Shown here: positions 1 to 64,000 of the stretch, in pieces | Position numbering within the stretch: position 1 is the first letter of the stretch | Layout: each line of letters starts with the position of its first letter | Origin: Penicillus capitatus | Lineage: Eukaryota; Plantae; Chlorophyta | Direction of reading: 5' to 3' | DNA length: 64,000 nt | Assembly: GCA_965649825.1 (NCBI GenBank) | Contig: OZ287694.1 | Coordinates: forward strand, 2,430,902-2,494,901 | Notes under the pieces: generated by a model | What the model was told of the DNA's origin: nothing | What the model saw: only the letters and a program-made list of their open reading frames with translations | Databases searched by the model: none | Translations under genes and position numbers: made by a program

Positions 1-3000
1 TGATAGATAAAGCTGTAGGTGTTGAGCATGTAAGGCTCCATGAGCTTCTTCATGCGACGCTTGCGAAAAAGAAGGATCAGGAGATAAAGAGGGACGCCGC
101 ACAGGAAAAACACGATGCCCGGAATTCCGAGAAACACGACCAGAATAGCGTGATTCTGACGGAAGCACTCGATGTTTGTGTCCTGTGTCCAGTAGTAACC
201 ATCTGCTATGGAGAAGTGCGCGTAGCTGGCATTTCTTTGAGGGTCATCGAACTCCTCTACTCTGGACATGGCATCGGAGTCCAGACGAATGCAGCTGATG
301 GTTCCCATGAGGTCTTCTGAGATGGACTGGTAGGCAAAAAATTCGACGACGAGAAAGCTGATGATGAGCCTCGATCTGAGAAAGTGACGACACACCAAAG
401 GAGCCATGCTAGGGTTGTAGCGCATGACCAGCCACTGAGCGACAAAAAAGAACATGGCAAGCAGCATCAGGAAGAAAGGAAAAGACACGCGAAGAAGGAC
501 ACCGTAGATGGAGCGGAAATCGGAATCCATGTCCAGCAGACACGTCATCGGAGTGAATCCGGCACCGTTTGAGAAGCCCGCCACCGAATCTGGACACAAC
601 AGTCAAGCATGCAATGTCAAAAGGAGGACGTACGCATTCCAGCCAACATGTTTTTGATCGAATTCGTCCACTCCAGGTTGATGTTCACAGCAATGGCTGT
701 CACTTGGGAGAAGTTGACAAAGATCTGCAAACGCGTTACGGTGTTGCAGAAGAGTGACTGTGAAAAGAGATAACCTTGATGGTTTCGGAAACATGCTGAG
801 CTGCAATGACGTAATCGGCAGAGTGCTGTTGACTCGATGACATTTCCCTCTCAATGGGCGGAGAGGATACCGATGCAGGAGTCGGTTGCGATGTATTTGA
901 GAATCGTACAGGTTGCACTTCAATTTCGGTTTGCGTCACGTCACCAGGGAGCGAGCGTGACCTGGTTGCGGCGTCTGCCGCGGAGCTTTGGTTGTTTGGA
1001 AGCCGCATCATGAACGTAGCAGGCCTTCTACTTCTGTTATTCTTCTTTAAGCGTGATAGCGCAACTGCCCTTGTGGCGTGTTGCTGTGCAATGTCCATCG
1101 TCTGTTTCATGTCACGACCAGAGACCAGGGCACTTCGAATCGTGATGGCCAGGAAGATCAATTGCCACAGTCCCAGCAAAGAGATCACAATGGCCGTGGT
1201 GGTTTTGGTACTGCATTCCACACACGTCTTGCCATTGGCAAGTCCGTAGTCTCCTGCGCAGGATCCGCAGAGAGGTCCTTCGTATCCCGCGGAGCACTGT
1301 TCGTATTCTTCGTTGCTGAAGACAGGATGCTTCTCCTGATCGAAGCGGTCCAGAAACTCTTGAATCTTGGCATTGCGCATCTTCTCAAGGACCTTCTGCC
1401 GATCGCCGTAGGAACAGGCATCGTTGTGGAAGCACTCGTGCATGATCACTGAGAAGGGACTGGAGTGCCAGTAACCCAATGCGGGAACTAGCGATGCATT
1501 CCCCTCACACCTGGCATTGTCGGGACAGTCTGCGCAATCATCGACGTCCACGTAGAACGTGAACGATTCCAGAGCACAGGATTCGCAGGCAAAGCCTTCG
1601 CTGTTGTATCGTTCTCCCAGATGACACTCCCTCAGCGTCACACTCGCACTGACTGCCTTGATCTTGCCAACGCGGGCAGAGAAGATGATTTCGTACCGTC
1701 CAGGGAGGGCGCTGAGAGATAGTGCATCGAAGACGGCCACACCGTTCGAGGGCGTCGACAAGACTTGGCCAGCAGCAATTAACCCATCGCTGTCCAAACG
1801 CAGAGGGTCTACGCTGACAGCCAGAGAAGCGTCAACGATTCCACCGGTGACGACCTGATCCAACCCGTCTAGTACTTGGATCTCGATCGGAGGCAGAAAA
1901 TGTGTTCGGCCACTGGACTGGTTGGTGATCAGAATTCCAGTAGCAGGATCTGCAATTGGATGACGGATGCCCAGACGGACAGCCGTTCCTGCGATATCTT
2001 TTCCGTACCCATCTTTGCCGACCTGGTTGTCAATGAATCTGTCTCTCTTCTTCATCTTGTCTAATGTCTGGTAGTTGAAATCTCTGTCGACTTCAGCAAC
2101 CTCAGAATAGTACACGTGTCTGAGATTTGAGACCATCAAGGCACCTCCGGCAGCCTGGGCTCTGTTTCTTCTGAATGTCAGCGCATGGAGATTTAGGGTT
2201 CGGCACGGATCGCTCGTGAGCAAAGTGGAAGTCTGATCTGTGCTGGACGGACAGTCGGGCTTCCAGTCGATGTCTTCTTCGGTTGATATCATCATAGCAC
2301 CACCAACGGTTGCAACATTGCTCGTGAAGTTGCTGCTATAGATTTCAATCGTTGCTGGTGCTCTGTTGGCGATGCCGTTGAGATCCATGCAGATGGCACC
2401 TCCTCCACCTGGGTAACATGGATTGGCACTTGTAGGATCAAGAAGATCGGCATCCGAAGGAACAGAATCTTCATCTTTCAAGGCAGCTTCGAAAAAACGT
2501 TGAGTGGATTGAACGGCCGCATTTGGATACTCCAATGAATCTGGGGAGACAGCGGAGAGGTTGGAATGGGCCGTGTTGCCTGAGAACTTCCCGGAGTCCA
2601 ATTTGAATTTGTTCAGGATCGAGTTTGAGGCCTTGTAGTAGATGGCACCTCCACAGATGGCAGAGTTTCTGGTAATTTCAGAAAAATCTTAACGAAAGGC
2701 AGCTTTCGAACCAGTACTTACCCGAGGAACTCATTGCGTGGAGGATCCACGATTCCAAAAGCTTCGGCATTCGGGTCCGCTGATCCTACCGTGATGCGGA
2801 CAGTAGAAACACTTTCCACATACATTGCGCCTCCTTTCTGTGCTGAGTTGTTGTGCATTTGTACGTCCGTCACTGACAGATCACTTCCAGTTTTCGAGTT
2901 AATGAAGCAGACGGCGCCTCCATTCTGTTCTGCTTTGTTTTGCACATAGAAGACTCTATTGATGTGTATGATTCCCGAACCGATGCCAAACATGGCGCCA

Positions 3001-4533
3001 CCATCGAAAGCCACATTGTCTTCAAAACGCGAAGCAGTTAGGTCCGAATGGCCTTCAGAAAGAGTCAGTCCAGCTCCGTTAGTCAGAAAAATGGCCCCGC
3101 CCACAAATGCAGTGTTGTTCTTGAACACTGTTGTTTTAGCTTCCGGAGCAGCGACGTTGCGGAAAACGACGGCACCCCCTCCCAGCGATGCCCTGTTGTT
3201 AGTGAATTGGCAATCGTTTATTCCACACGATGATTCGATTGGGGCAACGTAGTGGAATGCACCCCCATAAACAGCAGAGTTATTGTCAAAGGTAGACTTT
3301 TCGATGTCCAGCTTCGATGTAATCTCAGAAAAAGCTGCAAAAATAGCCCCTCCCATTTGCAAGTCCGATTCGTCCATGGTGTTCTGGGGCGGTTCGACAC
3401 AGTTACCCTCGAAGTTAGAGTTCCGAACAGTGATCTTCTGATTGTCACTGAAGTGGATGGCGCCTCCTGCTGGAACGGCATGGTTTGATTTGAATGTGCA
3501 GTTTTCAATATCAACTTCAGCGTAATCTGCGACATAGATGGCTCCACCGGAAGGCGAAGGTAAAGGAAAACGCAAGTAAGGATTGGCCTCCAACGGACTG
3601 CCACCGGTCAGTGTCAGACCAGATTGATCACGTCCGCCTCGCAGCACACTGTTTCCCTCAAATGTCGAATCCACAATCGTGATCTGGGACGTCTGCAGCT
3701 CTGCTTCGGCCTCTCTGGGCTGCTGGTTGACAAGGATGGCGCCTCCGGTACTTGATGCCACGTTCGCGATGAAAGAAGAGTTCTCGACGCGCAGAGAGTG
3801 TCCGTGAAAGGAGATGGCTCCACCCCCGATTCCAGTATTTCTCTGGAAACGGCAGCCGAGTATCTGAGCGTGAACCTCAGCCTCAGCATGAAATCCGCCG
3901 CCAGCGCTGAGTTCATCTGATTCGACGTTGTCAATGAAGTCCACATTTGTTAGTGTGACGTCCAGTCTCTGCGGAGGACGAGATTGACATTCTGGATCGA
4001 ACGGATCATCGCAAACCGCTGTCTTGTCGAGAACATGGACTGCAGTCTTCGTGCAATTTCGCAAGATCAAGTTTTCGACTTCGATTCCATTCGCACTACA
4101 TTCCCAAACGTCACATCGCGAATGCTGAAAGCATCAGTGAACGCACTGTATCATGAAGCCTTCTTCGTCTTTGGCGCACGTCAAACTCGGCCGGACGTTA
4201 GGGTCCCCGCGGAACGTCAGACGCGGAGTGTTGACTTCGATGCCGGACGGCAGCTGTATGTCCTCGGTGACGACGAAGACGGCATTCCGCCGGGCATTTG
4301 CGACCAACTTGTTGAACTGGTTTGCGTTTTGACTTGTGATGATGATTTCTCTTCCACCGCGCTGCTGCAGCTGTCGCGTCTTCGTCGCTGCTCGACAAAA
4401 AACTCGATTTTATGTTGTTTCTTTCTCGGATCCTTAAATGGATCGTACCAGTTTTCTCAGCTGGGACAGCACGTCCTTTCGCAAACAAAACCAAAGCCAC
4501 AGCAATGTACAAAAGATACGCTGTCTTCGACAT
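1..4533 (-). CDS. Secreted/membrane protein with Chlamydia Pmp-like (GGA[IVL]...FxxN) beta-helix repeats, a Cys-rich region and a multi-pass TM C-terminus; 3' end runs off the window
   Basis: ATG at 4533 gives signal-peptide-like MSKTAYLLYIAVALVLFAKGRA. Short GT-AG introns join ORFs 2718-4070 and 736-2601, which carry many GGAI/GGAF/GGAV and FxxN motifs, CESC..CADCPDNARC and LGYWHSS. Frame stays open to base 1 (YWTQDTNIEC, LGIPGIVFFLCGVPLY). Confidence 0.8.
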
Positions 4534-7500
4534 CTGTTCAGGAACGGTCGTTTTGCTGCCTTCTTGCAGAGTAAACAAAACGGAGGCGAGATACTTTGGA
4601 TTGTGCGCCGGAAAGTGTCGTCGAGCCTTCGGAAAGGAAACAGAAACGGTTTTCGCTACTCGAACTCTTCCGGCCGTTGCTGCCACCAGATGTCTAGCGG
4701 TCAAAAACGAGTGGTAGAAAGACACGCTACATGCAGATGTGACGGTTGTCCTCGTCGTAACGTTCGTAAATGAATTAAACTACAGTTAAAGATGGGCAAA
4801 AGCGTTCTCTCTCCGTCAAGGACGTTTTACCCTCGCCACTCACAAAGCCTCAAGCTGCAGTGCCACGATGAGCCGAACGCGATCTTCTTTGTGCGTCTTG
4901 CCTCCCCTTCTGTCTTCTAAATGTCGATGGATTTGATAAAATGTACGGAAACGCGAGAATTGAAACCCGACAATCGAAGAAGTCGACAGTTTCGAAGGGG
5001 TGTCTCCCTGCGTCGGAGAACTTCCCTAGTGTCGTTTACTTCGTCGTGCAGAGAAGCATTTGAAAACGAAGAGGTCACCAGAGTTGTGATCGAAAGAGTG
5101 GAGGGAACACGCCAATCGCGACAACCGACACAAAGCTATCTTTCGATACATGTCAGAGAATTATGAGTCCCCTAAGTGCTGTTGTTGATCAGGCAGCCAG
5201 TTTTGAAGGCTGACCCGGACGCAGGTCCTCTCGGAAGCGAGTCACGCAGGGAACTGTGTGGCTAGTAACTCTTTAATTAATGACACGACCCATACTGCTA
5301 GCCGACGGGTCCGAATACCCGGAAACCTTCATGTGTCACCTCACCTGTCGCCATTACGCTATACATTTCAGTGTCTCTACCGTTGCAATGGCACAAGAAG
5401 ATACGAAAGAATCTTATAACGGTGTTCAGATGTTAGAATGGTTGAATATGCACTGTTGTGGAAATGGAGTTGTTTTGAATGTGTTAAATCTGTGCGCCAT
5501 GCCATAAAAAATTTCGTACGTATTTTCGGGGGAGCATTGAAAGCCTCATTGGTATGTTCATAGGTCTTCCCGTTACATCGTAAGAACTTCAAGCACAGTT
5601 TCACGTATGTTGATTAAGAAATTCAATACGATTTCACAACACCGTCCATCTCATTTCCGACATCGTGTCTTGCCGAGGCACGGCTCAACCGCTCCAAAGA
5701 CCTACGACACCGTTCACACCGGCCATTTCTGATACATCCCTCAGTTGCTCCGTAATCGTTGCTCAAACTCTTGTCAACGACGTCCACGCAAGAGAAACTA
5801 GTGAAAAAGCCGGACGCAACACGATAGGTGATTTGCATCCGTTACGGCTGGCATCACTGTTTGTTACAGGGCATACGAAGACAAGCACGACTTCACGTAC
5901 TCGACCATACTTGTCGTTATACGAAGAAAAGACAGTCAAAGTTCATGACGCAGCGCAGTACAACGCATTCCGTCTGTCTTGTTGTGACGTTCGCGAGGGG
6001 CTTGTCATGCATGAGGCAAACATGACATCACGCACGACGCCCACGATGAGAGGCACCACGTCATGTGGCATTTTGATTATTCAAACGGTCGTGAATCTTG
6101 TATGCGCTAAAGTTCAAGATACTACTGCGACGCACCTTTCCACGTGTCCATCCGACCACGAAGGCGGAAGCCCAGTGGCCCTGCCACTCACATGGCTTCG
6201 AAGCGAAGCGATTCCCAAGCTCGCGACCGGGTATCTACAAGCTCAGTTCGCGGAGTGGTTGCCAATTCTCGGTTACGCTCAGTTGTTTTTGTGGCCATAG
6301 TTATTTTCCCCAGAGCGTTAGCATGGAGCAATGGAGACCCCCGACGAAGATGTGCGAACACAGCAAAGCGAGAGAAGCCGATTTTGTCGCAAGTCCTTTT
6401 TCGAAGAGCCAATCTCGTGCTTCCGTTGCTTGTCGAGAAGAAGATATCCGCTGCGTATTTCAAGACAAGATTATACCGCTCATCAAAAACATTTGTGGCG
6501 ATTCGGAAGTGAACATAAAGGACATTTGAGGATTCGGAGTGAGAGCTTGCAGTTCAGCTCGGCCGCGGGAGAGCGGATGTGTCCATGTCAAGAGTGCGTC
6601 GGAGTCTTCGTTTCGGGCTATTTAGGCGGGAGGCCACAGCGGCGAACAAACCGCCCCGTGTGGCGCTACGCCGGCAGACGATTCAGTGGTGGAGGCCCTG
6701 GCATAAGGAAGACGAGAGAGGGGCTTATAACAATGTGACACTCCATGGTCGAAGCATGGGCGTTTAACGCGAGAACTGTTCTGTTGCATTCGTCTAGCTG
6801 TGTAACTAACCATTACCGGCGGAGTTTTCCGCGACCGGCACGTCCGCTTCTTCCCTCGCTTGGAATCCTCGCATGCCCCACGAGTCAGAACAAGTTCGTG
6901 CCAAACACGAGGAAATCTAGGAGAACGTCGAGCGAGAGTGTACTTGCAAAGAAACTTCATAGGAACGGTGCTTGTTTTCGGTTTGCATGTTCAAATCCGT
7001 GCGGAATAAACACACTCCTATCGATACGAATAGTTAAAGTGACGCGACACAAGAGGCGGAAGGTATCGACAGAACGGACATCTGAGTTTTACGTTCGATG
7101 TGGAGGGAAGCACTCTGCACAGATGGTATGATACAGCCCGCGGTAGGGTTTATTGAAGAAATGTGACCATGGAGCGGGGCCTTACAATCGACGAATCGTG
7201 TTTGCGCTAATGTCCTCTCCGCTGCCGGTCCGGCCCTACACACTACGACATAACGCGACAACATTTAGCATTATCCGTGATGTGACGTTGACGGATTGGC
7301 AACGCCTTTGGTGGCGCAGACTGTCGAAATCTGGTACATCCAATTACTCTTTGGTTTCACGATTGTATACTTCATGTGTGATATCTATCCTTCTCCGACT
7401 TTCAGAGGTAGGCGTTTCGGCGCTAACGCGTTCGGAAGACTTCTGCTCTCTCGCGAGTTGCTGTTTAGAGACACGAGACCGTTTCGTCGGTTAAGACCTC

Positions 7501-7769
7501 GAAGAGATTCGTAACAATCGAACGACGTGCGTGCAAGCTGATTCGCAGCAACCATCGTCCGTTCAAAAGCATGTCCGTCATACAGCACCCCAATGACCCA
7601 GATTGAAAAAATAACAGCAGCTGTCACATCAATTACGCATGAGTGTGACGCTCGCTTCGGCACATGAAATACGGTAAACGCAGAACATCCAACGATGTTC
7701 CGACGATAATGTGTCGCCTAATGTATCTCTATTCAACACTGCATTTGGCAGTTCTGTAAGATGATCGCG

Positions 7770-8897
7770 TCAAACGGAATCTCCGAAACTTCTGCCCAGC
7801 TCTTCGTTAATTGCAGCTCGCATCTCTTCGTAACTGCCGTGTCCTGTGACCGGCTGCATCATGGCACGCCACTTTGCATCCATCTTCTGATGCATCTCCT
7901 CGGAGAGCAGTCTATTCCCATCTCCCAGCCTCCCATTGCGAACTCTGCCTTCGTGCGTATGGACACCGTAATAGCGCGGAAGGCCCAGCGCCTCGTTCCT
8001 GGCGATCTTGATCTGATGCGAATCGAACTTGTGCTTGTGCTTCTTCATGAAGTCGAAGGACGCCTAAGAACTGTCTATCGAACAACAGGTAGAAACATCG
8101 ACGGAGAAATGCTTTGCCTGTTCCTCCACGAGCTTCAGCAGCTTGGGATCGTCTGCTCCCACGTTCAGAAACTGAGCGACCAGGCGGATGCATTGCGTCA
8201 GATCCGCCTTCATGTCCTCATAGTGCAGCCACAAGACGTCTGCGTCTTTGCGGCGAGGATACCACGAAACTGGAAAACAAACACAATCAGTAAGTGACTC
8301 GAGTACCATCCATCCCTTACCCATATGCTGCATCTGCTGAGCGTTGGCCATAGGCATGTTCGGCAGCTCTTGCATGACCATCCATTCGACGAATTCATTA
8401 ATATCTATGTCGCTTTCCTCAAACAGCCAGTTGTGAAAGTGGAAGTAATAGGACACAATAGAGTCCTTCGGATTTCTGCAAAGCAGTCGACGGTGCGTAC
8501 GAATCAACAGCAAGAGGCAGACCCACCTGACCACAACGATGTGCTTGCCAAACCCCTTGATGGACATCTCGTAAGGGAAGTGCGTCTTGAAGAGACGGGG
8601 CGGCTCGAATGGCTGAGACGACTCCAGTTCGCGTTCGTGCTCAAACTCGTAATAGAACTCGATGAATGGAATGACGGAGTCCATTTCGTCGAAGTTCATG
8701 TCCCCTCCGGAGCGAAGTCCGTGCATAATCTGCTGCATCCAAGCCGTCCCTGACTTCGGTCCCGTCGCCAAGAGAACGTCATCAGGACTCGGCTGGAAAC
8801 GCAACGCCTTTTCGAGGCACTCAGGGGTGTACGCCAAAGAAAGTCGTCGAAGGAATTTCCAAACGCACGGAGGAGGTTCTGCTCCCGAAACATTCAT
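7770..8897 (-). CDS. Cytosolic-type (SULT family) sulfotransferase, copy 1; 4 exons
   Basis: PAPS loop ATGPKSGTAW, RLFKTH, RNPKDSIVSYY, LWLHYEDMK, C-terminal RVRNG; three short introns. Confidence 0.9.
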
Positions 8898-9083
8898 CTA
8901 GAAAAGGTGCAGGCTGGGAGAACGCAGACGAAGAAAAAAGCAACAGATGACAAAACAGACTGCAAGACTTTTCACAAAGGATTTCGACTAATTGAGAAAG
9001 CAACACCATTACGCGAAAAAAACGTTTCCGGCAAAGATGACGTCACTTGCGTCCAAGACGTACGGCAGAATTTACAGAAACGT

Positions 9084-10026
9084 CTACTTCACAGACGCTT
9101 CCTCCGTTTCACGCTTCTGTTTCTTCCTGGGGACGTCGAGCTGGTTCTCTTCGAGATCCAGATCCACGTGTGTCACGTCGAGGGCACAACACTGAGCGAC
9201 GTCCACATCCAACAGATCCGCCAGACACGGATGCGTTCGGCCGAAGTCCCCGTGGACGAACTCCTTTATGTAGCATCCCGCCGACGTGCAGACCTCCAGT
9301 GTCAGATACCGTCTGTGGTGCCTGACCGCGGCGGCTTTCATCCAGTGGACCACTTTGCTGCGTGCCGCGTTGGCCCGACGGTGCGCCACTCGAAGGGGCG
9401 TCCACTGCGTGACATCCACGTCTCTGAGGCCGTTGAGTTGCTCTATGTCACTCGACGTGACGTCCCGGGAGATCCACACCAGTGCGAGATAGCTCTTCTG
9501 CATGTCTTCCTCCCCGGACTTCATGCAGAGAATGGAATCCCTTTTCGCCACCTGCCAGTCCCGAACGAGCACGCCTGTAGTCCGATCCGACGTCTCTCTC
9601 AGCAGCTGCTCCAGGTCCTCCCTACGATCCAATCCAGAACGCGATAGATAGGGCGCTGGGGTTGGAGGCGCGAGACGTGGCGAGTGTCTGGGGATGAGGG
9701 TTCGTGATCTCGACAGTGAAAGGCCGTCCTGTGCCCAACATTCGAACATCCATGTCTTCCCGACCGGCAGGAATGAATTTGACGCCGTCGCTGGTGACGA
9801 TTTTTCCGACAGCCGCAGCGACGACGGACTCGACGGACGACTCCGCCATGACGGTGCCATCGCGCAACACAAATGGCGTCTGGCTGATATCTCGGCGGAG
9901 CTTGAGATAGCGTCCGTTCAGATACAGCCGTTGCACCTGCACCTGTCCCTGAGGAACAGCTCTCCGTTAGGTGCGTCATCTGCCAAGAGAAGCGCGCCGT
10001 ACGGAAGAGGGCCCTGTGCTCGACAT
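9084..10026 (-). CDS. PUS10: tRNA pseudouridine synthase Pus10, catalytic domain only; 3 exons (in-frame ATGs also at 10044 and 10053)
   Basis: GRYLKLRRDISQTP, AGREDMDVRMLGTGRPF (catalytic Asp present), QWTPLRVAHRR, AGCYIKEFVHGDFGRTHP. Two GT-AG introns restore the frame. Confidence 0.88.
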
Positions 10027-10073
10027 AGCCAAAATGGGCGACATCGAGATCATCGCGAAATCAAACCCCGAAG

Positions 10074-10864
10074 ATGTTCAGACCGAAAGACTCGAAGGGT
10101 ACGCTCACTCTTCCTCGACAGCCGCGATGCGCAGCGTCATGATGCAGAGACGATTCGAGAATCGCGTCGGGGTATTGACAAGAGTACGAGAGGTGCGGCT
10201 CACTCAAAATGGACTGGATAAGTGTAAGGCATGTGTTTTGCAGAACTCGACCGCGAGTTGAATCGACTGAAGATAGAGGAGAAGAAAATGATTCAGCAAA
10301 TTAAGCAAGCTGCACGACAAGGAAACGATGCTTCCACCCGCACTTTGGCGAAATCTCTCGTCCGAGTGCGTCAACAGATGACGAAACTGACATCAGGAAA
10401 GGCGCAACTCCATGGCGTCTCTACTCAGATAATGGTCCACACGAGGCACGGCCTTCACGCGTCAACGAATGAGGGTGGTGTAGACTGCTGGATCGACGCA
10501 TACTGTTGGAATGGCAATGAAGAATGCCGGTAAGGCGATGGAGGCGGTGGGCAAGGCGGCAGATATGGAGAAACTCCCTCAGACGCTGGCGCAGTTTGTG
10601 AAGGAGAATGAAAAGTTGGATCTGATGGAGGAGATGATGGGAGATGCCGCGGAGGCTGCCTTTGATACGGACGGTGTCGATGAGGACGCAGATGCGGTGA
10701 TGAATCAAGTGCTGGACGAAATCGGCATCGATATTTCGGCCGAGCTCGCAAATGCCAATGCTCCAAGAAAGCCGAGAGTGGCCGCCAACACCCCCGCAGC
10801 TGCAGAAGACACAACAGCAGAAGAGCAGGAACTAATGCGCAGACTGGGGGCATTGAAGAACTGA
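10074..10864 (+). CDS. VPS2: ESCRT-III subunit VPS2/CHMP2; 4 exons
   Basis: Spliced product MFRPKDSKETIRESRRGIDKSTRELDRELNRLKIEEKKM...LAKSLVRVRQQ...MNQVLDEIGIDISAEL...LMRRLGALKN. Confidence 0.9.
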
Positions 10865-11630
10865 CCCCTATACGGGAAACACGCGCTTCAGTCTACTGTC
10901 ATCCCTGGAAAACGTACTCTAGCGTCAGGAGAATGTCCGCTGTCTTCATGGTGTGTCTCTGTGGATATTGAAAGGTGCGTTGATGTGACGTTCTCCGAGA
11001 TCGGGCCCTTGGGCATCTGTCGTACAGCAGGATTTCAAGTCGGACTGGCATGTAATGTGTTTACTTCATGTACGAAAATCGTCGATTACCTTTAGATGCC
11101 CACCTGCTCGTCAAATCGCATTGACGGGTGCGTCTATCATCGTTTGTCAAAGCGTTCGGCAAGGTCCACGGATAGGCAAAACTGCCCAAACCTGACAGCA
11201 ATGTCGACTTCGGCCTCATACTCTGCACCATTCGAAAGATCTCCGAACGCAAACCTAGAAGCCATCGGGAAAAGACTGATATGATCAGCCTCGGCTGGAT
11301 GACAGTCATCTACTAAGAGGAGATCCAAGACAGGTAGAAAGCACATCCAGTCGATCATGCTAAACGGATCTCTGGAAGAAATGTGGGCTGCAACGATATC
11401 GCTTCGCTATTCGTTTCCCTGAGTGTCACGCTGACCCGAGCAAGGGAGCCCTGGTATTGCCAACGCGCAGCTATTTGAGCACCACCTTACTGAGACTCGG
11501 ACAGTGGTATGATCGCAACGGCTCTTCTCTCCGGGAGATCGACTGATGTGACTACCGTTAGGTATACGTTTACGTCGACCTTCTAGTACCCTAAAGGCGT
11601 TGTTTCGATTTTGGTGTGCGCGTGTCAAAG

Positions 11631-12334
11631 ATGTCGGCCCTCATGATGTCGTCGTTGCCGAGTCTCTTGCTGCCAAAGAGACTGACGCCGTTGAAGAAGG
11701 GAAGGAAGGGACGCAAATCCCGTCGCGCTGCACAACGCGCACGTGCCGCTGCGGAGGACGAGACAAAAAGCTCAACATCGCCGACAACAGCAGGAGCCGC
11801 AAAAGGCCCCTCTGTGCCAGAAAGCACGGGAGGACCATCGACTCCACCCACGACGCTCTCTTCATCCACCTCATCGTCATCTGCCGTGACCTCCACGGCG
11901 AAGACCGTCGGTGGACGAATCTTAAGTCCGTCGACGAAGTCTCTCCTTCCGTCAAGAGCTTTGCCGTCTAGAGTCGATGACGATACTCGGGGGTGCGCCG
12001 GAGTTGATCATCGGCCGCGCCGCCATGATCTCCATTCCGTCAGTGTTCTTCTACGAGATGATCAAACAGGAAGAGTTCCTGCAGCTGATCAGGGATAACA
12101 AGTTTCTGTTTCTGACTGCCATCGGTGTCCTCTCTTTGGCATCTTTGATTCCTATTGCGATGGGAGCCAAATACGAAGACTTCGGTGCGTGCTTTTGCAT
12201 CCTCTCACTCTTTCTCACTCTTTCATGTAGGATTCATGACGACGCATGCCGAATTGATCAACGGCCGTGCGGCAATGATAGGTATCATCGCTATCCTGGC
12301 TTTGGAGGCGAGGTCGGGCACAAATTTCTTCTAA
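11631..12334 (+). CDS. ELIP: Early light-induced protein (ELIP/LHC-like); 3 exons
   Basis: Ser/Arg/Lys-rich transit-like N-terminus; GAPELIIGRAAM, SLASLIPIAMG, THAELINGRAAMIGIIA. Introns 11911-11971 and 12185-12230. Confidence 0.85.
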
Positions 12335-12645
12335 ACACGGGATTCGGCATTGCTGGGTGGGATACATCTGTATCGGCATTGTATGGAGCGAGGCGTGTGA
12401 TTGGATTCTTTCTCTCCCCTTAGCAGAAGCGGTTGGGATCACACTTCAATGAACAACGAAAGTGTGACTGGAAATGACTTGCATGATGTCTTGACCTCTT
12501 AGATGGGATGGGTATGCCTCAAAAGCAACGGACCCATTAGCCGCCACATGACCCACGTGTTGTTGATGTTGTTGTCGACCAACATACATCTGTTGATGGA
12601 TGCTATAACCGTCATTGTTACGAAAAGATACATGTCTGTGTGCTT

Positions 12646-14364
12646 TCACGATGATTTCTCCATTTCGAGCGTTTCCATTTTCCTTCCACCGTATTCCGAA
12701 TCGTCATCTCTTGTCTCGCCACTTGCATTCTGTACCGTCGTCATCTCTGATGACATGGCATGGTCTTCCACGGCACGAGAGCTACTGCCTTGGGCACCAC
12801 TCTCTTTCAACAGTGACTGCGTGGCATCATCCTCCTCCTCCGTATCCAATCTCTTTAGCTGCGTTCCTTTCTTCCACCTAATAGACAGATCATCTCTTTC
12901 GCCTCGGCGCCGCCACAGCTGACGCCGCTCACTTATGCGAGAGCTTGGCAGGAGATCTCAGAATCTTGCCCATTTGCTGGATGGCACCGGAAGTCACGTT
13001 CGCCACTTGCTCTTTGCTTCGAGACATACCGTCTTCGAAATGATCTAAAGCGATAGACATTGCCACAATGTGATCTCGTGCTGTTGGTCTGCAGGGAATA
13101 CTTGAGACGTCTTCCACGACATCCCGGACGTCCAACATGGTGACCACGTTCTTGAGGAACCCGTCCCCAGGTTCGTTCTCGTCCATATAGTCCTTCGGTG
13201 GGAAAGCATAGGCGAAGAGCAGAGCCGCAAAGAACATCTCCACACATATACAGAAATCTTGAACGCCAGCAGAGACGTCATCGGTATCGTAAGTCGTCCA
13301 CTTCTCCATTTTGATGATTCCAAACGATAAGACGATCGAGATGGCGATGGACTGCCAGAAGGTGAGGAAGACAATGGCCTTGATCAAGAGAAACTTGGCG
13401 ACGGGCCGAATGGGGTTGAGATCTTCATAAGTGGCACGGTAGAACATAACGAGGCAATAGATCGCCCATATCTGCGAGAAGTTGTTGACGAGAAAGATCC
13501 AAAACCACACCCCTTTCACAGATCCGACACAGTAGAATCCCCATGCCTCACCAAACATTCCGACGCCTGCCAGCAGCGGCCTCAGAATCACGTAATTCAG
13601 AATTCCCTACGCGTCGCATCACACGTCCCATCACCATGGCCGGCCACCCAATCGATTCGCCTTACCTTTTTGCACTCCCACAGATAGTCTCGTCCCATCT
13701 GCCACCGCCGACAGAACAGCTGAAACCCCCAGATGTGTTCCAACTGGTCATGCCTTTCGAGATGATCATCCAGATCTCCCACCTAGGCGTCACGATTTGC
13801 AACCGCTCTTCTCTGCAGGGAGGGGCGACTTTGTGGGTGAGGTAGGCGACGAGATAACAGTAGAAGCTGTAGATGACGAATGCTTCATAGCATTCTCGTA
13901 AGGGATCGACGTAGACGTGTGCGTGGAAGAATCTCAGCGATAGCCAGGCGTCCAGGGAATAGATAGGTACCATCAGACTGATCCGAATGACATACTTCTG
14001 CAAATCTGGCCGGGAGTAGTAAGCCAAGTGCATGGCCACCTAAGGACGCCGTCTTCGACTCGTTTATTTTGAGCAAAGATGTCACACTTCGTAAATGGAG
14101 ACAGGAAGTGTGAGAAAGACAAAAATTCCGCCATAGAACCACGCTAGAATGGGATTGTTCAACTCTTGAGAGAAGAGACGAAAAGTGTGACCTTGGTATC
14201 GAACGGAGAAACCTGTGCTCGAGAATTTCCAGACGATAGCCGGGAAAGCAATTAAGACCATCAACACCAGAACAGCCCAGAGCTGCGAGGAAAGAAGTCA
14301 GCGTCAAAGAGGGAGGGTTCAACGGGAATACCCAACGCAGGACGCGTCGAGCCGGATAGACCAT
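12646..14364 (-). CDS. TMEM184/LAZ1 family (organic solute transporter alpha-like) membrane protein; multi-exon
   Basis: AWFYGGIFVFLTLPVSIYEVAMHLAYYSRPDLQKYVIRISLMVPIYS, PLRECYEAFVIYSF, KFLLIKAIVFLTFWQS, QDFCICVEMFFAAL. Confidence 0.9.
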
Positions 14365-15124
14365 AGGACACTTGTCTTGGAAGCACAGAAAGGCAATGAG
14401 AATCCGAGAATGTTCGAAAATGAGAAATGCAGCGGCCGCGTGTAAGACGCCTCCTCAATGGCCGCGTATCCGACAGAGGGAAAGCGGTTCCCAAATCGAG
14501 CAACGGAAGAGACGCCGAGCAAACCGCCGGAGCTGTATGGACTGTCTACGAGCGACGGCTGCTTCGATGGGCAAATCCGTAGAAGGATGGGGACAGTCTT
14601 GAGGTCTTTTTCTCGACTGTGCTTCGTTTCTGTCTTGTGGACGCGAGTCGCGCCGCCTTAGAACGCGTTCACCTGTCAATGGATCACTGCAAAGAACGTC
14701 TAACGAAGAGAGCGAACAGAAAAGTGAGCGTTCGAGTATCTATTCTTGGAATTGTTCATCAAGGCGCATCGTGCTCGAGTAGAGAGGGTCTTTGCACAGG
14801 TCGGTGGACCTTCAGTCACATCAGAGTCGTGTGCAGATCTGAGGAGACAATAGTTCGTCCCTCCATCCGGATGGCGTTGATGGTACAGGAATGGCACAGC
14901 CTGCACCCATGTCACCACAACAGAAGACCGCGTAGCGAGCGTTGTTTGATGTGACCCATAGGAGTCAGAAACGCAGCATCTCATCTCCTGGACATATTGG
15001 TTACACCGTAGGCATCTCGAGAGGTATCGTCATCATCTTAAAAACCACATCCGCAGCACTTGCTAAGTACCGATCACAGAACGACCGGCCAGATCTGTTT
15101 CGTGTGTGTCTCCTAGAGTGGCCC

Positions 15125-15499
15125 TCAGTCATTGACGAAGGCGGTTTTCTGTTTGGCTGGGATCGAATCTGGATTTTGTCGGAGGCGTTTCATGTCGTCT
15201 TCGTGCACGGGGAGGCATTTGTTGCGACACATCATGTGACATTCGAAGCCCAAGGGATGCAGTCGTTGCTTCAGCTCTGTATAAGCTTCGGCCGTCATGC
15301 CGCTCACGGTGTAGTACAGAATGAGTGGCGACGAATCGACGACACGCTGTATCTTCTTCGTATTCAGACTTCGATTCAGCTTGCGCACGAAATCCAACTT
15401 CGACATGGAAACGTCCGTCTATCACGACTCTGCCGTCTGGACACGGAGACTCGAGAAATGACGATAATGTGGAAAATGGCGGCGAATGGCGAGACGCAT
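15125..15499 (-). CDS. Probable mitochondrial ribosomal protein uL10-like; 3' end uncertain (alternative stop at 15001 if a 40-nt intron is used)
   Basis: MRLAIRRHFPHYRHFSSLR (mito-targeting-like) joins via a 45-nt GT-AG intron to LDFVRK...VVDSSPLILYYTVSGMTAEAYTELKQRLHPLGFECHMMCRNK, which fits the uL10 N-terminal pattern. The C-terminal half is not clearly recognisable. Confidence 0.5.
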
Positions 15500-15723
15500 C
15501 GACGACGGCCGCCGTCGATGATCGTCCATCACATCCTTCTGACATCGACAATACTCAGCAACATGTGGCGGCGTCGATCTTTGCCGCGCGATCGCGTTCG
15601 CGGCGACGACATCGCTCGCAATCAAAGCAGCCGTTAATATTTATACTTTCTTCAAAAACGCTTGCTTCATTTGACGCCGTTTGATGTTCCGTTATCAAAT
15701 ACATGTCGATGCTCCCACCCTTT

Positions 15724-16451
15724 TTACTTGTTCATCATGTTGATGGGGCGAACGCCTTGATGTCTCTCTTTGCTCAGACGATCGGCCAGTTTCCAAAGCG
15801 ATTCCTTCTTTCCATTCGCCACTCGACGCATACGTTCCACTGCTTGAATCGCAGCTTCCTCTTTTCCAAGCACACTGATCTGCATCTCCACTTCATCGGC
15901 AATAATCTTGCGTCTCCGTACAGCCGTCCTCAGTTTGTGACTCACAGCTCTTTGGCCTTTATACTTATGAGAGCGCGTCAACTCACGCAGTCCAGGCAAT
16001 GCGCCAGATGCCGTCTTTACCTCCTTCGTATACTCGATGTAGACATCCTGGACCCCCATATCTGCCATACCTGTCTGAGGAAATGGGATAGGCATGGGAT
16101 CGAGAACACACCTCTCATGTCTCTGAGGCGTGTAAGAAGGCAGGATGGATGATCACGTTCGTGAACGAGTGGAGATTGCAGGGCAGGAAGGAAGAGTGTG
16201 TCTGTTGGGATGGGTTCTGCTCCCGCGTCCTTTTCTTTAAAGTCCGAAATTAGCCAGATGAGGTGATCGAGTTTGTCATTGATCAGGGTGACAGAGTGTT
16301 TAACCTCTGCCATGTCTTTCTCGATTCTGTACCTCCATTCCGCATCGCTATAGTCTGTCGCGGTGAACGACCCGTCCATTTGAGGCGAGTGATGTGACGT
16401 CACGCTGCTCGCGGGTAGAAACGACAGGGATGACGCTGCCCCATTACACAT
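15724..16451 (-). CDS. Coiled-coil + GCR1_C-like DNA-binding domain protein; 2 exons
   Basis: WRYRIEKDMAEVKHSVTLINDKLDHL (coiled coil), 41-nt intron, then GVQDVYIEY..LPGLREL..RRRKIIADEV..GKEEAAIQAVERMR..SLWKLADRL, resembling the GCR1_C consensus. Confidence 0.6.
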
Positions 16452-17203
16452 CGGGATCAGAAGAGAAACGATGTCACCTACCAGCCACCGTTCAGAAAAG
16501 CACGAGAGAAAAACCGAAAGCAAGATAGAGAATGTTCTCACGGATACGTATGGCAATAAGACGGGTGGAATAGAGATCTGATCGATTCTCCAGGAATAAC
16601 ACTTGTTGGATGACAGCTGCTTAGGAGCTTCCCCAGGAGAGGATGATGCGACTTTACAGCATTGCACTGGAGGACGATGCTTGCCATAACATCACACAAG
16701 CATGCATGAACAAAGGGCACTTCCTGACGCTTTTAGAGGACATGATCTTGTGGATCATTCGAGAAATGAAAACGCGATGGGCGAAGAATGAAACTGTCTG
16801 CTTATGGACAACATACAACACCATCCAACAGCCATTCCTAGCAAGATTATTTATCCTTAAGATCGTTGCTGGCCGGTTTTAGAGAATGAGATCCGCTATC
16901 GATAGGATATGGGTATGCAGCGAGACGTTAACGTGCCCTTGATGTCGACAGCGACGGGGCCAGTCCAACAAGCTATGACACGTGCATGCTTCGGTTGGAG
17001 CTGGGCGAATGTTTTTGATCCACTCCATCCAAAGATGCGCGTACGGTCCGGCGGCGGATACGCAGCAGCGCGGTCTGACATTGTAGCGATTCTCCTGCTT
17101 CCTCCGCCAACCGTCACTTAATTAAGCGGCTCAGTTTGACCGCTGTTCTATTTCTATTCGCGTTTGTCTTTGCCTTCGTCGTTTTGGACTTCATTCTCAC
17201 GAC

Positions 17204-18425
17204 ATGTCGTCGTTGTGCGGCACTGATTGCGCTTCATGTGGTTGTCTCGAAGACAAGAACGACAAGCGCGTGGTCGCCATTCCCCAGCCACCGCAATTGT
17301 CTGGCGAACAAGACGACTGCCCCATCGCTGTCCGTCGTTATTTAGAACGGATAAACGGGTTGAGCACAGAAGAATGCATGGAGAGAGGATTGAGTTTCCA
17401 TCCCAAAGCGGACGATGTTCTCCTGACAACGGGTTCCAAGTGCGGAACGGCATGGACGCAACAAATAGTGCACGGTCTTCGGTCTGGCGGAGACATGGAT
17501 TTCGACGACGTCGACGCCATTATTCCATTCCTGGAATACTACTGCGATCAAGACGATCAAGCAGAACTGGAATGCACCCAACCATACGCACCGCCACGAC
17601 TCTTCAAGACGCATATTACCTACGATGCGACCCCGCAAGGATTCGGCAAATATATCTTCGTGACTAGGTGCGTTTCGCATCAGGTGCTTTCGCCAGGGAG
17701 CTAAAGTGATGAGGTGCTTTACAGGGATCCTAAGGACGCGGTTGTTTCCTTTTATTATTTTCATTGCGATTGGCTGTTCGAGGAAGATACCATCTCTTTG
17801 GACAGCTTTGTGGAATGGATGGTCATTCGTGACAATGTGCCCTACTCATCTTTGGCCAACGCTACTCAACTTCAGCACATGAGTAAAGCAAAATACCCAT
17901 CACTATCGGCTCTTCACTTGTGGCCTGCAGTGTCGTGGTTCCCCTACCGCAAAGACGCAAATGTCTTGTGGCTGCACTACGAAGACATGAAGGAGGACTT
18001 GGCCTACTGCATCCGTCTCATTGCCGAGTTCCTCGATATCGCCGCCGACAATCCAAAACTGCAGAAGATCGTGGAGCAGCAGGTGATGCACTCTCTCTGA
18101 TATCTAACTCCTCTCTCTATGCCTTGTGTAGTCCACATTCGATTTTATGAAGAACCACAGGTCCAAGTTCGATGCTCACCGCATCAAGGCTGCCAGGAAC
18201 GAAGCCATGGGTCTGCCGCGCGACAGCGGAATGAAAGACAATAATGGCAGGGTCCGAAAGGGTCAGACGAAAGAGGGGATCAAGCTTCTCTCTGAAGACA
18301 TGAACCAGAAGATGGACGCCAAGTGGAAAAGCTTTGTCGAGCCCGTCGTCGGCTACAGCAGCTACGCAGAGATGCGCAGAGCCGTTAATAAAGAGCTCGG
18401 GAGAACCGTCGGTATGGACTGCTGA
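17204..18425 (+). CDS. SULT-family sulfotransferase, copy 2; 4 exons
   Basis: TTGSKCGTAW, RLFKTH, RDPKDAVVSFY, LWLHYEDMK, RVRKGQ. Confidence 0.9.
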
Positions 18426-18431
18426 GTACGT
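17931..18431 (+). repeat. Near-identical copy of 23754-24252 (3' half of sulfotransferase copies 2 and 4)
   Basis: Direct sequence comparison: exon 3, intron 3, most of exon 4 and bases after the stop match with only scattered differences. Confidence 0.9.
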
Positions 18432-19448
18432 AAAGATATTCTTTCCTTTTCTGCATCTGTTGCCGGAGTGATTTCATCCACCGAGCAGAGAACCACACGA
18501 TCCATCGAGCTGCTCTCTTTCGCAGGCAGCGGTGATCTTCAACGCGTAGAAAGTGTTCTTTTGCCGACAAAAGTCTCACGACGTCCTCTTTCCGTTAACA
18601 ATCTTAGCTTCAACTGCTCAAGGATGATCTATGACACTTCGTAGCGTTTAAGGAGATTGATGATGTGCATGATGCGTGCATGGGTCGGGTCGGGCGTCGT
18701 GACGGAGTCAATGGATACGGTTTGTGATACGATAGAGCGTCCCTTCCGTTGTGAAGAAGATCTGTACGCTTTCGATTGCATGCGTCGTATCTCCTCGCCG
18801 TTCGTCATCGACACCTCGGCTGTGTGGACAACTCGCCGACGTCTCGAATTCGCACTGCACGACGGTTCTTCGATCCGTCCCCTTCAATTCGCAGTTCCTT
18901 GACTCTCAGAAATCACCTCCGTTTCGCGCTTTGTTTATTGGCATGGAAGACGAAGGGGCGAACCCATGTGCTGTGCGCCGGTTTGATCTCTTCACGTGCT
19001 GCCTCGAGCAATGACTGGTCGTAGATTCAGTTTCCCGACGGAGACGAGGATTCGAGAGTATTTCGACGCCAGAGGCTCGAGCTACCAAGGTAAGCGTCAT
19101 GGCAGTATCCTTGACGCACTTGACTCGATCTCTATTTTTAGCTGCTCTGCAGCTGCTGCAGGCATCGCCACTCGCAAAGAGGCATAAGAAAAAGGACGGG
19201 AGCTCCTACGTCGAATGCAGAGCCCAGTGGTCTGTCTGTAACAGAAAATTCAAGATACACTATCTAAAGTGACATGACAGGGGTGATTGAACATTGCATA
19301 ACGAGAGTGTGTTGTCTACAGGCTGTGGTTTCTCGTAAAGATGGCGATGCGTTGCGAGCTGTGGTCATGGGAGAAGCTTGCGAGAGATTCGTGGGACGCG
19401 TGCCCGAACATCGAAATCCATCAACGAAATCTGAGACGCCACTTTGAG

Positions 19449-20974
19449 ATGGCAGACGCTTTGGGCCTCGAGCAGCTCGTCGGCGATTCCTTCGTGCATT
19501 CAAACAACGACACGGCGCTCGAAGGCATCCTAGAAGGATACGCAAAAGAGCCTGCGCATGGTGTAACAGTCCAGGCCAAAGGTATGACCAAATGTTCAAC
19601 GCCTTGCCGTCTCTACTGTGGTATCAGGAGGTTTGATGGAGAGGCATGACATCTCCAGTCTCTACAAGAATAATTTGTTGCTTGGTATGGGGATCAATGC
19701 TCAGTGCTTGTATTCGGATACGTCTGACCTCTTGCCGTTTGCCACCGGAGAAGACAATGAGAGAGAAGCCCATGTGCAGCGAACGATGTCTGAGATACTG
19801 CAACGCATTGCTGACAGAGAGAGTACCTTTGAGCAGACGGTCCGTCTGAAGAATCTCTTCTTGGTACGTCATTGTCCTTCCTCAGCACCGATGTGGAGAT
19901 CGCTTCATGCAGCTCTGGTTGGATTCTGCGCAACCTTGCCTGTTCAAAGTCGGCGGATGTCTCGTGGCCAGTCCCGACAACGTCTATCGGTTTCTAAAGG
20001 CCTTGGAAGAGGGTTTCGTATGGCTCAGTGGTACGGAGCCGTCGATTGTCGAAGTTCTGACCGGGAGATGTGCGAAGCCAGATTTGACACCGAGGAAGAA
20101 GACCCTTTTGCGTTCTGGATACGGACACAAGTATCTGACAGGACTCAACGAGCTGTACAGAGATCAACAGGCTTTGCTCGGCATCCAGTCTGTACAGAGC
20201 ATCAGATCCGATCCCAGAATTGGAGCGTGGGAATGGTCATTGAAGCAAAACGACCAGAAACACATAACGGCAGAGGGCGGAGGATCTCAGCCACAGCTCT
20301 CTCCTGCAGAAGCCTCCCCCATGGACCCCGATGCCATGAATCCTGAACCCTTCTGGATGAATATGGATCCTCCGCCGACGCAACGCAATCTGGTGCTCGA
20401 AATGATGCAGAAGGTGCTGGAGGACATCGAAAGTCTAAAGGCTGCTCAAGGTTCCTTGCATGCAAAGATGGACCGTCTATTGCGTCTGCTTGACACCGAC
20501 ACGGCGTCCAGATCTGGAACAGAACAGGAGAGAGCAAGTGGCACACCAGATGTTTCCTCTGGCGGATTTGAGTATGCCTCTCTGTCGAGTCTCAGGAAAC
20601 TGAGTTCCATGAGTATGGAAGATCTGGTTCAGGAATGGACGGTCGGGTGCACATACCGAGGGCAGAAGTTGGGTCCGCTCTCGCACTTTGATCAGCTCAG
20701 GATCGATGGACTGGTGCAATACAATAAGTCGATCAAATCATCCCTGCTCATAAGGAGAACGCTTTTCAGTTTCTTCAGAGAGGTCTTTGCGCATGTGGGA
20801 TCGCGCGAAGAAGCCATCCACCGAATAGACGATGTTCAGAGATCTCTGGGGAAAGATGGGGAGCCCGTTTCGCTGTATGGTCTTTACAAACACGTCAGGA
20901 AATGCAGGAAGAACAGAGTACCTTCTTTCTTTGAACCAGGAAGATCTGGCGAGATCTCCCGAACCCAACCTTAA
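19449..20974 (+). CDS. Crypton-derived protein: Crypton/Ndc10-like N-terminal domain + coiled coil + GCR1_C-like domain, no recombinase catalytic core; 3 exons (in-frame upstream ATG at 19341)
   Basis: Introns 19582-19627 and 19864-19912. RESTFEQ..LFLLWLD..FKVGGCLVASPDNVYRFL..KYLTGLNELYRDQQALLG..RSDPRI resembles the CryptonF N-terminus. MEDLVQEWTVG..GPL..IRRTLF..GSREEAIHRID..SLYGLYK resembles GCR1_C. Confidence 0.62.
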
Positions 20975-21461
20975 CAGTATCGCCCCATCGTCTTATGTCT
21001 TGCACGAATAATGCGCCTGAGCATTCGATCCAGTGACGGCACGATTGTAAGAATGCCCAAGACGGGTAACAGCAGCTGTATTTGGAGCCCAACTGCATCC
21101 GTCACGCGGCACCATACCGGATCGACACGCAATGCATGAAGAGTCGTTGGCAGGCCTGACGGATCTCACTCATGCCGAGCTGTAGAGGCAGGACCTGTCG
21201 TGAGAGAGGGAGTTGCTATGGGTTTGTGCATTGTCTGCAGCGATTCTCACGGTCGTCGTCTGTCGTGGTTTCTTAATGGAGGTCGACGGTGAAGTCTCTA
21301 GCCGTACGCCAACAGACGTCGCTTTCGTCGGTTAAATCTCTGCCTTTGCCCAATCGCCTCGATGAGCGAACGTAGACGGAAGTCTACGACATCGGTGGTT
21401 TCATTCACCGCGTTGTCACGGACCATAAACATCTTTCGCGTCATTCGCAGCACACAAGACG

Positions 21462-22589
21462 ATGTCTACGCCCGACAACGGGGAGTGTTCGCTGGGTCTT
21501 CTGAAATTCTTTGAACGTTCCCGTGGACTGCTCAATCGCGAGGCGTTGATGAAGGGACTGCGATTTCAACCTCGGCCCAGCGATGTCCTGTTGACGACGG
21601 GGCCCAAGAGCGGCACCGTCTGGGTGCAGCACATTCTGCACGGGCTCCGTTCTGGAGGGGACGTCGATTTCGACGAGATCGACACAGTCTTTCCATTTGT
21701 CGAGCTGTACTATGGATACAACGACCAAGGCGACCTGGATGCCGCACAGCCCTTTGAGCCGCCACGATTCTTCAGAATGCATGCCGATTACGAACAGACA
21801 CCCGGATTCAACAAACGCATCGTCGTAACAAGGTCATCCATCCCCCTTCATCCTCGCTCCCCTCATCCTGTCTTCTCAGAGATCCTAAGGATGTGATCGT
21901 ATCGGCCTATTTCTTTTTCAAGGAATGGCTGTTGGACGAGGAGGTCTCGGTGGATGAGTTCGCGGAGTGGATGTTTGTGAAGGAAGGCGTCACACTTACG
22001 CCCTTTGCCAATGCTCCAAATCTGAAACATTTGAGTGAGACGCCGCCACAGATATGTGTCGACAGTTATGTATTGCCGGCTTCTGTAGTCTCTTGGTTTC
22101 CACACCGTGGCGATGACAACGTCTTGTGGCTGCACTACGAGGATTTGAAGGAAGACCTAACGGGCTGCATACATCTCATCGCGAAGTTTCTCGATCTGGG
22201 GGCGAATGACGCGGAGCTGCTGAAGCGTGTGGAGCAGCAGGTAACATTCCGCCCATCGGTCACCGTTTCCATACGTTGTGTGTATGTGCATCCAGGCTTC
22301 GTTGGACTTCATGAAAAAGCATCATACCAAGTTTGATTCGCATCATGTTAAGATCGCCTTGAATGAAGCTCTCGGTGTGCCACGGGATCGTGGAATCGGC
22401 AACTGTAAGGGAAGAGTTCGGAGTGGACAGACGAAGGAGAGTGCGAAGTTTCTGTCAAAAGAAACGCGTGAGAAGATGGATGCAAAGTGGAAGACACTGG
22501 TCGAGCCTGTCGTGGGATACGGCAGCTATGAGGAGATGCGAAGGGCTGTCAATGCAGAACTCGGAAGACGTGTCGGCGAGGAGAGCTAG
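21462..22589 (+). CDS. SULT-family sulfotransferase, copy 3; 4 exons
   Basis: TTGPKSGTVW, RFFRMH, RDPKDVIVSAY, LWLHYEDLK, RVRSGQ. Confidence 0.9.
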
Positions 22590-23085
22590 CTGTCTTCCTA
22601 TCTGCCTTACCCTGATCGATTATTTCGCGTTGTCTGATGACTATGATGGTTTTGCGCATACCATATCGCAGTTGGATGTCTGGTGTTTCTGTGACTGTCA
22701 TGGAATGTGTGCGTTTCTTGTTTCGTGCTTGAAGTGTTTGAACATTTGTGGGAAGAGTAGATTCCTGCCAAACGTACGGCGGTCCGACGGGCGTATCCAG
22801 CGGCTGAAATGACGGTTTGGCGTTTTCGCATGGCCCTGTCTCGTTGAGAGGCATCTCCGTACTGACCTCGCGAAACGCTTCGGATAATCTCTTTCTGGAC
22901 GGCGCTCTTCCTGTTTCTTACCTGTCCGTTCTTCGCTTCTTTAACCGACTCTTCTTTGCATTCTCTGACGTGCTTTCGTTGGACGTCTTGCGAAGCAAAC
23001 AGACTTGCACCTACAAATTGGCATATATAGACTAGACCTGCAGAATCTTACGTAATCTGCAATCTCCGCCGTTTTATTCGCGAAG

Positions 23086-24246
23086 ATGCTGCCTCTTTTA
23101 ACCAACGTGACCACAGATGTCTTTTCCCCCGTAACATGCTCGTCCGCACTTCGAGCGTATTTTCAGCGTACAGGTGGATTGAGTACTAAGGAAGGCGTGG
23201 AAAAGGGACTGGCGTTTACACCCCGGGGTGACGATGTTCTCTTGTCGGTCGGCTCGAAATCGGGTATGACCTGGACGCAACAAATTGTCCACGGTCTTCG
23301 TTCTGGTGGAAACATGGACTTTGAAGACTTGGATACCATCATACCCTTTCTCGAATACTTTTACGCCCACAACACGGAGAACGATTTGGGCCAACACGCT
23401 CAACCGTATGCTCCACCCCGTCTGTTCAAAACGCAGGTTCGTCACGACTGGACACCGAAAGGATTCGGCAAGCAAATTGTCGTGACGCGGTAAGCGCATC
23501 GTCTTCGGGCGTCGTCGTTGCCGAACGTGTTTGTTTCACAGGGATCCCAAAGATTCCATCGTGTCGTTGTACTTCTTTCATCGCGATTGGCTCTTCGACG
23601 GAGAGGAGATTTCGTTGGACGACTTCGTCGAATGGGCAGTTATTCAAGAAGACGTTCAAGATGCGCCATACGCCAACGCCTATCACTTGAAACACCTGAG
23701 TCCGTACCGTTTTGATCTATGATTCCGCTTACTTAGCATCGCCTGCTTTTCAGTCTCGTGGTTTCCCTACCGCAAAGACGCGAATGTCTTGTGGCTGCAC
23801 TACGAAGACATGAAGGAAGACTTGGCCTACTGCATCCGTCTCATTGCCGAGTTCCTCGATATTGCCGCCGACAATCCAAAACTGCAGAAGATCGTGGAGC
23901 AGCAGGTGATGCACTCTCTTTGATATCTAACTCCTCTCTATGCCTTGTGCAGGCCACATTCGATTTCATGAAGAAGCATAAGTCCAAGTTCGATGCGCAT
24001 CGCATCAAGGCTGCCAGGAATGAAGCCATGGGTCTGCCGCGCGACAGCGGAATCAATGGCAACGTTGGAAGGATCCGAAAGGGTCAGACGAAAGAGGGGA
24101 TCAAGCTTCTTTCTGAGAACATGAACCAGAAGATGGACGCCAAGTGGAAGAGCTTTGTCCAGCCCGTCGTCGGCTACAGCAGCTACGCAGAGATGCGCAG
24201 AGCCGTTAATAAAGAGCTCGGGAGAACCGTCGGCATAGACTGCTGA
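23086..24246 (+). CDS. SULT-family sulfotransferase, copy 4 (catalytic His replaced by Gln); 4 exons
   Basis: SVGSKSGMTW, RLFKTQ, RDPKDSIVSLY, LWLHYEDMK, RIRKGQ. Confidence 0.88.
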
Positions 24247-24252
24247 GTACGT
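23754..24252 (+). repeat. Near-identical copy of 17931-18431
   Basis: Direct sequence comparison, including the shared intron. Confidence 0.9.
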
Positions 24253-24488
24253 TTCATCTGCAGATGATTCAAAGTGATCAAACCGCCAGATCGTTTTCTT
24301 ATTTCGCCGTAAACAGACGTTAACCAACACGCAGACGATACGCAGCCACTTTTAGATGAATCCCTCCGTATTCTTTTGACAAATCTGACGAGACGTTGAC
24401 GGTGATGTCGACATCACGGCCAGATGTAATACATCTGTTTTCGCTATCGCGATCAAACGCCTTCTTCCCGTGCGGTTCTCGTTGGGAG

Positions 24489-26032
24489 ATGGCACCTCGA
24501 AAGAAGCCGACTCGGAAGCCGACGGCCTCCAAGAATACACCGACTCAAAACGTGGCACCTATCGTCGAGGACGTCGTCCACGCTGATGCCCCTCTTCCCG
24601 CCGCAACTGACGACAACGACGACAAGAAAACGTCGCCCGTTCTACACCAGGAAGCGTCGGCATCGGAATCCGCCACGGTCGCCCTTCTCGATCTTGCTCA
24701 GACAACGTCTGGCCGCGCACCGAACGCAGCGTCCATCGACCGACGTTCCTCAAGTGTTTTACTGACTTCAGCCTGGACGGATCAGACGAAGCGCATTTGT
24801 ATGCGCAGGGAGTCTGCCTGAACGCGTCTCTGTCGGTCAAGAGAGTGCGCGGCGACGATCAAGGCCACGCGAAACGGGTCGCCTCGAAGACGTTGCTCGT
24901 CGACGACGTAGACCGAAGACGATCCGTATGACATCCATCTCCGAAACGCTATTGCGTCACGCTCAACCATATCTACCCTCTAGATATCGTGATCCTTTCG
25001 GCGGCCCTTGTGCTCTGCGTTGTAGCATGGCTCTTCCTCATCTCTTACAGCAGAGATGCGCTTCTAAGGCAGAGGCAGCCTAACGATCTCGCACGCTGCC
25101 TCTCACTTCCTCGTTGCTGTGAAGGGAAGGAGGCGTCGAGGAGGTATCGACGATGGAGACATGGGAGGCTTTGAGTGAGCAACTCAGAATCGATATCCTC
25201 AATTCTGTTCAACAGCAACTACAGGAATGGTCAACAGCGCAGTCCACGGTACGCTGTCAGCTGGCATCTCCTCGAGGCACCGATTGCGGTCTTGTGCATA
25301 TGATTCAGTGCTCGAGTAAGGCGCGTACGGTTCACACAGGATATGTGTTGTCCCATTCCACAGTGATGGCACACAGAATTCCGTGTACGGTGTATCCGCA
25401 GCTGCTGATGCACTGTCTGATCTATCGCCTCCTCCATCCATTCTTCGCCCTCCTTGGGTTTCATTCCATCCATCCCTTAGCAGATCAGGTCCCTTGTCGC
25501 GTTTCCCCGAGGCCTGACCGTTTCTTCGGCGACAGATGCTGCTGCATGCAGCAGTGGGTGATCGAATATGTTTCCCACTTGCCGGAAAGACGGGTCACAT
25601 CACCATCGGTCTCAAAACGCCCATCACTGTGAAGAACATCGCCCTTTGGCATCCACCTACCGCCAACACTGCCACCTCCGTCTTTACCCACGAAGTGGAT
25701 GTACATGGGTATGCCAGTCTTCTGACGCGCCTTAAGCATCTCATCTGCCGTGCATCTATACAGGTACATGCATGATGTAGATACAAGAGTGCCTCTCGGT
25801 AGACATCGACTCCATCGGAATGTTACAGCATGGCAGATACTCAACGTTTCGACCGACGATTTTCTTCAGAAGCTTCATTTTCAAGTACATCCGTATCCAT
25901 GACATCCATCCACCTCATACGAGATATGTCACACTCCAGTTTTTCTCAAATCATAGTCACGTGGATCATACCTGTGTCCACGGCATCCAGATTCGGGGAG
26001 AGATCTTGCCGTCCATCGAAGCTGAGGAATGA
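24489..26032 (+). CDS. SUN-domain nuclear envelope protein (plant C-terminal SUN type); multi-exon
   Basis: Basic N-terminus MAPRKKPTRK, TM ILSAALVLCVVAWLFLI, coiled coil, then IHPLADQ..GDRICFPLAGKTGHITIGLKTPI..LWH and FFSNHSHVDHTCVHGIQIRGE (SUN signature). Internal splice sites only partly resolved. Confidence 0.8.
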
Positions 26033-26104
26033 AACGACTGGCATGTACTGTCTGTCTGTGAATCTGTACGTACGTGCGGACGTTTGACTTTCCATTCGGA
26101 AACA

Positions 26105-26844
26105 ATGGGAAAGAACCAAATGTACAAAGCGTTGCAACGTGCCAAACACGTCGCTGCCATGGATGGCTCTCTTCTCGAGACAGAAGACGGAACCGTATCT
26201 TTCTGCGCTGTCCCATCCCGTGCGCTTCTGGGACGACCCGTAGGTCGACGCCTCCTTCCACACCCCTGAGTGGCATGCAGCTCGAATGGCGACACTGCAA
26301 GTTCCCTGTGCCCTGTGGTCTCCCTCGTGCTCTTCATGGCTCGTGCTGTACAGCATCAACGCATGTCGTGGGAGGAATTCAAGCAGAAGATCAAGAAGGA
26401 CGCCGAAAGCGAAAGCAAACGACAGGAGGAGGAAGAACGTGTCATGTGTAAGACAGGATCCTCCTACCACGAACAGATGCCGTTAGCTGAATCTAGTGGA
26501 GTACAGAGCACAGCTGGCAGCCGATCGTGAGAAAAAGATGAACAAGAGTGACATCGACTGCAAACCAGGACGCAGAAGTCGTCACCATCGAATCTCACAT
26601 CCTCGTTATCGAGTGCTGCATTGCAGAGAGAAAGAGTGAGAAAGAAAGGCGGCGGCTGAAAAAGAAAGATCATAAAGCAAGACACGAGAAGAAAGGCGGG
26701 ACACACAAAGTGCGACAGATCAGTAGACGACGCGCTCGAGGTTCTGTGCCGCAGTCGAGGAGAAAGAGATCGCCGTCCAGTGGATCGATGCGTCTCTCGG
26801 ACGATTCTTCGCCGATTCGATTGTCGGAGTATCTGAAATCTTAG
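26105..26844 (+). CDS. Conserved green-lineage Lys/Arg/Ser-rich protein (FAM133-like); multi-exon
   Basis: MGKNQMYKALQRAK..EDGTVDASFHTPEWHAARMATL..SWEEFKQK..PIRLSEYLKS, matching a conserved plant protein of unknown function as I recall it. Confidence 0.75.
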
Positions 26845-26932
26845 AAAGGCGTCGGCAGAGCTGATGGGTGTAAGGATTCCGTTAACGAGCGTTTTGAGCT
26901 CGCGCTTCAAAATTAAGTGCATCGATGCGGTG

Positions 26933-28231
<1,299 letters not shown>

Positions 28232-29179
28232 TGTTCGCGTCTTTCTTGTTCCACGTCTGCGAAAGATCTGATTCGAAGCGGACGGGATTTTCGGGAACCT
28301 GATGAAAGGACAACTGTACGACGCCATGTGTAGAAGCACGCCTTTCGGACAGACGGACGTTGACAGACGCGTTCAATCGGTTTGTACATAATTCCATATT
28401 TACATGGCTTTTGCGTTCACATGTGCCATAAGCAAACAAGAAAAAAGCATTCAATGAAGGTTCACAACATAATTAGCACGGCTGAACTAATCACTTATGT
28501 GAGATAATATTGCGCGAAATCGCGACTTCGGCCATTTGGGATCGGACTTTCTTCGACGACCATACTGATGGCCGATCAGTAACGGAAAACTTCCAGTTTA
28601 CAGGGAGGATGTGCCGACATGCTGTGCATTCCAGAGAATGGTTTCTTCTCTCATTTCTATCCTCTCGACGTTTTCTTCGTATGCTACGTGGTGCTCCACG
28701 TCCTTCATGTTTTCCAGTCTTCTGATGCACATAATGGAAGCACCTTGAACACGGACGCGATATCTCTTCGACCCAGATAACTCCGAGAAACGCCTACCGT
28801 AGCAAAGTAATCGTGACGGTATGTTGTCTTGAGGTCTTGCCGATCTATCTGGCGCCGACCATGACCCTTCCCGCATTAGCGATGGCCGAAAAATTCGAAA
28901 CCGGGTGATCGCGGTTCCGGCCTTTGCACCACATGCTTGATGCGTGGTCGGTAGTCGTCCTCGACGAGTACCGCCGAACCGAGAATATACGAAAAATGCT
29001 TCCGCGTCTATCTTCGAGGTTCAAAGCTCCGAAACCATTTTGTCACGCGAAAGTTATGTATGCAAACGGACGTACGTAAAACAGACAGCGGTCTTTCAAA
29101 GATGATCTGTCTTGTACAAACCCCTGTTCTTTCACCCCCAATTTTCATCACGCCGTGCTTCATTCACGTCATGCTGACG

Positions 29180-29599
29180 TCATGGGACGTTATGTTGGCT
29201 TGAATGATCTCCTCTCCTTCGCCTTCTCCTTCCTGACAATTTTTTGGGTTTTAGGCAGTCTTCCTTTGTTTCATTATATTTGAGGAGCCAGTGAAGGAGG
29301 ACGCCATGCTCGTCCTTATCCTTCTTGGCGTTATACGCCATGACCAGCGACTTTGTGCCGTATTTCTTGGCGACTGCACGAAAAAGCTTTGGGTTCTCCA
29401 GTTCTTCGACGTCCGAATCGATCCGTCGTGGTCGACCGTCATCGCCCGATGCGGACGGTCCGCCAGCAGACGGGGTTTCGGCAACATTTGAAACTGTTAC
29501 ATGCTTGGAAAACCTGTGCAAAGGAAAACCTCGACGTAACGCGCGTAGAAGAATCTTACCGTTTTGGGCGTTGTGAAACGTTCGTAGTGAAGTTCGCAA
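29180..29599 (-). other. Unassigned open reading frame within the segment between the hemC direct repeats
   Basis: 139-codon ORF with no in-frame ATG and a protein-like core (ELENPKLFRAVAKKYGTKSLVMAYNAKKDKDEHGVLLHWLLKY); no family recognised. Confidence 0.3.
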
Positions 29600-29671
29600 C
29601 GCAAGTGACGAATCAGACGGATGTTTGTGTCAGAGGAAAGCTTCACGTTTAAAGAGCAAAAGGTCACAATC

Positions 29672-29961
29672 GGTTCACGTTCATGTCTTTGCATGCCACA
29701 GGTGACATGACCCGTCGTGAAAGCGCCCCTTCGAAGACGGAACCCTTGGATTACGAGGCAGCCACGATGTGACAGGCTCAGTCATTCTGACAGTTTGAAA
29801 TGCAGGTTAGGCTTTAATGACGTTAGTTGAGAATTCGGTGCCGTCGGAAGAACATGGCGTCACGATGTGACGTGTCTTGTTATCCAAGGGTACTGTCTCC
29901 GAAGGGGCGCTTTCACGACGTGTCATGTCACCTGTGACATACAAAAACATGAACGTGGACC
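29672..29961. repeat. Imperfect inverted repeat (arms about 100 bp); foldback/MITE-like or hairpin RNA
   Basis: 29672-29773 (GGTTCACGTTCATGTCTTTGCATGCCACAGGTGACATGACCCGTCGTGAAAGCGCCCCTTCGAAGACGGAACCCTTGGAT..) is the reverse complement of about 29858-29961, with a few mismatches. Confidence 0.85.
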
Positions 29962-31027
29962 CATCTGAACCTCTAGCTCTGTAATACGTGAAGCCTTTCA
30001 CTGACACAAACATCCGTCACTATTAAATCAAGTTGAATTGTCAGGAAGACCATCTGCCGCATCAGAGAGCGCAGATGCGGCGAGCAACGCATGAACGGGT
30101 ACTCCGTAACGGAATCTGTCAGGCAGATGTCCGATGTTCTGCACGATCGATAGCGTCTTGCACTGATCTGTCCCTCCGGTTGCGAGCTGCAGGGACTGGG
30201 GAGCTTATGTCATCGTCTGCCTCTGTGGATGCCTGGCCGACGGAGATTAGCGGGCTTCGTGGCCAAGACACTTGACGAACGATACGTCGCGCCACGTTCC
30301 CTTCGCTTGCGAAAGAGCGAAAAAGTGTGAACTGACTCGCTTTGAGTGAGATGCTTGTTCCGGGAGTGCTCGTTTGCAGTGTCCGCATCTCTATCCCTTC
30401 GACGGAGCGTCCTAGCCAACGCACCTGAATCGATAACAACCTTCATGATGTGACTGACGGCCGTCTATGCAAATGGGATAAGGACTGAAACGAGCATTAA
30501 CAGAAAGAATACGTAACCTCTGTCCTGCATGACCGACGATTTTTCTGCTGGAGACAGCCTTCGTCTATTTTCCCAGAATCCAGGTGTGTTCTACCGTGAT
30601 CTGCCAACGTCCTCCATGATGCAGAGGTTTGCTCCTCTTTTTTGTTCCTAGACAGAGCATCTTCAGTACAGTGAATGGATGCACAGTTCTGTATTCTATC
30701 CTATCTTATGAAGGGGCAGATGCGGGGGTCGCTGCTAATCCCCTACCTCCGCCCAGCTGTCGCTTATGACGAATGAAGGAGTCACGACGGCGCACCGGAT
30801 CGATCTTTCTTCACTCATTCCGAACTGAGACCTTCATACAAACAGCACACAAGCATTGAGTGGTCACGATTCAGATATCGAAGCGCCGTTGCTGCAGGAA
30901 GCTGCTCGCCTACCCAGCAAACGTGCAAGGCGACCGAGTGCCAAATCTAACGATACGTCACAGACTCAAAACGCAAACAAAAGCGAACCTGTATCGTCAT
31001 GTCTCTTCAATCAAGGAAGAATGCAGT

Positions 31028-31404
31028 GCATACGTATCGCTCATGGCTTCTCGTCATGGCCTTGCTCTTTGAGCTTGTCACGCGTGGCGTAAGCCTGTGC
31101 TAAAGCGAGAGGACTGCCACGTGTCCCTATCCGGACGGTCTCTCTTCGCGTCTCCGTCACACCACAGACGCACCGCAATGCCGTGCGCGTTCGGCATCGC
31201 ATCGACGGCAGCATCGACGCTGGGATGGACCGTCTCGTCTGCAGCATTGTTCGCGTCTTCATTGTTCCACGTCTGCGAAAGATCCGATTCGAAGCGATCA
31301 GGATTCGCGGGGACCTTATGAAAGGACAACTGTACGACGCCGTGTATAAAAGCACGCCTTTCGGACAGACGAACGCACGTTGATAGACGCGTTCAATCGG
31401 TTTG
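31028..31404. repeat. Direct repeat copy 2, ending at the base before the BTAF1 ATG
   Basis: Matches 28021-28384; the shared tail GTTCAATCGGTTTG is followed here by ATGAGTGGC. Confidence 0.92.
31041..31247 (-). pseudogene. Truncated duplicate of hemC exon 1
   Basis: Encodes MLQTRRSIPASMLPSMRCRTRTALRCVCGVTETRRETVRIGTRGSPLALAQAYATRDKLK. The intron-1 donor GT is GA here, giving a stop 8 codons later, and no downstream hemC exons follow. Confidence 0.85.
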
Positions 31405-34400
31405 ATGAGTGGCGAAAGTCGCCTTCAGAAACTGCTGCATTTGTTAGAAAGTAAGATAAGACTTCCTCGAGTGCCACCTGCTTCCTTGCTCTTTTATCTC
31501 CCAGACGCGACGGAAAATGAATTGCGTGGCGCTGCCAGTCAAGCGATCCGAGATATTGCAGTACTGCATCCGCAGCAACTCCCCTCCATTCTCCACAAAG
31601 TCGGCGGCGACGGAACGGGAACGCCTGTGACACGTGTATCGGTTTAGGTGTGTGCCTTGCTGCGAAGGCGAAAGTGGGATTGTCGTATTGCCGCGGGCGT
31701 CACTTTGGGTCTCCTCGCCCAACACTTTGTGCATCACACGGTTGAGGATCTTCGACGTTTGGCGGAGAAGGCTGTCGAGACGAAGACCGAAACGACGCAA
31801 GAAGAGGAGGAAGACGTAAAGCGTCAGGACGTCGCAGCTGTGCTCGATGCCTTGTTGACGTTCGACGTGGATAAAGTACTGGAGAAGGGGACATTGCTCG
31901 TTGCCTGCGGGCCAAAGCTGGGAGATGTTGGCAGCGGTTCCGCTGAGGATCTCCAGCTGATGCGCTCATTGAGTGCCCGTGAACGCAATCAGCTGAAACG
32001 AAAGCAGAGAAGCTACGAAAAGACGCATCTGGTGGGAAGTGGTCCAACAACGGATCCGAATGAGGGCCTTGTGCCGAGGCGCCTTTCGTCGGACAAATCT
32101 GAACCTGAAGGCGAAGATGTGCTCGACGTGCCGATTCTCGATGGCCGTTGGCCATTTCTGTCGGTATTCGAGCGTCTGATGCGGGATGCAAAGCATCCAG
32201 TGTGGGAAGTGCGTCACGGTGCCGTGTTAGGATTGCGTGAGTTGCTGAGCTGTCATGCATCGTGTGCCGGCGTGGAGGTCATCCTGGTTCCAGACATACC
32301 GTCCGGATGGACCGTTTCCGGAAAGGCCGCCCTCAGAGACATCCTCAAGCCATCTGAAGACGAGGTGGACGAAAACGCCCTCCGTAATCGACGGTGCCTC
32401 GAAGACTGCTGTCTACGGATTCTGGAACTGATTGTTCTGGATCGAATGGGAGACTATCTGTCGGATCAGATGGTGGCGCCAGTCCGAGAGACGGCGGCTC
32501 AAGCCTTTGGATGTTGTTTATCCTCGCTTCCGGACGAAACCATCCAGCACATCCTTACCATCATCGACCAGATGGTCCGCAATAGCGCATGGGAGGTACG
32601 TCACAGCGGTTACACTTTGCTTAAGTACCTGATCACCACACAAGAGTGAGCAGACGTCTTGTCACGAGTATCTTGGTCCATGTCATGGATGGGTGTCTTG
32701 TAGATATCCAACCGTCGACGGTGCGTTCATGCATTGTGTGTCGCATGGACTGGATGATGTCATGGATGACGTCAAGGCGGCGGCGGCAGAAGTACTGGTG
32801 CCGATTGCCGCTGTGCTGTCTGACCAGCTATCCCCCGGTGACATGTCTGCCTTGCGCCGCCAGCTGTGGTCCAATCTGGCTGCGGTGGATGATCTGAGTG
32901 CAGCCACGCCAGCTATTCTGCATCTCCTGTGGAAGCTCTATGCACCAGATTCGGTTGGAGAAGACGATTTGGCGCGATTGAAGGAACAACTGCCGTTGAT
33001 CTTTCCGTTCTTTCAGCATCCCCTGGTGGCTGTGCGAACCTACGCCGTGGAATGCTTCAAACAGTTGCTGCATTTTCATTCAGAGATCGCTCCGTTTTTC
33101 TGCAAAGCAGCCACCTTGATCTTCTTCAATCTGCTGACCGAAGTGCACGAAGACGTCCTGCAGTTGAACGAGGATGCCTGGGTGGCGTTATTGGACGTTT
33201 ACAACGTCGATCGTCTGATCAACGATTTCGATGGAGCGCTGCTCACCGTTATGGTCCATCTGGCATGCACACCCATCGGGACGTCGTTCGAAAAGACAGC
33301 TCTGGAGACGCTGGTGGTCTGCATCGAAGAACAGAGCGGAGAGAAACTCACCGTTGGATCTCAATTCTCAGGAAATCCATTTCGTATGCGCTTTGCCGTC
33401 TGCCGTGGACTGGCACTCTTCTTCCGACGACTGCCACGAGACGCCGAACGCGAAAGAATCCTCGTGGAGACAGCAAAGTCATCCTCAGCCACCTCTCAGC
33501 TCGTTTCTGCCCTAATCGGGCACTTCTGGCACACTGCTCACCTCAACGACTGGCCATCGCAGGAGCCCGAATTTCCTAAAGACTGCTTATCCGCCATCTC
33601 TAGTCTGTTAGACAGTCAAGTGGCCTTTTCGGAATTGGTCGGTTACGAAATCAAGCTCAGAAACGAATTCTCTGCCTTCTTTGCCGAAGTGGCTGCCAAA
33701 AGCGGCATTGTTGCCCTGGATCAACCGCTGTCCATCGAAACGATGTCGGCCGAAGAGATGGAGTATCAGTCCAGATGTCTCCTCGTCAAGCTCGGTCCGT
33801 GCATCGACGAATCTGTCGCCGGTCTCCAGCAGCACGTCACATCAACGTTTCAAACCATCTTCGAGCTGCGACAAGTTCTGAGAGTGCAGATCCATGCTTG
33901 CGTCGCCGTGGTGATGGTCGACACCCAGGACATGCCGACGAAGCTCAATCGCATTGTTCAGCCACTCATGGCAGGCGTCCGTACAGAAAAAGAGATCCTG
34001 CTGCAGAATCTCTTTGCCGAACGGCTGGCCGAATGGATCATCCTCTGCCGACAACGCCGATCCGCTGTGCACAAGATGATCGAGAACGTTTGCACGATGG
34101 CGTGCGAAGGCACCTGTATTGAAGAGAACAGAGATCTGTCGGAGCACATCGAGAGAGAAGGCATCAATCAGGCACTGGGTGTTCAATCCAGTCCGGAGAC
34201 GGACCAGCGAACCATCTCCAAACGTGGCGCCGAGTCAGTTCTGCGTGTTCTTGCCACCAGACTGTCGGAAGATCTCCTGGCGGCGCTTCCACCGTTGTGG
34301 GCTGAGATGGAGGACTCCCTCTGTCAAGTGTCTCCGCAGTCTATGCGCAGCATCGAAGTCACACGCATTGTCGGGCCATGTCTCCGTTCTGCCCTGCTGC

Positions 34401-36970
34401 CTCGTCTCTCTTCCTTACTCGTTCGCATCTGTCAGCTCTGCTTTGTGCAGCTCGATACGGTACGCATGGCTGCATCCCGATGCTGTGCCTGTCTGGTTAT
34501 GGCCCACACAAACACACTGTTTCCCATCGTTCTAGCAGAATTGATTCCATGCCTCGCTCTCGAGAGCGACGTGCCACATCGAGAAGGAGCATCGATCGCC
34601 CTGCACCACATCCTCGAGGCACTCGGTCTATCTCTTTCGATCCACATCGTTTGCGTGGTAAAATCCGCTGTGCTGTTTCTAGGTCCAGGCGTGGTGCCAT
34701 ACATTGTACTCTTGATTGTTCCCCTTTTAGCACTCGTGTCCGATAACGTCCCTTCTGTACGGCTGATTGCCGCATCCTGCTTTGGCAGGTTGACATCCTT
34801 GCTGCCCTTGATGTCATCATCGACGCCTCCAACCAATCTCTCGGCGTCTCAGGAGGAGGCCTTCCAACAGAATGCCTTGTTCGTGGCGCAACTGGTCGAC
34901 AACAAAAAGACGATGGAACTGGATCTGCCGGAAGGACTGAAGGTGGAACTGCGAAACTACCAGAAAGAAGGGATCAACTGGATGAGTTTTCTGAGACGGT
35001 TTGGACTGCACGGTATTCTGGCAGACGACATGGGACTCGGCAAGACAATACAAACCCTGATCACCATTCTCCTCTCGCGATCCGAATCCACAGGTCGACC
35101 CTGTCTCCCAGCAATGCCTCGAGATCATGCACACGCATCCCCCAATGTGGCAGATGGAGGTGGTGTGACCAAGTTGCCTTCCTTGGTCGTATGTCCAGCC
35201 ACTCTGACTTCTCATTGGCGCAACGAAGTCCTCACACTGCTGCCGCCGCACTCCATCAGACCCCTGCTGTAGGATCTCTCTTGCCTACTGTGGGGTGGTC
35301 TGTTCAATGCGTTTTCAGCTATGTAGGGGGCATTGCAGAACGACAGAATCTCAGGCAGTTCTTCTGCGAGTACGATTTGATGATCATGTCTTACGAGACG
35401 ATGCGTATCGATGTGGAATGGGTGGCGGCTCAGCAATGGGACTACTGTATACTGGACGAGGGTCATGCCATTCGAAATATCGAGTCTAAGGTCACTCTGT
35501 CTGCCTGATATCTATGATGCCGGTCTGCATTGGAAGTGCTCTAGGCATGGTCTGCTTGCAAACGTATCCAAGCACGGCATCGACTGATCTTGAGTGGCAC
35601 GCCGCTGCAGAACAGCGTCATTGAGCTATGGGCGCTGTTTGATTTCTTGATACCTGGATTCCTCGGAACGCGAAGAGATTTCATGGGCCAATACGGACGC
35701 GCTGTCCATGCGGCACGGTAGGACATCGGTCGACCGTTGACGCAGCAAAGCAGTCATGCTCGTGTGCCCTTGTAGGTATTCAAAGAAAGGCTCGGCAGAA
35801 TCCACCAGCAGTGACTTGGCACTCAGTTCGCTGCACAAGAGAGTCACCCCATTCATCATGCGAAGGACAAAGGACGAAGTCCTCTCGGACTTGCCCCCCA
35901 AGATCATGCAAGATCTCTACTGTGATCTGTCGCCCGTTCAGAAAGCACTCTACGAAGACTTTGCCAAGGCCCAGGTCTGTCGAGGCAGACGCTACAGAAG
36001 GGTGCATCGGGTGGCCTTGTAGGGAGGCGGCAAGGAACAGGTGACGGCATCTGCTTTGGAGACGCTACAGTACCTCAGGGAGCTGTGCAGTCACCCCTTG
36101 CTTGCACTGGACTGGTCCAATGCGATGCATCGAACGCTCGTGACACAGACACTCGGTGTCCCTGTCAGAGACGAAGCGCTCTGCCGGGAAACGCTCTCCG
36201 ACATTGTCCATGCCCCGAAGCTTCAGATACTGCACGAGCTGCTCTTTGACCTCGGCATTGGCTGCTCGAGATCGCCACTGGGAGAGGAGATGGGTGGAGC
36301 TCACCGAATGCTGATCTTTGCTCAGCTAAAGGGACTGCTGGATATTGTCGAGCAGCAACTGCTGGTGCCATCGCGTATCCCTCACCTTCGCATCGACGGA
36401 TCTGTTCCGCCCTGCGACCGCGGCAAAATCGTGATGCAGTTCAATTCGGATCCGACAATCGATGTGTTGCTGCTGACGACGAAGGTGGGTGGCCTTGGAC
36501 TGAATCTGACGTCGGCCGATGTCGTGGTGTTCCTCGAACACGATTGGAATCCTATGAACGATATGCAGGCGATGGACAGAGCCCATCGACTCGGACAGAA
36601 GCGCACGGTCAATGTCTATCGTATCCTGGCGCGAGGTCATCTCACCTTCTGCCAAAGAGCCGAAGGGGATAGATATCCTTTCTGTATAGGTACCCTTGAA
36701 GAAAAGATCATGAATTTGCAGAATTTCAAGATCGGTGTCGCCAGTTCTGTCATCAATAAAGATAACATGAGCTTGGAATCGATGGATACGAGTCATCTGC
36801 TGGATCTGTTCTCTTACAACAATAACGCGAACAACAGCAACAACAATGCGAGTGGCAGCAATACGGACAAGGGACTGCCTTCGAGAGAAGGCGACGCGAC
36901 AGATGAAGAGGTTGTCCAGCGATACGAGAGAGAATTTGACATACACCGCTTCTCCAAGAGGATGAAGTGA
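31405..36970 (+). CDS. BTAF1: TBP-associated SNF2 ATPase BTAF1/Mot1; multi-exon
   Basis: [105 protein letters not shown]. Confidence 0.95.
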
Positions 36971-37406
36971 GAGCGGTTGGTGGGAGGATGTTGATCAGTG
37001 GACGATGACAACAACAACAACATGAACAACAAGAAGAGAGGGTTCAGATCAAGCCATAACAACATCAGACAGGGTTTTGCTTATTGTTTGTCGGAACGAG
37101 AGATGTCTAGTTGTGCATTCTTTGTGTTGTTGAACAGAATTGTGTTCTCTAGTGGCAGCCTTGGCCGACCGATACGCACAACAAATCAAGTAAATGCTGC
37201 ATGAATGATCAATGTTTTCTTTGTTTCGGCACTTCCTACGCCATCTCATCAAATAACTTTACAGGACGTACGTACCCTCCTCAGAACAAAAACAACACTT
37301 CGTTCCCTGCAAGTTTGTTGCCGCCTTGGACAAGGTAGGAACAAACATACAATTTGTTTTCTTCGAATGGAAATACGGTTGTTGACTACGAGCAAAAAGG
37401 GATACT

Positions 37407-37440
37407 CAAACAAACGAACGAACGAACGAACAAACAAACG
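37407..37440. repeat. Imperfect (AACA/AACG)n microsatellite
   Basis: CAAACAAACGAACGAACGAACGAACAAACAAACG. Confidence 0.85.
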
Positions 37441-38167
37441 ATCTGTGTCTGTGTTGTCTCAATTCCAATCGCTCAAACTCGATTGGAGCTTGGTTTCCAC
37501 AACGAATGCCTAATGACAATTCATCGAGACTATGGAAGCAGGAAAGAGGCTAGGCAAGCGCAAAGGAATTTGTTGTGTCCATCATTTCCGTTGAATGCGA
37601 GTGGAAAAGAAGCAAATGATGGATGTTCATTAGGAATAATGCGTTTCATACGTAAGAGAAAGCTCATAGCTGATCCATTCCTCTGCAGGGCTAAGAGCAG
37701 GTTTTTTTCATGGTGCATGAGAGAGAGACCCTTTTAATAGGTAATTTGGTCAGATGTGCATCGATGAAAGAAAACGAAGGTTCTTTAAAAGCTGCAACAA
37801 AAAGCTTGAAATCGCTTAACTGCTCAAACGAACAAAGTCTGGCCACTTGCCACCCACAATAACAAATTCTTTCAAGAAACGCACAGCTTGAAGAGATTAA
37901 TAGAAGGATGCGATGTTGTAGTTGCTCAGAAAATGAGACATGAGTCATTTCTTCCACCCTGCGATCCCTCACCTTGACTCTAAAGTTCTCACCCCCTCGA
38001 ACCACTGTTTCTCATCAAGGTTCACCATACGACGACAAGATGAATAGACAGACCAAATAGACAAGGACAGGACAAGCATTGAACACTCAAATTGTGAGAA
38101 GGTGTTCATCATGCTGATACTCAAGTAGACAGCTAATTGAAGCGACGGATTGTAGAAGGCAGGCACA

Positions 38168-39639
38168 TCAATAATAGACGGGTGGATAATAGCCAGCAAG
38201 GGGAGTGGACACACCGCCTGCTCCCACTCTGCCAGTAGCTCTTGAACGTGGCAGCATTGAAAGCTGTCCTTGCTGTGCTGGACTCATAGGCACCTGATTT
38301 GGGAACCCAGTCAACATCAGATTCTGTGACGTCATTGGAGACATGCCTGACGGTAACATGCCTGCTGCACAGCCACACAGTCTTTTCACACAAAACCGAA
38401 CGGTCAAGCAGAGACAGCTATACCATATTGAGCAGGAAGGAGGCTTTGGACGACCTGTTCTCCAGATCCAAGAGGCGACAGCGGCGCCAAGGGTGCTTGC
38501 AGTGCCATGACCATGCTTCTGCCGGTCGGTATGTCGGGGTGCTTGCCCCAGGAACATTTCATCACTTTGCCAGTCAAAGTCTGCCCCCGTGTTTGCAGAA
38601 TGGCATTCACAGCATCGGAATGCTTTTGATAGCGCACGAAGCCATAGCCACCCTTTTTGTGCAGCTTAATGTCCACAACGTGACCGTAAGAGCTAAAATG
38701 ACGACGAATGTCTGCCTCGGTCAGTTCTGGAGATATGTTCCCAATATAAACGTTGGTATTCGTCGGGTCCGATCTACACAGCCATCCAGCATCACACACC
38801 ACCACTCCCAACAAGCCAACGAGCTTACTTGTCAAGCGTCTCGTAGTCCAGATTCTGGGATGTGTCTTGCTGCATCGCCCACCACACCATAAGAGATGAG
38901 ATCGGGTCGAGAGGAGTGAATGGCGATTACCATTTTGTGTTGAGCCCAGCCACATCGAACTCTTCTTGAGCCAATGAGTTTACCGTGCATTTCATGGATA
39001 GATCTTTCGGCGTCTTCTTTGTTTCGAAAGGATACGAATCCGTAACCCTTTGAACGCCCCGTACTATGATCCCACATCACGCGCGCATCTCTAACGGCAT
39101 AAGATGGACTCAGATTCAAGAGTGCGCAATCGAGAGCGATCATCAAGCAACGTACGAGCAGTTTCCGATTTGGGAGAAAGCAGCAAGGAGTGCAGCATCT
39201 GTCACGTCTTGACTGAGGTCTCCGACGAAGATGTGGTGGTGTTTGCTAGTGTCTTCTCTTTGACTGCTTTGGAACGCCCAGTTGAGTCGCACTTCTCTGC
39301 CGTATATCACTTTTCCTGCGAGTGTTTGTAAAGCGATCTGCGCGCTTCGCGGTTCATAGTATTTAACAAACCCGTAGCCCGCATTAGCACCCGTCGTCTT
39401 ATCGCGGACGACTTTCACCTGTTCCAGAAGTCCAGCATAGGAGAATACTTCCTGAAGCGTGTTTTCGTCGACGAACGCATGCAAATTCCCCACATACCTA
39501 CATCGCCGCCGATGATGCCTTCATGAAAATCGCGACGGGTCCACACGTACAGCGTATTTGGATTGCTCTTCTCGCTCATGCGGGCGATGTCCGTTGGCGA
39601 CGTTACCGCTTCGCCTGATGTCTGTGCTCCAGGCTGCAT
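38168..39639 (-). CDS. Three-RRM oligouridylate-binding protein (UBP1/TIA-1 family); multi-exon
   Basis: [73 protein letters not shown]. Confidence 0.9.
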
Positions 39640-39992
39640 CGCGTCTTCTTTCGTGTCTTTCGTGCTTCGACCGCGACGGACGAGTGACTGTCGGTTTGCA
39701 AACGAGGCGTATGTTACAACGCAGACTGGAGAAGTAAAAAAAGACGGAAAGAAAAAATCTTAATCCGAAAGGTAAAAAGCGAAGAAACGACGGCGTCCGT
39801 CTTGTATACATCCATTCATTCAGGGCGCCTTAACCAAGCCCTGTACTGCCGACATTTTCCGGCGATTGAATGCATCCATCATTCATTATACGACAACCAA
39901 CACGCGCTCGCTCAGTCGCTCACACAGGACGGCGCATGGGTTCACAAAGACAGCGACGCAGTGCTGTCGCGTTCATGTATGTCCTCGGCCTT

Positions 39993-41070
39993 TCAGAAGT
40001 TTAACAGGATTCGATCTTTGGGCACGCCTGCGTCCATCATGCATTGAGTGATGCTTTCGCACATGTCCCGCTGACCGCAGAGCAGTACGCCCGTGTGTTG
40101 GCCATCCACTTCGGGCCGCTCTTTCTTGAAGATATCCTGAATGTATCCTTCGTCTTCGGAGTAGACAACGCGAACGGTGAGATTCGGAAAGTCGTTCTGC
40201 CACTCTTCGATGTCTTGCATGACGGGCGAAGCCTCGGCATTCCGAACACCGTAGTAGAGATGCACCGACCGTCGCTTCTCCATCTACGCATCCAAGCACA
40301 AGGCAAGGTACATCTCAACGGGTGACATCGATGAGGGAGGTTGCCTGGAGAGCAGGAGAGAGGAGTGCTGTCTGGATGGGAGCGATGCCGGTGCCCGTCG
40401 TAAACATATAGATGTGGAAGACGTCATCGAGCGGGAGCTTCTCAAGCGGAAATCCGTTTCCCATGACGGGACTCACATCCACATTCTCACCTGCCACACA
40501 TGGCGGCGCCCTTCCGCGAGGGATGGTCCCTTGCTGACAGAACCTTGTGACAACTGACAGAGTCGCTCAGCCGTTTCCCCGCTGCACTTGACCAGCAGAT
40601 CAATGGCTGTGCTGTCGGTTCCAGGCAAAGAGCTCATCGCCATGAAGGCAGGTTTCGAATCCTGCACTCGAACTTGGACAAACTGCCCGGGTGTGGAATA
40701 GAGACGGGACCCTTCTCCGATATCAATGCTAATTCGACGGATCTACATATCCGAGAAAGGATGGATCTATATCGAGTGAGGTTCTGGATGACGTTGCCTG
40801 CGAGGCGACCGTGGTGTTGGAGACGATTTTGGCCGGAAGGAATTCGACATCCTGTTTCCACGCCGCAAGTGGCCACGGTTCGAATCGCCGTCGGATACTC
40901 GGCCAGGATGAAACGAAGGGCGACGGGAAGGGTCGTGCATCGTGCCTCGTCGATGGCGTCGGCTGAAGCTCGTGCGTCTTTGGGCAACGACCACGTGTCA
41001 GTCCTGACGGCAGCGCATGGACGCAGCAGATCCGACTTCCCGTTGCGAAACACGGACGCAGACCTCGCAT
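39993..41070 (-). CDS. Plastid FAD/NAD(P)-binding FNR-family oxidoreductase (pKIWI502-like); multi-exon
   Basis: Transit-like N-terminus; KPAFMAMSS, DLLVKCSGETAERLCQL, SPVMGNGF, FTTGTGIAPI, LYYGVRN, GYIQD, LLCGQ, C-terminal ILLNF. Confidence 0.88.
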
Positions 41071-41768
41071 CGCAATGCGCGGTAAAGATCGAAGGAGATA
41101 GATGGTTGCATCATGTGTCTTTCACTCCTCTAGCCGCTGTCCCTCTTTTCTCAACCAAACATCTCTTGAGCGGCATAGCTCAGCAATAGGACACCGTTCG
41201 AGTCGCTGTACGCCTAGGCCACCCATCCCTTCACGTGAGATCGAATTCATGGCCGAGATTGAAACAGGCGACCTTGCTGAGGATACTGAGCTCTTCGTCG
41301 AGAGATGGACAGAATGCATTGCCTACGTAGACAAACTTCACCGCATTCTTAGCAAAGACGTCCCGTGAGAGCATTGGCCGCACGAGATTTGGTGCTGGGT
41401 TCTGGTTTCGAAGCTGACCCTTCAGATACTTGACCACGTCGACAAACCGCTTTGAACCGTCTATCTATATTCGTAAAGAGACAAAGACGATGACGCATAG
41501 ACGCAAACAGGGACAGAAGACATGCGCCGAAGCACCTTGACACGTTTCCAGTTATCCGCTGGAGGTGGAATGTTGCCAACGGCTCGGAAGTGGATGGTCA
41601 CTGGGGAAAAAAGTGTATGGGCGGAGATGCAAAGGGTCCGTGGTGGGGAGACCTTTCTCGCCAGACGTTCGAGACATGGAGGAAGACGACTGAGAACGGG
41701 CGCCGTTGTCTCGATACCACGTCGTGTCGAGCCACAGATTGCTTAAACGACGAAACCGTTTGGCGTTT

Positions 41769-41841
41769 GTCCATGTGGCCTAATGGAGAAGGCGTCTGCC
41801 TCCGGAGCAGAAGACTGCAGGTTCGAGTCCTGCCTTGGACG
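41769..41841 (+). tRNA. tRNA-Arg (anticodon CCG)
   Basis: 73-nt cloverleaf: acceptor GTCCATG/CTTGGAC (one T-T mismatch), A-box TGGCCTAATGG, anticodon stem TCTGC/GCAGA around CTCCGGA, B-box GGTTCGAGTCC. Confidence 0.93.
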
Positions 41842-42157
41842 TCACCGCAATGTCGTCGTCATCTCTTTGTGTCGCCTCCATACCTGTGCGACCTCCGCCG
41901 CCGCCAAACACGCGTCTTTCATCTATACACTCTCACAAATCTATTTCCCCTATCCTGTTGAGGCGTTTATTCTCTTTGAACGACGCGTTTGCGGAAACGA
42001 CGTTGCTGCGCTCGAAAACCATACACGCATCATTTGTCATCTCGTTCGTTGAAAGCGTTCATTGCAACGCCGTCTGAAAACGGACCGACCGATTGTTCTC
42101 TGCATATCCTCTGTGCGCAGACGGAATCTCGGCGATACAAACAAACGCACAGACATC

Positions 42158-43389
42158 ATGGCTGTAAGCAGACGAATCGCCTATTTCTACCGAAGCAGCA
42201 GTTTACCCTCGACAGGACACCGACGTGCTCGAACTCTCCGAAAAAATGAAAGACATGAAGGGTATGCCGCGTTGTTCTGTCGACCGTCCGTCACTCTTGC
42301 CATGTATTCAGTTCCTGAGGACTCCGCTATGGAATTCCCCGAGAAAAAGAAGAAAAAGAAGAAAAAACAGACGACCGCCTTTGACGACCTTCCTGTTCTC
42401 TCCTTTCAGCAGACGGCCATTGTGACGAGAAATTGCTGTTAGGAGGGCGAAGGCGAAGCCATGCCTCTGGATGGAAAGCGAAAAAAGAAAAAGGGAAAGG
42501 TCACATCATCCGTCAATGACATGGACACATGGCTGACACTGGACAATAGGGTCGGCGATTTGATTTTGACCTGGAAGAGAATGAAGAGGAAAAGGATGGA
42601 GACGGCGGGCCCAAAGATTTAGTCTCCGTGGGAAAGTACCCGTGGTCGGGAACGGACAAAGACTACACCTACGAACAACTGTTAGGTGTGTGTTCGTGCG
42701 AGCGCGTCCATGGCTATCCACCCGCTCGCCTCGTATCGCTGTCGACAACGTGCAACATCCTTGTGCCTATCAGATCGCGTTTACCGAATTCTGCACGAGA
42801 ACAATCCAGAATTGACGGGAGAACGGAAGCGCATCAGTATGAAAGCCCCACAGGTAAGCTGAGAGAGATCTCAGGCACTCGATGGAGAGATGTGTGTTTG
42901 TGTGGACAGGTGGTTCGTGAAGGAACGAAGAAAACCGTGTTCTTGAACTTTGCTGAACTTTGCAAAGCTTTCAATCGCAATCTGGAACACGTGATGCAGT
43001 TTCTGATTTTTGAACTGGGTACCACAGGCTCTTTGGACGGACAGCAACGACTTGTCGTCAAGGGCCGATTTAATCCACACAATTTCGAAACAGTGCTGCG
43101 AGCCTACATCGTCGAGTAAGTCCTCGCAATTCAGCTCTTCCTGAATGAGAGGCTGAGAGGGGACTGGATGTGTAGTTATGTCTTGTGCGACAGCTGTAAG
43201 AGTTTAGATACGCTGCTGGATCGAGACAGTACCACAAGGTTGATGCATCTGAGATGTCAGCAGGTAGGACGGTGCTCTTGAGGAATGATTGCCAAGCGTA
43301 AAAGGGATATGGTGCAGTGTGGAGCATCAAGAACAGTGCAGGCGGTAAAATCAGGATACGTGGCAAGAGTTGGACGCCGGCCACGCTAG
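42158..43389 (+). CDS. EIF2S2: Translation initiation factor eIF2 beta subunit; multi-exon
   Basis: Poly-Lys boxes (EKKKKKKK), DYTYEQLL, GTKKTVFLNFAELCK, ELGTTGSLDGQQRLVVKGRF, Zn ribbon CDSC..CQQCGASRTV. Confidence 0.93.
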
Positions 43390-43703
43390 AAAGACAGACT
43401 CTTCTCCTCCGTTGTTCAAAGAATCGTTTTCATGACTGCTGTCGGATAAGAATTTCGCATCTCGTGAATTGCTCAATGTCTCAGCCTGCCGGTGCGCGCA
43501 CCGTTCATTTTGCACATGCGCATTGAGACGCATCGATTAAGGTAGATCGCCGCCAGACCCGTCGCTCGACGAACGTTGCCCAATCTTCTCGATCGGCGAA
43601 AAGGGAAACTCGACCGCTGGCTTTGTTTAAAGGTTCGTAACGCATTGCCCAGGGGATCTCGGAATCATCGAGTGCGGCGGTCTTCGACAGAGCGTGTGGC
43701 GAA

Positions 43704-44423
43704 ATGGGGCGTATGCACAGCAAGGGAAAGGGCAAGTCCCGTTCGGCTATGCCCTACAAGCGCACACCGCCGAGTTGGTTGCAGCTAACCAGTCAAGAGG
43801 TCGGGTTGTCTCTCTCTCCTTTGGGGTGTCTGTCCTATGATGAAAAGTGTGACGGGCGGACGGACTGTTGGCTGATGAATGTCACACATTCTCTGAGACA
43901 CTTGCCTCCAATGTCCGGAATTCTCTCGCGTCTGATGTGACGTGCGGTGTGTTCAGGTAACGACAATGATCTGTCGATTTGCCAAGAAAGGACTGACGCT
44001 CTCCCAGATCGGCGTTCTCCTAAGGTCACTCTATTTTATGTTGACGTACGTCTGATACGTTCGGTGGCCTTTTAGAGATCAGCATGGGGTCGCACAAGTG
44101 AGGTCCGTCACCCGCAACAAGATCTTGCGTATTCTCCGGATGAACGGATTGGCGCCCGAGATTCCTGAAGATCTCTACCACATGATCAAGAAAGCCGTTC
44201 AGATGCGGAAACATCTGGAGAGGAACCGAAAAGACAAGGACAGCAAATTTCGCTTGATTCTGGTCGAGAGCAGAATCCATAGACTGGCCCGATACTTCAA
44301 AGTAATGGACCCCATACACATCTCCCTCTCGCATAATGGCGTGCTTGGCTCTTTCAGCGGGTGAAAAAACTCCCACCCAACTGGAAGTACGAGTCCGCCA
44401 CGGCATCCACCCTCGTATCCTAG
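43704..44423 (+). CDS. RPS13: 40S ribosomal protein S13 (uS15); 4 exons
   Basis: [62 protein letters not shown]. Confidence 0.97.
43831..43900 (+). ncRNA. Intronic box C/D snoRNA, U43/SNORD43/snR70 type (guides 2'-O-methylation of the 18S C equivalent to E. coli C1402)
   Basis: Lies in the unusually long RPS13 intron 1. Box C ATGATGA 43837-43843, guide GTGACGGGCGG complementary to 18S CCGCCCGUCGC, D' CGGA 43861-43864, C' CTGATGA, box D CTGA 43893-43896, terminal stem TGTC/GACA. The D'+5 rule selects the first C of CCC. Confidence 0.88.
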
Positions 44424-44508
44424 AATGCCGTCCATGGTTTGGGACTGGCTTGCTTTGGGTGGAAAGATCACATGTCGCATTTACAGTTCATTTAAGTACG
44501 CGTTGAGA

Positions 44509-45277
44509 ATGTTGGCCGCCGGGCGTGCGCGAGGGTTTCCGACGCTTGTACCTGCAGCTTCGTTGCCGTCGCGTCGTTATGACCATCATGCCGGGATCAA
44601 CGCCAGGCATCATCGCGAGAGAGGCACATGGACAGCGCTTCAACGTTGCTGGTCCATGGGAAACGACGTCGAAGAGGATCCCCTTGCAGAGTTCTGCCCC
44701 GTCCCGGTCGACCAGCAGCCCATCAACGAACTCAAAGAACTCCAAGTCTGAGAAGCAGCAAGCGCCTATTGACGGGGGTCACTCGAGAGCGCTTCTGTAG
44801 GAGATACTGTTTTTTGATTGGGCCACGATGCCGTTTCCGGCGTTCATGAAACGGCTCATTTTTCTCTGGACCGGTTTTTGTATCATCAGTTTTCCAGTCT
44901 CCGCTGTCACCTTCGATCCGCAAACGGACCCAATTCCTTTCTTCATTGCTGGCAGCTGCGGTTCGCTCTTCGTTGTCATGATCGTGGTCTTTCGTCTGTG
45001 GCTGGGGTGGTCACATGTCGGACAACGCCTCGTGAGCGAGACCGTAGAGTACGAAGAGACCGGATGGTACGATGGCCAAATCTGGCAGAAGACGCAGGAG
45101 ATTCTGGACAGAGACCGACTGGCAAGCAGATTTACGACGAAGCCGGCCATCGAGAGGCTCAACACGACACTCCTAGCAGTTTCTGGGTCCTTTGTGACCT
45201 GCCTCATACTCCTTTCCTTTATCGAGCCGTCAAACCCACTACCCCCTCAAACAATTGACGGTTTCCGCTTGATATGA
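44509..45277 (+). CDS. CGLD27: CGLD27/Ycf36-like (DUF1230) plastid membrane protein; 2 exons (in-frame ATG also at 44425)
   Basis: CPVPVDQQPINELKEL, FDWATMP, RLWLGWSHVGQRLVSETVEYEETGWYDGQIWQK, RDRL. Confidence 0.9.
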
Positions 45278-45460
45278 CGTGCACTGCACACGGATCGTTT
45301 TCTTCGGCGTAGGCATGTACACGAGAGCCTCGACGGCAGAGGAGGACGATTACTGGATCCGAGTGAGAAAATTTGAACCGTGGTTGTTTGAAGACGGACA
45401 ATGATCACTGCTCTGCGTTGAGTAAGAGAAGATAACAGCATCGGCAATGGGAGACCGTAT

Positions 45461-46180
45461 TTACACGCTCTGTTGAATGTTGTACTTTGATCGATCTCCT
45501 TCTCTCAATACGATCAGGACTGGATACTCCACCAAGTCCTTTCCTTCCAACTGCGATTTCAGCGTCGCTTCCAAGTCCAAGTCAAAGTGGAGAATCGCGT
45601 TTGCCGGGCAGCCGAGTTTCTTTATCACCACCGAAAACCGATCCTCCTCACCGCGTCGAATCCTCGCAGTGTCCAGTGCAATGGACAGGGCTTTAGACAC
45701 CGTGTCCGTTTCTGGTACACGTTTCTTGTGGAGCACAGGTCTGTCTTGGAGGAAAGGCAGCATCCAATCGATGTCCCAACAGATCTCTCCCCTGCGGTAA
45801 TCGAACCAACTGCTGTTGCTTTTGCTTCGAGACATTCCTCTGGGCAGATACTCCAAACGCATGCCACGCTGACGAGCCTCGTAGCGTAGCTTTCTCTGAT
45901 GGGATGGCGTCTCCTGAGGGCGCAGGACCAAAGCAACACGACGCAGTTTGCGCCAATTGGCCTCTTTGACACGTTTAACGTCCTCCAGAAGACGCAGATC
46001 CGAAATCATATCTCGCTCGGTGAAATCTCCAATCGACGTAAAGGCCGTTCGCGATCTCTTCCCATTGCACTGCCATTTCGTTTTGTGCCGTTCGACGCAG
46101 TCCAGACTACAGGTGCGCCGGTCGCAGCCTGGACAGCGATACTTCGCCTCGGCTGCACAGATGCAGCATTCCGAGGTCAT
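45461..46180 (-). CDS. Box C/D snoRNA biogenesis protein BCD1/ZNHIT6-like (zf-HIT); single exon
   Basis: CCICAAEAKYRCPGCDRRTCSLDCVERHKTKWQCNGKR, DMISDLRLLEDV, GMRLEYLPRGMSRSKSN, LEGKDLVEYPVL. Confidence 0.88.
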   Translation of the reverse strand: MTSECCICAAEAKYRCPGCDRRTCSLDCVERHKTKWQCNGKRSRTAFTSIGDFTERDMISDLRLLEDVKRVKEANWRKLRRVALVLRPQETPSHQRKLRYEARQRGMRLEYLPRGMSRSKSNSSWFDYRRGEICWDIDWMLPFLQDRPVLHKKRVPETDTVSKALSIALDTARIRRGEEDRFSVVIKKLGCPANAILHFDLDLEATLKSQLEGKDLVEYPVLIVLREGDRSKYNIQQSV

Positions 46181-46359
46181 ACCTCCAGGCGGCAGTAAGC
46201 AGACGATCACTACGACCTGCTCCCCTTCCTTCAGATCAATGCTTAGCAGGCGTCTCGGCAGATTGTAGCTCAGAGACGTGACGTTGTGATGTGAATGATT
46301 GTCTCGCTAAACTCTCTTTGATTCTTCGATTTGTCGTAGATCGACTGGTCTTTGGCAGA

Positions 46360-48821
46360 ATGACGGCGAGAAAGCGGAAAAAGAGTGGCGCCTTTCACGA
46401 GGCGATTCAACGGAAAACGCAAAAGAAGAACATCAAGGAAGCGTCTCAGACGAAACGACGGGAGCAGGAACTGCTTCATGAGTATCGCAGTCTGCGCAAG
46501 TCCAACGCTTTTCTGGATCGACGATCAGAGACTGGTTTCAAACGCACCAAGGCAGACAGATTCATCCTCGATGATCCAGAAACCTTTGGCGCAAGCGACA
46601 CACTGGGACTCGCCTCTACAGATCCCATCCTTCTGCAGCCAAGTACGCGAATCAGGGCAGAAAGCTTGACTGGACAGCCAAAATGTGATTGGCTAGGAGA
46701 TGGCCCATCGACTGAGGGCAGGAAAGAGAATCCCTTGGCAAAGTACAAGCAAGCGAAGGCCGAGCACGTCGCACAAGTGCAGGAAGATATGGAGCTCTTC
46801 CGGCAGTTGGATAAGACCTTTGACACCCTGGAACAGGGAGAGGTGTTGGAAGAGTGCGGATAGCAGACTATTCTCGTTTCGCGCTCAAATGTTGGTTCGT
46901 GCAGAATGGGATGGAGATCTAAGGGAGAGCAAGAGATGGCATTGGAGAAGGAAGACATCGAATTCAATGAATACTTGACACTGTTTTCGCTTCCTTCGAC
47001 TTCCGAACCGCGAAAACCAAAAACTGTCGTCGACAAAGGAGGTCGGCTTCTGTTCATTGCTGTGGATCACAGACGTCATTTGTATGTCCTTCAGTTGAAG
47101 ATAAGATTCCGCTGCTCAAGAGAGTCAGCAATGTGCCGTCTTCTGAAAAAAGTGTGGAACTGGAAGAGATGACGTCCGATGTGGAGCTGGTGGACGCACA
47201 AAGTGCTGCTCCGTGTGAAACGTCTGACGAGGAAAAAAGTATTCCTGCTGAAGAGGAGATGAGCGAAGATGCTCGATCGGCGGAGGTCAGCGATTCTCAT
47301 TCCCTGGACCATGCATCCGAGCAGGATTGCAAATCTCGGTCGCTTGATGAGGAGTCCGTTGAGACGACTAGAAACCAAAATCAGACGATGCTATCAGATG
47401 GGCGCTCTCTAGTGTCGCAGGTAGAATTCAGAAAGATGGCGAAGAACTGCACCGGGACTGACGATCTTAACAAGATGATGACACGGTTCAGGAATCAAGT
47501 TGACAGACACAAGACAGACGATGGAGGAGGAGGACCACAAGTATGTACCTACGCTCTCCGGCCTTCAGAGCTGAGCAACTTTGTGCTTGCCAGGCTTTGG
47601 CCGAGACATTGTTCGATTGCTTCAAAGATGAAGCCTCTGAAGACGTTTCCTTAGACAGACTGGATGTCCTCACACGGCATATCACTCAGTTGACTGAACT
47701 TCTTGAGCAAGACGCATGGATCGTTGCCAAGAACAGAATCGAAGCCATGAATCTGGACTTCTCTAAGAGACAAGCTGCAGACTGTCAAGGAGCTTGGCCT
47801 CCGTTGAGTGATATTCTCTGCCTTAAACTGCTGCTCAATGCATTTCCTATCGGGCCAGAATTTCATCCCGTTTCCCATTCTGTTGCCTTACTGCTCTGCC
47901 GCTATCTCTGTGAAGGGTGCTGTCAGTCAAGACATGCCAGAGTCATGGGTCTGTATGCGGCATCGCTGTTAGAGGAAGCACTCGGCAATAGATACTGCCC
48001 AGAAGCTCTGTTGTTCTACACAGAACAGCTGAGGTCTGTGCTGACAGAAGACACCCCTGTAGCCATGGCGTCAGAAGCGAAGAGATTGGTGCCCTTCACA
48101 CTCAGAGAGTTAATGGAAGGTCCAGAGACGTCCGGTTTTGAACAGAGAATCATTCTCGCGTGCGTGCTTGGTGTCAGTCGTATCTCTGATAACTATCGGA
48201 AGGCCATTTGCTTTCCCGAGATCTTTGCTCCAGTCACATCTCTGATCGAGAAACTCTCTGGATTGTTGCATCTGTCAGGAGAGCTCAGGGATCTCTGTCA
48301 GAAGGTGTCCTTGTCTTTGAAGACATCGATTGTCGACAGCGCAGCAAATAGAGAACCGTTGAGCAGAAAAGGGTCTGGCACCGTTGGTATAGAGCAGCGA
48401 AATCCAGTCTTCGAAGAGAGGACGTGTTTTGATGAGATTCGCAAATGGAAGGAGAGTGAGCTGATGGATCGCAGAACGCTCAAGAAGAAACTGAACAAGG
48501 AACGCCGAGGTGCGATTAAGGAGCTCAGAAAGGACGGTGTCTTCCTTGCACAGGTCATGCGCCTGCGAGCATCTCTCTGCAGTGTGGTGACGTTCGGTTT
48601 TGCAGATTCGGGAGAAAGACAAGAAGGAGGTTGATAAGGAGCGACTCAGGAGCGAGAAGTCCTTCTATTCGGAGCTGAGAAGATTTGACGAAGACATGAG
48701 GTATGTTACCATCCCTGTGCTCGAATTGCGCCAAGATCGTTGTGTTCTTACCAGGCAAGGAGGTCAAGCAGGCATGAATCCGCATCTCAAAACAAAGAAA
48801 ACACGCCTGTGGAAGTATTGA
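46360..48821 (+). CDS. NOP14: Nucleolar protein 14 (SSU processome); multi-exon
   Basis: RREQELLHEYRSLRKSNAFLDRR, SHSVALLLCRYL, FPEIFAP, IEQRNPVFEE, LKKKLNKERRGAIKELRKDGVFLAQ. Confidence 0.85.
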
Positions 48822-49958
48822 AGACAAGACAGACTTCTATCGAGCAGTACCAGTGGCAGATAACTTGAAAGCTTGTTACGCAATCTACACCTTAAGTTGA
48901 GGCCAAGTCGTTGGCTGTTTTGTAAGAGATGACGTCCTGTTTCAATAGCTCTTTAATCCAACTCGGCGACGGTTATAAAAAGATCACTTAACATGTGTGT
49001 TTGTGGCCTCATTCATGCGCGTCATGAACGCACCACGTGATGTGACGTTTTACCTGCATGTTGCGTTCTATGCTCGCGCGTCTGCTGCGGTTGGCGCCAG
49101 GCAGGACTTCTCACTTACCTGTGAAGAGACGTAGGATATCGTATTCGCAATACCAAGAAGAATTCGGTAAGATATCAAAGATGAACCGTTATTGGCGTAT
49201 GTGCGGGAGGAGATCTCGCCTCTTAGCATCACACGTTGTCTAAAGGAAAGGCAGACGACAGCCAAAACCCGGATGCTTCATGACTGCCGAGGGTTTCGAT
49301 TGCCGTGCGACGCAACCAACGCGTCCGCCTTCTAGCGTCCTTCATTGACAGGGTTACTAACGTCTCCGCCCACTTCTGAACAAGCTTTTGTTTGTATGTT
49401 CCGCTTGAGTGAGATTCTTACCTTAGCTCTCTCAGCTGCCACTGTATAAGGCACTACTCCTTCCCTACATCAGGGGAGTCCGTTTTTCCTACGGCCATTC
49501 TAAGGTGTGCGAGACCTATACATTCCTACAGAACCTCTGCATCTGTCCTTCTTCCGTGTTGCTCGTCGCCGAAGGCAACAAAGGCTTTGTGCAGATTACA
49601 TCAGCTGTTCATACTGTTTTCTGAAGCCTTTACCACAGAATACAACAGAAAAGACACATCACTCTTCATTGCGTGTTGCTGTCCAACGCAGTTCGCTAAT
49701 AGAACAGACTCCCAGCAAATAGAAAGCCGTCAACATTTTCATCAAGTACGCGAAAGAATGACAGTTCAGAACAAACGTCTGAGGTCGGTGTAACGTTACG
49801 AGCCGAAAGGCTCTAATGGGTTGAGTAGGAAAAAAAAATAAAACTGCTTGCCTAGATAGAACGCATAGATCTGTAACCGCACATCTGGTCTCCAGATGGC
49901 CGCAAACAAAAAAAAACTTTGCTGCCACGTCCTCGCCATAAGCATCACCGTATGTACC

Positions 49959-52207
49959 TTACACGTCGTCTACATTTTGAAAGGGTCTTCGCTCCAAGCT
50001 CGTCTGCACAAGAGAGGTCGAGAAATCGACTTCAATGAACTAGATAACATCTTGTCCATCGCGAACGCGACAAATCCTCGTGCGCACCTCGCTTGCTGGC
50101 GATGTACTCCTCGACTCTGATATGCTTTGACGCAGTTGGTGATTTGTTTCGCGAAGGTCTTCGAGCTCGTGGCGAGCGACGTCGACGGATACTGTTGTTT
50201 CCTCGTTACCCATAGGACGAATGATGATAATACTCCCGGACGTCAAACCACTCTACGCGACAGCCGTCCAGAATCGGACGCTTTTGGTCATCGGTGCTCA
50301 CTTTCGCGACCGTCTGCTGATACGCTCGAAGACGTGTCACCTGCTTCGAAGGATGTATAGCAAAGAAACAGCAATCCATCATCTCCAGTCGCTCATCGAG
50401 GCCACAGAGATCGGTAAAGCAGAGAACGTGAAGCTTAGCGCTTTTGCGAGTAAAGACGCTACCGATGTACTGCAGGCTCTTCTCGGCGGGGTCCAGGATC
50501 ATGCCGAAGACGAGGATAGAAGTTCGAGGCCATCTCGGAAAAGATGCGTCGATGTCTTCTCTGAAGTAAAACGTGAGCGTCGGATGCTCGTCCTCGCTCG
50601 CGTTATGGCTCAGCTCACCGAGACAGAGATTCAGATCTTCCAGGTCATCCAAGCAGACAGCGCAAGAAAAAACGCCGTTTCTTCCAGCGGGACGCAACCA
50701 TATGGTGCACTGGGCCGCACGGGATTCGGCATCCTGTTCAATCTACGCGAGACACTGTCCACGACGAAGCGAAACGAACGGTGAAGTGCTGACCATATCG
50801 CTGACTGTGTCCAGTGACTCGGTCGCTGGCAGGATGTACATCTTGCTCTTCGGAATCTTGAACATCGAGGACAGGCCGTCTTTCTTTACCTGCTCTCGGA
50901 TGCGGCTGTCCGTTATGACTTCAATAGAAACCCTCGCCTCTTCGAACAGTCTTATCTTGCCGATGAAATCGGGAGGCGGTCTCGAAATCAAAATTCGCAG
51001 TCCAAATGTTAGCCAACCGTTGCGCAAGAACCCTTTGTCGTTTTCGTCGAAGCTCCCGCGAAATGAAGCCGTCGGAATCTTAATCTGCCAGCCTCTTCCC
51101 TGTTTACCTACACACGACCAATCTCTATGATGCACGAAGATAGAGGCGAGCGCGCGTTCGGAAACTAGTCGCCGCCACTTTCTTCGCGCTCTCTATCGGT
51201 TCTTACTTGCAGCGACGCTTTTCTCCGGAGAATCCCGGTTGAACATAACGACGCGGAAGTCCACCGTCAAATCGTCCAAGTCCGGAGGGATATGCAGGAA
51301 GAACGTCTGACACCAGCCCTGGCGCTCGACCATCCACAGACCCCTGAGTCAGTCGCCTGCAATGACCCCAGTAGGAAGAAGGGACGCACCACTTCCGTTG
51401 TCCGAACACGAACGTCTTCGTCCAGTACTCTCCGCCGTCATCGCCGCCGCCAGTCCCCAAGATCGGCATGACGGACCACTGCATACGGCCGGACATAAAA
51501 ACGCACATAGGAGAGAGCGTCGTCACTTTGCCGCACGCTTCTAAACCCCGTTCGAAGATGCTGAACTCCTCGCGGCCGCTGTTCTCGAACTGCATATGGA
51601 ATTTGAGAACTGCAAACTCATCTCGGACGACTCCCAAACGGCTCTTCTGAATCTTCCCACCATACCGTCTTCCACGTTGGAGGCGGACATGCTTGCCTTC
51701 GAACACTCGACAGATCCACAGAACCCTGTATGGATCCGAGAGACGACACCTGCTACAGCTGATGGATCGTTAATCCACCAATAGCATCGAGACGACGGAG
51801 GCGTCCTTTTGTCATGAAAGCTGAAGTAAGCCTCCAGCTCGTCGTCTGTCGCGGATGTGATGTAACCCGTCCTGTACGTCACATCACATGGAGGTTGTCA
51901 GAGGGGTTGTGGTGGCGAGCAGCTGATCAGCGAACCATGTCAGACCGAGAAACGAAATGTTTTCTGTCTCAAGCATCTCCCCTGGAGAGAGCAAGAGTTC
52001 GTTCGGCACTTCTAACTGCACAGGGGAGTCAAGGGAAGGGATAGAGTGCAAATCATGTGGCATACCAGAACGAGAGCCTTCTCTCCACCGAATTCCTCCA
52101 CTTTGAATTCATACTCTGTGTATTTCCAAGTCCCGGAGCCTCCGCGTCACGATTTTATTCGTATGGAGATGGAACGGCGTTGGATGCTTACCTGAAGTCG
52201 TCCGCAT
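49959..52207 (-). CDS. MATH-MATH-UBL protein derived from USP7/UBP12 without catalytic domain (paralogue A); multi-exon
   Basis: Micro-exon ATGCGGACGACTTCAG|GT. MATH motifs (LETENISFLGLTW; YWTKTFVFGQRKW; GFLRNGWLTFGLRI), EEARVSIEVITDSRIREQV and SILVFGMILDPAEKSLQYIGSVF (USP7 UBL1-2-like). No USP Cys or His box. Confidence 0.72.
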
Positions 52208-53163
52208 GTCGGTGCACAGGGAGTCGAACGGGTCCGAAATGAAAAGGCAGTGCGAACAGAGGTGCAAAACAACGAAGCTTGAGTCGTCGCCTCCTGCGAC
52301 GGAGGGTTGGGCCTGTGTGCTCGAATGAACTGTACGAATGACCACCACCAACAGCGCAGCGTGATCCAGCCCGTCCTTTTCTGACATCATCCAAGACATC
52401 GACAGCATCGAACTCTTCGGCAGAGCAAACAGGCGAATGCTCACACGAGAAAGGAGATAAGCGAACTGGCGAAGAGACTCCGTTGTCTGGAGCTGCCATC
52501 GGCGCGGCGAGATCACCCGCACGCGATCCGTCGCGTCCAATGTTTGAGATCTCTCTTCGATCGCGAAAGCGTCGTGTTGACGACGTCGTTCACATCCGAA
52601 TGCATCGCTCGCGATACGCACACAGCGACGATAGACGGACGACTGTGCGTGTCTTGGCCGTGTCGTCAATGTTGTCTGCGAGGTACTCAGATTCTCGTCA
52701 GTTTCTGTAACCTCAGGTACTGCTGTCTACCGAGTCATCTATCGTTGTTCGACCAACCTTTCGATCGCATAGAAAATCAAGACACGTGACGATAGACGTC
52801 AGTGTTCGGCGCAAAGATGGAACTCCAGATGCCCGTCGTCACCAAGTTCGTTTCCACGAGGCACTTCTGGATCTCCACGATTCAACACAAGATGAGAGGG
52901 CGCTCTGTATTCATCGGACAAAGAGGGCGAAGGTGAAGACGCGAGATCCGATTGCCTCCGTCGAAGAGATACCGAAACTGACTGGTGTTGCGATGGTCTG
53001 TCACATCGAATGTCGCCGTCAGTATAACCTTTCGCGAGAATCCGACTACCACTGAATCGATCATCCATGCTTTCCCCTTCATAGCTCGTCGGTTACGGTC
53101 TGGTCATCGTGGCTGCTCTACACGGCAGACTCTTCTATTGCGAATCGCCTTTTCGCGTTCGAA

Positions 53164-56100
53164 ATGCAAGTCGAAGGTACGTCGTCGCCATTGCCAGCAC
53201 TGCCACGTCCAATGCCTGTCGAGTACAGAGGGAAATGGATTATCTAACGAAATCGAATATTCTTACACACTGAGCAAACACGAATGGTACGCCACTTACG
53301 AGGTGACCCGCCGTGTCCCTTCTGTCACGCTGAGGCTGCCATGTGCAGTTTCGCGTCCATTATTCCTTGCTTGATGACAACGGTGGCAAAGTGGAGACGA
53401 AGACCTTCGAAGTCGACGGCCAGAAATGGTGAGCAGAGGCGATTGGCTGTATCCTCTGAATCTCGCTGTTACATGTTTGGAGGTCGGTGGTCTTGTCATG
53501 CACAAAGAATGAAGAGTTGATCGCGGGACTCGTCCCACGGGACAGGTCGCGACGGAAAGTCTCCTTCACTTTTACACTTGTTAACCATGACGACACGGAC
53601 AAAGACGTCACGCGAGGTGTGTGCTACGTCACATCGGCAAGGAATGGATTGGAGTCCGTTCTTTAATGTGTCAGTGGCTTATGGAGACTTCAGGATTCCT
53701 TACAGGGGAATCAAAGCGGCTCCAATCCCCAAGTCACTCGTCTTCCATCAAGATCCACCCTCAAGCTTTCTCAGAGATAACTTCCTGACGATGCGACTGG
53801 AAATGAGAGTGAGGGGACGAGAGAGTGAACAATGGAAGGTCGTTGTCGATGAAACGGCGACCACCGTTTGCAACGTAAATCCTATTCTCACTCTTTTCGG
53901 AAGAGTGATTCTTGGTGATGCAGTGGAGAATTCGATATCTGCGGGAGTTGAGTCCACGCGTCGTCCAGTCGAGTGTATTCGCTGTGGGAAATTGCAGAAT
54001 GTAGGGTCCCTCACTCATCACCTCCATCCACTCATCTCACTCTTCTGTTGTTCTCAGGAGAATGATTCTCATTCATGACGTATCACCCGTCGCTTCTGGC
54101 GGCATGAGTGTGCTTCTCGAAAGTGTGTCCCATCCCTATTGTTGCTTCACTGGAGAATTGCTCATTACGAATCACCGTTCTCGCGAAGACAATCTCGTGA
54201 CGAGTCTCGATCCCTGCACTAAGTGATGTGACTGACTGTGACGTTTCTCTGTGGCAAGGGATCTCGGAGTATTTCGATGAGGCTTCCGGAAGAAGCAGTG
54301 TTAAAGTACTGGACTGCTGGGAGTCATTGGACGAGGCATCTGGTTTTGCAAACGACGGCTGGATGAGCCTGTCGATCAAACTCACTCAACGGAATCCAAA
54401 GAAACTGGCACAGAACGTGCTGCACATGTGGAAGCAGACCACTTCGGAACGGACGTCTAAGAAAGACGCGGCATCGTTGTGGACGACAAAAGGTATTGGT
54501 ACCACGCTCCTGGCTCTCTCGTACCATGCGCGTTGCAGAGGGCACAGGATGCAGCAGTGGTATTCCTTATGCCTATACTCTCAACACAACTGAATGGTTT
54601 GCCTCCTATTCGGTGAGCTTATGGATATGTCATCGTCCATGAGGCACCACACGTGTGGTTCTGTCTGTGGCAGTGGTGCGTACATCGTTCCCTTCTGGAC
54701 AGAAGTGGTGTAGGAGTAATCACGAAGACATTCTATGCGAATGGCCGAAAGTGGTGCGCACCAAGATGCACATCTGCTTTATGTGTGCAGGGCTATCGTT
54801 CAGGCAGGTCGGTGTGAGAAAGGCCGAAGATGAAAGCATAGAAGCTTGCCTGGTTTCAAAGGAGAGCACGCCCGTAACCGCTCATGTCGGCGTTGCTCTT
54901 GCCAACTTCCGCAACGATGTGCACTTTATCCATCCAAGTAGGGGACAAGCCCTTCCGTGCACCTTGGATGGTACCGAACGACGGTTTTGGTTGTGGCACA
55001 GGCGATTGCGCCATCTTTGAATCTCCCGGGCGTCCTTGGGTGCACAAGATCCTTTTCTCCGATCGGATAAAGGAACCGGGATCTAACCTGATGAAAGGAG
55101 GGTTCTTCATTGTCTTCATGGACATGAGACTCAAAGTGCCAAAGAACGAGATCTGCGATATTTCCATCACAAGAAACGTCGCGGCCTGTCAGGTGCTTAC
55201 GGCACAGATGTGCTGTGGGGAACGATGGCATGTTTGTCTTGTAGTGGAGGCTGAAGCCCCTTTCCGAAACGAAACTCAATTTTGTGTCCACTCCACGATT
55301 CATCATCGGCGACATCGAAATGTCCGCGACGTTGCCGATATCGCAGTACAGGACTAATGGGTGTTTCTTATGGCGTTCACAGGGAGATTGGCTTGTATCA
55401 TTGTGAAGTCCGGGGTCACTCATGGGTGTTGCTTCACAATCTCAGCAACACACCCATTCGCGCAAAATGCGAAGCCCGTGCCAAAAATCGTGACCACTCA
55501 AACAACCGAGTGACAGGCATGGACGATGATGTCACTCTTCTTTGATCCAACTGATCATGGTATCTCTGTCGCAGATGTTGTCGGATCACTCTTTCCGGAT
55601 GATTGGAAAGAAACGCGGGTTTTCCTCACTACTGCCGAGCTGGAGAGAGAAGACATGGGATTCGTGAAGGATGGCTGGATGGATCTTTTGATCAGGGTTG
55701 CTGTACTTGGCACCGAAGGCACAAATCCGGTCACCACATCTCACGTTGCGGACCCCTACGTCATCCGTCCTCAACGTCGAGTGCTTGATCCTGAACCGGG
55801 AACGCTGATGCGTGTGAGAGGTATGTTTGTCCGACAGTTACCTTCGCTGTCCTACAGTGGAGGTCTGGACCAGAGGGCGCCGGTTCATGCAAAGACATAC
55901 AATACAGCTACACGCTCAACAAACACAAGTACTATGCCGTTTACGAGGTCCGTTACTTCAAATCCCCGATCGATATCATTTCATTGCCGTGTGCAGTGTC
56001 GCGTGCACCGTTCTCTATTGAACAGCACAGCCAAAGTGATATGGACGGCGCCTTTTGAGTTGGACTACCGACAATGGTGCATTCCAGAACGCCTTATCAA

Positions 56101-57842
56101 CCATCGCCCCTACTGATGTCATGCATTCTGTGCTTCAGGCGCATCGGAATGCGACGCGAAGTGAACGGCCACTTGACAGCCTGTGTCAAGAATGTGGATG
56201 TGACGCGACTGACGGCGCACATCTGTTTGACTCTTGTGAATCACCGGGATGACAAGAAGAGCCGATGCAAAGGTAGAGAAATCTGCCCCTCGTCCAATCG
56301 ATGATAGAGTTGTCCCCAGGAGCACTTGCTTCGTTCTTCCCGGCGGCCTTTAACGACACGCATCACTTTCAGCTCTGTCATGCCGAAGATGCAAAGGATG
56401 TCTCTTTGGGCTGCTTGAAAGATGATTTCTTTTTGGTGCGAGCGGAGATTCGTCTCAAACTGCCGAACAATGAGCACTGGACAGTTTCTGTTAAGCGAAA
56501 GACGGCAACATGCGAAGTACGCAGAGCAGTCGATAGCCTCGTCCGGGAAAGTGATGCGTGTCATGTGTCGGGTTCGCCAGTGGAGGCTGAGAGATGTGGT
56601 GGCACTGTGTCCACAGTTGCTGACCTCTCAAACATTCCGCATCGGCACAACGGCATGGTGCGAATGGCCACGTCTTGCATTCTGGCTCTCGGTATAAGAT
56701 CTTGTTCTTCTGCAGGAGCTTGGTGCTCTACCAAAAAGGAACGGAATCGTGCTCCGAGGATTTTGCATTGTGCATCTACAACGAAAAAGCCCGTGCCCTT
56801 CGAACAAGATGTGCGTTGAGGCTTGTCAGCAACGAATCTCCGAAGAAGGACAAAGTGAAAGGCAAGTGCTAAATGTATAACTCGACAGGAGAGCTGATCT
56901 TTGCTGTCATACAGTGCTTAAAGAGACCATCAAGGCGAAAGAAAACCGACTGCTCTGCGATCTTTTCAAGAGCGAAGAGCTGTCGGAGAAGTCCTGTCAG
57001 TTTGTGGAGGACGGCTGGATCACTCTGGTCGCGGAGATCACGCTTTTGGATGAGGAGATGGTTCCGCAGTGCACCTCCTGCAAAGACAGACCGCTGTGCT
57101 CCGTGCGTCACGGCAACACGTACATCGTCTGCATTGTTCTGTCGCCGCTGGAGGCGTTTCGGTTGCGCAGGAAGCATCTCTGTTACTGCCTGGACTGTGC
57201 CAAGAAGGCCAGGGAAGCGATTGATGACCATCAGGAACTCAAGTGCCCAGTGTGTCAAGAAGTGGTGGAGAGGGTGGCGATGGAACACGGACCGTACCTT
57301 CCACGTTGTCCGACATGCGAGATCAACCCTACATGTGCCGTTCAGCACAAAAACACGTACGATTTCATGTCCTTCTGTCATCCAGCATCTGCTGTCCTCG
57401 CAGGACACACCTGTGCTACTGCACGCCGTGTGGAGAGAAGCTCGCCCAGAGGTTGAGGAGCGGAAGTGCCCAACACTGTCCTTTCTGTATGGAGCCAGTG
57501 GAAGGCGTCATCATGAATGCCGCTCCGTGGAAGACGGCGGCGGAGAGAGAGAAAATCGCGCAGTGCCACTACTGCAAAGCAGACGTTCCCACATGTGCCG
57601 CGTTCCGCAGAGACCCACACGGAAAGCGATTCAGAGCCTCGTTGGGCACCCAATGCTCTGCCGGCAAACATACATGCCTCTGCAGGGAATGCGCCCGTAG
57701 ACAGCTTCATGAAATTCTCACAGAGAACCAGAAGATCGAGCGTCCAGCCCGTGCCCAACCGGCAGGCCAGATTCTTATCATCGATGCACCCGAAGAGCTC
57801 ATGACACGTGGACGTCGAAGATCTCAGAGTGATGCACAATAA
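53164..57842 (+). CDS. Multi-MATH protein (about 5 repeats) with two complete and one degenerate MDM2-type RING at the C-terminus (paralogue D); multi-exon
   Basis: Micro-exon ATGCAAGTCGAAG|GT. Repeated MATH ends (FLRDNFLTMRLEM, GFANDGWMSLSI, GFVKDGWMDLLI, CLKDDFFLVRAEI, FVEDGWITLVAEI). RINGs CTSC..HGNTKHLCYCLDCA..CPVC and CPTC..HKNTTHLCYCTPCG..CPFC. Central exons only partly resolved. Confidence 0.72.
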
Positions 57843-58518
57843 ATCCCGTTCGAATAAGTCATGAGATCATCATCCATGGATTGTGGGATCTGGAGTCATG
57901 CCAGTCTGAGTGCGTGTGTGACGTCCTCATCTGTGAAGTATCCTTCCCATCCGCCTGTTTATTCTTCATTGCTGTCGATGATTATGACATTCTAAGCTGT
58001 GGCGCAAAGGATTTTGAGGAATGGCGCCATCCAAACGCCTTTCTGATCAGTTCTTTGCATCCGTTGCTGATAATTCTCTATTTTGGTCCATTTTATTGTG
58101 ATTTGTCACAAACGCCTGAAAATCAAGCTGTTATTGAGCACACATATATCAATCTTCTAAAAATCTTCCGAAAGGACGGTTGCATAAATCGCTGGCGTCC
58201 TCCAGAGAATTCAATGAAATCCATCAACGTCCTGCCTTGTATGATTATTTGCCATCTGTATTAAGAGCAAGAAGACGATTTCTCTCTGCCCTGTCGTCAG
58301 GAGATCATCATTTTGCTATGACAGACTGCCACAGATCCCGTCCAAGCAATGCGTACACTGAGCACAGACAGCGCAGATCTGTCATGCATGCCGATCACAG
58401 AGCTTTTGAGATGGAGACGCTTTCTTCACGGCAGGTAAAGCAATTAGCAATTAAATGAGAAGGACGACGCCGCGCCGTTAAACTGACGACCGTCAATTGG
58501 CAGACACCGAGGCGTTGC

Positions 58519-60915
58519 CTAGAAGATCTTGGTAACCAGCCCGGTGTAGGGTTCCAAGCAAACTGGACATTGGTGGAACTCTTCTGCATACAATCTCCGA
58601 GCGCATTCCTCGCACGCACAGATGTGGACCCTACACATACACACCAACTAACCGCGGAACATACGGAGAGCAGATCTGAAGTGAACGTTTCCCCGTGGTA
58701 GAAGCCGGATGTCTGCGGGTTCTCTTGACAGACGACGCAGAGAATGTCTTGTTTAATGGACTGAAAACAATGACATAGATCGTCAACGTATGGTGCAATA
58801 GGAGGATCATCACGAGCTTACGTCGTCAAGAGGTGCACTGACGATCTTTGGAGCGTGATGGGTATGTCCGTTCAGATTCTGAAGCTCTTGACAAAATATG
58901 GCAGCATTGATGGCCTCATCTTCTTTCAGTGGTCGAACGATGATCACACTTCCTGATATTAGTCCACTCTGCAGTCCACAGTATATCTCCTGATCGATAT
59001 CCTACAGTATTTAGACGCACTTCTTTCACAGTTTTCTGAAAGGAGCGTATCTGCACAGCGCAGTTCTCAGACTGCACAACAAAGAAAGAGCATTCCATAT
59101 CGTGCACTGTACTGCAGAGATCGTTCATATCAGTAAAGCAGACGGAATAGAGGTTGGAGTCCTCGAGTGTCAGGATACTCCCAAGTACTCCAGCTTACCG
59201 ACCCGGGGATCCAATAACATGCAAAACAGAAGGACAGAATGTCGGCAACGCCTTGTGGGTAGACCGCCTGATTGCACATAGAAAACCAAGACGTTATATA
59301 TGTCGAAGTCCACCAGCCACGACAGCTCGCAGAAACGGAAATCAAACTCTTCCACTAACGCATCCACGCAAAGAGCCTTGAAGATTTCATCTCCCTTTGC
59401 ACAGAGAAGCCAGACGGTTGATTGGGATGGATCCCAGCTTGCATCTCTCTGAATCTGCAGAGAAGACAATTGCTCCATCCATGATCTGGTCTCCGGAGGA
59501 TACCAGTTGTTTCATCGTACTCAGTGGCCAGAACGGCGCGGCACGGTAAGCGGGAGATGTCTCTGTGCTAAAGACATCAATCTTCGCTGTTGTCGCCACA
59601 TGTTGTCCGATCGTTTTATCGGTGAGAACTTCGATCCCACAGGGTCGTTCAGAAGGCGAAGAGAAGTCTCCCATGAATCTCATTGGGAGATTGCCGACGA
59701 GAATCATTCGCAGTGCAAATTTTAACTAAGGTTTATGCTCAGCATGCTCTTCTTCCGTTTCTTTACTGGGAGGAGGTTGTACAAACGAAAACTGAATGCC
59801 CTGTCCTTCTGGATTCTGATTTCCTACAAGCATCTCGCCATACTTAACGAACCAATCGTGGCCGATGTGTTTCGCCGCCTCCGATGTGTATCATACATTT
59901 CCGTTCCATCGTTTGGATCTCAATCGTTCCGTAACTCGAGCATGGTACGCACTTTGAATATTGCTCTGTTCTAGAAACGATGGATTGATGAGGAGCGCCT
60001 GGCACTCGATCGCAATGGGGTCCATAGTTGACAGATCCACAACGTCAAGTATCATGTTGCCACAATCTGCATGATGCAAATGAAGTCCCCTGACCCCATT
60101 CACAATTGTCACGCACGATGACAAGGGAAAGAAACGAACGGACCATTCTCTTCCATAGGAGATAAATCGATCGGTCAAGAAGACTTTGATGCGTGCATGT
60201 CGTTTCACTCTCCACTGCAACAACTCAAATCTCCAAAGCGGCGCTCTCGTACGGTTATACCACGCAACACGTATCAATGACTCCTCGGTAAACCGTGAGT
60301 TCTTCATCCCATGACTGAAATCGCAGACGGGATTCGATCGTAATGAATCCATCGTTTGCTGCAGGACTTGGAGGACAAATCCCTCCGTAACAACCACCCT
60401 GTACAAGTGGAGACGAAGCACCTGTGGAGAAGAGCGCCAGAATGGTGATGGTCATCGAGGAGGCGAAACCTGGAATGCAGACAGGTCGGACAAATTTCCA
60501 ACAGCATCGCAGCGATTGACAACGGCTAACAGGACTGCACAGACGCCAGACTAGCTCGATACTTTCATCCCTTTTGGTCGTCACACATGCCTTCCTGCAC
60601 GTCACATCTTTGCAATGGAGTGAGAACGAAGACGAACCAGTCATAGCCGGAAAATGCTATCTCTTCCGTTTCGAACGCAACGTCGGGCGTTTCCAGCAGA
60701 TCTTCATGCACCAAGACCTAGAATGTCTACGGCGAAGGGTGAGCCATGGATGGTTGAACGTACGGTGAGGCTCATTGTCTCCCATGATATTCGTTTTCCC
60801 TGTACCGCGTATTCAATGCCTCTCCATTCGCCGAGTTCTGCACAAAAGAGGTTAAGCGCAAGTCTGAGATCGCTCTGTTCTGTTCCGTTCACTTACGGAA
60901 CACATCAGACGACAT
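58519..60915 (-). CDS. MATH-MATH-UBL-(MDM2-type RING) protein (paralogue B); carries a frameshift and stops that may be spliced out, so possibly a pseudogene
   Basis: Homologous exons to A and C (FETEEIAFSGYDW, GIEVLTDKTIGQHV, SVLLFCMLLDPR), ending CVVCQENPQTSGFYHGETVHICACEECARRLYAEEFHQCPVCLEPYTGLVTKIF. One base is missing in the C-run at 59180-59182. Confidence 0.68.
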
Positions 60916-61222
60916 TCTCGCGAAAGGAAGTGCACAGCAGCGGAAGTTCGGATGCCTTTTGCAGTGTGTATCAACCGTATGCGATGATTTTCCATTCTTG
61001 GACTGATTTGATGTGACATCTGACGATCTTTGTCCAACTGTGGAGATGTGCCAATCGTTTCCGACTCCACTGATGCGTCTCATGACATCGTCAACGTGAT
61101 GCGTGACGTCCGACGATGACGCATCTGTGCTGTGAAGGGACGACAACCTCAGCGTTCTCAACATTTCATTTCATTTCTGTCTCTCTCTACGAGCCGGCGA
61201 CGGAAACGAGTCGTCGTCTAAC

Positions 61223-63435
61223 ATGCGGTCGTCTTTCGGTAAGCGATCGATTACCATACCCCTGTCGCGTTCACACAGCGTGACAATCCAACAGGACATA
61301 GGGTTTCAAACGGGATAGAGTACGAAATCAAAGTGAACGAGTATCATGGACAGAAAGGCCTCATTCTGGTATGCTAACTACTCTTACCGTCCTCGATTTC
61401 GTCTCCGTTGTACTGACCCAATAACGGTACAGCTGGAAGTGCCGAAGGATCTCTTGCAGTTTCCCGAGAAAATCATGGAGACGGAAAAGATCTTGTTGTT
61501 GGGTTATGCCTGGTACGGTTGGTCTTACCTGAGCCGTCCTTGGCATTCCGATGTGACACATAGGACGGCTTGTGTGACCACGGCGAACGATGACACTCTG
61601 GAGGCGTATTTCTCTGCGCACAGTTCCGTGAGCACGCCGCCTCGACATTGTTCCTGGTGGATTAACGATCCTTCGACCGTTGCAAGTCATGTCACCTTGA
61701 TGTGACGTCTTATGAGTGTGAAAATGCATGGTGAAGGCAAGCAGTCTCTTCTAGAACAGGGAAGTCTTTTTGGAGGGAAGATTCAGAAAAGCCGTCTTCA
61801 GATCGGCAGCAACGCATCGGCGATCCTCACTTTCCATTTGGAACTGCAGGACCAGCCTCGTGACGAATTCTCCATCCGCACCGACGGCTCCGTCGCATAC
61901 TGCAAGGCGTCGTTGTCCCCCGACGCCCATATCCATTCCAGACGTCTTGTCTTCTGCAGTGGGCAGTGAGGCCGATCCCGGGAGAAGAAAACGGAGAGTA
62001 CTGGACGAAGACTTTCGAATTTGGTCAGCGGGACTGGTGCGTCGCGTTCCTTGCCCTTTAGAGATCGCTTTCGCATGTGTGGATGCTGAAGGGGTCTGTG
62101 GATGGTGGAACGTCAGGGAGCATGTCAGACGTTCTTTCTGCATCTTCCTTCAGAACTGGACAACACCTTCGTCGACTGTCGAGTCATTCTGTTCAATCGT
62201 ACCTTTCCAGATAAAAGCGTCGCCGCTCGTAAGCATGTGTTCGATGCCGTGGACCGCCGAGAGGTGACGGAGTGGGAATGCTGTCTAGGAAAGCAAGGAA
62301 GAGGATGGCTGCTCAAGATACCGACCGGCGATTTTCGTCTGAGCTTCTCTGACAGTCAGGAAGGGTTCTTACATGATGGTTGGTTACTGTTTGGACTGCG
62401 GATTGCCATTTTAGACAAGCAATCAGCATGCTTCCCCCATCCTCGGGCATTTGAACGGGCGATGGTTTCCGTCGAAGTGATCACAGACAGGCGCATCCGT
62501 GAGCATGTGGAGAACAGAGGGCTCTCCAGAGTCTTCCGCATTCCGCGAAGCAAAACGTACATCCTGCCGGTGCACGCACCGCTCGAGACTGTTCGAGAAA
62601 AGGCACGCCGTCAAGTAATGTCTCTCTTTCAGACGGGGTGTGCTGGCACAGATCGAGCGAGATGCTGGGCCACATGCAGTGCCGTCGACGACATGGCTGT
62701 GTCCTTCCCAGTCCAACGGCATCTTTGCCAGAGTCGTCTGTCTATGCGATCTCGAGGAATTGAAGCCATGTCTTGGCGAATTGGCGAGTCATGACGAGAA
62801 TCGGGATGATCATCCAACGCTGACGTTCTTCTTCCGAGAGTGCATAAGCGTTACCCTGATGCGATGGCCTCGTCAATCAGTTCTCCTTTTTGCTATGCTC
62901 CTGGATCCCATCGAGCAAAATGTCGAGTACCTTGGCAGTGTGTTCGCCCAGAGGAACACAAAACTCCACGTTCTGTGCTTTACGGATCTCTGTGGCCTTG
63001 ACCGTAAGCTAGAGAACATGGAGTGTACGTTCTTTATATGGGGCGAGACGGAGCAGCTCATGCCAATTCGGACATATCAGCAGACGGTGGAGAAAGTGCG
63101 TCGTCATGCCGTCGATGCTCATGCTGCATGGGCCGCGCCTTAGAGTGGGATGACGACCGGAAGTATCGTGATCGTCCGTCCGATGAACGATGGAGAAACG
63201 GTGACTTCGTCAAGCCTCGCTTTGGAACTCCAGAGCGTGTCTGGAGATCATCCCTTCCGTCATCGTATGACCGAGACGTCGAGCTCGACGCCAACAAATC
63301 AAACCGTACATTCATGTCTCGGCGATTCTCTCCGTTAACATGTGGACGGTGCAGTTCGTTCGTATGGAGAATTCAGTCGTTGACGGACAAGGCAGTGGGA
63401 CATTATCGAGTATCTTCCATGAAGACGAGGAGTAA
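61223..63435 (+). CDS. MATH-MATH-UBL protein derived from USP7/UBP12 without catalytic domain (paralogue C); multi-exon, one GC-AG intron
   Basis: Micro-exon ATGCGGTCGTCTTTCG|GT. METEKILLLGYAW, YWTKTFEFGQRDW, GFLHDGWLLFGLRI, FERAMVSVEVITDRRIREHV, TWLCPSQSNG, SVLLFAMLLDPIEQNVEYLGSVF. Confidence 0.75.
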
Positions 63436-64000
63436 TCTGTCGTCTACTGTTTGTTGCGAGAACTGTGGTGATGATGAGATGGGTCGATCGAAGCAATAAG
63501 AGAGATACGATCATTCAAGATGGCGCTCTCGCTGGCAGCGGAATGCATTTATTTTTCATTAGTTGGAGCCTCTGTTGGCTCTTCACATTCTCAAAGTTAT
63601 GAAGGTTCATACTTCGAAGGGCATTTGATGGGACGCTTCATTCATTCTAGAGGTATTGGGATCTCACAGATTTCTCTCACGATTGCATCTTCGATATAAG
63701 AACACACCGGGGGACGCATTGACACATCTGGTTGTCAACATTCGACATTGCGTGAAAGACGCGTTCTTTCCTTGTACAGAAGCAACACTTGTGTTGGTGG
63801 GTTCGTTTGACGTGCCTCTTGTTGTGCCAATGAACTCGCTTCGCACGGTCATCGTAGAATCCGTTAGTCTGTTTGCAACATCCGAAAGCCGTTCCATACA
63901 GTAATAATGACTCTATGGCAACAGCAACTCGATGCCTATGACTTATATGGCTCTCCAAACTCCTTCCAGCAGCTCGAGGCGCTGTAAAAACAATCTCTAA

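Follow-up and report, generated by a model that had tools for sequence, protein, structure and literature searches.

The window analysed here, a stretch of DNA of 64 kb to which all positions below refer, carries on its + strand (19011-20974) an intact gene of five exons whose product has 587 amino acids. We think, with a probability of roughly 0.6, that this is a host gene domesticated from a CryptonF-like transposon gene, and that it specifies a non-catalytic nuclear DNA-binding protein, likely dimeric, that acts as a transcription or chromatin factor. Exons B to E show the descent from Crypton-type proteins by colinear homology. For the product we infer that it binds DNA, dimerises, resides in the nucleus and has a regulatory role, and it is by its domain architecture alone that the source element would be placed in CryptonF proper. 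Crypton domestication is known from yeasts, with Gcr1, Msn1/Hot1 and Ndc10, and from animals, with the DUF3504 genes (PMC3212892), and CryptonF elements are active in the green alga Chlamydomonas (PMC9977147). Cryptons as such are not new to green algae, whereas their domestication would be, and the literature that was searched describes none in green algae or in any alga. That the gene is a green-algal case of Crypton domestication is probable.

The original prediction of an intact gene with introns on the + strand holds, with a reading frame that is open through all five exons, and the two introns that it implied (introns 3 and 4 below) are real. Its start at 19449 had to be abandoned, since the true start most likely lies 438 bases upstream, at ATG 19011; for the 5' exons the prediction draws on conservation, with a dN/dS of 0.12-0.15 in exons A, B and C. 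The parts of the gene are the following:

19011..19089, + strand: exon A, aa 1-26 plus one base, with the predicted start codon
19090..19141, + strand: intron 1, 52 nt, GTAAGC...TTTTAG, whose removal restores the frame
19142..19268, + strand: exon B, with an NLS-like basic cluster, KRHKKKD, and the motif RAQWSVCNRKFKIHYLK
19269..19321, + strand: intron 2, 53 nt, GTGACA...CTACAG
19322..19581, + strand: exon C, which includes ATG 19449; dN/dS 0.15
19582..19627, + strand: intron 3, 46 nt, GTATGA...TATCAG (GT-AG)
19628..19863, + strand: exon D, whose last 69 bases (19795-19863) are the first helix of the N-domain
19864..19912, + strand: intron 4, 49 nt, GTACGT...ATGCAG (GT-AG), which falls between RLKNLFL and LWL
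19913..20974, + strand: exon E, a single open frame of 355 aa, with the TAA stop at 20972-20974

ATG 19011 is the first ATG downstream of an in-frame stop. L001, the orthologue of a sister species, keeps this ATG as well as the frame and GT donor of exon A, and against it exons A and B together give a dN/dS of 0.12. Exon B is 95% identical to its counterpart in L001; in L008, a Crypton-like gene has an N-terminus homologous to it as well (44% identity over aa 31-69, E 8e-4 to 3e-3). Frame and splice sites, together with the homology of exon B to Cryptons, speak against an assignment of exons A and B to another gene. Intron 1 has the same position in L001, where its sequence differs by indels, and intron 2 lies in the same place there (GTGAGA...GCACAG), with a length that differs by 5-6 nt. 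Exon C shows weak colinear similarity to the N-terminal regions of Crypton-like proteins (L006 against aa 69-320, E 2e-11), and residues 23-100 of P0026, a protein of Caulerpa lentillifera, match this region of L001 weakly (E 0.013). The frame shifts between exons C and D, so that intron 3 is required; in L001 it has 48 nt and a GC donor, and the difference in length is not a multiple of three. In exon D, the tblastn alignment with L002 starts at aa 145, and aa 218-235 are 72% identical to L007, a relative that bears the recombinase. L007 carries an in-frame stop. At the position of intron 4 it has an intron of 47 nt, and intron 4 is therefore older than the loss of the recombinase domain. Five genomes or alleles carry an intact exon E.

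Along the product, the following parts can be distinguished:

exon B, + strand: short basic N-terminal motif
19913..20263, + strand: bulk of the N-domain (aa 235-351), a helical domain that in Crypton proteins precedes the recombinase domain
20264..20395, + strand: low-complexity linker, aa 352-395 (roughly 45-50 aa), at the place where relatives carry the recombinase domain
20381..20518, + strand: long single helix, a candidate coiled coil, aa 391-436, 46 residues, containing AKMDRLLRLL
20609..20917, + strand: GCR1_C-like C-terminal domain, aa 467-569

In Pfam scans neither model of the protein (476 aa, 587 aa) nor the orthologue had a relevant match or a hit to a DNA-binding family, and the window protein and its orthologue match neither NDC10_II nor GCR1_C directly, even at E<=10. 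The N-domain is matched by phmmer in P0008 and P0011-15, is modelled by AlphaFold2 with a pLDDT of 83 and a pTM of 0.78, and has a dN/dS of 0.12; in P0026 its counterpart (aa 220-352) stands just before NDC10_II (410-685). Two motif strings had been read in this part of the protein. The first one fits with gaps and has no ungapped fit, and the second one (Y..gl..Ly..Q..l.G) is exact up to the G and not beyond it. Of the profile and structure comparisons that had been proposed, the profiles matched the relatives, and the structures gave less. When Foldseek was run with the N-domain against the PDB, the ten best matches were all Cre recombinase, at a weak level that is not significant (E 0.6-2, probability <=0.72, TM 0.34-0.43). 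Ndc10 was recovered neither in this search nor with the N-domain profile against PDB sequences. The 355-aa two-domain model had no significant Foldseek match, with Cre on top again (E 0.5), and PDB sequences, searched by phmmer and by profile with the protein, the N-domain alignment and the C-domain alignment, yielded chance-level matches only.

Only the low-complexity linker and the long helix lie between the N- and C-parts, with no recombinase block, as originally predicted. The linker has a pLDDT below 50 (AlphaFold2), the highest dN/dS of the gene (0.40) and no homology to the relatives. The helix is modelled by AlphaFold2 at ORF residues 159-204 (pLDDT 83-86) and is homologous to the helix with AKLDRLLH that stands ahead of GCR1_C in P0007, P0009, P0026 and L004. 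The C-terminal domain (dN/dS 0.10) is matched by phmmer in P0003-7, P0009, P0010 (E 5.7e-8), P0016 and P0017 (E 8.6e-5). Pfam GCR1_C (PF12550, cut-off 23 bits) scores 26.8 bits in P0017, 23.6 in P0018 and 26.5 in P0019, and hhalign of the query subfamily against the Pfam-positive relatives gives a probability of 99.0% and an E of 2.3e-18 over 105 columns. This profile-level and transitive evidence places the domain with GCR1_C at profile level, the form in which the earlier assignment survives.

An exhaustive phmmer search over 1.84 billion representatives gave 16 matches, each to the N-part or to the C-part; a word-indexed homologue search returned nothing beyond the protein and its orthologue, and the C-domain profile five proteins. 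A metagenome locus scan with alignment-derived patterns gave 129 pattern matches, none of which was confirmed by tblastn. Colinearity with Crypton-type tyrosine-recombinase plus GCR1_C proteins spans from exon B to the stop, and P0026, L002, L006 and L008 are colinear with the window protein on both sides of the recombinase gap. The named relatives of the family come from Caulerpa lentillifera only. P0026 (g4242 of this species, EukProt EP00210_P004445) and L002 are the closest full-length comparators, with colinearity that runs from the N-terminal region through to the C-terminus, and both retain the recombinase domain with its SRFDEL, NHYDR and DRHY motifs, whereas the window gene is without it. 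With BLASTP, aa 212-345 of the N-part align with residues 220-352 of P0026 (39% identity, E 7e-21), and aa 396-562, the helix and GCR1_C, with 734-898 (33% identity, E 4e-19). The 381-aa stretch of P0026 from aa 353 to 733 holds NDC10_II (53.6 bits, residues 410-685), where the window gene has the linker instead.

L002 is an intact paralogue on another contig of the same assembly, with two homology blocks that lie 1267 nt apart. Its spliced protein, for which the introns were placed by eye, scores 40.3 bits with NDC10_II (P0006, 35.6; Pfam cut-off 26.3), has no match when the intact protein is compared with the PDB, and keeps SRFDEL, NHYDRKLGA and DRHY, which, read by eye, would be the R, H-x-x-R and Y motifs of the recombinase. 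The ORFs of the relatives all stop just after a ...RRH motif, which is the intron site of L002 and also the end of the homology with the window gene. Coverage is 32x for L002 and 26x for the window, the tetranucleotide correlation is 0.95-0.96 and the introns are of the same size, about 50 nt; L002 and the window gene probably belong to the same genome. The window itself lies on a metagenome contig. Actin encoded on contig L002 scores best against the PDB entries 7ju4 and 8glv, axoneme structures of Chlamydomonas, by a margin of no more than about 6 bits. For a MOT1-like protein, the one housekeeping protein that was searched, the nearest match with a name has 28% identity. A diatom or oomycete source (CryptonS) was considered and discarded, and so was the low-GC outlier chromosome of Mamiellales, to which introns of 50 nt and a GC content of 52% had pointed: named relatives come from Caulerpa alone, and the MOT1-like search returned none that is close.

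The gene is present once, in a fixed syntenic position, and is no mobile copy. Clustering of 15 billion proteins at 90% identity leaves it alone in its cluster, on a single contig, and no second copy came up in the window with tblastn. The many dispersed near-identical copies that were named at the outset as the sign of a transposon were thus found neither in the window nor in the protein collection. Comparison with L001 (81% aa identity) places the gene between sulfotransferase genes in a collinear 20-kb block (window 9283-28384, L001 1-18002; one sister lineage compared). All four intron positions and the splice sites are kept there, and the 575 aligned codons are free of indels, while the introns and flanks have many. 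Over the whole gene, dN/dS is 0.16 at a dS of 0.56, with fewer non-synonymous than synonymous changes (Fisher p 3e-42). Four additional alleles are intact. The proposed check of synteny and dN/dS has therefore turned out positively, with a syntenic orthologue and purifying selection; such selection fits the role of a transposon regulator equally well. The central claim of the original prediction, a Crypton domestication with loss of the recombinase core, agrees with all of this, as both halves are colinear with the relatives, NDC10_II is absent, and the gene is single-copy, syntenic and under purifying selection.

The origin of the gene may be pictured as follows. The ancestral gene would have had the order N-terminal module, helical N-domain, tyrosine recombinase, long helix and GCR1_C domain, and a genomic copy with introns would have lost the complete recombinase domain (about 380 aa) through an internal deletion whose upstream edge lies at or beside a conserved intron site. 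This would have left the modules at the N-terminus in frame with the long helix and GCR1_C. Without the catalytic domain, the product would be unable to cut or join DNA; it may dimerise through the long helix and recognise sequence by its GCR1_C domain, aided by the recombinase-type N-domain.

A tyrosine recombinase together with GCR1_C is the defining architecture of CryptonF (PMC3212892). CryptonF proteins such as Crypton-Cn1 and CryptonF-1_cRei of Chlamydomonas have the same module order flanking the recombinase, whereas the window gene has no recombinase domain, is single-copy and syntenic, and evolves under purifying selection. Msn1 and Hot1 of yeast retain little beyond GCR1_C. Yeast Gcr1, Msn1, Hot1 and Cbf2/Ndc10 are DNA-binding proteins derived from CryptonF, and the first three resemble the window gene as host proteins that keep the Crypton GCR1_C without recombinase activity; Gcr1 retains a degenerate recombinase-like middle part (PMC3212892). 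In contrast to the yeast factors, the window gene would be an independent event in a distant lineage, which kept N-domain, helix and GCR1_C with the middle cleanly gone. The animal DUF3504 genes (ZMYM2-4, QRICH1, KCTD1, KIAA1958) are also Crypton domestications, so the process recurs (PMC3212892), with the opposite outcome: the inactivated recombinase domain is kept and GCR1_C is absent. We think that the window gene would represent a third outcome of Crypton domestication, in which the catalytic domain is cleanly removed and both flanking putative DNA-binding modules are retained. With its intact paralogue, probably from the same genome, it forms a natural pair for studying the role of the non-catalytic recombinase parts, and it is a candidate lineage-specific DNA-binding regulator in Bryopsidales-like algae, which have very few characterised transcription factors. 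The general understanding of transposon domestication is left unchanged by it.

Another reading is that the truncated recombinase serves as a repressor, which would occupy Crypton ends or form dead complexes and in this way restrain resident Cryptons. The P-element KP protein and the Tn5 inhibitor have likewise lost the catalytic part and kept the parts for DNA binding and multimerisation; they belong to another enzyme class, and they are encoded by elements and are not old syntenic host genes. The retention of exactly the non-catalytic modules, the recombinase-intact paralogue L002 in the same assembly (NDC10_II 40.3 bits, motifs kept) and a conservation under selection that is compatible with defence all favour a repressor. 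We nevertheless consider it unlikely, because identity to the L002/g4242 lineage is only 29-39% in both DNA-binding parts, which makes a common target site doubtful, because L002 is itself of uncertain mobility, and because such proteins are usually young internal-deletion copies, as opposed to an old syntenic gene at dS 0.56.

More doubtful still is a host "decoy recombinase" of siphonous green algae. With every module for DNA binding and assembly kept and the catalytic domain gone, it would sit on the recombination sites of Cryptons or poison the complexes of their recombinases. If true, it would mean a dedicated control of tyrosine-recombinase transposons in the same genome, such as the L002 paralogue, and we know of no such control system for eukaryotic Cryptons.

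Domestication as a transcription or chromatin factor also has to be weighed against a structural role like that of Ndc10, namely as a DNA-binding factor at the centromere or at another chromosomal landmark. Ndc10 is a dimeric protein. Ndc10/Cbf2, a subunit of the kinetochore complex CBF3, is Crypton-derived, non-catalytic and DNA-binding, with a recombinase-type N-terminal domain. It too descends from CryptonF and binds DNA without catalysis (PMC3212892), and the Pfam model that finds the recombinase domain of the present family is NDC10_II. However, NDC10_II, the defining domain of Ndc10, is precisely the missing part: Ndc10 retains an inactive recombinase fold (domain 2), which the window gene is without. 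As there is also no sequence or fold match to Ndc10 and no sign of a centromere in the gene neighbourhood, we regard this role as improbable.

Finally, a non-autonomous or decaying internal-deletion copy, that is, a transposon or dead relic without host function, has internal deletion in its favour as the usual origin of non-autonomous elements, and missing termini prove little against it, since Cryptons lack recognisable ones (PMC3212892) and their terminal 4-6-bp repeats are not recognisable from a single copy; yet this reading is largely refuted, and hardly any weight is left to it, by a single-copy gene that keeps the same collinear position in a species at dS 0.56, an intact five-exon frame in both species with exon E intact in five alleles, and a dN/dS of 0.16 with zero coding indels, to which the in-frame stop of L007 stands in contrast.

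The window is eukaryotic and gene-dense, with a G+C content of ~51%. The candidate recombinase-less Crypton-derived gene contains a 355-aa open frame at 19907-20974 (+), with the other upstream coding segments lying in different frames. The original prediction joined these segments into three exons, and the GT-AG joins do give 476 aa from the ATG at 19449, but coding conservation extends further upstream. When the region was aligned with L001, the locus of a sister species that carries the orthologue (1.18-Mb contig, ENA assembly ERZ26696514), coding-type conservation was found to run on through two extra exons up to an ATG at 19011. The resulting five-exon model is the following:

19011-19089, forward strand, predicted exon A
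19142-19268, forward strand, predicted exon B
19322-19581, forward strand, predicted exon C
19628-19863, forward strand, predicted exon D
19913-20974, forward strand, predicted exon E

Introns 1-4 measure 52, 53, 46 and 49 nt, and the predicted product has 587 aa; transferred to L001, the model yields an intact 575-aa protein. Intron 3 is taken as non-coding because the difference in its length between the two species is not divisible by three and because the L001 copy uses a GC donor. In the latter (L001 9674-9721, 48 nt), in-frame read-through is possible and would add 16 residues.

The window protein alone matched no Pfam family, GCR1_C included, and no PDB sequence, and a word-indexed search returned only itself and the orthologue. 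When 1.84 billion representative proteins were searched exhaustively with HMMER, 16 relatives emerged in two groups, which match either the N-part (ORF residues 3-114) or the C-part (ORF residues 235-337). Several of the longer C-part relatives carry the tyrosine-recombinase signature NH.DR+LGA...W...+HY upstream of the matched part. The Pfam scores of individual relatives, in which NDC10_II detects the Crypton-type recombinase domain, are given below.

Pfam scores of related proteins
P0006: NDC10_II, 35.6 bits (cut-off 26.3)
P0010: NDC10_II, 26.5 bits (cut-off 26.3)
P0010: GCR1_C, 22.7 bits (cut-off 23)
P0017: GCR1_C, 26.8 bits (cut-off 23)
P0018: GCR1_C, 23.6 bits (cut-off 23)
P0019: GCR1_C, 26.5 bits (cut-off 23)

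The profile of the query subfamily, 0 members of which match Pfam singly, matched the profile of the Pfam-positive relatives with a probability of 99.0% (E 2.3e-18, 105 columns). By this profile-profile match, the C-part is a divergent GCR1_C domain, and the original assignment holds at the profile level.

A cluster look-up provided three relatives from the green alga Caulerpa lentillifera (EukProt), the sole named members of the protein family. One of them, g4242 (P0026), is a complete protein of 901 aa with NDC10_II at residues 410-685 (53.6 bits). Residues 212-345 of the window protein align with 220-352 of P0026 (39% identity, E 7e-21), and residues 396-562 with 734-898 (33% identity, E 4e-19). 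The 381 residues between both blocks in P0026 hold the entire recombinase domain, and their counterpart in the window protein is a low-complexity linker of ~50 residues, which bears out the predicted deletion of the recombinase core. At the DNA level, 1267 nt separate the two homology blocks in L002, the locus of a probable paralogue. In the related loci from other metagenomes (L004, L006, L007 and L008/L009), recombinase sequence adjoins the N-domain, adjoins the GCR1_C-like domain or lies between both. Exons C and D align weakly to L006 and P0026. Exon B and the L008 gene N-terminus share RAQ.S...RKFKI.YL(K/R), a short, basic motif that is conserved at Crypton-type N-termini:

window 19142-19268, motif in exon B
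L008 555-671, motif at the gene N-terminus
P0026 residues 14-32, motif in the Caulerpa protein

The motif has no Pfam match and might be a small additional DNA-binding element. Since homology reaches upstream to exon B, farther than in the original prediction, the window gene from this exon to its end is, as judged from the alignments, a Crypton-type gene that lacks the catalytic central part.

Structure models were obtained with AlphaFold2 for the 355-aa ORF (mean pLDDT 73, pTM 0.41) and for the spliced N-domain of 153 aa (mean pLDDT 83, pTM 0.78). The ORF model comprises, in this order, a helical N-domain, a disordered linker, a single 46-residue helix and a C-domain of helices plus a small hairpin. 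When the N-domain model was compared with the PDB by Foldseek, the ten best matches were all Cre recombinase, with ~145-149 of 153 residues aligned, and were weak (E 0.6-2, probability <=0.72, TM 0.34-0.43); they agree with a recombinase N-terminal domain, which is not proof of it. The position of the matching domain in P0026, directly before NDC10_II, is a stronger argument for this identity than the fold. Ndc10 itself was recovered neither among the N-domain profile matches (PDB) nor among the Foldseek matches.

The proposal of a domesticated host gene is sustained, as the gene is single-copy and syntenic; many near-identical copies with element ends, which would have refuted the original prediction, are excluded by what was found in the window and in the protein collection. 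There is one copy within the window, and the 90% cluster of the protein in a 15-billion-protein collection comprises a single member from a single contig. Collinearity between L001 and the window extends over ~20 kb at ~80% nucleotide identity, and in both the gene is flanked on either side by sulfotransferase genes. Over 575 aligned codons there are zero coding indels, while introns and flanks carry many. The dN/dS against the L001 orthologue (Nei-Gojobori) is 0.16 for the whole gene (dS 0.56), 0.12 for exons A+B, 0.12 for the N-domain, 0.10 for the C-domain and 0.40 for the linker; the non-synonymous deficit has a Fisher p of 3e-42. Selection acts on the retained modules. Moreover, exon E is intact in 4/4 further alleles, on contigs of 1.18 and 1.37 Mb. 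By copy number, collinearity, absence of coding indels, dN/dS and intact alleles, the gene thus bears the usual marks of domestication.

An intact Crypton-type gene is found on L002:

L002 6001-8341, full-length Crypton-type gene with three introns of ~50 nt and an intact recombinase domain

Once spliced, it has an open frame for a 730-aa protein (NDC10_II 40.3 bits) with the motifs SRFDEL, NHYDRKLGA and DRHY. This protein is 58% identical to Caulerpa g4242 across nearly its full length and looks like its counterpart. The window contig (ctg339926, 26x coverage, 214 kb) and the L002 contig (ctg340446, 32x coverage, 777 kb) both belong to ENA assembly ERZ25074695. Their tetranucleotide correlation is 0.95-0.96, compared with 0.97 between the halves of the window, and the L002 introns (52, 49 and 47 nt) are of the same size as those of the window gene. 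Both loci therefore probably share a genome, in which the L002 gene would be a paralogue. The source of this metagenome contig is probably an ulvophyte or Bryopsidales-like green alga. In favour are the Caulerpa origin of all named family members, the likeness of the L002 gene to g4242, and an actin on L002 whose best scores are against PDB entries 7ju4/8glv, Chlamydomonas axoneme structures, though by a margin of just ~6 bits. The G+C content (51-52%) is also near the 52.4% published for Ostreobium, likewise of the Bryopsidales (bioRxiv 10.1101/2023.11.22.568388).

Regarding the route of recombinase loss, the likely ancestor was an intron-containing genomic copy and not a retrocopy: intron 4 interrupts RLKNLFL|LWL, and in the recombinase-bearing L007 an intron of 47 nt occupies precisely the same point. 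L007 itself has an in-frame TAG within its N-domain (300-360), and this copy may be decaying. The N-domain open frame of every relative ends right after a ...RRH motif; L002 has a 52-nt intron at this point, and the homology of the window protein stops at the same place (...NDQKH). A deletion with its first edge in or next to this intron and its second ahead of the long helix would account for the structure of the window gene, in which the linker may once have been non-coding.

As its recombinase domain is missing, the predicted window protein is incapable of recombination catalysis. Tyrosine-recombinase N-terminal domains touch DNA and adjacent subunits, as known from Cre. In yeast Gcr1, DNA is bound by the GCR1_C domain, which has a Crypton origin (PMC3212892). 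We infer that the product would act as a nuclear DNA-binding protein, dimerise via the long helix and serve as a transcription factor or a chromatin factor; two basic clusters, KRHKKKD and RKCRKNR, are suggestive of import into the nucleus. Chief among the alternatives is dominant-negative regulation of resident Cryptons, which the intact L002 paralogue makes attractive; the low identity between the two proteins (29-39%) speaks against it.

The domestications of Gcr1, Msn1/Hot1 and Ndc10 retain GCR1_C, with a dead recombinase present or absent, whereas the window gene keeps both flanking modules and its recombinase is cleanly excised, which is a new arrangement. It also differs from the DUF3504 gene domestications, in which only the dead recombinase is retained (PMC3212892). 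CryptonF elements, with recombinase and GCR1_C, are known from fungi as well as oomycetes (PMC3212892), and Chlamydomonas has active ones (PMC9977147); the literature that could be searched contained no description of an algal Crypton domestication.

The neighbourhood of the gene presents several other features. The Sulfotransfer_1 genes around it are in tandem (~7818-8897 (-), 17411-18376, 21462-22738 and 23133-24285) and are also present in L001. Relative to L001, the window has a 2.66-kb insertion at 28385-31048, with a palindromic stretch of ~400 bp inside (29616-30018). On either side of this insertion stands a direct repeat of 356 bp (28033-28384 and 31049-31404; 91% identity), and both repeats bear coding exon 1 of a porphobilinogen-deaminase-like gene (-). 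The insertion may have arisen by duplication or through a mobile element. Two long open frames occupy 736-4070 (-): that at 2718-4070 (-) has Chlamydia-PMP-type repeats and a right-handed beta-helix, and that at 736-2601 (-), with no Pfam match, is by eye cysteine-rich with a hydrophobic stretch at its end. The sole Rfam/ARAGORN match in the window is a tRNA-Arg(CCG) at 41768-41843 (+). An intron-split gene at 31648-36970 (+) encodes a MOT1/BTAF1-like SNF2 helicase; no named protein of the collection is more than 28% identical to it, so the lineage is poorly represented there.

Follow-up and report, generated by a model that had tools for sequence, protein, structure and literature searches.

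Introduction

Among known systems, the protease USP7/HAUSP (UBP12/13 in plants, Ubp15 in yeast) resembles the gene family described here in having an N-terminal MATH domain followed, in the same order, by UBL1-UBL2 (Pfam USP7_ICP0_bdg). Motifs common to both are hhLLF.K.YDP....l.Y.G and the final GDIIVF-type strand, which reads GS[IV][IV]I[IV]RP in the family. Unlike USP7, however, the family has neither the USP catalytic domain, nor UBL3-5, nor the C-terminal activating peptide; its MATH domain is doubled, its UBL2 has not retained the acidic patch, and in some members a RING forms the C-terminal end, so that their predicted chemistry would be the opposite one (a ligase rather than a protease).

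The RING fingers of MDM2 and MDM4 share with the family an identically spaced C2H2C4 pattern, the motifs HG.T.H and CP.C, and a location at the extreme C-terminus, followed by a short hydrophobic tail; they are the best, and almost the sole, matches of the family RINGs among solved structures. The p53-binding SWIB domain, the acidic domain and the RanBP2 zinc finger are absent from the family, whose members are therefore not MDM2 orthologs. In addition, the Arg after CPxC of MDM2/MDM4 is Leu, Met or Gln in the family and Arg in no member, and one gene has tandem RINGs.

In TRAFs, TRIM37 and SPOP (MATH-BTB), as is likely in the family, the substrate receptor is a peptide-binding MATH domain that is linked to an E3 module. 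In TRAFs and TRIM37 the RING is N-terminal and MATH C-terminal, whereas the order is reversed in the family, which has no TRAF zinc fingers, coiled coil, B-box or BTB, and places a USP7-type UBL pair between MATH and RING.

Finally, three uncharacterised database proteins, P0070 (RING and UBL1-2), P0083 (BTB and UBL1-2) and P0144 (two UBL1-2 copies and TIR), also have UBL1-2 without USP, fused instead to a module of the E3 or signalling type. They differ from the family in lacking MATH and in having a UBL1-2 close to that of animal or plant USP7 (Pfam E 1e-41 to 1e-62; 43-44% identity to human USP7 for P0070 and P0083), while the E3 module of such fusions is N-terminal and of another type (a TRIM-like C3HC4 RING, or BTB). 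These fusions appear to be events independent of the family.

Results and discussion

Organization of the cluster

In the 64-kb window (the whole stretch of DNA analysed), positions 49959-63435 contain four intron-rich genes, A to D, forming two divergent (head-to-head) pairs, A/B and C/D. Gene models were built with canonical GT-AG introns only, guided by alignment to the related contigs L001 and L002, junction search and exon chaining; they have 10-24 exons per gene and introns of 40-122 nt. In A, C and D, exon 2 measures 74 nt and exon 3 80 nt, and these sizes recur in each of three units of B. A and D have their stop codons exactly at the ends (49959 and 63435) given by the original prediction, which had described four paralogous genes in two head-to-head pairs. 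The number and the pairing stand, but B, with its three MATH-MATH units and no UBL, is no simple paralog.

Gene A (49959-52207, minus strand; junction search) has 11 exons (52207-52192, 52139-52066, 52015-51936, 51871-51750, 51696-51527, 51478-51390, 51343-51207, 51107-50806, 50742-50302, 50252-50088 and 50039-49959) encoding 558 aa, with MATH1 at 52119-51581, MATH2 at 51433-50983 and a USP7-type UBL1-2 at 50937-50214 (Pfam USP7_ICP0_bdg E 1.1e-3). Gene D (61223-63435, plus strand; three-way alignment with L001 and L002) has the same MATH-MATH-UBL1-UBL2 architecture, with MATH1 at 61312-61855, MATH2 at 61993-62413 and UBL1-2 at 62459-63182 (E 1.4e-3); its 11 exons (61223-61238, 61295-61368, 61433-61512, 61564-61678, 61760-61891, 61960-62036, 62092-62228, 62289-62590, 62652-63095, 63144-63236 and 63355-63435) encode 516 aa, and the intron given here as 62591-62651 may begin at 62615 instead. 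Neither gene has a RING; A ends in an acidic tail and D in a short acidic one.

Gene C (58519-60915, minus strand) shows the full architecture, i.e. two N-terminal MATH domains (60820-60312 and 60190-59693), a USP7-type UBL1-UBL2 (59641-58930) and, at the extreme C-terminus, an MDM2-type C2H2C4 RING (58742-58522, split by the intron 58686-58631) with a hydrophobic tail. The conceptual product of its 13 exons (60915-60897, 60837-60764, 60717-60638, 60594-60470, 60421-60261, 60214-60144, 60089-59936, 59878-59783, 59725-59504, 59454-59021, 58968-58822, 58760-58687 and 58630-58519) is 589 aa long. A 1-nt frameshift lies at 59180-59181, where only two bases are left of the Gly codon in the conserved EYLGS motif (TTG GG|AGT, within a run of G), and the database ORF P0117 ends there; no further lesion was found in C. 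Either C became a pseudogene very recently or the homopolymer was misassembled.

Gene B (53164-57842, plus strand), obtained by exon chaining and junction search, has 24 exons in one open frame of 1101 aa. Internal repeats detected by tblastx define three MATH-MATH units (53249-54389, 54559-55708 and 55894-57048), followed by two intact RINGs (57070-57267 and 57307-57500) and a degenerate third one (57564-57701) whose last Cys pair is missing. No UBL region is present in the gene model (53164-57842). Alternatively, B may represent two genes, divided after unit 1 at the 40-nt intron 54499-54538 or with an ATG at about 54521.

The start codons of A (52207-52205, minus strand) and B (53164) are separated by 956 bp (52208-53163), presumed to be a shared promoter region, and those of C and D by 307 bp (60916-61222), conserved in L001 and L002 and probably the promoter region of this pair.

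Gene content varies among related contigs. At the syntenic position in L001-L003, C is missing and B is truncated or rearranged, with no intact ortholog, so the RING partners look dispensable at this locus. In L001 the neighbourhood of the locus includes a NACHT gene. When 1.84 billion proteins were searched exhaustively with a profile, the family comprised 38 fragments at 50% clustering.

The UBL1-2 module

As originally predicted, three of the four genes (A, C and D) combine MATH-MATH with a USP7/UBP12-type UBL1-2, and the three UBL motifs then quoted are found in the translated models: the first reads EEARVSIEVITDSRIRE in A and ERAMVSVEVITDRRIRE in D, the second WLRPAGRNG in A and WLCPSQSNG in D, and the third occurs in the variants LLFAMLLDPIEQNVEYLGS, LVFGMILDPAEKSLQYIGS and LLFCMLLDPRVGKLEYLGS. 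By itself, Pfam USP7_ICP0_bdg remains sub-threshold (E about 1e-3, 18.5 bits vs a cut-off of 27). Alignment of the family with a 40-sequence USP7 UBL1-2 alignment by hhalign, however, gave a significant match (Prob 95.8%, E 7.2e-9) that runs collinearly through both domains for 191 columns; the score was 62, compared with 15 for the reversed alignment and at most 22 for 30 block shuffles (E 0.018 or worse). Homology of the module to USP7 UBL1-2, and hence its putative descent from USP7, is well founded on this sequence comparison.

The RING fingers

RINGs of the C2H2C4, MDM2-like type had been predicted in two of the four genes, and B and C indeed carry them. Pfam zf-C3HC4_3 was matched above threshold by both (E 1.3e-8 for C, 1.7e-6 for B), and the zinc-ligand spacing is MDM2-like (C-x2-C-x10-H-x4-H-x3-C-x2-C-x11-C-x2-C). 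In the PDB, the RING of C matched MDM2 (3.4e-9) and MDM4 (2.6e-7), the next match being MUL1 at only 7.7e-3, and MDM2 and MDM4 were the sole matches of the B RINGs. The position equivalent to MDM2 Ile440, an E2 contact, is Ser or Thr in B. The eight zinc ligands are conserved without exception, as is the C-terminal tail GL[IV].K[IV][FY], both in C and in four further C-type paralogs on related contigs, from two different assemblies; these paralogs also keep the position of the RING-internal intron. It is plausible that ubiquitination replaces deubiquitination in the RING-bearing members.

MATH domains and origin of the family

The Pfam MATH_2 threshold was passed only by B (E 1.5e-9, 38.6 bits vs 32), and no MATH domain was directly detected in A, C or D by Pfam or PDB profile searches. 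In profile-profile comparison, the N-terminal region of these three genes matched the B units (Prob 95.2%, E 2.4e-8), and its two halves, MATH1 and MATH2, aligned with each other (Prob 84.9%, E 6.5e-6); on such comparison only, the region is assigned as a putative MATH-MATH. Specific kinship of the family MATH with USP7 MATH over other MATH families was not shown by profile comparison, so that derivation from USP7/UBP12, as originally proposed, is borne out for UBL1-2 but not for MATH. The predicted absence of a USP domain was confirmed: tblastn with 12 USP7 sequences gave no catalytic-domain match anywhere in the 64-kb window, and MATH2 and UBL1 lie in one exon about 15 residues apart.

On balance, we consider it somewhat probable that the cluster is a lineage-specific, birth-and-death family of ubiquitin-system proteins, comprising MATH/UBL RING E3s and RING-less paralogs, which originated from a USP7 duplicate. 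The UBL1-2 module, and probably the MATH module too, would derive from a duplicated copy of the USP7 gene of the organism; this copy would then have lost the catalytic domain and UBL3-5, doubled its MATH and gained a RING. The C-type genes, and likewise B with RINGs in tandem, are predicted to be most likely RING E3 ligases, in which the MATH and UBL modules would bind a substrate or adaptor and a RING dimer would recruit the charged E2; in B, two neighbouring RINGs could pair inside one chain. A and D, having binding modules only, would most likely be non-catalytic adaptors of, or competitors for, the same ligands, and the two members of each divergent pair may act as partners. Several observations weigh against this view: the frameshift in C, the lack of an intact B ortholog in L001-L003, the loss of the acidic UBL2 patch, the Ser or Thr of B at the Ile440 position, the non-Arg residue following CPxC in every member, and the detection of MATH in A, C and D through profile-profile comparison alone. 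The original prediction that the architecture was undescribed can be maintained in part: no description of the MATH-MATH-UBL1-2-RING combination, or of its RING-less form, was found, but USP-less RING and UBL1-2 and BTB and UBL1-2 proteins are already in the database. The best reading is a new domain architecture assembled from known parts.

A different route, possible but less likely, is domain shuffling, in which an existing MATH-RING gene (TRAF- or TRIM37-like) or a MATH-only gene captured USP7 UBL1-2, and MATH is not derived from USP7. The lack of a specific affinity of the MATH profile to USP7 MATH and the composition of B (MATH units and RINGs without UBL) agree with this route, and the independent fusions of UBL1-2 to RING (P0070) and BTB (P0083) in other organisms imply that the module is mobile. 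Nevertheless, MATH followed by UBL1-2, joined within a single exon, is exactly the USP7 order minus the catalytic domain, for which a single internal deletion is the simpler route, and loss of the UBL from B is equally possible.

Selection and function

A and D evolve under purifying selection. The ortholog of A in L002 (dN/dS 0.186) and those of D in L001 and L002 (0.186 and 0.249) keep an open frame and all splice sites, and in the three-way alignment of D indels whose length is not divisible by three occur in introns only. The overall range for the two genes is 0.19-0.25 at dS 0.34-0.44, which indicates overall constraint and no arms-race signature, although with three sequences site-specific positive selection could be missed.

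These values bear on the function first proposed, namely that the proteins keep the USP7 docking surfaces and act either by sequestering clients of USP7/UBP12 in a dominant-negative manner or as decoys in immunity, trapping and ubiquitinating pathogen effectors that target USP7. Such a role appears improbable to us. It would fit the occurrence of USP7-type modules without a catalytic domain, the multi-copy nature of the family and its variability among related contigs, the NACHT gene near the locus in L001, and the plant-like P0144, whose USP7 UBL1-2 copies and TIR fragment indicate that the module can enter immune-type proteins. However, the docking surface is not kept where examined: in the hhalign alignment, human UBL2 has the acidic segment DELMDGD, which binds KxxxK peptides (as in the ICP0, DNMT1 and UHRF1 complexes), where the family has SG(L/M)T(S/T)GS. 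Constraint rather than diversifying selection is observed, and, since UBL1-2 identity between the family and USP7 is only about 17%, shared clients are not the default expectation.

That the cluster is decaying duplicated DNA, made of functionless pseudogenes, is more doubtful still. The frameshift inside the most conserved motif of C, the Cys pair gone from the third RING of B, and the state of both genes in L001-L003 would be in line with decay; on the other hand, in A, D and the orthologous genes the 10-11 exons, the splice sites and the open frames are all preserved under the constraint reported above, B is open across 24 exons, the only lesion of C falls within a run of G and may stem from faulty assembly, and the RING is intact in C-type paralogs elsewhere.

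Least credible of all is that a generic beta-grasp likeness, or mere chance, underlies the similarity to USP7 UBL1-2, as the sub-threshold Pfam score, the low-confidence predicted structure (mean pLDDT 41.7) and the E of only 0.6-1.5 in a family-profile search of 177,635 PDB sequences might suggest, given that two consecutive domains align collinearly with an E far below that of the shuffles, that the only PDB sequences matched were USP7 C-terminal constructs, that the exhaustive search reached a genuine USP7_ICP0_bdg protein at E 5.6e-4, and that USP7 proteins have their best weak tblastn matches in the window at the UBLs of D, C and A.

Gene models and arrangement

The window, with about 51% GC, is eukaryotic. 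As originally predicted, the cluster consists of four genes in two head-to-head pairs, namely A (minus strand, 52207 to 49959) with B (plus strand, 53164 to 57842), and C (minus strand, 60915 to 58519) with D (plus strand, 61223 to 63435). The divergent start codons are 956 bp apart in A/B and 307 bp apart in C/D, and the limits anticipated for the cluster, 49959 and 63435, turned out to be the stop codons of A and D. Each of the two RING-less genes, A and D, is thus head-to-head with a RING-bearing one.

Raw ORF pieces gave only weak matches in Pfam, and spliced models were therefore needed. With a rough D protein as query, two ORF fragments of 85% and 81% identity were recovered; they lie on contigs L001 and L002, which show synteny with the window at about 80–83% DNA identity. 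When the D region was aligned across the window, L001 and L002, indels with lengths not divisible by three occurred only inside short stretches flanked by GT and AG, and this defines the introns of D. The four gene models were obtained by combining this indel logic with a junction search and an exon-chaining script, which over-splits at low intron penalties and was used with penalties of 8–10 and hand curation. All the modelled introns are canonical (GT-AG, 40–122 nt); A and D have 11 exons each, C has 13, and B is readable through 24. In A, C, D and every one of the three units of B, exon 2 measures 74 nt and exon 3 measures 80 nt, so all four genes descend from a common ancestor.

Two candidate introns were discarded, one of 18 nt in D (62615–62632), which leaves the frame unrestored, and one of 42 nt in A (51206–51165), whose acceptor is not kept in L002, while a 99-nt alternative is. 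The D intron at 62591–62651 is 61 nt long in the window, where its splicing is obligatory; in the L001 and L002 orthologues it is 63 nt long, open and in frame, so that ORF callers read through it (as in the D-like database ORFs P0001 and P0002). The GTAAT donor at 62615 in the window D is missing from both orthologues.

Domain architecture

A and D are composed of two MATH domains followed by UBL1 and UBL2, C has the same organization plus a RING, and B contains three MATH-MATH units and RINGs, with no UBL. Pfam MATH_2 exceeds its threshold in the first unit of B only. In A, C and D, the first 250 residues align collinearly with the B units (hhalign, Prob 95.2%, E 2.4e-8), and the two N-terminal halves align with one another (Prob 84.9%, E 6.5e-6); together, these matches justify the MATH-MATH assignment. 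A profile of the MATH region searched against PDB gave only chance matches to prolactin receptor, and comparison of the halves with one partial USP7 MATH sequence gave a Prob of 2%, in the correct register (GRGW/NDWGF and GFLHDGW/GFIKDD). In these two comparisons, no closer affinity to the MATH of USP7 than to other MATH families was found.

In the C-terminal region, the USP7_ICP0_bdg profile (PF12436) matches A, C and D at identical profile positions, below the Pfam cut-off (E 1e-3 to 4e-2). When the whole of PDB was searched with a profile built from six family proteins, only USP7 C-terminal constructs were found, on UBL2 (E 0.6–1.5); a single-sequence phmmer search of PDB with D returned nothing relevant. 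When the six sequences were compared, profile to profile, with USP7 UBL1-2 (39 animal segments), the match had Prob 74% and E 2.7e-5. After 33 family fragments, taken from an exhaustive search across 1.84 billion proteins, had been added, hhalign gave Prob 95.8% and E 7.2e-9 over 191 columns, collinear over UBL1 and UBL2; the real alignment scored 62, against 15 for the reversed target and at most 22 for thirty block shuffles. The exhaustive search also reached, at E 5.6e-4, the plant-like database protein P0144, which is a true USP7_ICP0_bdg protein (Pfam 3.4e-62). From these profile comparisons we conclude that the C-terminal region of A, C and D is homologous to USP7 UBL1-2. The prediction of UBL1-2-type sequence after MATH-MATH in these three genes is therefore upheld, given the hhalign result with its null controls and USP7 as the sole PDB match. 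A structure prediction for P0001 from a 10-row alignment had a mean pLDDT of 41.7, and its Foldseek matches, mostly antibody chains, are meaningless.

The USP catalytic domain is missing, again as predicted. Pfam gave no UCH (PF00443) match on A, B, C or D, and tblastn of 12 USP7 sequences against the 64-kb window gave no catalytic-domain match, its four best weak matches falling on the UBLs of D, C and A; moreover, MATH2 and UBL1 are contiguous in a single exon, with about 15 residues between them. Nor was PF14533 (USP7_C2, UBL3-5) found in A–D by Pfam at E <= 1, and there is no C-terminal activating tail: the proteins either stop 30–70 residues past UBL2 or run on into the RING.

It had also been proposed that the docking surfaces of USP7 are kept; for the one surface compared here, the prediction failed. 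In human USP7, an acidic segment of UBL2 binds KxxxK ligands, through E759, D762 and D764. In the hhalign alignment this segment, DELMDGD, is replaced in the family by SG(L/M)T(S/T)GS, and the patch is not kept.

The sequence at the C-terminus of C is CVVCQENPQTSGFYHGETVHICACEECARRLYAEEFHQCPVCLEPYTGLVTKIF. In PDB it matches MDM2 best (3.4e-9), then MDM4 (2.6e-7) and next MUL1 (7.7e-3); the spacing of the ligands and the hydrophobic tail at the end are both as in MDM2. B has two tandem MDM2-type RINGs, matching only MDM2 and MDM4 in PDB, and a third, RING3, without the last Cys pair. The zf-C3HC4_3 score is above gathering in both C (34.9 bits) and B (28.1 bits), and a cross-brace RING with eight zinc ligands is present in C and in RING1 and RING2 of B. 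Two of the four genes do, then, carry C2H2C4 RINGs, one at the C-terminus of C and two intact plus one degenerate in B.

Further C-type genes, coding for the full MATH-MATH-UBL-UBL-RING form with an MDM2-type RING, were found in related contigs: two in L002 (12545–14842 and 15659–18014, both on the minus strand), one in L003 (598–2896) and one in L004 (5791–8090). All of them retain the RING, the intron within it and the eight ligands. Because L004 comes from a different assembly, the full form is present in both assemblies in which relatives were found. In the related contigs, further C-type genes sit just downstream of the D orthologue, so that in the source genome the cluster probably extends past the window end at 64000. 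A and D, in which the EL..L motif ahead of the RING linker is still present, look like RING-less derivatives of the full form.

Comparison with known systems

The family shares with USP7/UBP12 the UBL1-UBL2 pair and an N-terminal MATH, but lacks the USP domain, UBL3-5, the activating tail and the acidic patch of UBL2. With MDM2 and MDM4 it shares the C-terminal C2H2C4 RING and hydrophobic tail (in C, in RING1 and RING2 of B and in the four C-type paralogues), whereas the SWIB/MDM2 p53-binding domain, the acidic domain and the RanBP2 zinc finger are not found on A–D (Pfam, E <= 1), whose N-termini are MATH. TRAF proteins have an N-terminal RING and a C-terminal MATH; here the order is reversed, with no zf-TRAF match in Pfam and no coiled coil. 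In SPOP, MATH is followed by BTB, of which Pfam found no match in A–D.

Selection and gene integrity

Projected onto L001 and L002, the exons of A and D give complete open frames with all splice sites preserved, and dN/dS is 0.186 (D vs L001), 0.249 (D vs L002) and 0.186 (A vs L002), with dS of 0.34–0.44. This makes A and D protein-coding genes under constraint, and the overall selection on them is purifying. C has a single lesion: in the conserved EYLGS motif, the Gly codon is reduced to two bases, in a G run at 59181–59180. This is either a recent pseudogenization or an assembly error; splicing-out of the frameshift was dismissed as a rescue. B is open in the window, and only partial or rearranged copies of it occur at the syntenic place in L001–L003, from which C is missing.

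Possible function

TRAFs, TRIM37 and SPOP use their MATH domains as substrate receptors, and E2 enzymes are brought in by RINGs. With MATH as substrate receptor and RING as E2 recruiter, the RING-bearing members would most simply be E3 ligases. MDM2-type RINGs act as dimers via their tails, and it is a reasonable inference that C-type proteins may homodimerize, or that the RINGs of B may pair intramolecularly; the tandem RINGs of B also offer a new setting for MDM2-type RING dimerization. For A and D, conserved without a catalytic module, the most economical guess would be a role as adaptor or competitor. Decoy or dominant-negative action, as in the original prediction, is an unlikely possibility; the KxxxK-binding segment of human USP7 is not conserved in the family and selection is overall purifying, and both facts speak against it.

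Few deubiquitinases have been studied as much as USP7, whose best-known partner is MDM2. A bolder reading, which we consider unlikely, is that of a natural 'Rosetta-stone' fusion, in which one polypeptide unites the MATH and UBL1-2 docking modules of USP7 with the RING type of its partner MDM2 and has grown, by expansion, to a variable gene family. Provided that the RING is active and MATH/UBL select substrates, this would be a new E3 class from a deubiquitinase scaffold, with A and D as regulators or sensors and a possible part in self/non-self or stress surveillance; if true, the fusion would also indicate that USP7-type and MDM2-type modules have long been functionally linked.

Novelty and distribution

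The components of this architecture are known, their combination is not; as had been supposed, a full-text literature search found no description of it. The databases contain other USP-less fusions of USP7 UBL1-2, namely P0070 (TRIM-like RING plus UBL1-2) and P0083 (BTB plus UBL1-2), both about 44% identical to human USP7, and P0144, where two UBL1-2 copies flank a TIR fragment. Re-use of UBL1-2 is therefore recurrent, and the present family is one divergent, expanded instance. The family suggests that a deubiquitinase scaffold can be converted toward a ligase, with USP7-type binding modules kept, the protease dropped and an MDM2-type RING added, and P0070 and P0083 suggest that such conversion is recurrent. 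Its members could, in addition, serve as natural separation-of-function variants for asking what MATH and UBL1-2 do alone.

Word-indexed homologue searches returned just 2 and 6 proteins, a metagenome locus scan gave either no relatives or an alignment too divergent for making patterns, and related contigs were found only in two ENA assemblies (ERZ26696514 and ERZ25074695). All the database members found are exon-sized ORF fragments with no Pfam annotation, and routine annotation pipelines do not see the family, which is a caution for annotation.

Genomic neighbourhood

Three contigs of ERZ26696514 represent one locus: ctg291874 (L001), ctg297294 (L002) and ctg303767 (L003), with coverage of 103x, 144x and 188x. 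L002 and L003 are nearly identical across the family genes and L001 is differently rearranged, a pattern suggesting that they are haplotypes, strains or sibling species of a single eukaryote that differs from the window by about 18%. In L001, an ORF of >2095 aa (16434–21041) with NACHT and HEAT/PDS5-type repeats is found about 5 kb downstream from the D orthologue; the edge of L002 (1–563) has a non-LTR retrotransposon ORF with endonuclease and reverse transcriptase.

Housekeeping genes of the window include a Mot1/BTAF1 helicase, Nop14, BCD1, an OST-alpha-type transporter and a sulfotransferase family. The latter has at least four paralogous cytosolic-type copies (7798–8770, 17414–18399, 21574–22569 and 23269–24220; about 65% DNA identity), with a Pfam Sulfotransfer_1 match on 8064–8897 and a further copy at 20–1000 of L001. 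The only Rfam or ARAGORN match in the window is a tRNA-Arg(CCG) (41768–41843, plus strand). Finally, the protein encoded by two long ORFs at 736–4070 (minus strand) has Chlamydia-PMP repeats plus a right-handed beta helix, with a Cys-rich stretch and a probable membrane anchor after them, an unusual make-up in a eukaryotic gene.

Follow-up and report, generated by a model that had tools for sequence, protein, structure and literature searches.

A repeat-UBL gene with a 3' MDM2-type RING finger: a shared architecture and a probably inactivated copy

Does a single gene of this window (the whole stretch of 64,000 nucleotides analysed here) join an MDM2-type RING finger to a scaffold resembling that of USP7, and can it still deliver the joined protein? 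A sequence-only reading had proposed such a fusion, with MATH and ubiquitin-like (UBL) exons upstream of the RING, and had taken it as a Rosetta-stone signature linking USP7 and MDM2. The interpretation that we favour, with somewhat more confidence than doubt, is that the gene concerned (gene B) is a repeat-UBL gene of a lineage-specific family, bearing a RING at its 3' end, and that the copy in the window is most likely a recent pseudogene or null allele.

Exon model and domain content of gene B

Splice modelling places gene B on the minus strand from 60915 to 58519, in 11 exons separated by introns of 43-129 nt. In the corrected model all ten introns follow the GT..YAG rule, and exactly two defects are left, an in-frame TAG and a 1-nt deletion. 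Further stops and frameshifts towards the N-terminus were considered as damage and rejected, as splice modelling puts them inside introns. The features of the gene are as follows:

60897..60915, minus strand: exon 1, placed by splice modelling, with the ATG at 60915 (MSSDVF); paralogues A and C have the same short first exon
60764..60837, minus strand: exon 2, between introns GTAAGT..GTGCAG (59 nt) and GTACGT..TTCTAG (46 nt)
60638..60717, minus strand: exon 3, first beta-rich repeat (..EEIAFSGYDW); junction also found in A, C and the L002 and L003 genes
60264..60594, minus strand: exon 4, remainder of the first N-terminal repeat; its junction, between CC and W, matches the L003 gene
60144..60214, minus strand: exon 5, beginning of the second N-terminal repeat
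59953..60089, minus strand: exon 6, bordered by a 129-nt intron homologous to introns of 104-115 nt in the L002 and L003 genes
59504..59823, minus strand: exon 7, completing the second repeat and opening the UBL1-like region (..IEVLTDKTIGQHV..); compared by alignment with A, C and P0001/2
59021..59454, minus strand: exon 8, USP7-HUBL-like UBL region (IQRDASW..KTVKE)
58822..58968, minus strand: exon 9, last UBL strand (SGLISGSVIIVRP) and linker ..APKIVSAPLDD
58687..58760, minus strand: exon 10, first half of the RING, CVVC..HGET (SIKQDILCVVCQENPQTSGFYHGET)
58631..58686, minus strand: intron within the RING, 56 nt, GTTCAC..GTGTAG, phase 2, splitting the Thr codon after HG.T
58519..58630, minus strand: exon 11, remainder of the RING (H.C.C..C...CPVC), followed by 12 tail residues that end in KIF (VHICACEECARRLYAEEFHQCPVCLEPYTGLVTKIF); coding 58630-58522, stop 58521-58519

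The 52-nt GTGCGT..CTGCAG intron upstream of exon 9 is kept in paralogues A and C, and the 61-nt intron preceding RING exon 10 has its 3' end at 58761-58790.

Judged by its sequence, the RING of gene B is real and specifically MDM2/MDM4-like, and the hallmarks claimed for it by the sequence-only reading are indeed present on the minus strand. It matches Pfam PF13920 (zf-C3HC4_3) at 39.4 bits when taken alone (E 5e-10) and at 34.6 bits within the whole gene B model, for a cut-off of 27. A phmmer search of the PDB ranks MDM2 (3.9e-9) and MDM4 (1.8e-7) first, the lead over the next family, MUL1 at 5e-3, being six orders of magnitude, and identity to the MDM2/MDM4 RING is about 44% over 50 residues. 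The ligands are spaced C-x2-C-x10-H-x4-H-x3-C-x2-C-x11-C-x2-C, and in the alignment the eight zinc ligands match those of MDM2 one by one, including the HG.T.H motif; this Cys2His2Cys4 pattern is MDM-specific by description and has been used as an inclusion criterion (PMC5543598). Residue-by-residue comparison finds the zinc ligands kept in four B-type RINGs, and three further B-type relatives, seen as translated matches, show two substitutions of Cys by Phe, at a position other than the ligands. The 12-residue tail ends in I/V followed by F or Y in all seven B-type genes (7/7), and no damage was seen in the RING exons of gene B.

Upstream of the RING lies, on profile and structure-model evidence, a divergent USP7-type UBL1-2 (HUBL) di-domain, so that the UBL part of the proposed scaffold holds. 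This assignment follows from subthreshold PF12436 scores, from profile matches to true members of that family, and from structural matches to USP7. Paralogue C scores 18.2 bits and gene B 13.7 bits against the same part of the PF12436 profile, both below the Pfam cut-off. When the family profile was searched against 1.84 billion proteins, it retrieved P0157 (E 5e-5) and P0159 (E 6e-4), both of them genuine members of PF12436 (31.6 and 210 bits, respectively); against the PDB its sole matches were USP7 UBL entries, at non-significant scores. An AF2 model of the region, built from an input alignment that held one true PF12436 protein, reaches a pLDDT of 74-89 over the second UBL (mean 63), and the top 22 Foldseek matches of this model are all USP7 UBL1-2/HUBL structures (E 4e-7 to 1e-5). 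The UBL of the gene family and USP7 HUBL also have a motif pattern in common: ..W....NG..R.., ..LLF....DP....L.Y.G.. and ..G.II.....

The N-terminus of B-type genes consists of two beta-rich repeats, for which the earlier assignment to MATH-MATH exons failed in four tests. Pfam found no MATH match in the B and C models, nor in isolated segments even at E<=10; hhalign against USP7 MATH returned a probability of 0.3%, and a family profile against four MATH domains returned 0.4%. AF2 was also run on P0001 with a ten-row alignment; the model, which covers part of the N-terminal region, had a pLDDT of 42, and its Ig-like Foldseek matches were discarded as meaningless.

The join between UBL and RING, and its conservation

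Are these RING exons part of gene B at all? UBL exon and RING exon are joined by a canonical 61-nt intron (GTAAGC..TTTCAG) with phase 0 on both sides, and the reading frame around exon 10 holds no Met upstream of the first Cys, so the RING cannot begin a gene of its own. The same UBL-to-RING junction is found in six other genes, from L002 (two), L003, L008, L006 and L009, these relatives coming from the window's own assembly and from one related assembly. The phase-2 intron inside the RING occurs at the same position and phase in the six B-type relatives, and gene D, next to gene B, has it in RING1 and RING2 too. Among B-type genes the RING shows pN of 0.16-0.17 and pS of 0.69-0.72 (dN/dS 0.08-0.11), and by this substitution pattern it is under purifying selection. 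Since six genes share both the junction and the RING intron, and dN/dS is about 0.1, the UBL-RING fusion is, as far as gene structure and sequence tell, a conserved trait of a real family. The proposed fusion of RING and scaffold is thus upheld as a gene structure, spliced in frame and shared with six other genes, and falls short in the window's own copy, which is not translatable from ATG to RING. A word-indexed homologue search with the spliced peptide covering the UBL end and the RING gave no match; publicly available proteins from these contigs were called as ORFs, without splicing.

The neighbourhood of gene B holds two relatives and a further source of MDM-type RINGs:

50040..52207, minus strand: paralogue A, 565-aa model, N-terminal repeats and UBL as in B, without the RING
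61223..63338, plus strand: paralogue C, 547-aa model, N-terminal repeats and UBL as in B, without the RING
57067..57783, plus strand: 3' end of gene D, with three tandem MDM-type RINGs (57067-57282, 57304-57515 and 57561-57783)

As had been noticed before, paralogues A and C end without a RING: tblastn with the RING found no match downstream of either gene, or of their L001 and L002 relatives. Downstream of C, a Cys-rich segment at about 63330-63500 was considered as a RING relic and rejected, having no tblastn support, and an apparent premature TAG in A before IEQDAES turned out to be the acceptor of a 51-nt intron. Gene D carries the MDM-type RING in triplicate on a different protein, without UBL. 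Its RING1 gives the same ranking against the PDB as the gene B RING, with MDM2/MDM4 first, and its third RING (57561-57783) is degenerate, with RPAR in place of CPxC. Rfam and tRNA scans of the window found one tRNA and nothing else.

That the RING exons lie outside gene B, as a small gene in their own right or as a stray duplicate of the gene D module, is scarcely credible. Gene D does end a mere 677 bp away, with three RINGs of the same type that share the intron position, their identity to the gene B RING being merely about 36-40%. Yet the RING of gene B lies on the opposite strand to gene D, its exon frame lacks an ATG, a phase-matched canonical intron ties it to the UBL exon, and six relatives at six other loci repeat the UBL-RING junction with no second, D-type RING match there.

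State of the copy in the window

The two defects of the corrected model are:

59726..59728, minus strand: lesion 1, an in-frame TAG at codon 270 in exon 7, the corresponding codon being TGG (Trp) in five homologues and TGT (Cys) in one
59179..59181 (about 59180), minus strand: lesion 2, loss of 1 nt from the Gly codon of the conserved KLEYLGS motif or after that codon (between G and S), at about codon 436 in exon 8

The resulting -1 frameshift meets a TGA three codons on, and the public ORF call at this locus (P0132) ends at the frameshift. Codon alignments with the A, C, L001, L002 and L003 copies, comprising eight homologous copies for the TAG and five for the frameshift, show that each lesion, located upstream of the RING, affects a site that all homologues compared have kept intact; the second site reads as an intact GGN-AGY in the homologues. 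The sequence-only reading depended on the RING being translated together with the upstream exons, and at gene B the situation comes close to the opposite, with the TAG and the frameshift blocking the path from ATG to RING. With both lesions upstream of the RING, the copy was most likely inactivated recently, its RING exons having not yet decayed; by its sequence it is probably a recent pseudogene or null allele. The contig has a coverage of 26x, and in a metagenome contig of this depth the lesions could be consensus errors or belong to a minor haplotype.

Could gene B nevertheless be functional, and make a full repeat-UBL-RING ligase, either because the lesions are assembly or consensus errors or because extra introns (59782-59726 and 59202-59162) remove them? 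We hold this to be unlikely, while leaving it some weight. The RING exons and the splice sites of the ten ordinary introns are intact, the RING has a low dN/dS against its relatives, the deletion sits in a short G/A run, and in-frame GT..AG pairs span each lesion (57 nt, GTACAA..TTAG; 41 nt, GTCGGT..CGAG). However, the TAG is a substitution, which is atypical for a long-read error. The 41-nt rescue intron needs a GAG acceptor, whereas the ten real introns all end in YAG, and its excision would cost the UBL its conserved KLEYLGS strand. Excising the 57-nt one would take out the Trp/Cys position with the segment around it, which all homologues keep conserved and uninterrupted. As for the low dN/dS, over a saturated dS it reflects the long shared history of the gene rather than its recent past. 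A recently inactivated copy of a conserved gene remains our preferred reading.

Possible function, and comparison with MDM2, USP7 and other ligases

What would an intact member of this family do? The B-type genes are probable ubiquitin ligases, which on sequence grounds would constitute a new family joining a USP7-type UBL scaffold to an MDM2-type RING. Going by the names of the families involved, intact B-type proteins would act as RING E3 ubiquitin ligases, in which the N-terminal repeats may choose the substrates and the UBL pair may serve as a docking or regulatory scaffold. By analogy with MDM2/MDMX and IAPs, the RING and its tail would probably dimerise and recruit a charged E2.

Over shared alignment columns, the Mot1 protein of the window has 51-55% identity both to its animal and to its green-algal counterparts. 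These are the nearest named sequences, about equally distant, and the window's Mot1 groups with Logan assemblies. By Mot1, which is no nearer to animals than to green algae, the host is not an animal; the green-algal origin assumed in the sequence-only reading has no support from Mot1 either. To our knowledge, USP7-type UBL domains are known almost exclusively within USP7. Here, both modules occur in one protease-less chain in at least seven genes of an uncultured microbial eukaryote that is not an animal, and a second architecture carries three copies of the RING type. In the public protein sets for these contigs the B-type architecture is hidden, since they consist of ORF fragments. The family offers an outgroup both for the origin of the MDM RING and for the role of USP7 HUBL freed from its protease. 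MDM2 and MDM4, together with their Cys2His2Cys4 RING, have been described as an animal invention (PMC5543598). An MDM-type RING that predates animals, wired here to a USP7-derived protease-less scaffold, with the animal USP7-MDM2 pair as split descendant or sister of an ancient single-chain ligase, is a scenario that we consider improbable; if a pre-animal origin were true, the B-type family would be the closest non-animal relative of the catalytic end of MDM2.

The Rosetta-stone proposal, in which USP7-like and MDM2-like modules act jointly on clients other than p53, mirroring or ancestral to the animal USP7-MDM2 pair, is improbable as well. Both modules are present, they are specifically USP7-like and MDM2-like, and their fusion is kept in seven genes. 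Against this, Pfam finds no USP (UCH) catalytic domain in the B and C models, and none of 38 family matches exceeds 510 aa or is USP-like. In animals the contact is made between the MATH domain of USP7 and a part of MDM2 outside the RING; MATH is not detectable here. The RING is the sole part of MDM2 represented, and the same RING type sits in three copies on the UBL-less gene D. Rosetta-stone inference is known to fail with promiscuous fusion partners, and RINGs are of this kind. With the catalytic domain missing and a promiscuous RING as the only MDM2 part, the inference is weak, and joint action of USP7 and MDM2 does not follow from the fusion.

Gene B is neither USP7, as it has no protease domain, nor an MDM2 orthologue, as it lacks SWIB, the acidic region and the RanBP2 zinc finger: Pfam found no SWIB in the full B and C models at E<=1 and no zf-RanBP; the UBL occupies the region before the RING. 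With MDM2/MDM4 it shares the C2H2C4 ligands, HG.T.H, and a CPVC followed by a short tail with a terminal aromatic residue. The tail differs, with 12 residues ending ..KIF in gene B and 13 ending ..YFP in MDM, and so does the residue after the last Cys, where active MDM2-type RINGs carry an Arg/Lys "linchpin" whereas gene B has Leu. The MDM-type RING is moreover multi-copy here, in at least two architectures. With USP7, gene B shares the HUBL motif pattern, but without a USP catalytic domain or a detectable MATH, and there is no room for UBL3-5 and the C-terminal activating peptide, because the gene model leaves about 40 residues between the second UBL and the RING.

Other ligases offer looser parallels. 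The TRAF family, TRIM37, SPOP and SIAH resemble B-type genes in the general logic of pairing a beta-sandwich module for substrate recognition with a RING (MATH being unsupported in gene B), and in forming multi-copy, lineage-specific expansions; in TRAF and TRIM37, unlike in B-type genes, the RING is N-terminal and of another subclass, and USP7-type UBLs are absent. Another example is provided by UHRF1 and Parkin (UBL-RBR), whose UBL and RING types both differ from those of gene B, without known sequence relationship, and which likewise combine in one chain a fold of the ubiquitin type with a ligase domain of the zinc-finger type, the UBL being free for regulation or docking.

The RING exons of gene B

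The DNA of the window is eukaryotic and nuclear, with a G+C content of about 51% and very short GT..AG introns. Gene B was modeled from the conservation of its paralogues and an enumeration of in-frame GT..AG pairs, giving 11 exons and 10 introns of 43-129 nt, whose donors are all GT and acceptors all CAG or TAG.

60915-58519, minus strand: gene B model, from ATG to stop
58968-58822, minus strand: exon preceding the RING, ending in ..APKIVSAPLDD (phase 0, GTAAGC donor)
58760-58687, minus strand: RING exon a, encoding SIKQDILCVVCQENPQTSGFYHGET
58686-58631, minus strand: 56-nt intron within the RING (GTTCAC..GTGTAG), interrupting a Thr codon
58630-58522, minus strand: RING exon b, encoding VHICACEECARRLYAEEFHQCPVCLEPYTGLVTKIF
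58521-58519, minus strand: stop codon of gene B
52207-50040, minus strand: paralogue A, sharing the N-terminal and central parts of B
61223-63338, plus strand: paralogue C, sharing the N-terminal and central parts of B

The translation of the two RING exons exactly matches the peptide quoted in the sequence-only reading, which had placed an MDM2-type RING at 58519-58790, an interval that additionally covers the final 30 bases of the preceding intron. This 61-residue peptide matches PF13920 (zf-C3HC4_3) in Pfam at 39.4 bits (E 5e-10; cut-off 27), and its 17 top matches among all PDB sequences belong to MDM2 (from E 3.9e-9) and MDM4 (1.8e-7); MUL1, the family that follows, is at E 5e-3, and no IAP is among the matches listed. 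Its eight zinc ligands align with those of MDM2 (C-x2-C, H-x4-H in an HG.T.H motif, C-x2-C and C-P-V-C), forming a Cys2His2Cys4 pattern. According to a survey of MDM evolution, this pattern is unique to MDM proteins; the survey took it as an inclusion criterion and finds MDM genes in animals only, from Placozoa upward (PMC5543598). Based on the Pfam score, the PDB ranking and the MDM-like ligands, the label of MDM2-type RING is well founded.

RING exon a begins in phase 0 directly after TTTCAG, and the open frame around it has no Met ahead of the first RING Cys, so that the RING cannot start a gene of its own. Paralogues A and C end shortly beyond the last UBL strand, and no RING was found near either by tblastn, in line with the earlier description of both as RING-less. 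At the site homologous to intron 6 of B-type genes, A (51206-51100, minus strand) and C (62200-62290, plus strand) harbor a GTAAG donor and a YAG acceptor; this stretch is open and in frame in C and in its relatives, the public protein entries P0001 and P0002, where it could be intron or coding, and it includes a stop codon in A.

The fusion in relatives and the state of the window's copy

The window lies on contig ctg339926 (214,315 bp, 26x) of ENA assembly ERZ25074695, and relatives of gene B were located in this assembly and in ERZ26696514; so far, the family is known from these two metagenome assemblies only. RING tblastn followed by splice modeling recovered the B-type arrangement in six more genes, two on contig L002 and one each on L003 (the closest relative of gene B), L008, L006 and L009, the last two belonging to the same assembly as the window's contig. 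In all six genes, an intron of 51-64 nt separates the last UBL exon from RING exon a, and a phase-2 intron of 48-56 nt, which falls in the Thr codon following H(G/K/A)ET, separates RING exon a from exon b. The junction peptides can be aligned (..APLDD|SIKQDILCVVC, ..VVVDN|SMNQDALCIVC, ..ATNDN|SVNQNALCIVC and ..QIDVN|FVHPTAVCIVC), and with the same junction and intron in six further genes, the UBL-RING fusion is real at the family level. Over 55 RING codons, the comparison of B with the two L002 genes gives pN 0.16-0.17, pS 0.69-0.72 and dN/dS 0.08-0.11, and therefore points to purifying selection through most of the history of the RING.

The public entries P0001-P0003 and P0124-P0158 are unspliced ORF calls that read through short in-frame introns and end at others, which hides the family architecture from databases and leaves the precomputed Pfam fields blank. 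Neighbors of the family cluster on related contigs (L001, 16434-21041; L002, 1-563) are a large NACHT-HEAT/PDS5-repeat protein and a LINE-type element with Exo_endo_phos_2 and RVT_1.

The window's own copy carries two lesions, each in a block that is uninterrupted coding sequence in all homologues:

59728-59726, minus strand: lesion 1, TAG at model codon 270, within the motif ..D(G/D)W|L.(F/L)GLR..
about 59181-59179, minus strand: lesion 2, one base short at codon ~436, in the invariant block ..(L/V)(E/Q)Y(L/I)G S..

At the first site, the codon is TGG in four homologues (A, C, the L003 gene and one from L002) and TGT in the remaining L002 gene; at the second, gene B reads GAG TAC TTG GG- AGT ATC, the shifted frame meeting TGA after three codons, and P0132, the public ORF call at this locus, terminates exactly there. 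Could both lesions be assembly errors, or be spliced out? In-frame GT..AG pairs do span them (59782-59726, 57 nt, GTACAA..TTAG; 59202-59162, 41 nt, GTCGGT..CGAG), but both introns would remove conserved strands, and the 41-nt one would need a GAG acceptor, used by none of the 10 ordinary introns of gene B. The window's copy is therefore probably dead, the favored reading being a pseudogene or null allele of recent inactivation; assembly error and rescue by splicing, taken together, are possible but less likely. On L002 (18687-18773, minus strand), a third RING-like stretch is interrupted by an in-frame stop (RICACEE*EQDRYDK..CSIC) and is possibly one more B-type copy in decay.

The region upstream of the RING

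Besides the RING, the sole Pfam signal in full-length models of B and C is USP7_ICP0_bdg (PF12436), at 13.7 and 18.2 bits respectively, under the cut-off of 27 and on the same part of the profile in both. Compared with PDB sequences, the family profile returned USP7 UBL entries only, without significance (E 1.5), at the motif ..VLLF..LDP....L.Y.G... Among 1.84 billion representative proteins, searched exhaustively by HMMER with a family profile, 38 matched, 36 of them same-family short ORF fragments on environmental eukaryotic contigs; the other two, P0157 (E 4.7e-5) and P0159 (E 6.3e-4), are true PF12436 proteins by Pfam (31.6 and 210 bits). The latter, a plant-like protein from outside the window, has a TIR domain alongside two USP7_ICP0_bdg regions, another use of the USP7 UBL module without the protease.

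The UBL region of P0131, an intact relative, was modeled with AlphaFold from a 27-row alignment including one true PF12436 protein. The model reaches pLDDT 74-89 across the second UBL, with the beta-beta-alpha-beta-beta..beta order of the beta-grasp fold, and its 22 best Foldseek matches in the PDB are all USP7 UBL1-2 or HUBL (E 3.9e-7 to 1e-5, probability 1.00), followed by the DUSP-UBL domains of USP4, USP15 and USP11 (from 3.6e-3). Together with the P0157 and P0159 matches, this bears out the UBL assignment of the sequence-only reading, and the region is predicted to be a divergent USP7-type UBL1-2 di-domain, with good but not perfect support, since TM-scores are modest (0.40-0.45) and a true PF12436 protein was in the alignment.

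The N-terminal part consists of two repeats of about 130-150 residues each, which had been taken for MATH-MATH. This assignment found no support: the repeats have no Pfam match, whether within the full models or, at E<=10, as isolated segments, and hhalign gives a probability of 0.3% when the family alignment is compared with the MATH domain of USP7 (its sequence confirmed exact against PDB), and 0.4% when a family profile of 19 sequences is compared with four aligned MATH/TRAF-C domains. The sole local alignment (FFLHLPSEL..VDCRVILFNR with FFLQCNAES..AQAVLKIINY) is not significant, and is probably what had been noticed by eye; a structure model spanning part of the second repeat has a pLDDT of 42. 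The USP catalytic domain is absent from every family member examined (Pfam on the models; the 38 profile matches).

Neighboring genes, RING mobility and possible function

Further genes in the window are ordinary nuclear ones (Nop14, BCD1, eIF2-beta, an RRM protein, sulfotransferases and a Chlam_PMP-repeat protein). A Mot1 C-terminal exon has no close named relative, its best named matches being a fish (46% identity) and, over a shorter stretch, the green alga Coccomyxa (53%); it groups with Logan assemblies in a neighbor-joining tree, and shows 51-55% identity over shared alignment columns to animals and green algae alike.

27499-28372, minus strand: porphobilinogen deaminase gene
8067-8897, minus strand: sulfotransferase paralogue
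about 17130-17700, plus strand: sulfotransferase paralogue
about 21430-22330, plus strand: sulfotransferase paralogue
about 23060-23490, plus strand: sulfotransferase paralogue
739-4133, minus strand: large protein, Chlamydia-PMP repeats plus right-handed beta-helix by Pfam (E 5e-21), then, by eye, Cys-rich and membrane-spanning parts
41768-41843, plus strand: tRNA-Arg (CCG), the only Rfam or ARAGORN match in the window
53300-57842, plus strand: gene D (one or more genes), with at least five beta-rich repeats of the A/B/C N-terminal kind, then three tandem RINGs

One sulfotransferase was called by Pfam (Sulfotransfer_1, E 2e-28) and the other three by eye. The first ORF of the porphobilinogen deaminase gene opens with an extension of some 35 residues, rich in Ser, Thr and Arg and devoid of acidic residues, that may be a plastid-targeting or organelle transit peptide, a weak hint that the host is an alga, possibly a green one.

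RING1 and RING2 of gene D have the MDM ligand pattern and the phase-2 intron of gene B (after HGNT and HKNT), the nearest PDB entries to RING1 being MDM2 (1.1e-5) and MDM4, with nothing else under E 0.5; RING3 (57561-57783, plus strand) has lost the intron, and its CPxC is changed to RPAR, replacing the last two Cys. Judging from these sequences, this genome uses the MDM-type RING as a mobile module, present in at least two architectures, which weakens the case for taking the B-type fusion as a specific sign of a USP7-MDM2 link. In animals, MATH is the USP7 domain that binds MDM2, and RINGs are promiscuous fusion partners. With the protease absent, MATH undetectable and the MDM2 part reduced to a RING of this promiscuous kind, the Rosetta-stone interpretation lacks support as stated; the underlying observation, the RING type, the UBL and the family-level fusion stand, and the meeting of two rare, specific module types in one chain is an intriguing coincidence.

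The family represents a new domain architecture among predicted RING E3 ligases, and its many paralogues, with and without a RING, suggest a rapidly diversifying recognition system. The N-terminal repeats are putative substrate selectors. The UBL1-2 pair, which in USP7 docks substrate and regulator peptides, may by analogy be a scaffold for docking or regulation. The RING at the C-terminus, whose aromatic tail is conserved, is predicted to dimerize and activate charged E2, as in the dimeric RINGs of MDM2/MDMX and IAPs. Beyond the final RING Cys, this tail has 12 residues in gene B, whereas it has 13 in MDM2 and MDM4, and the residue just after that Cys is Leu in gene B, in contrast to Arg in MDM2 and Lys in MDM4.
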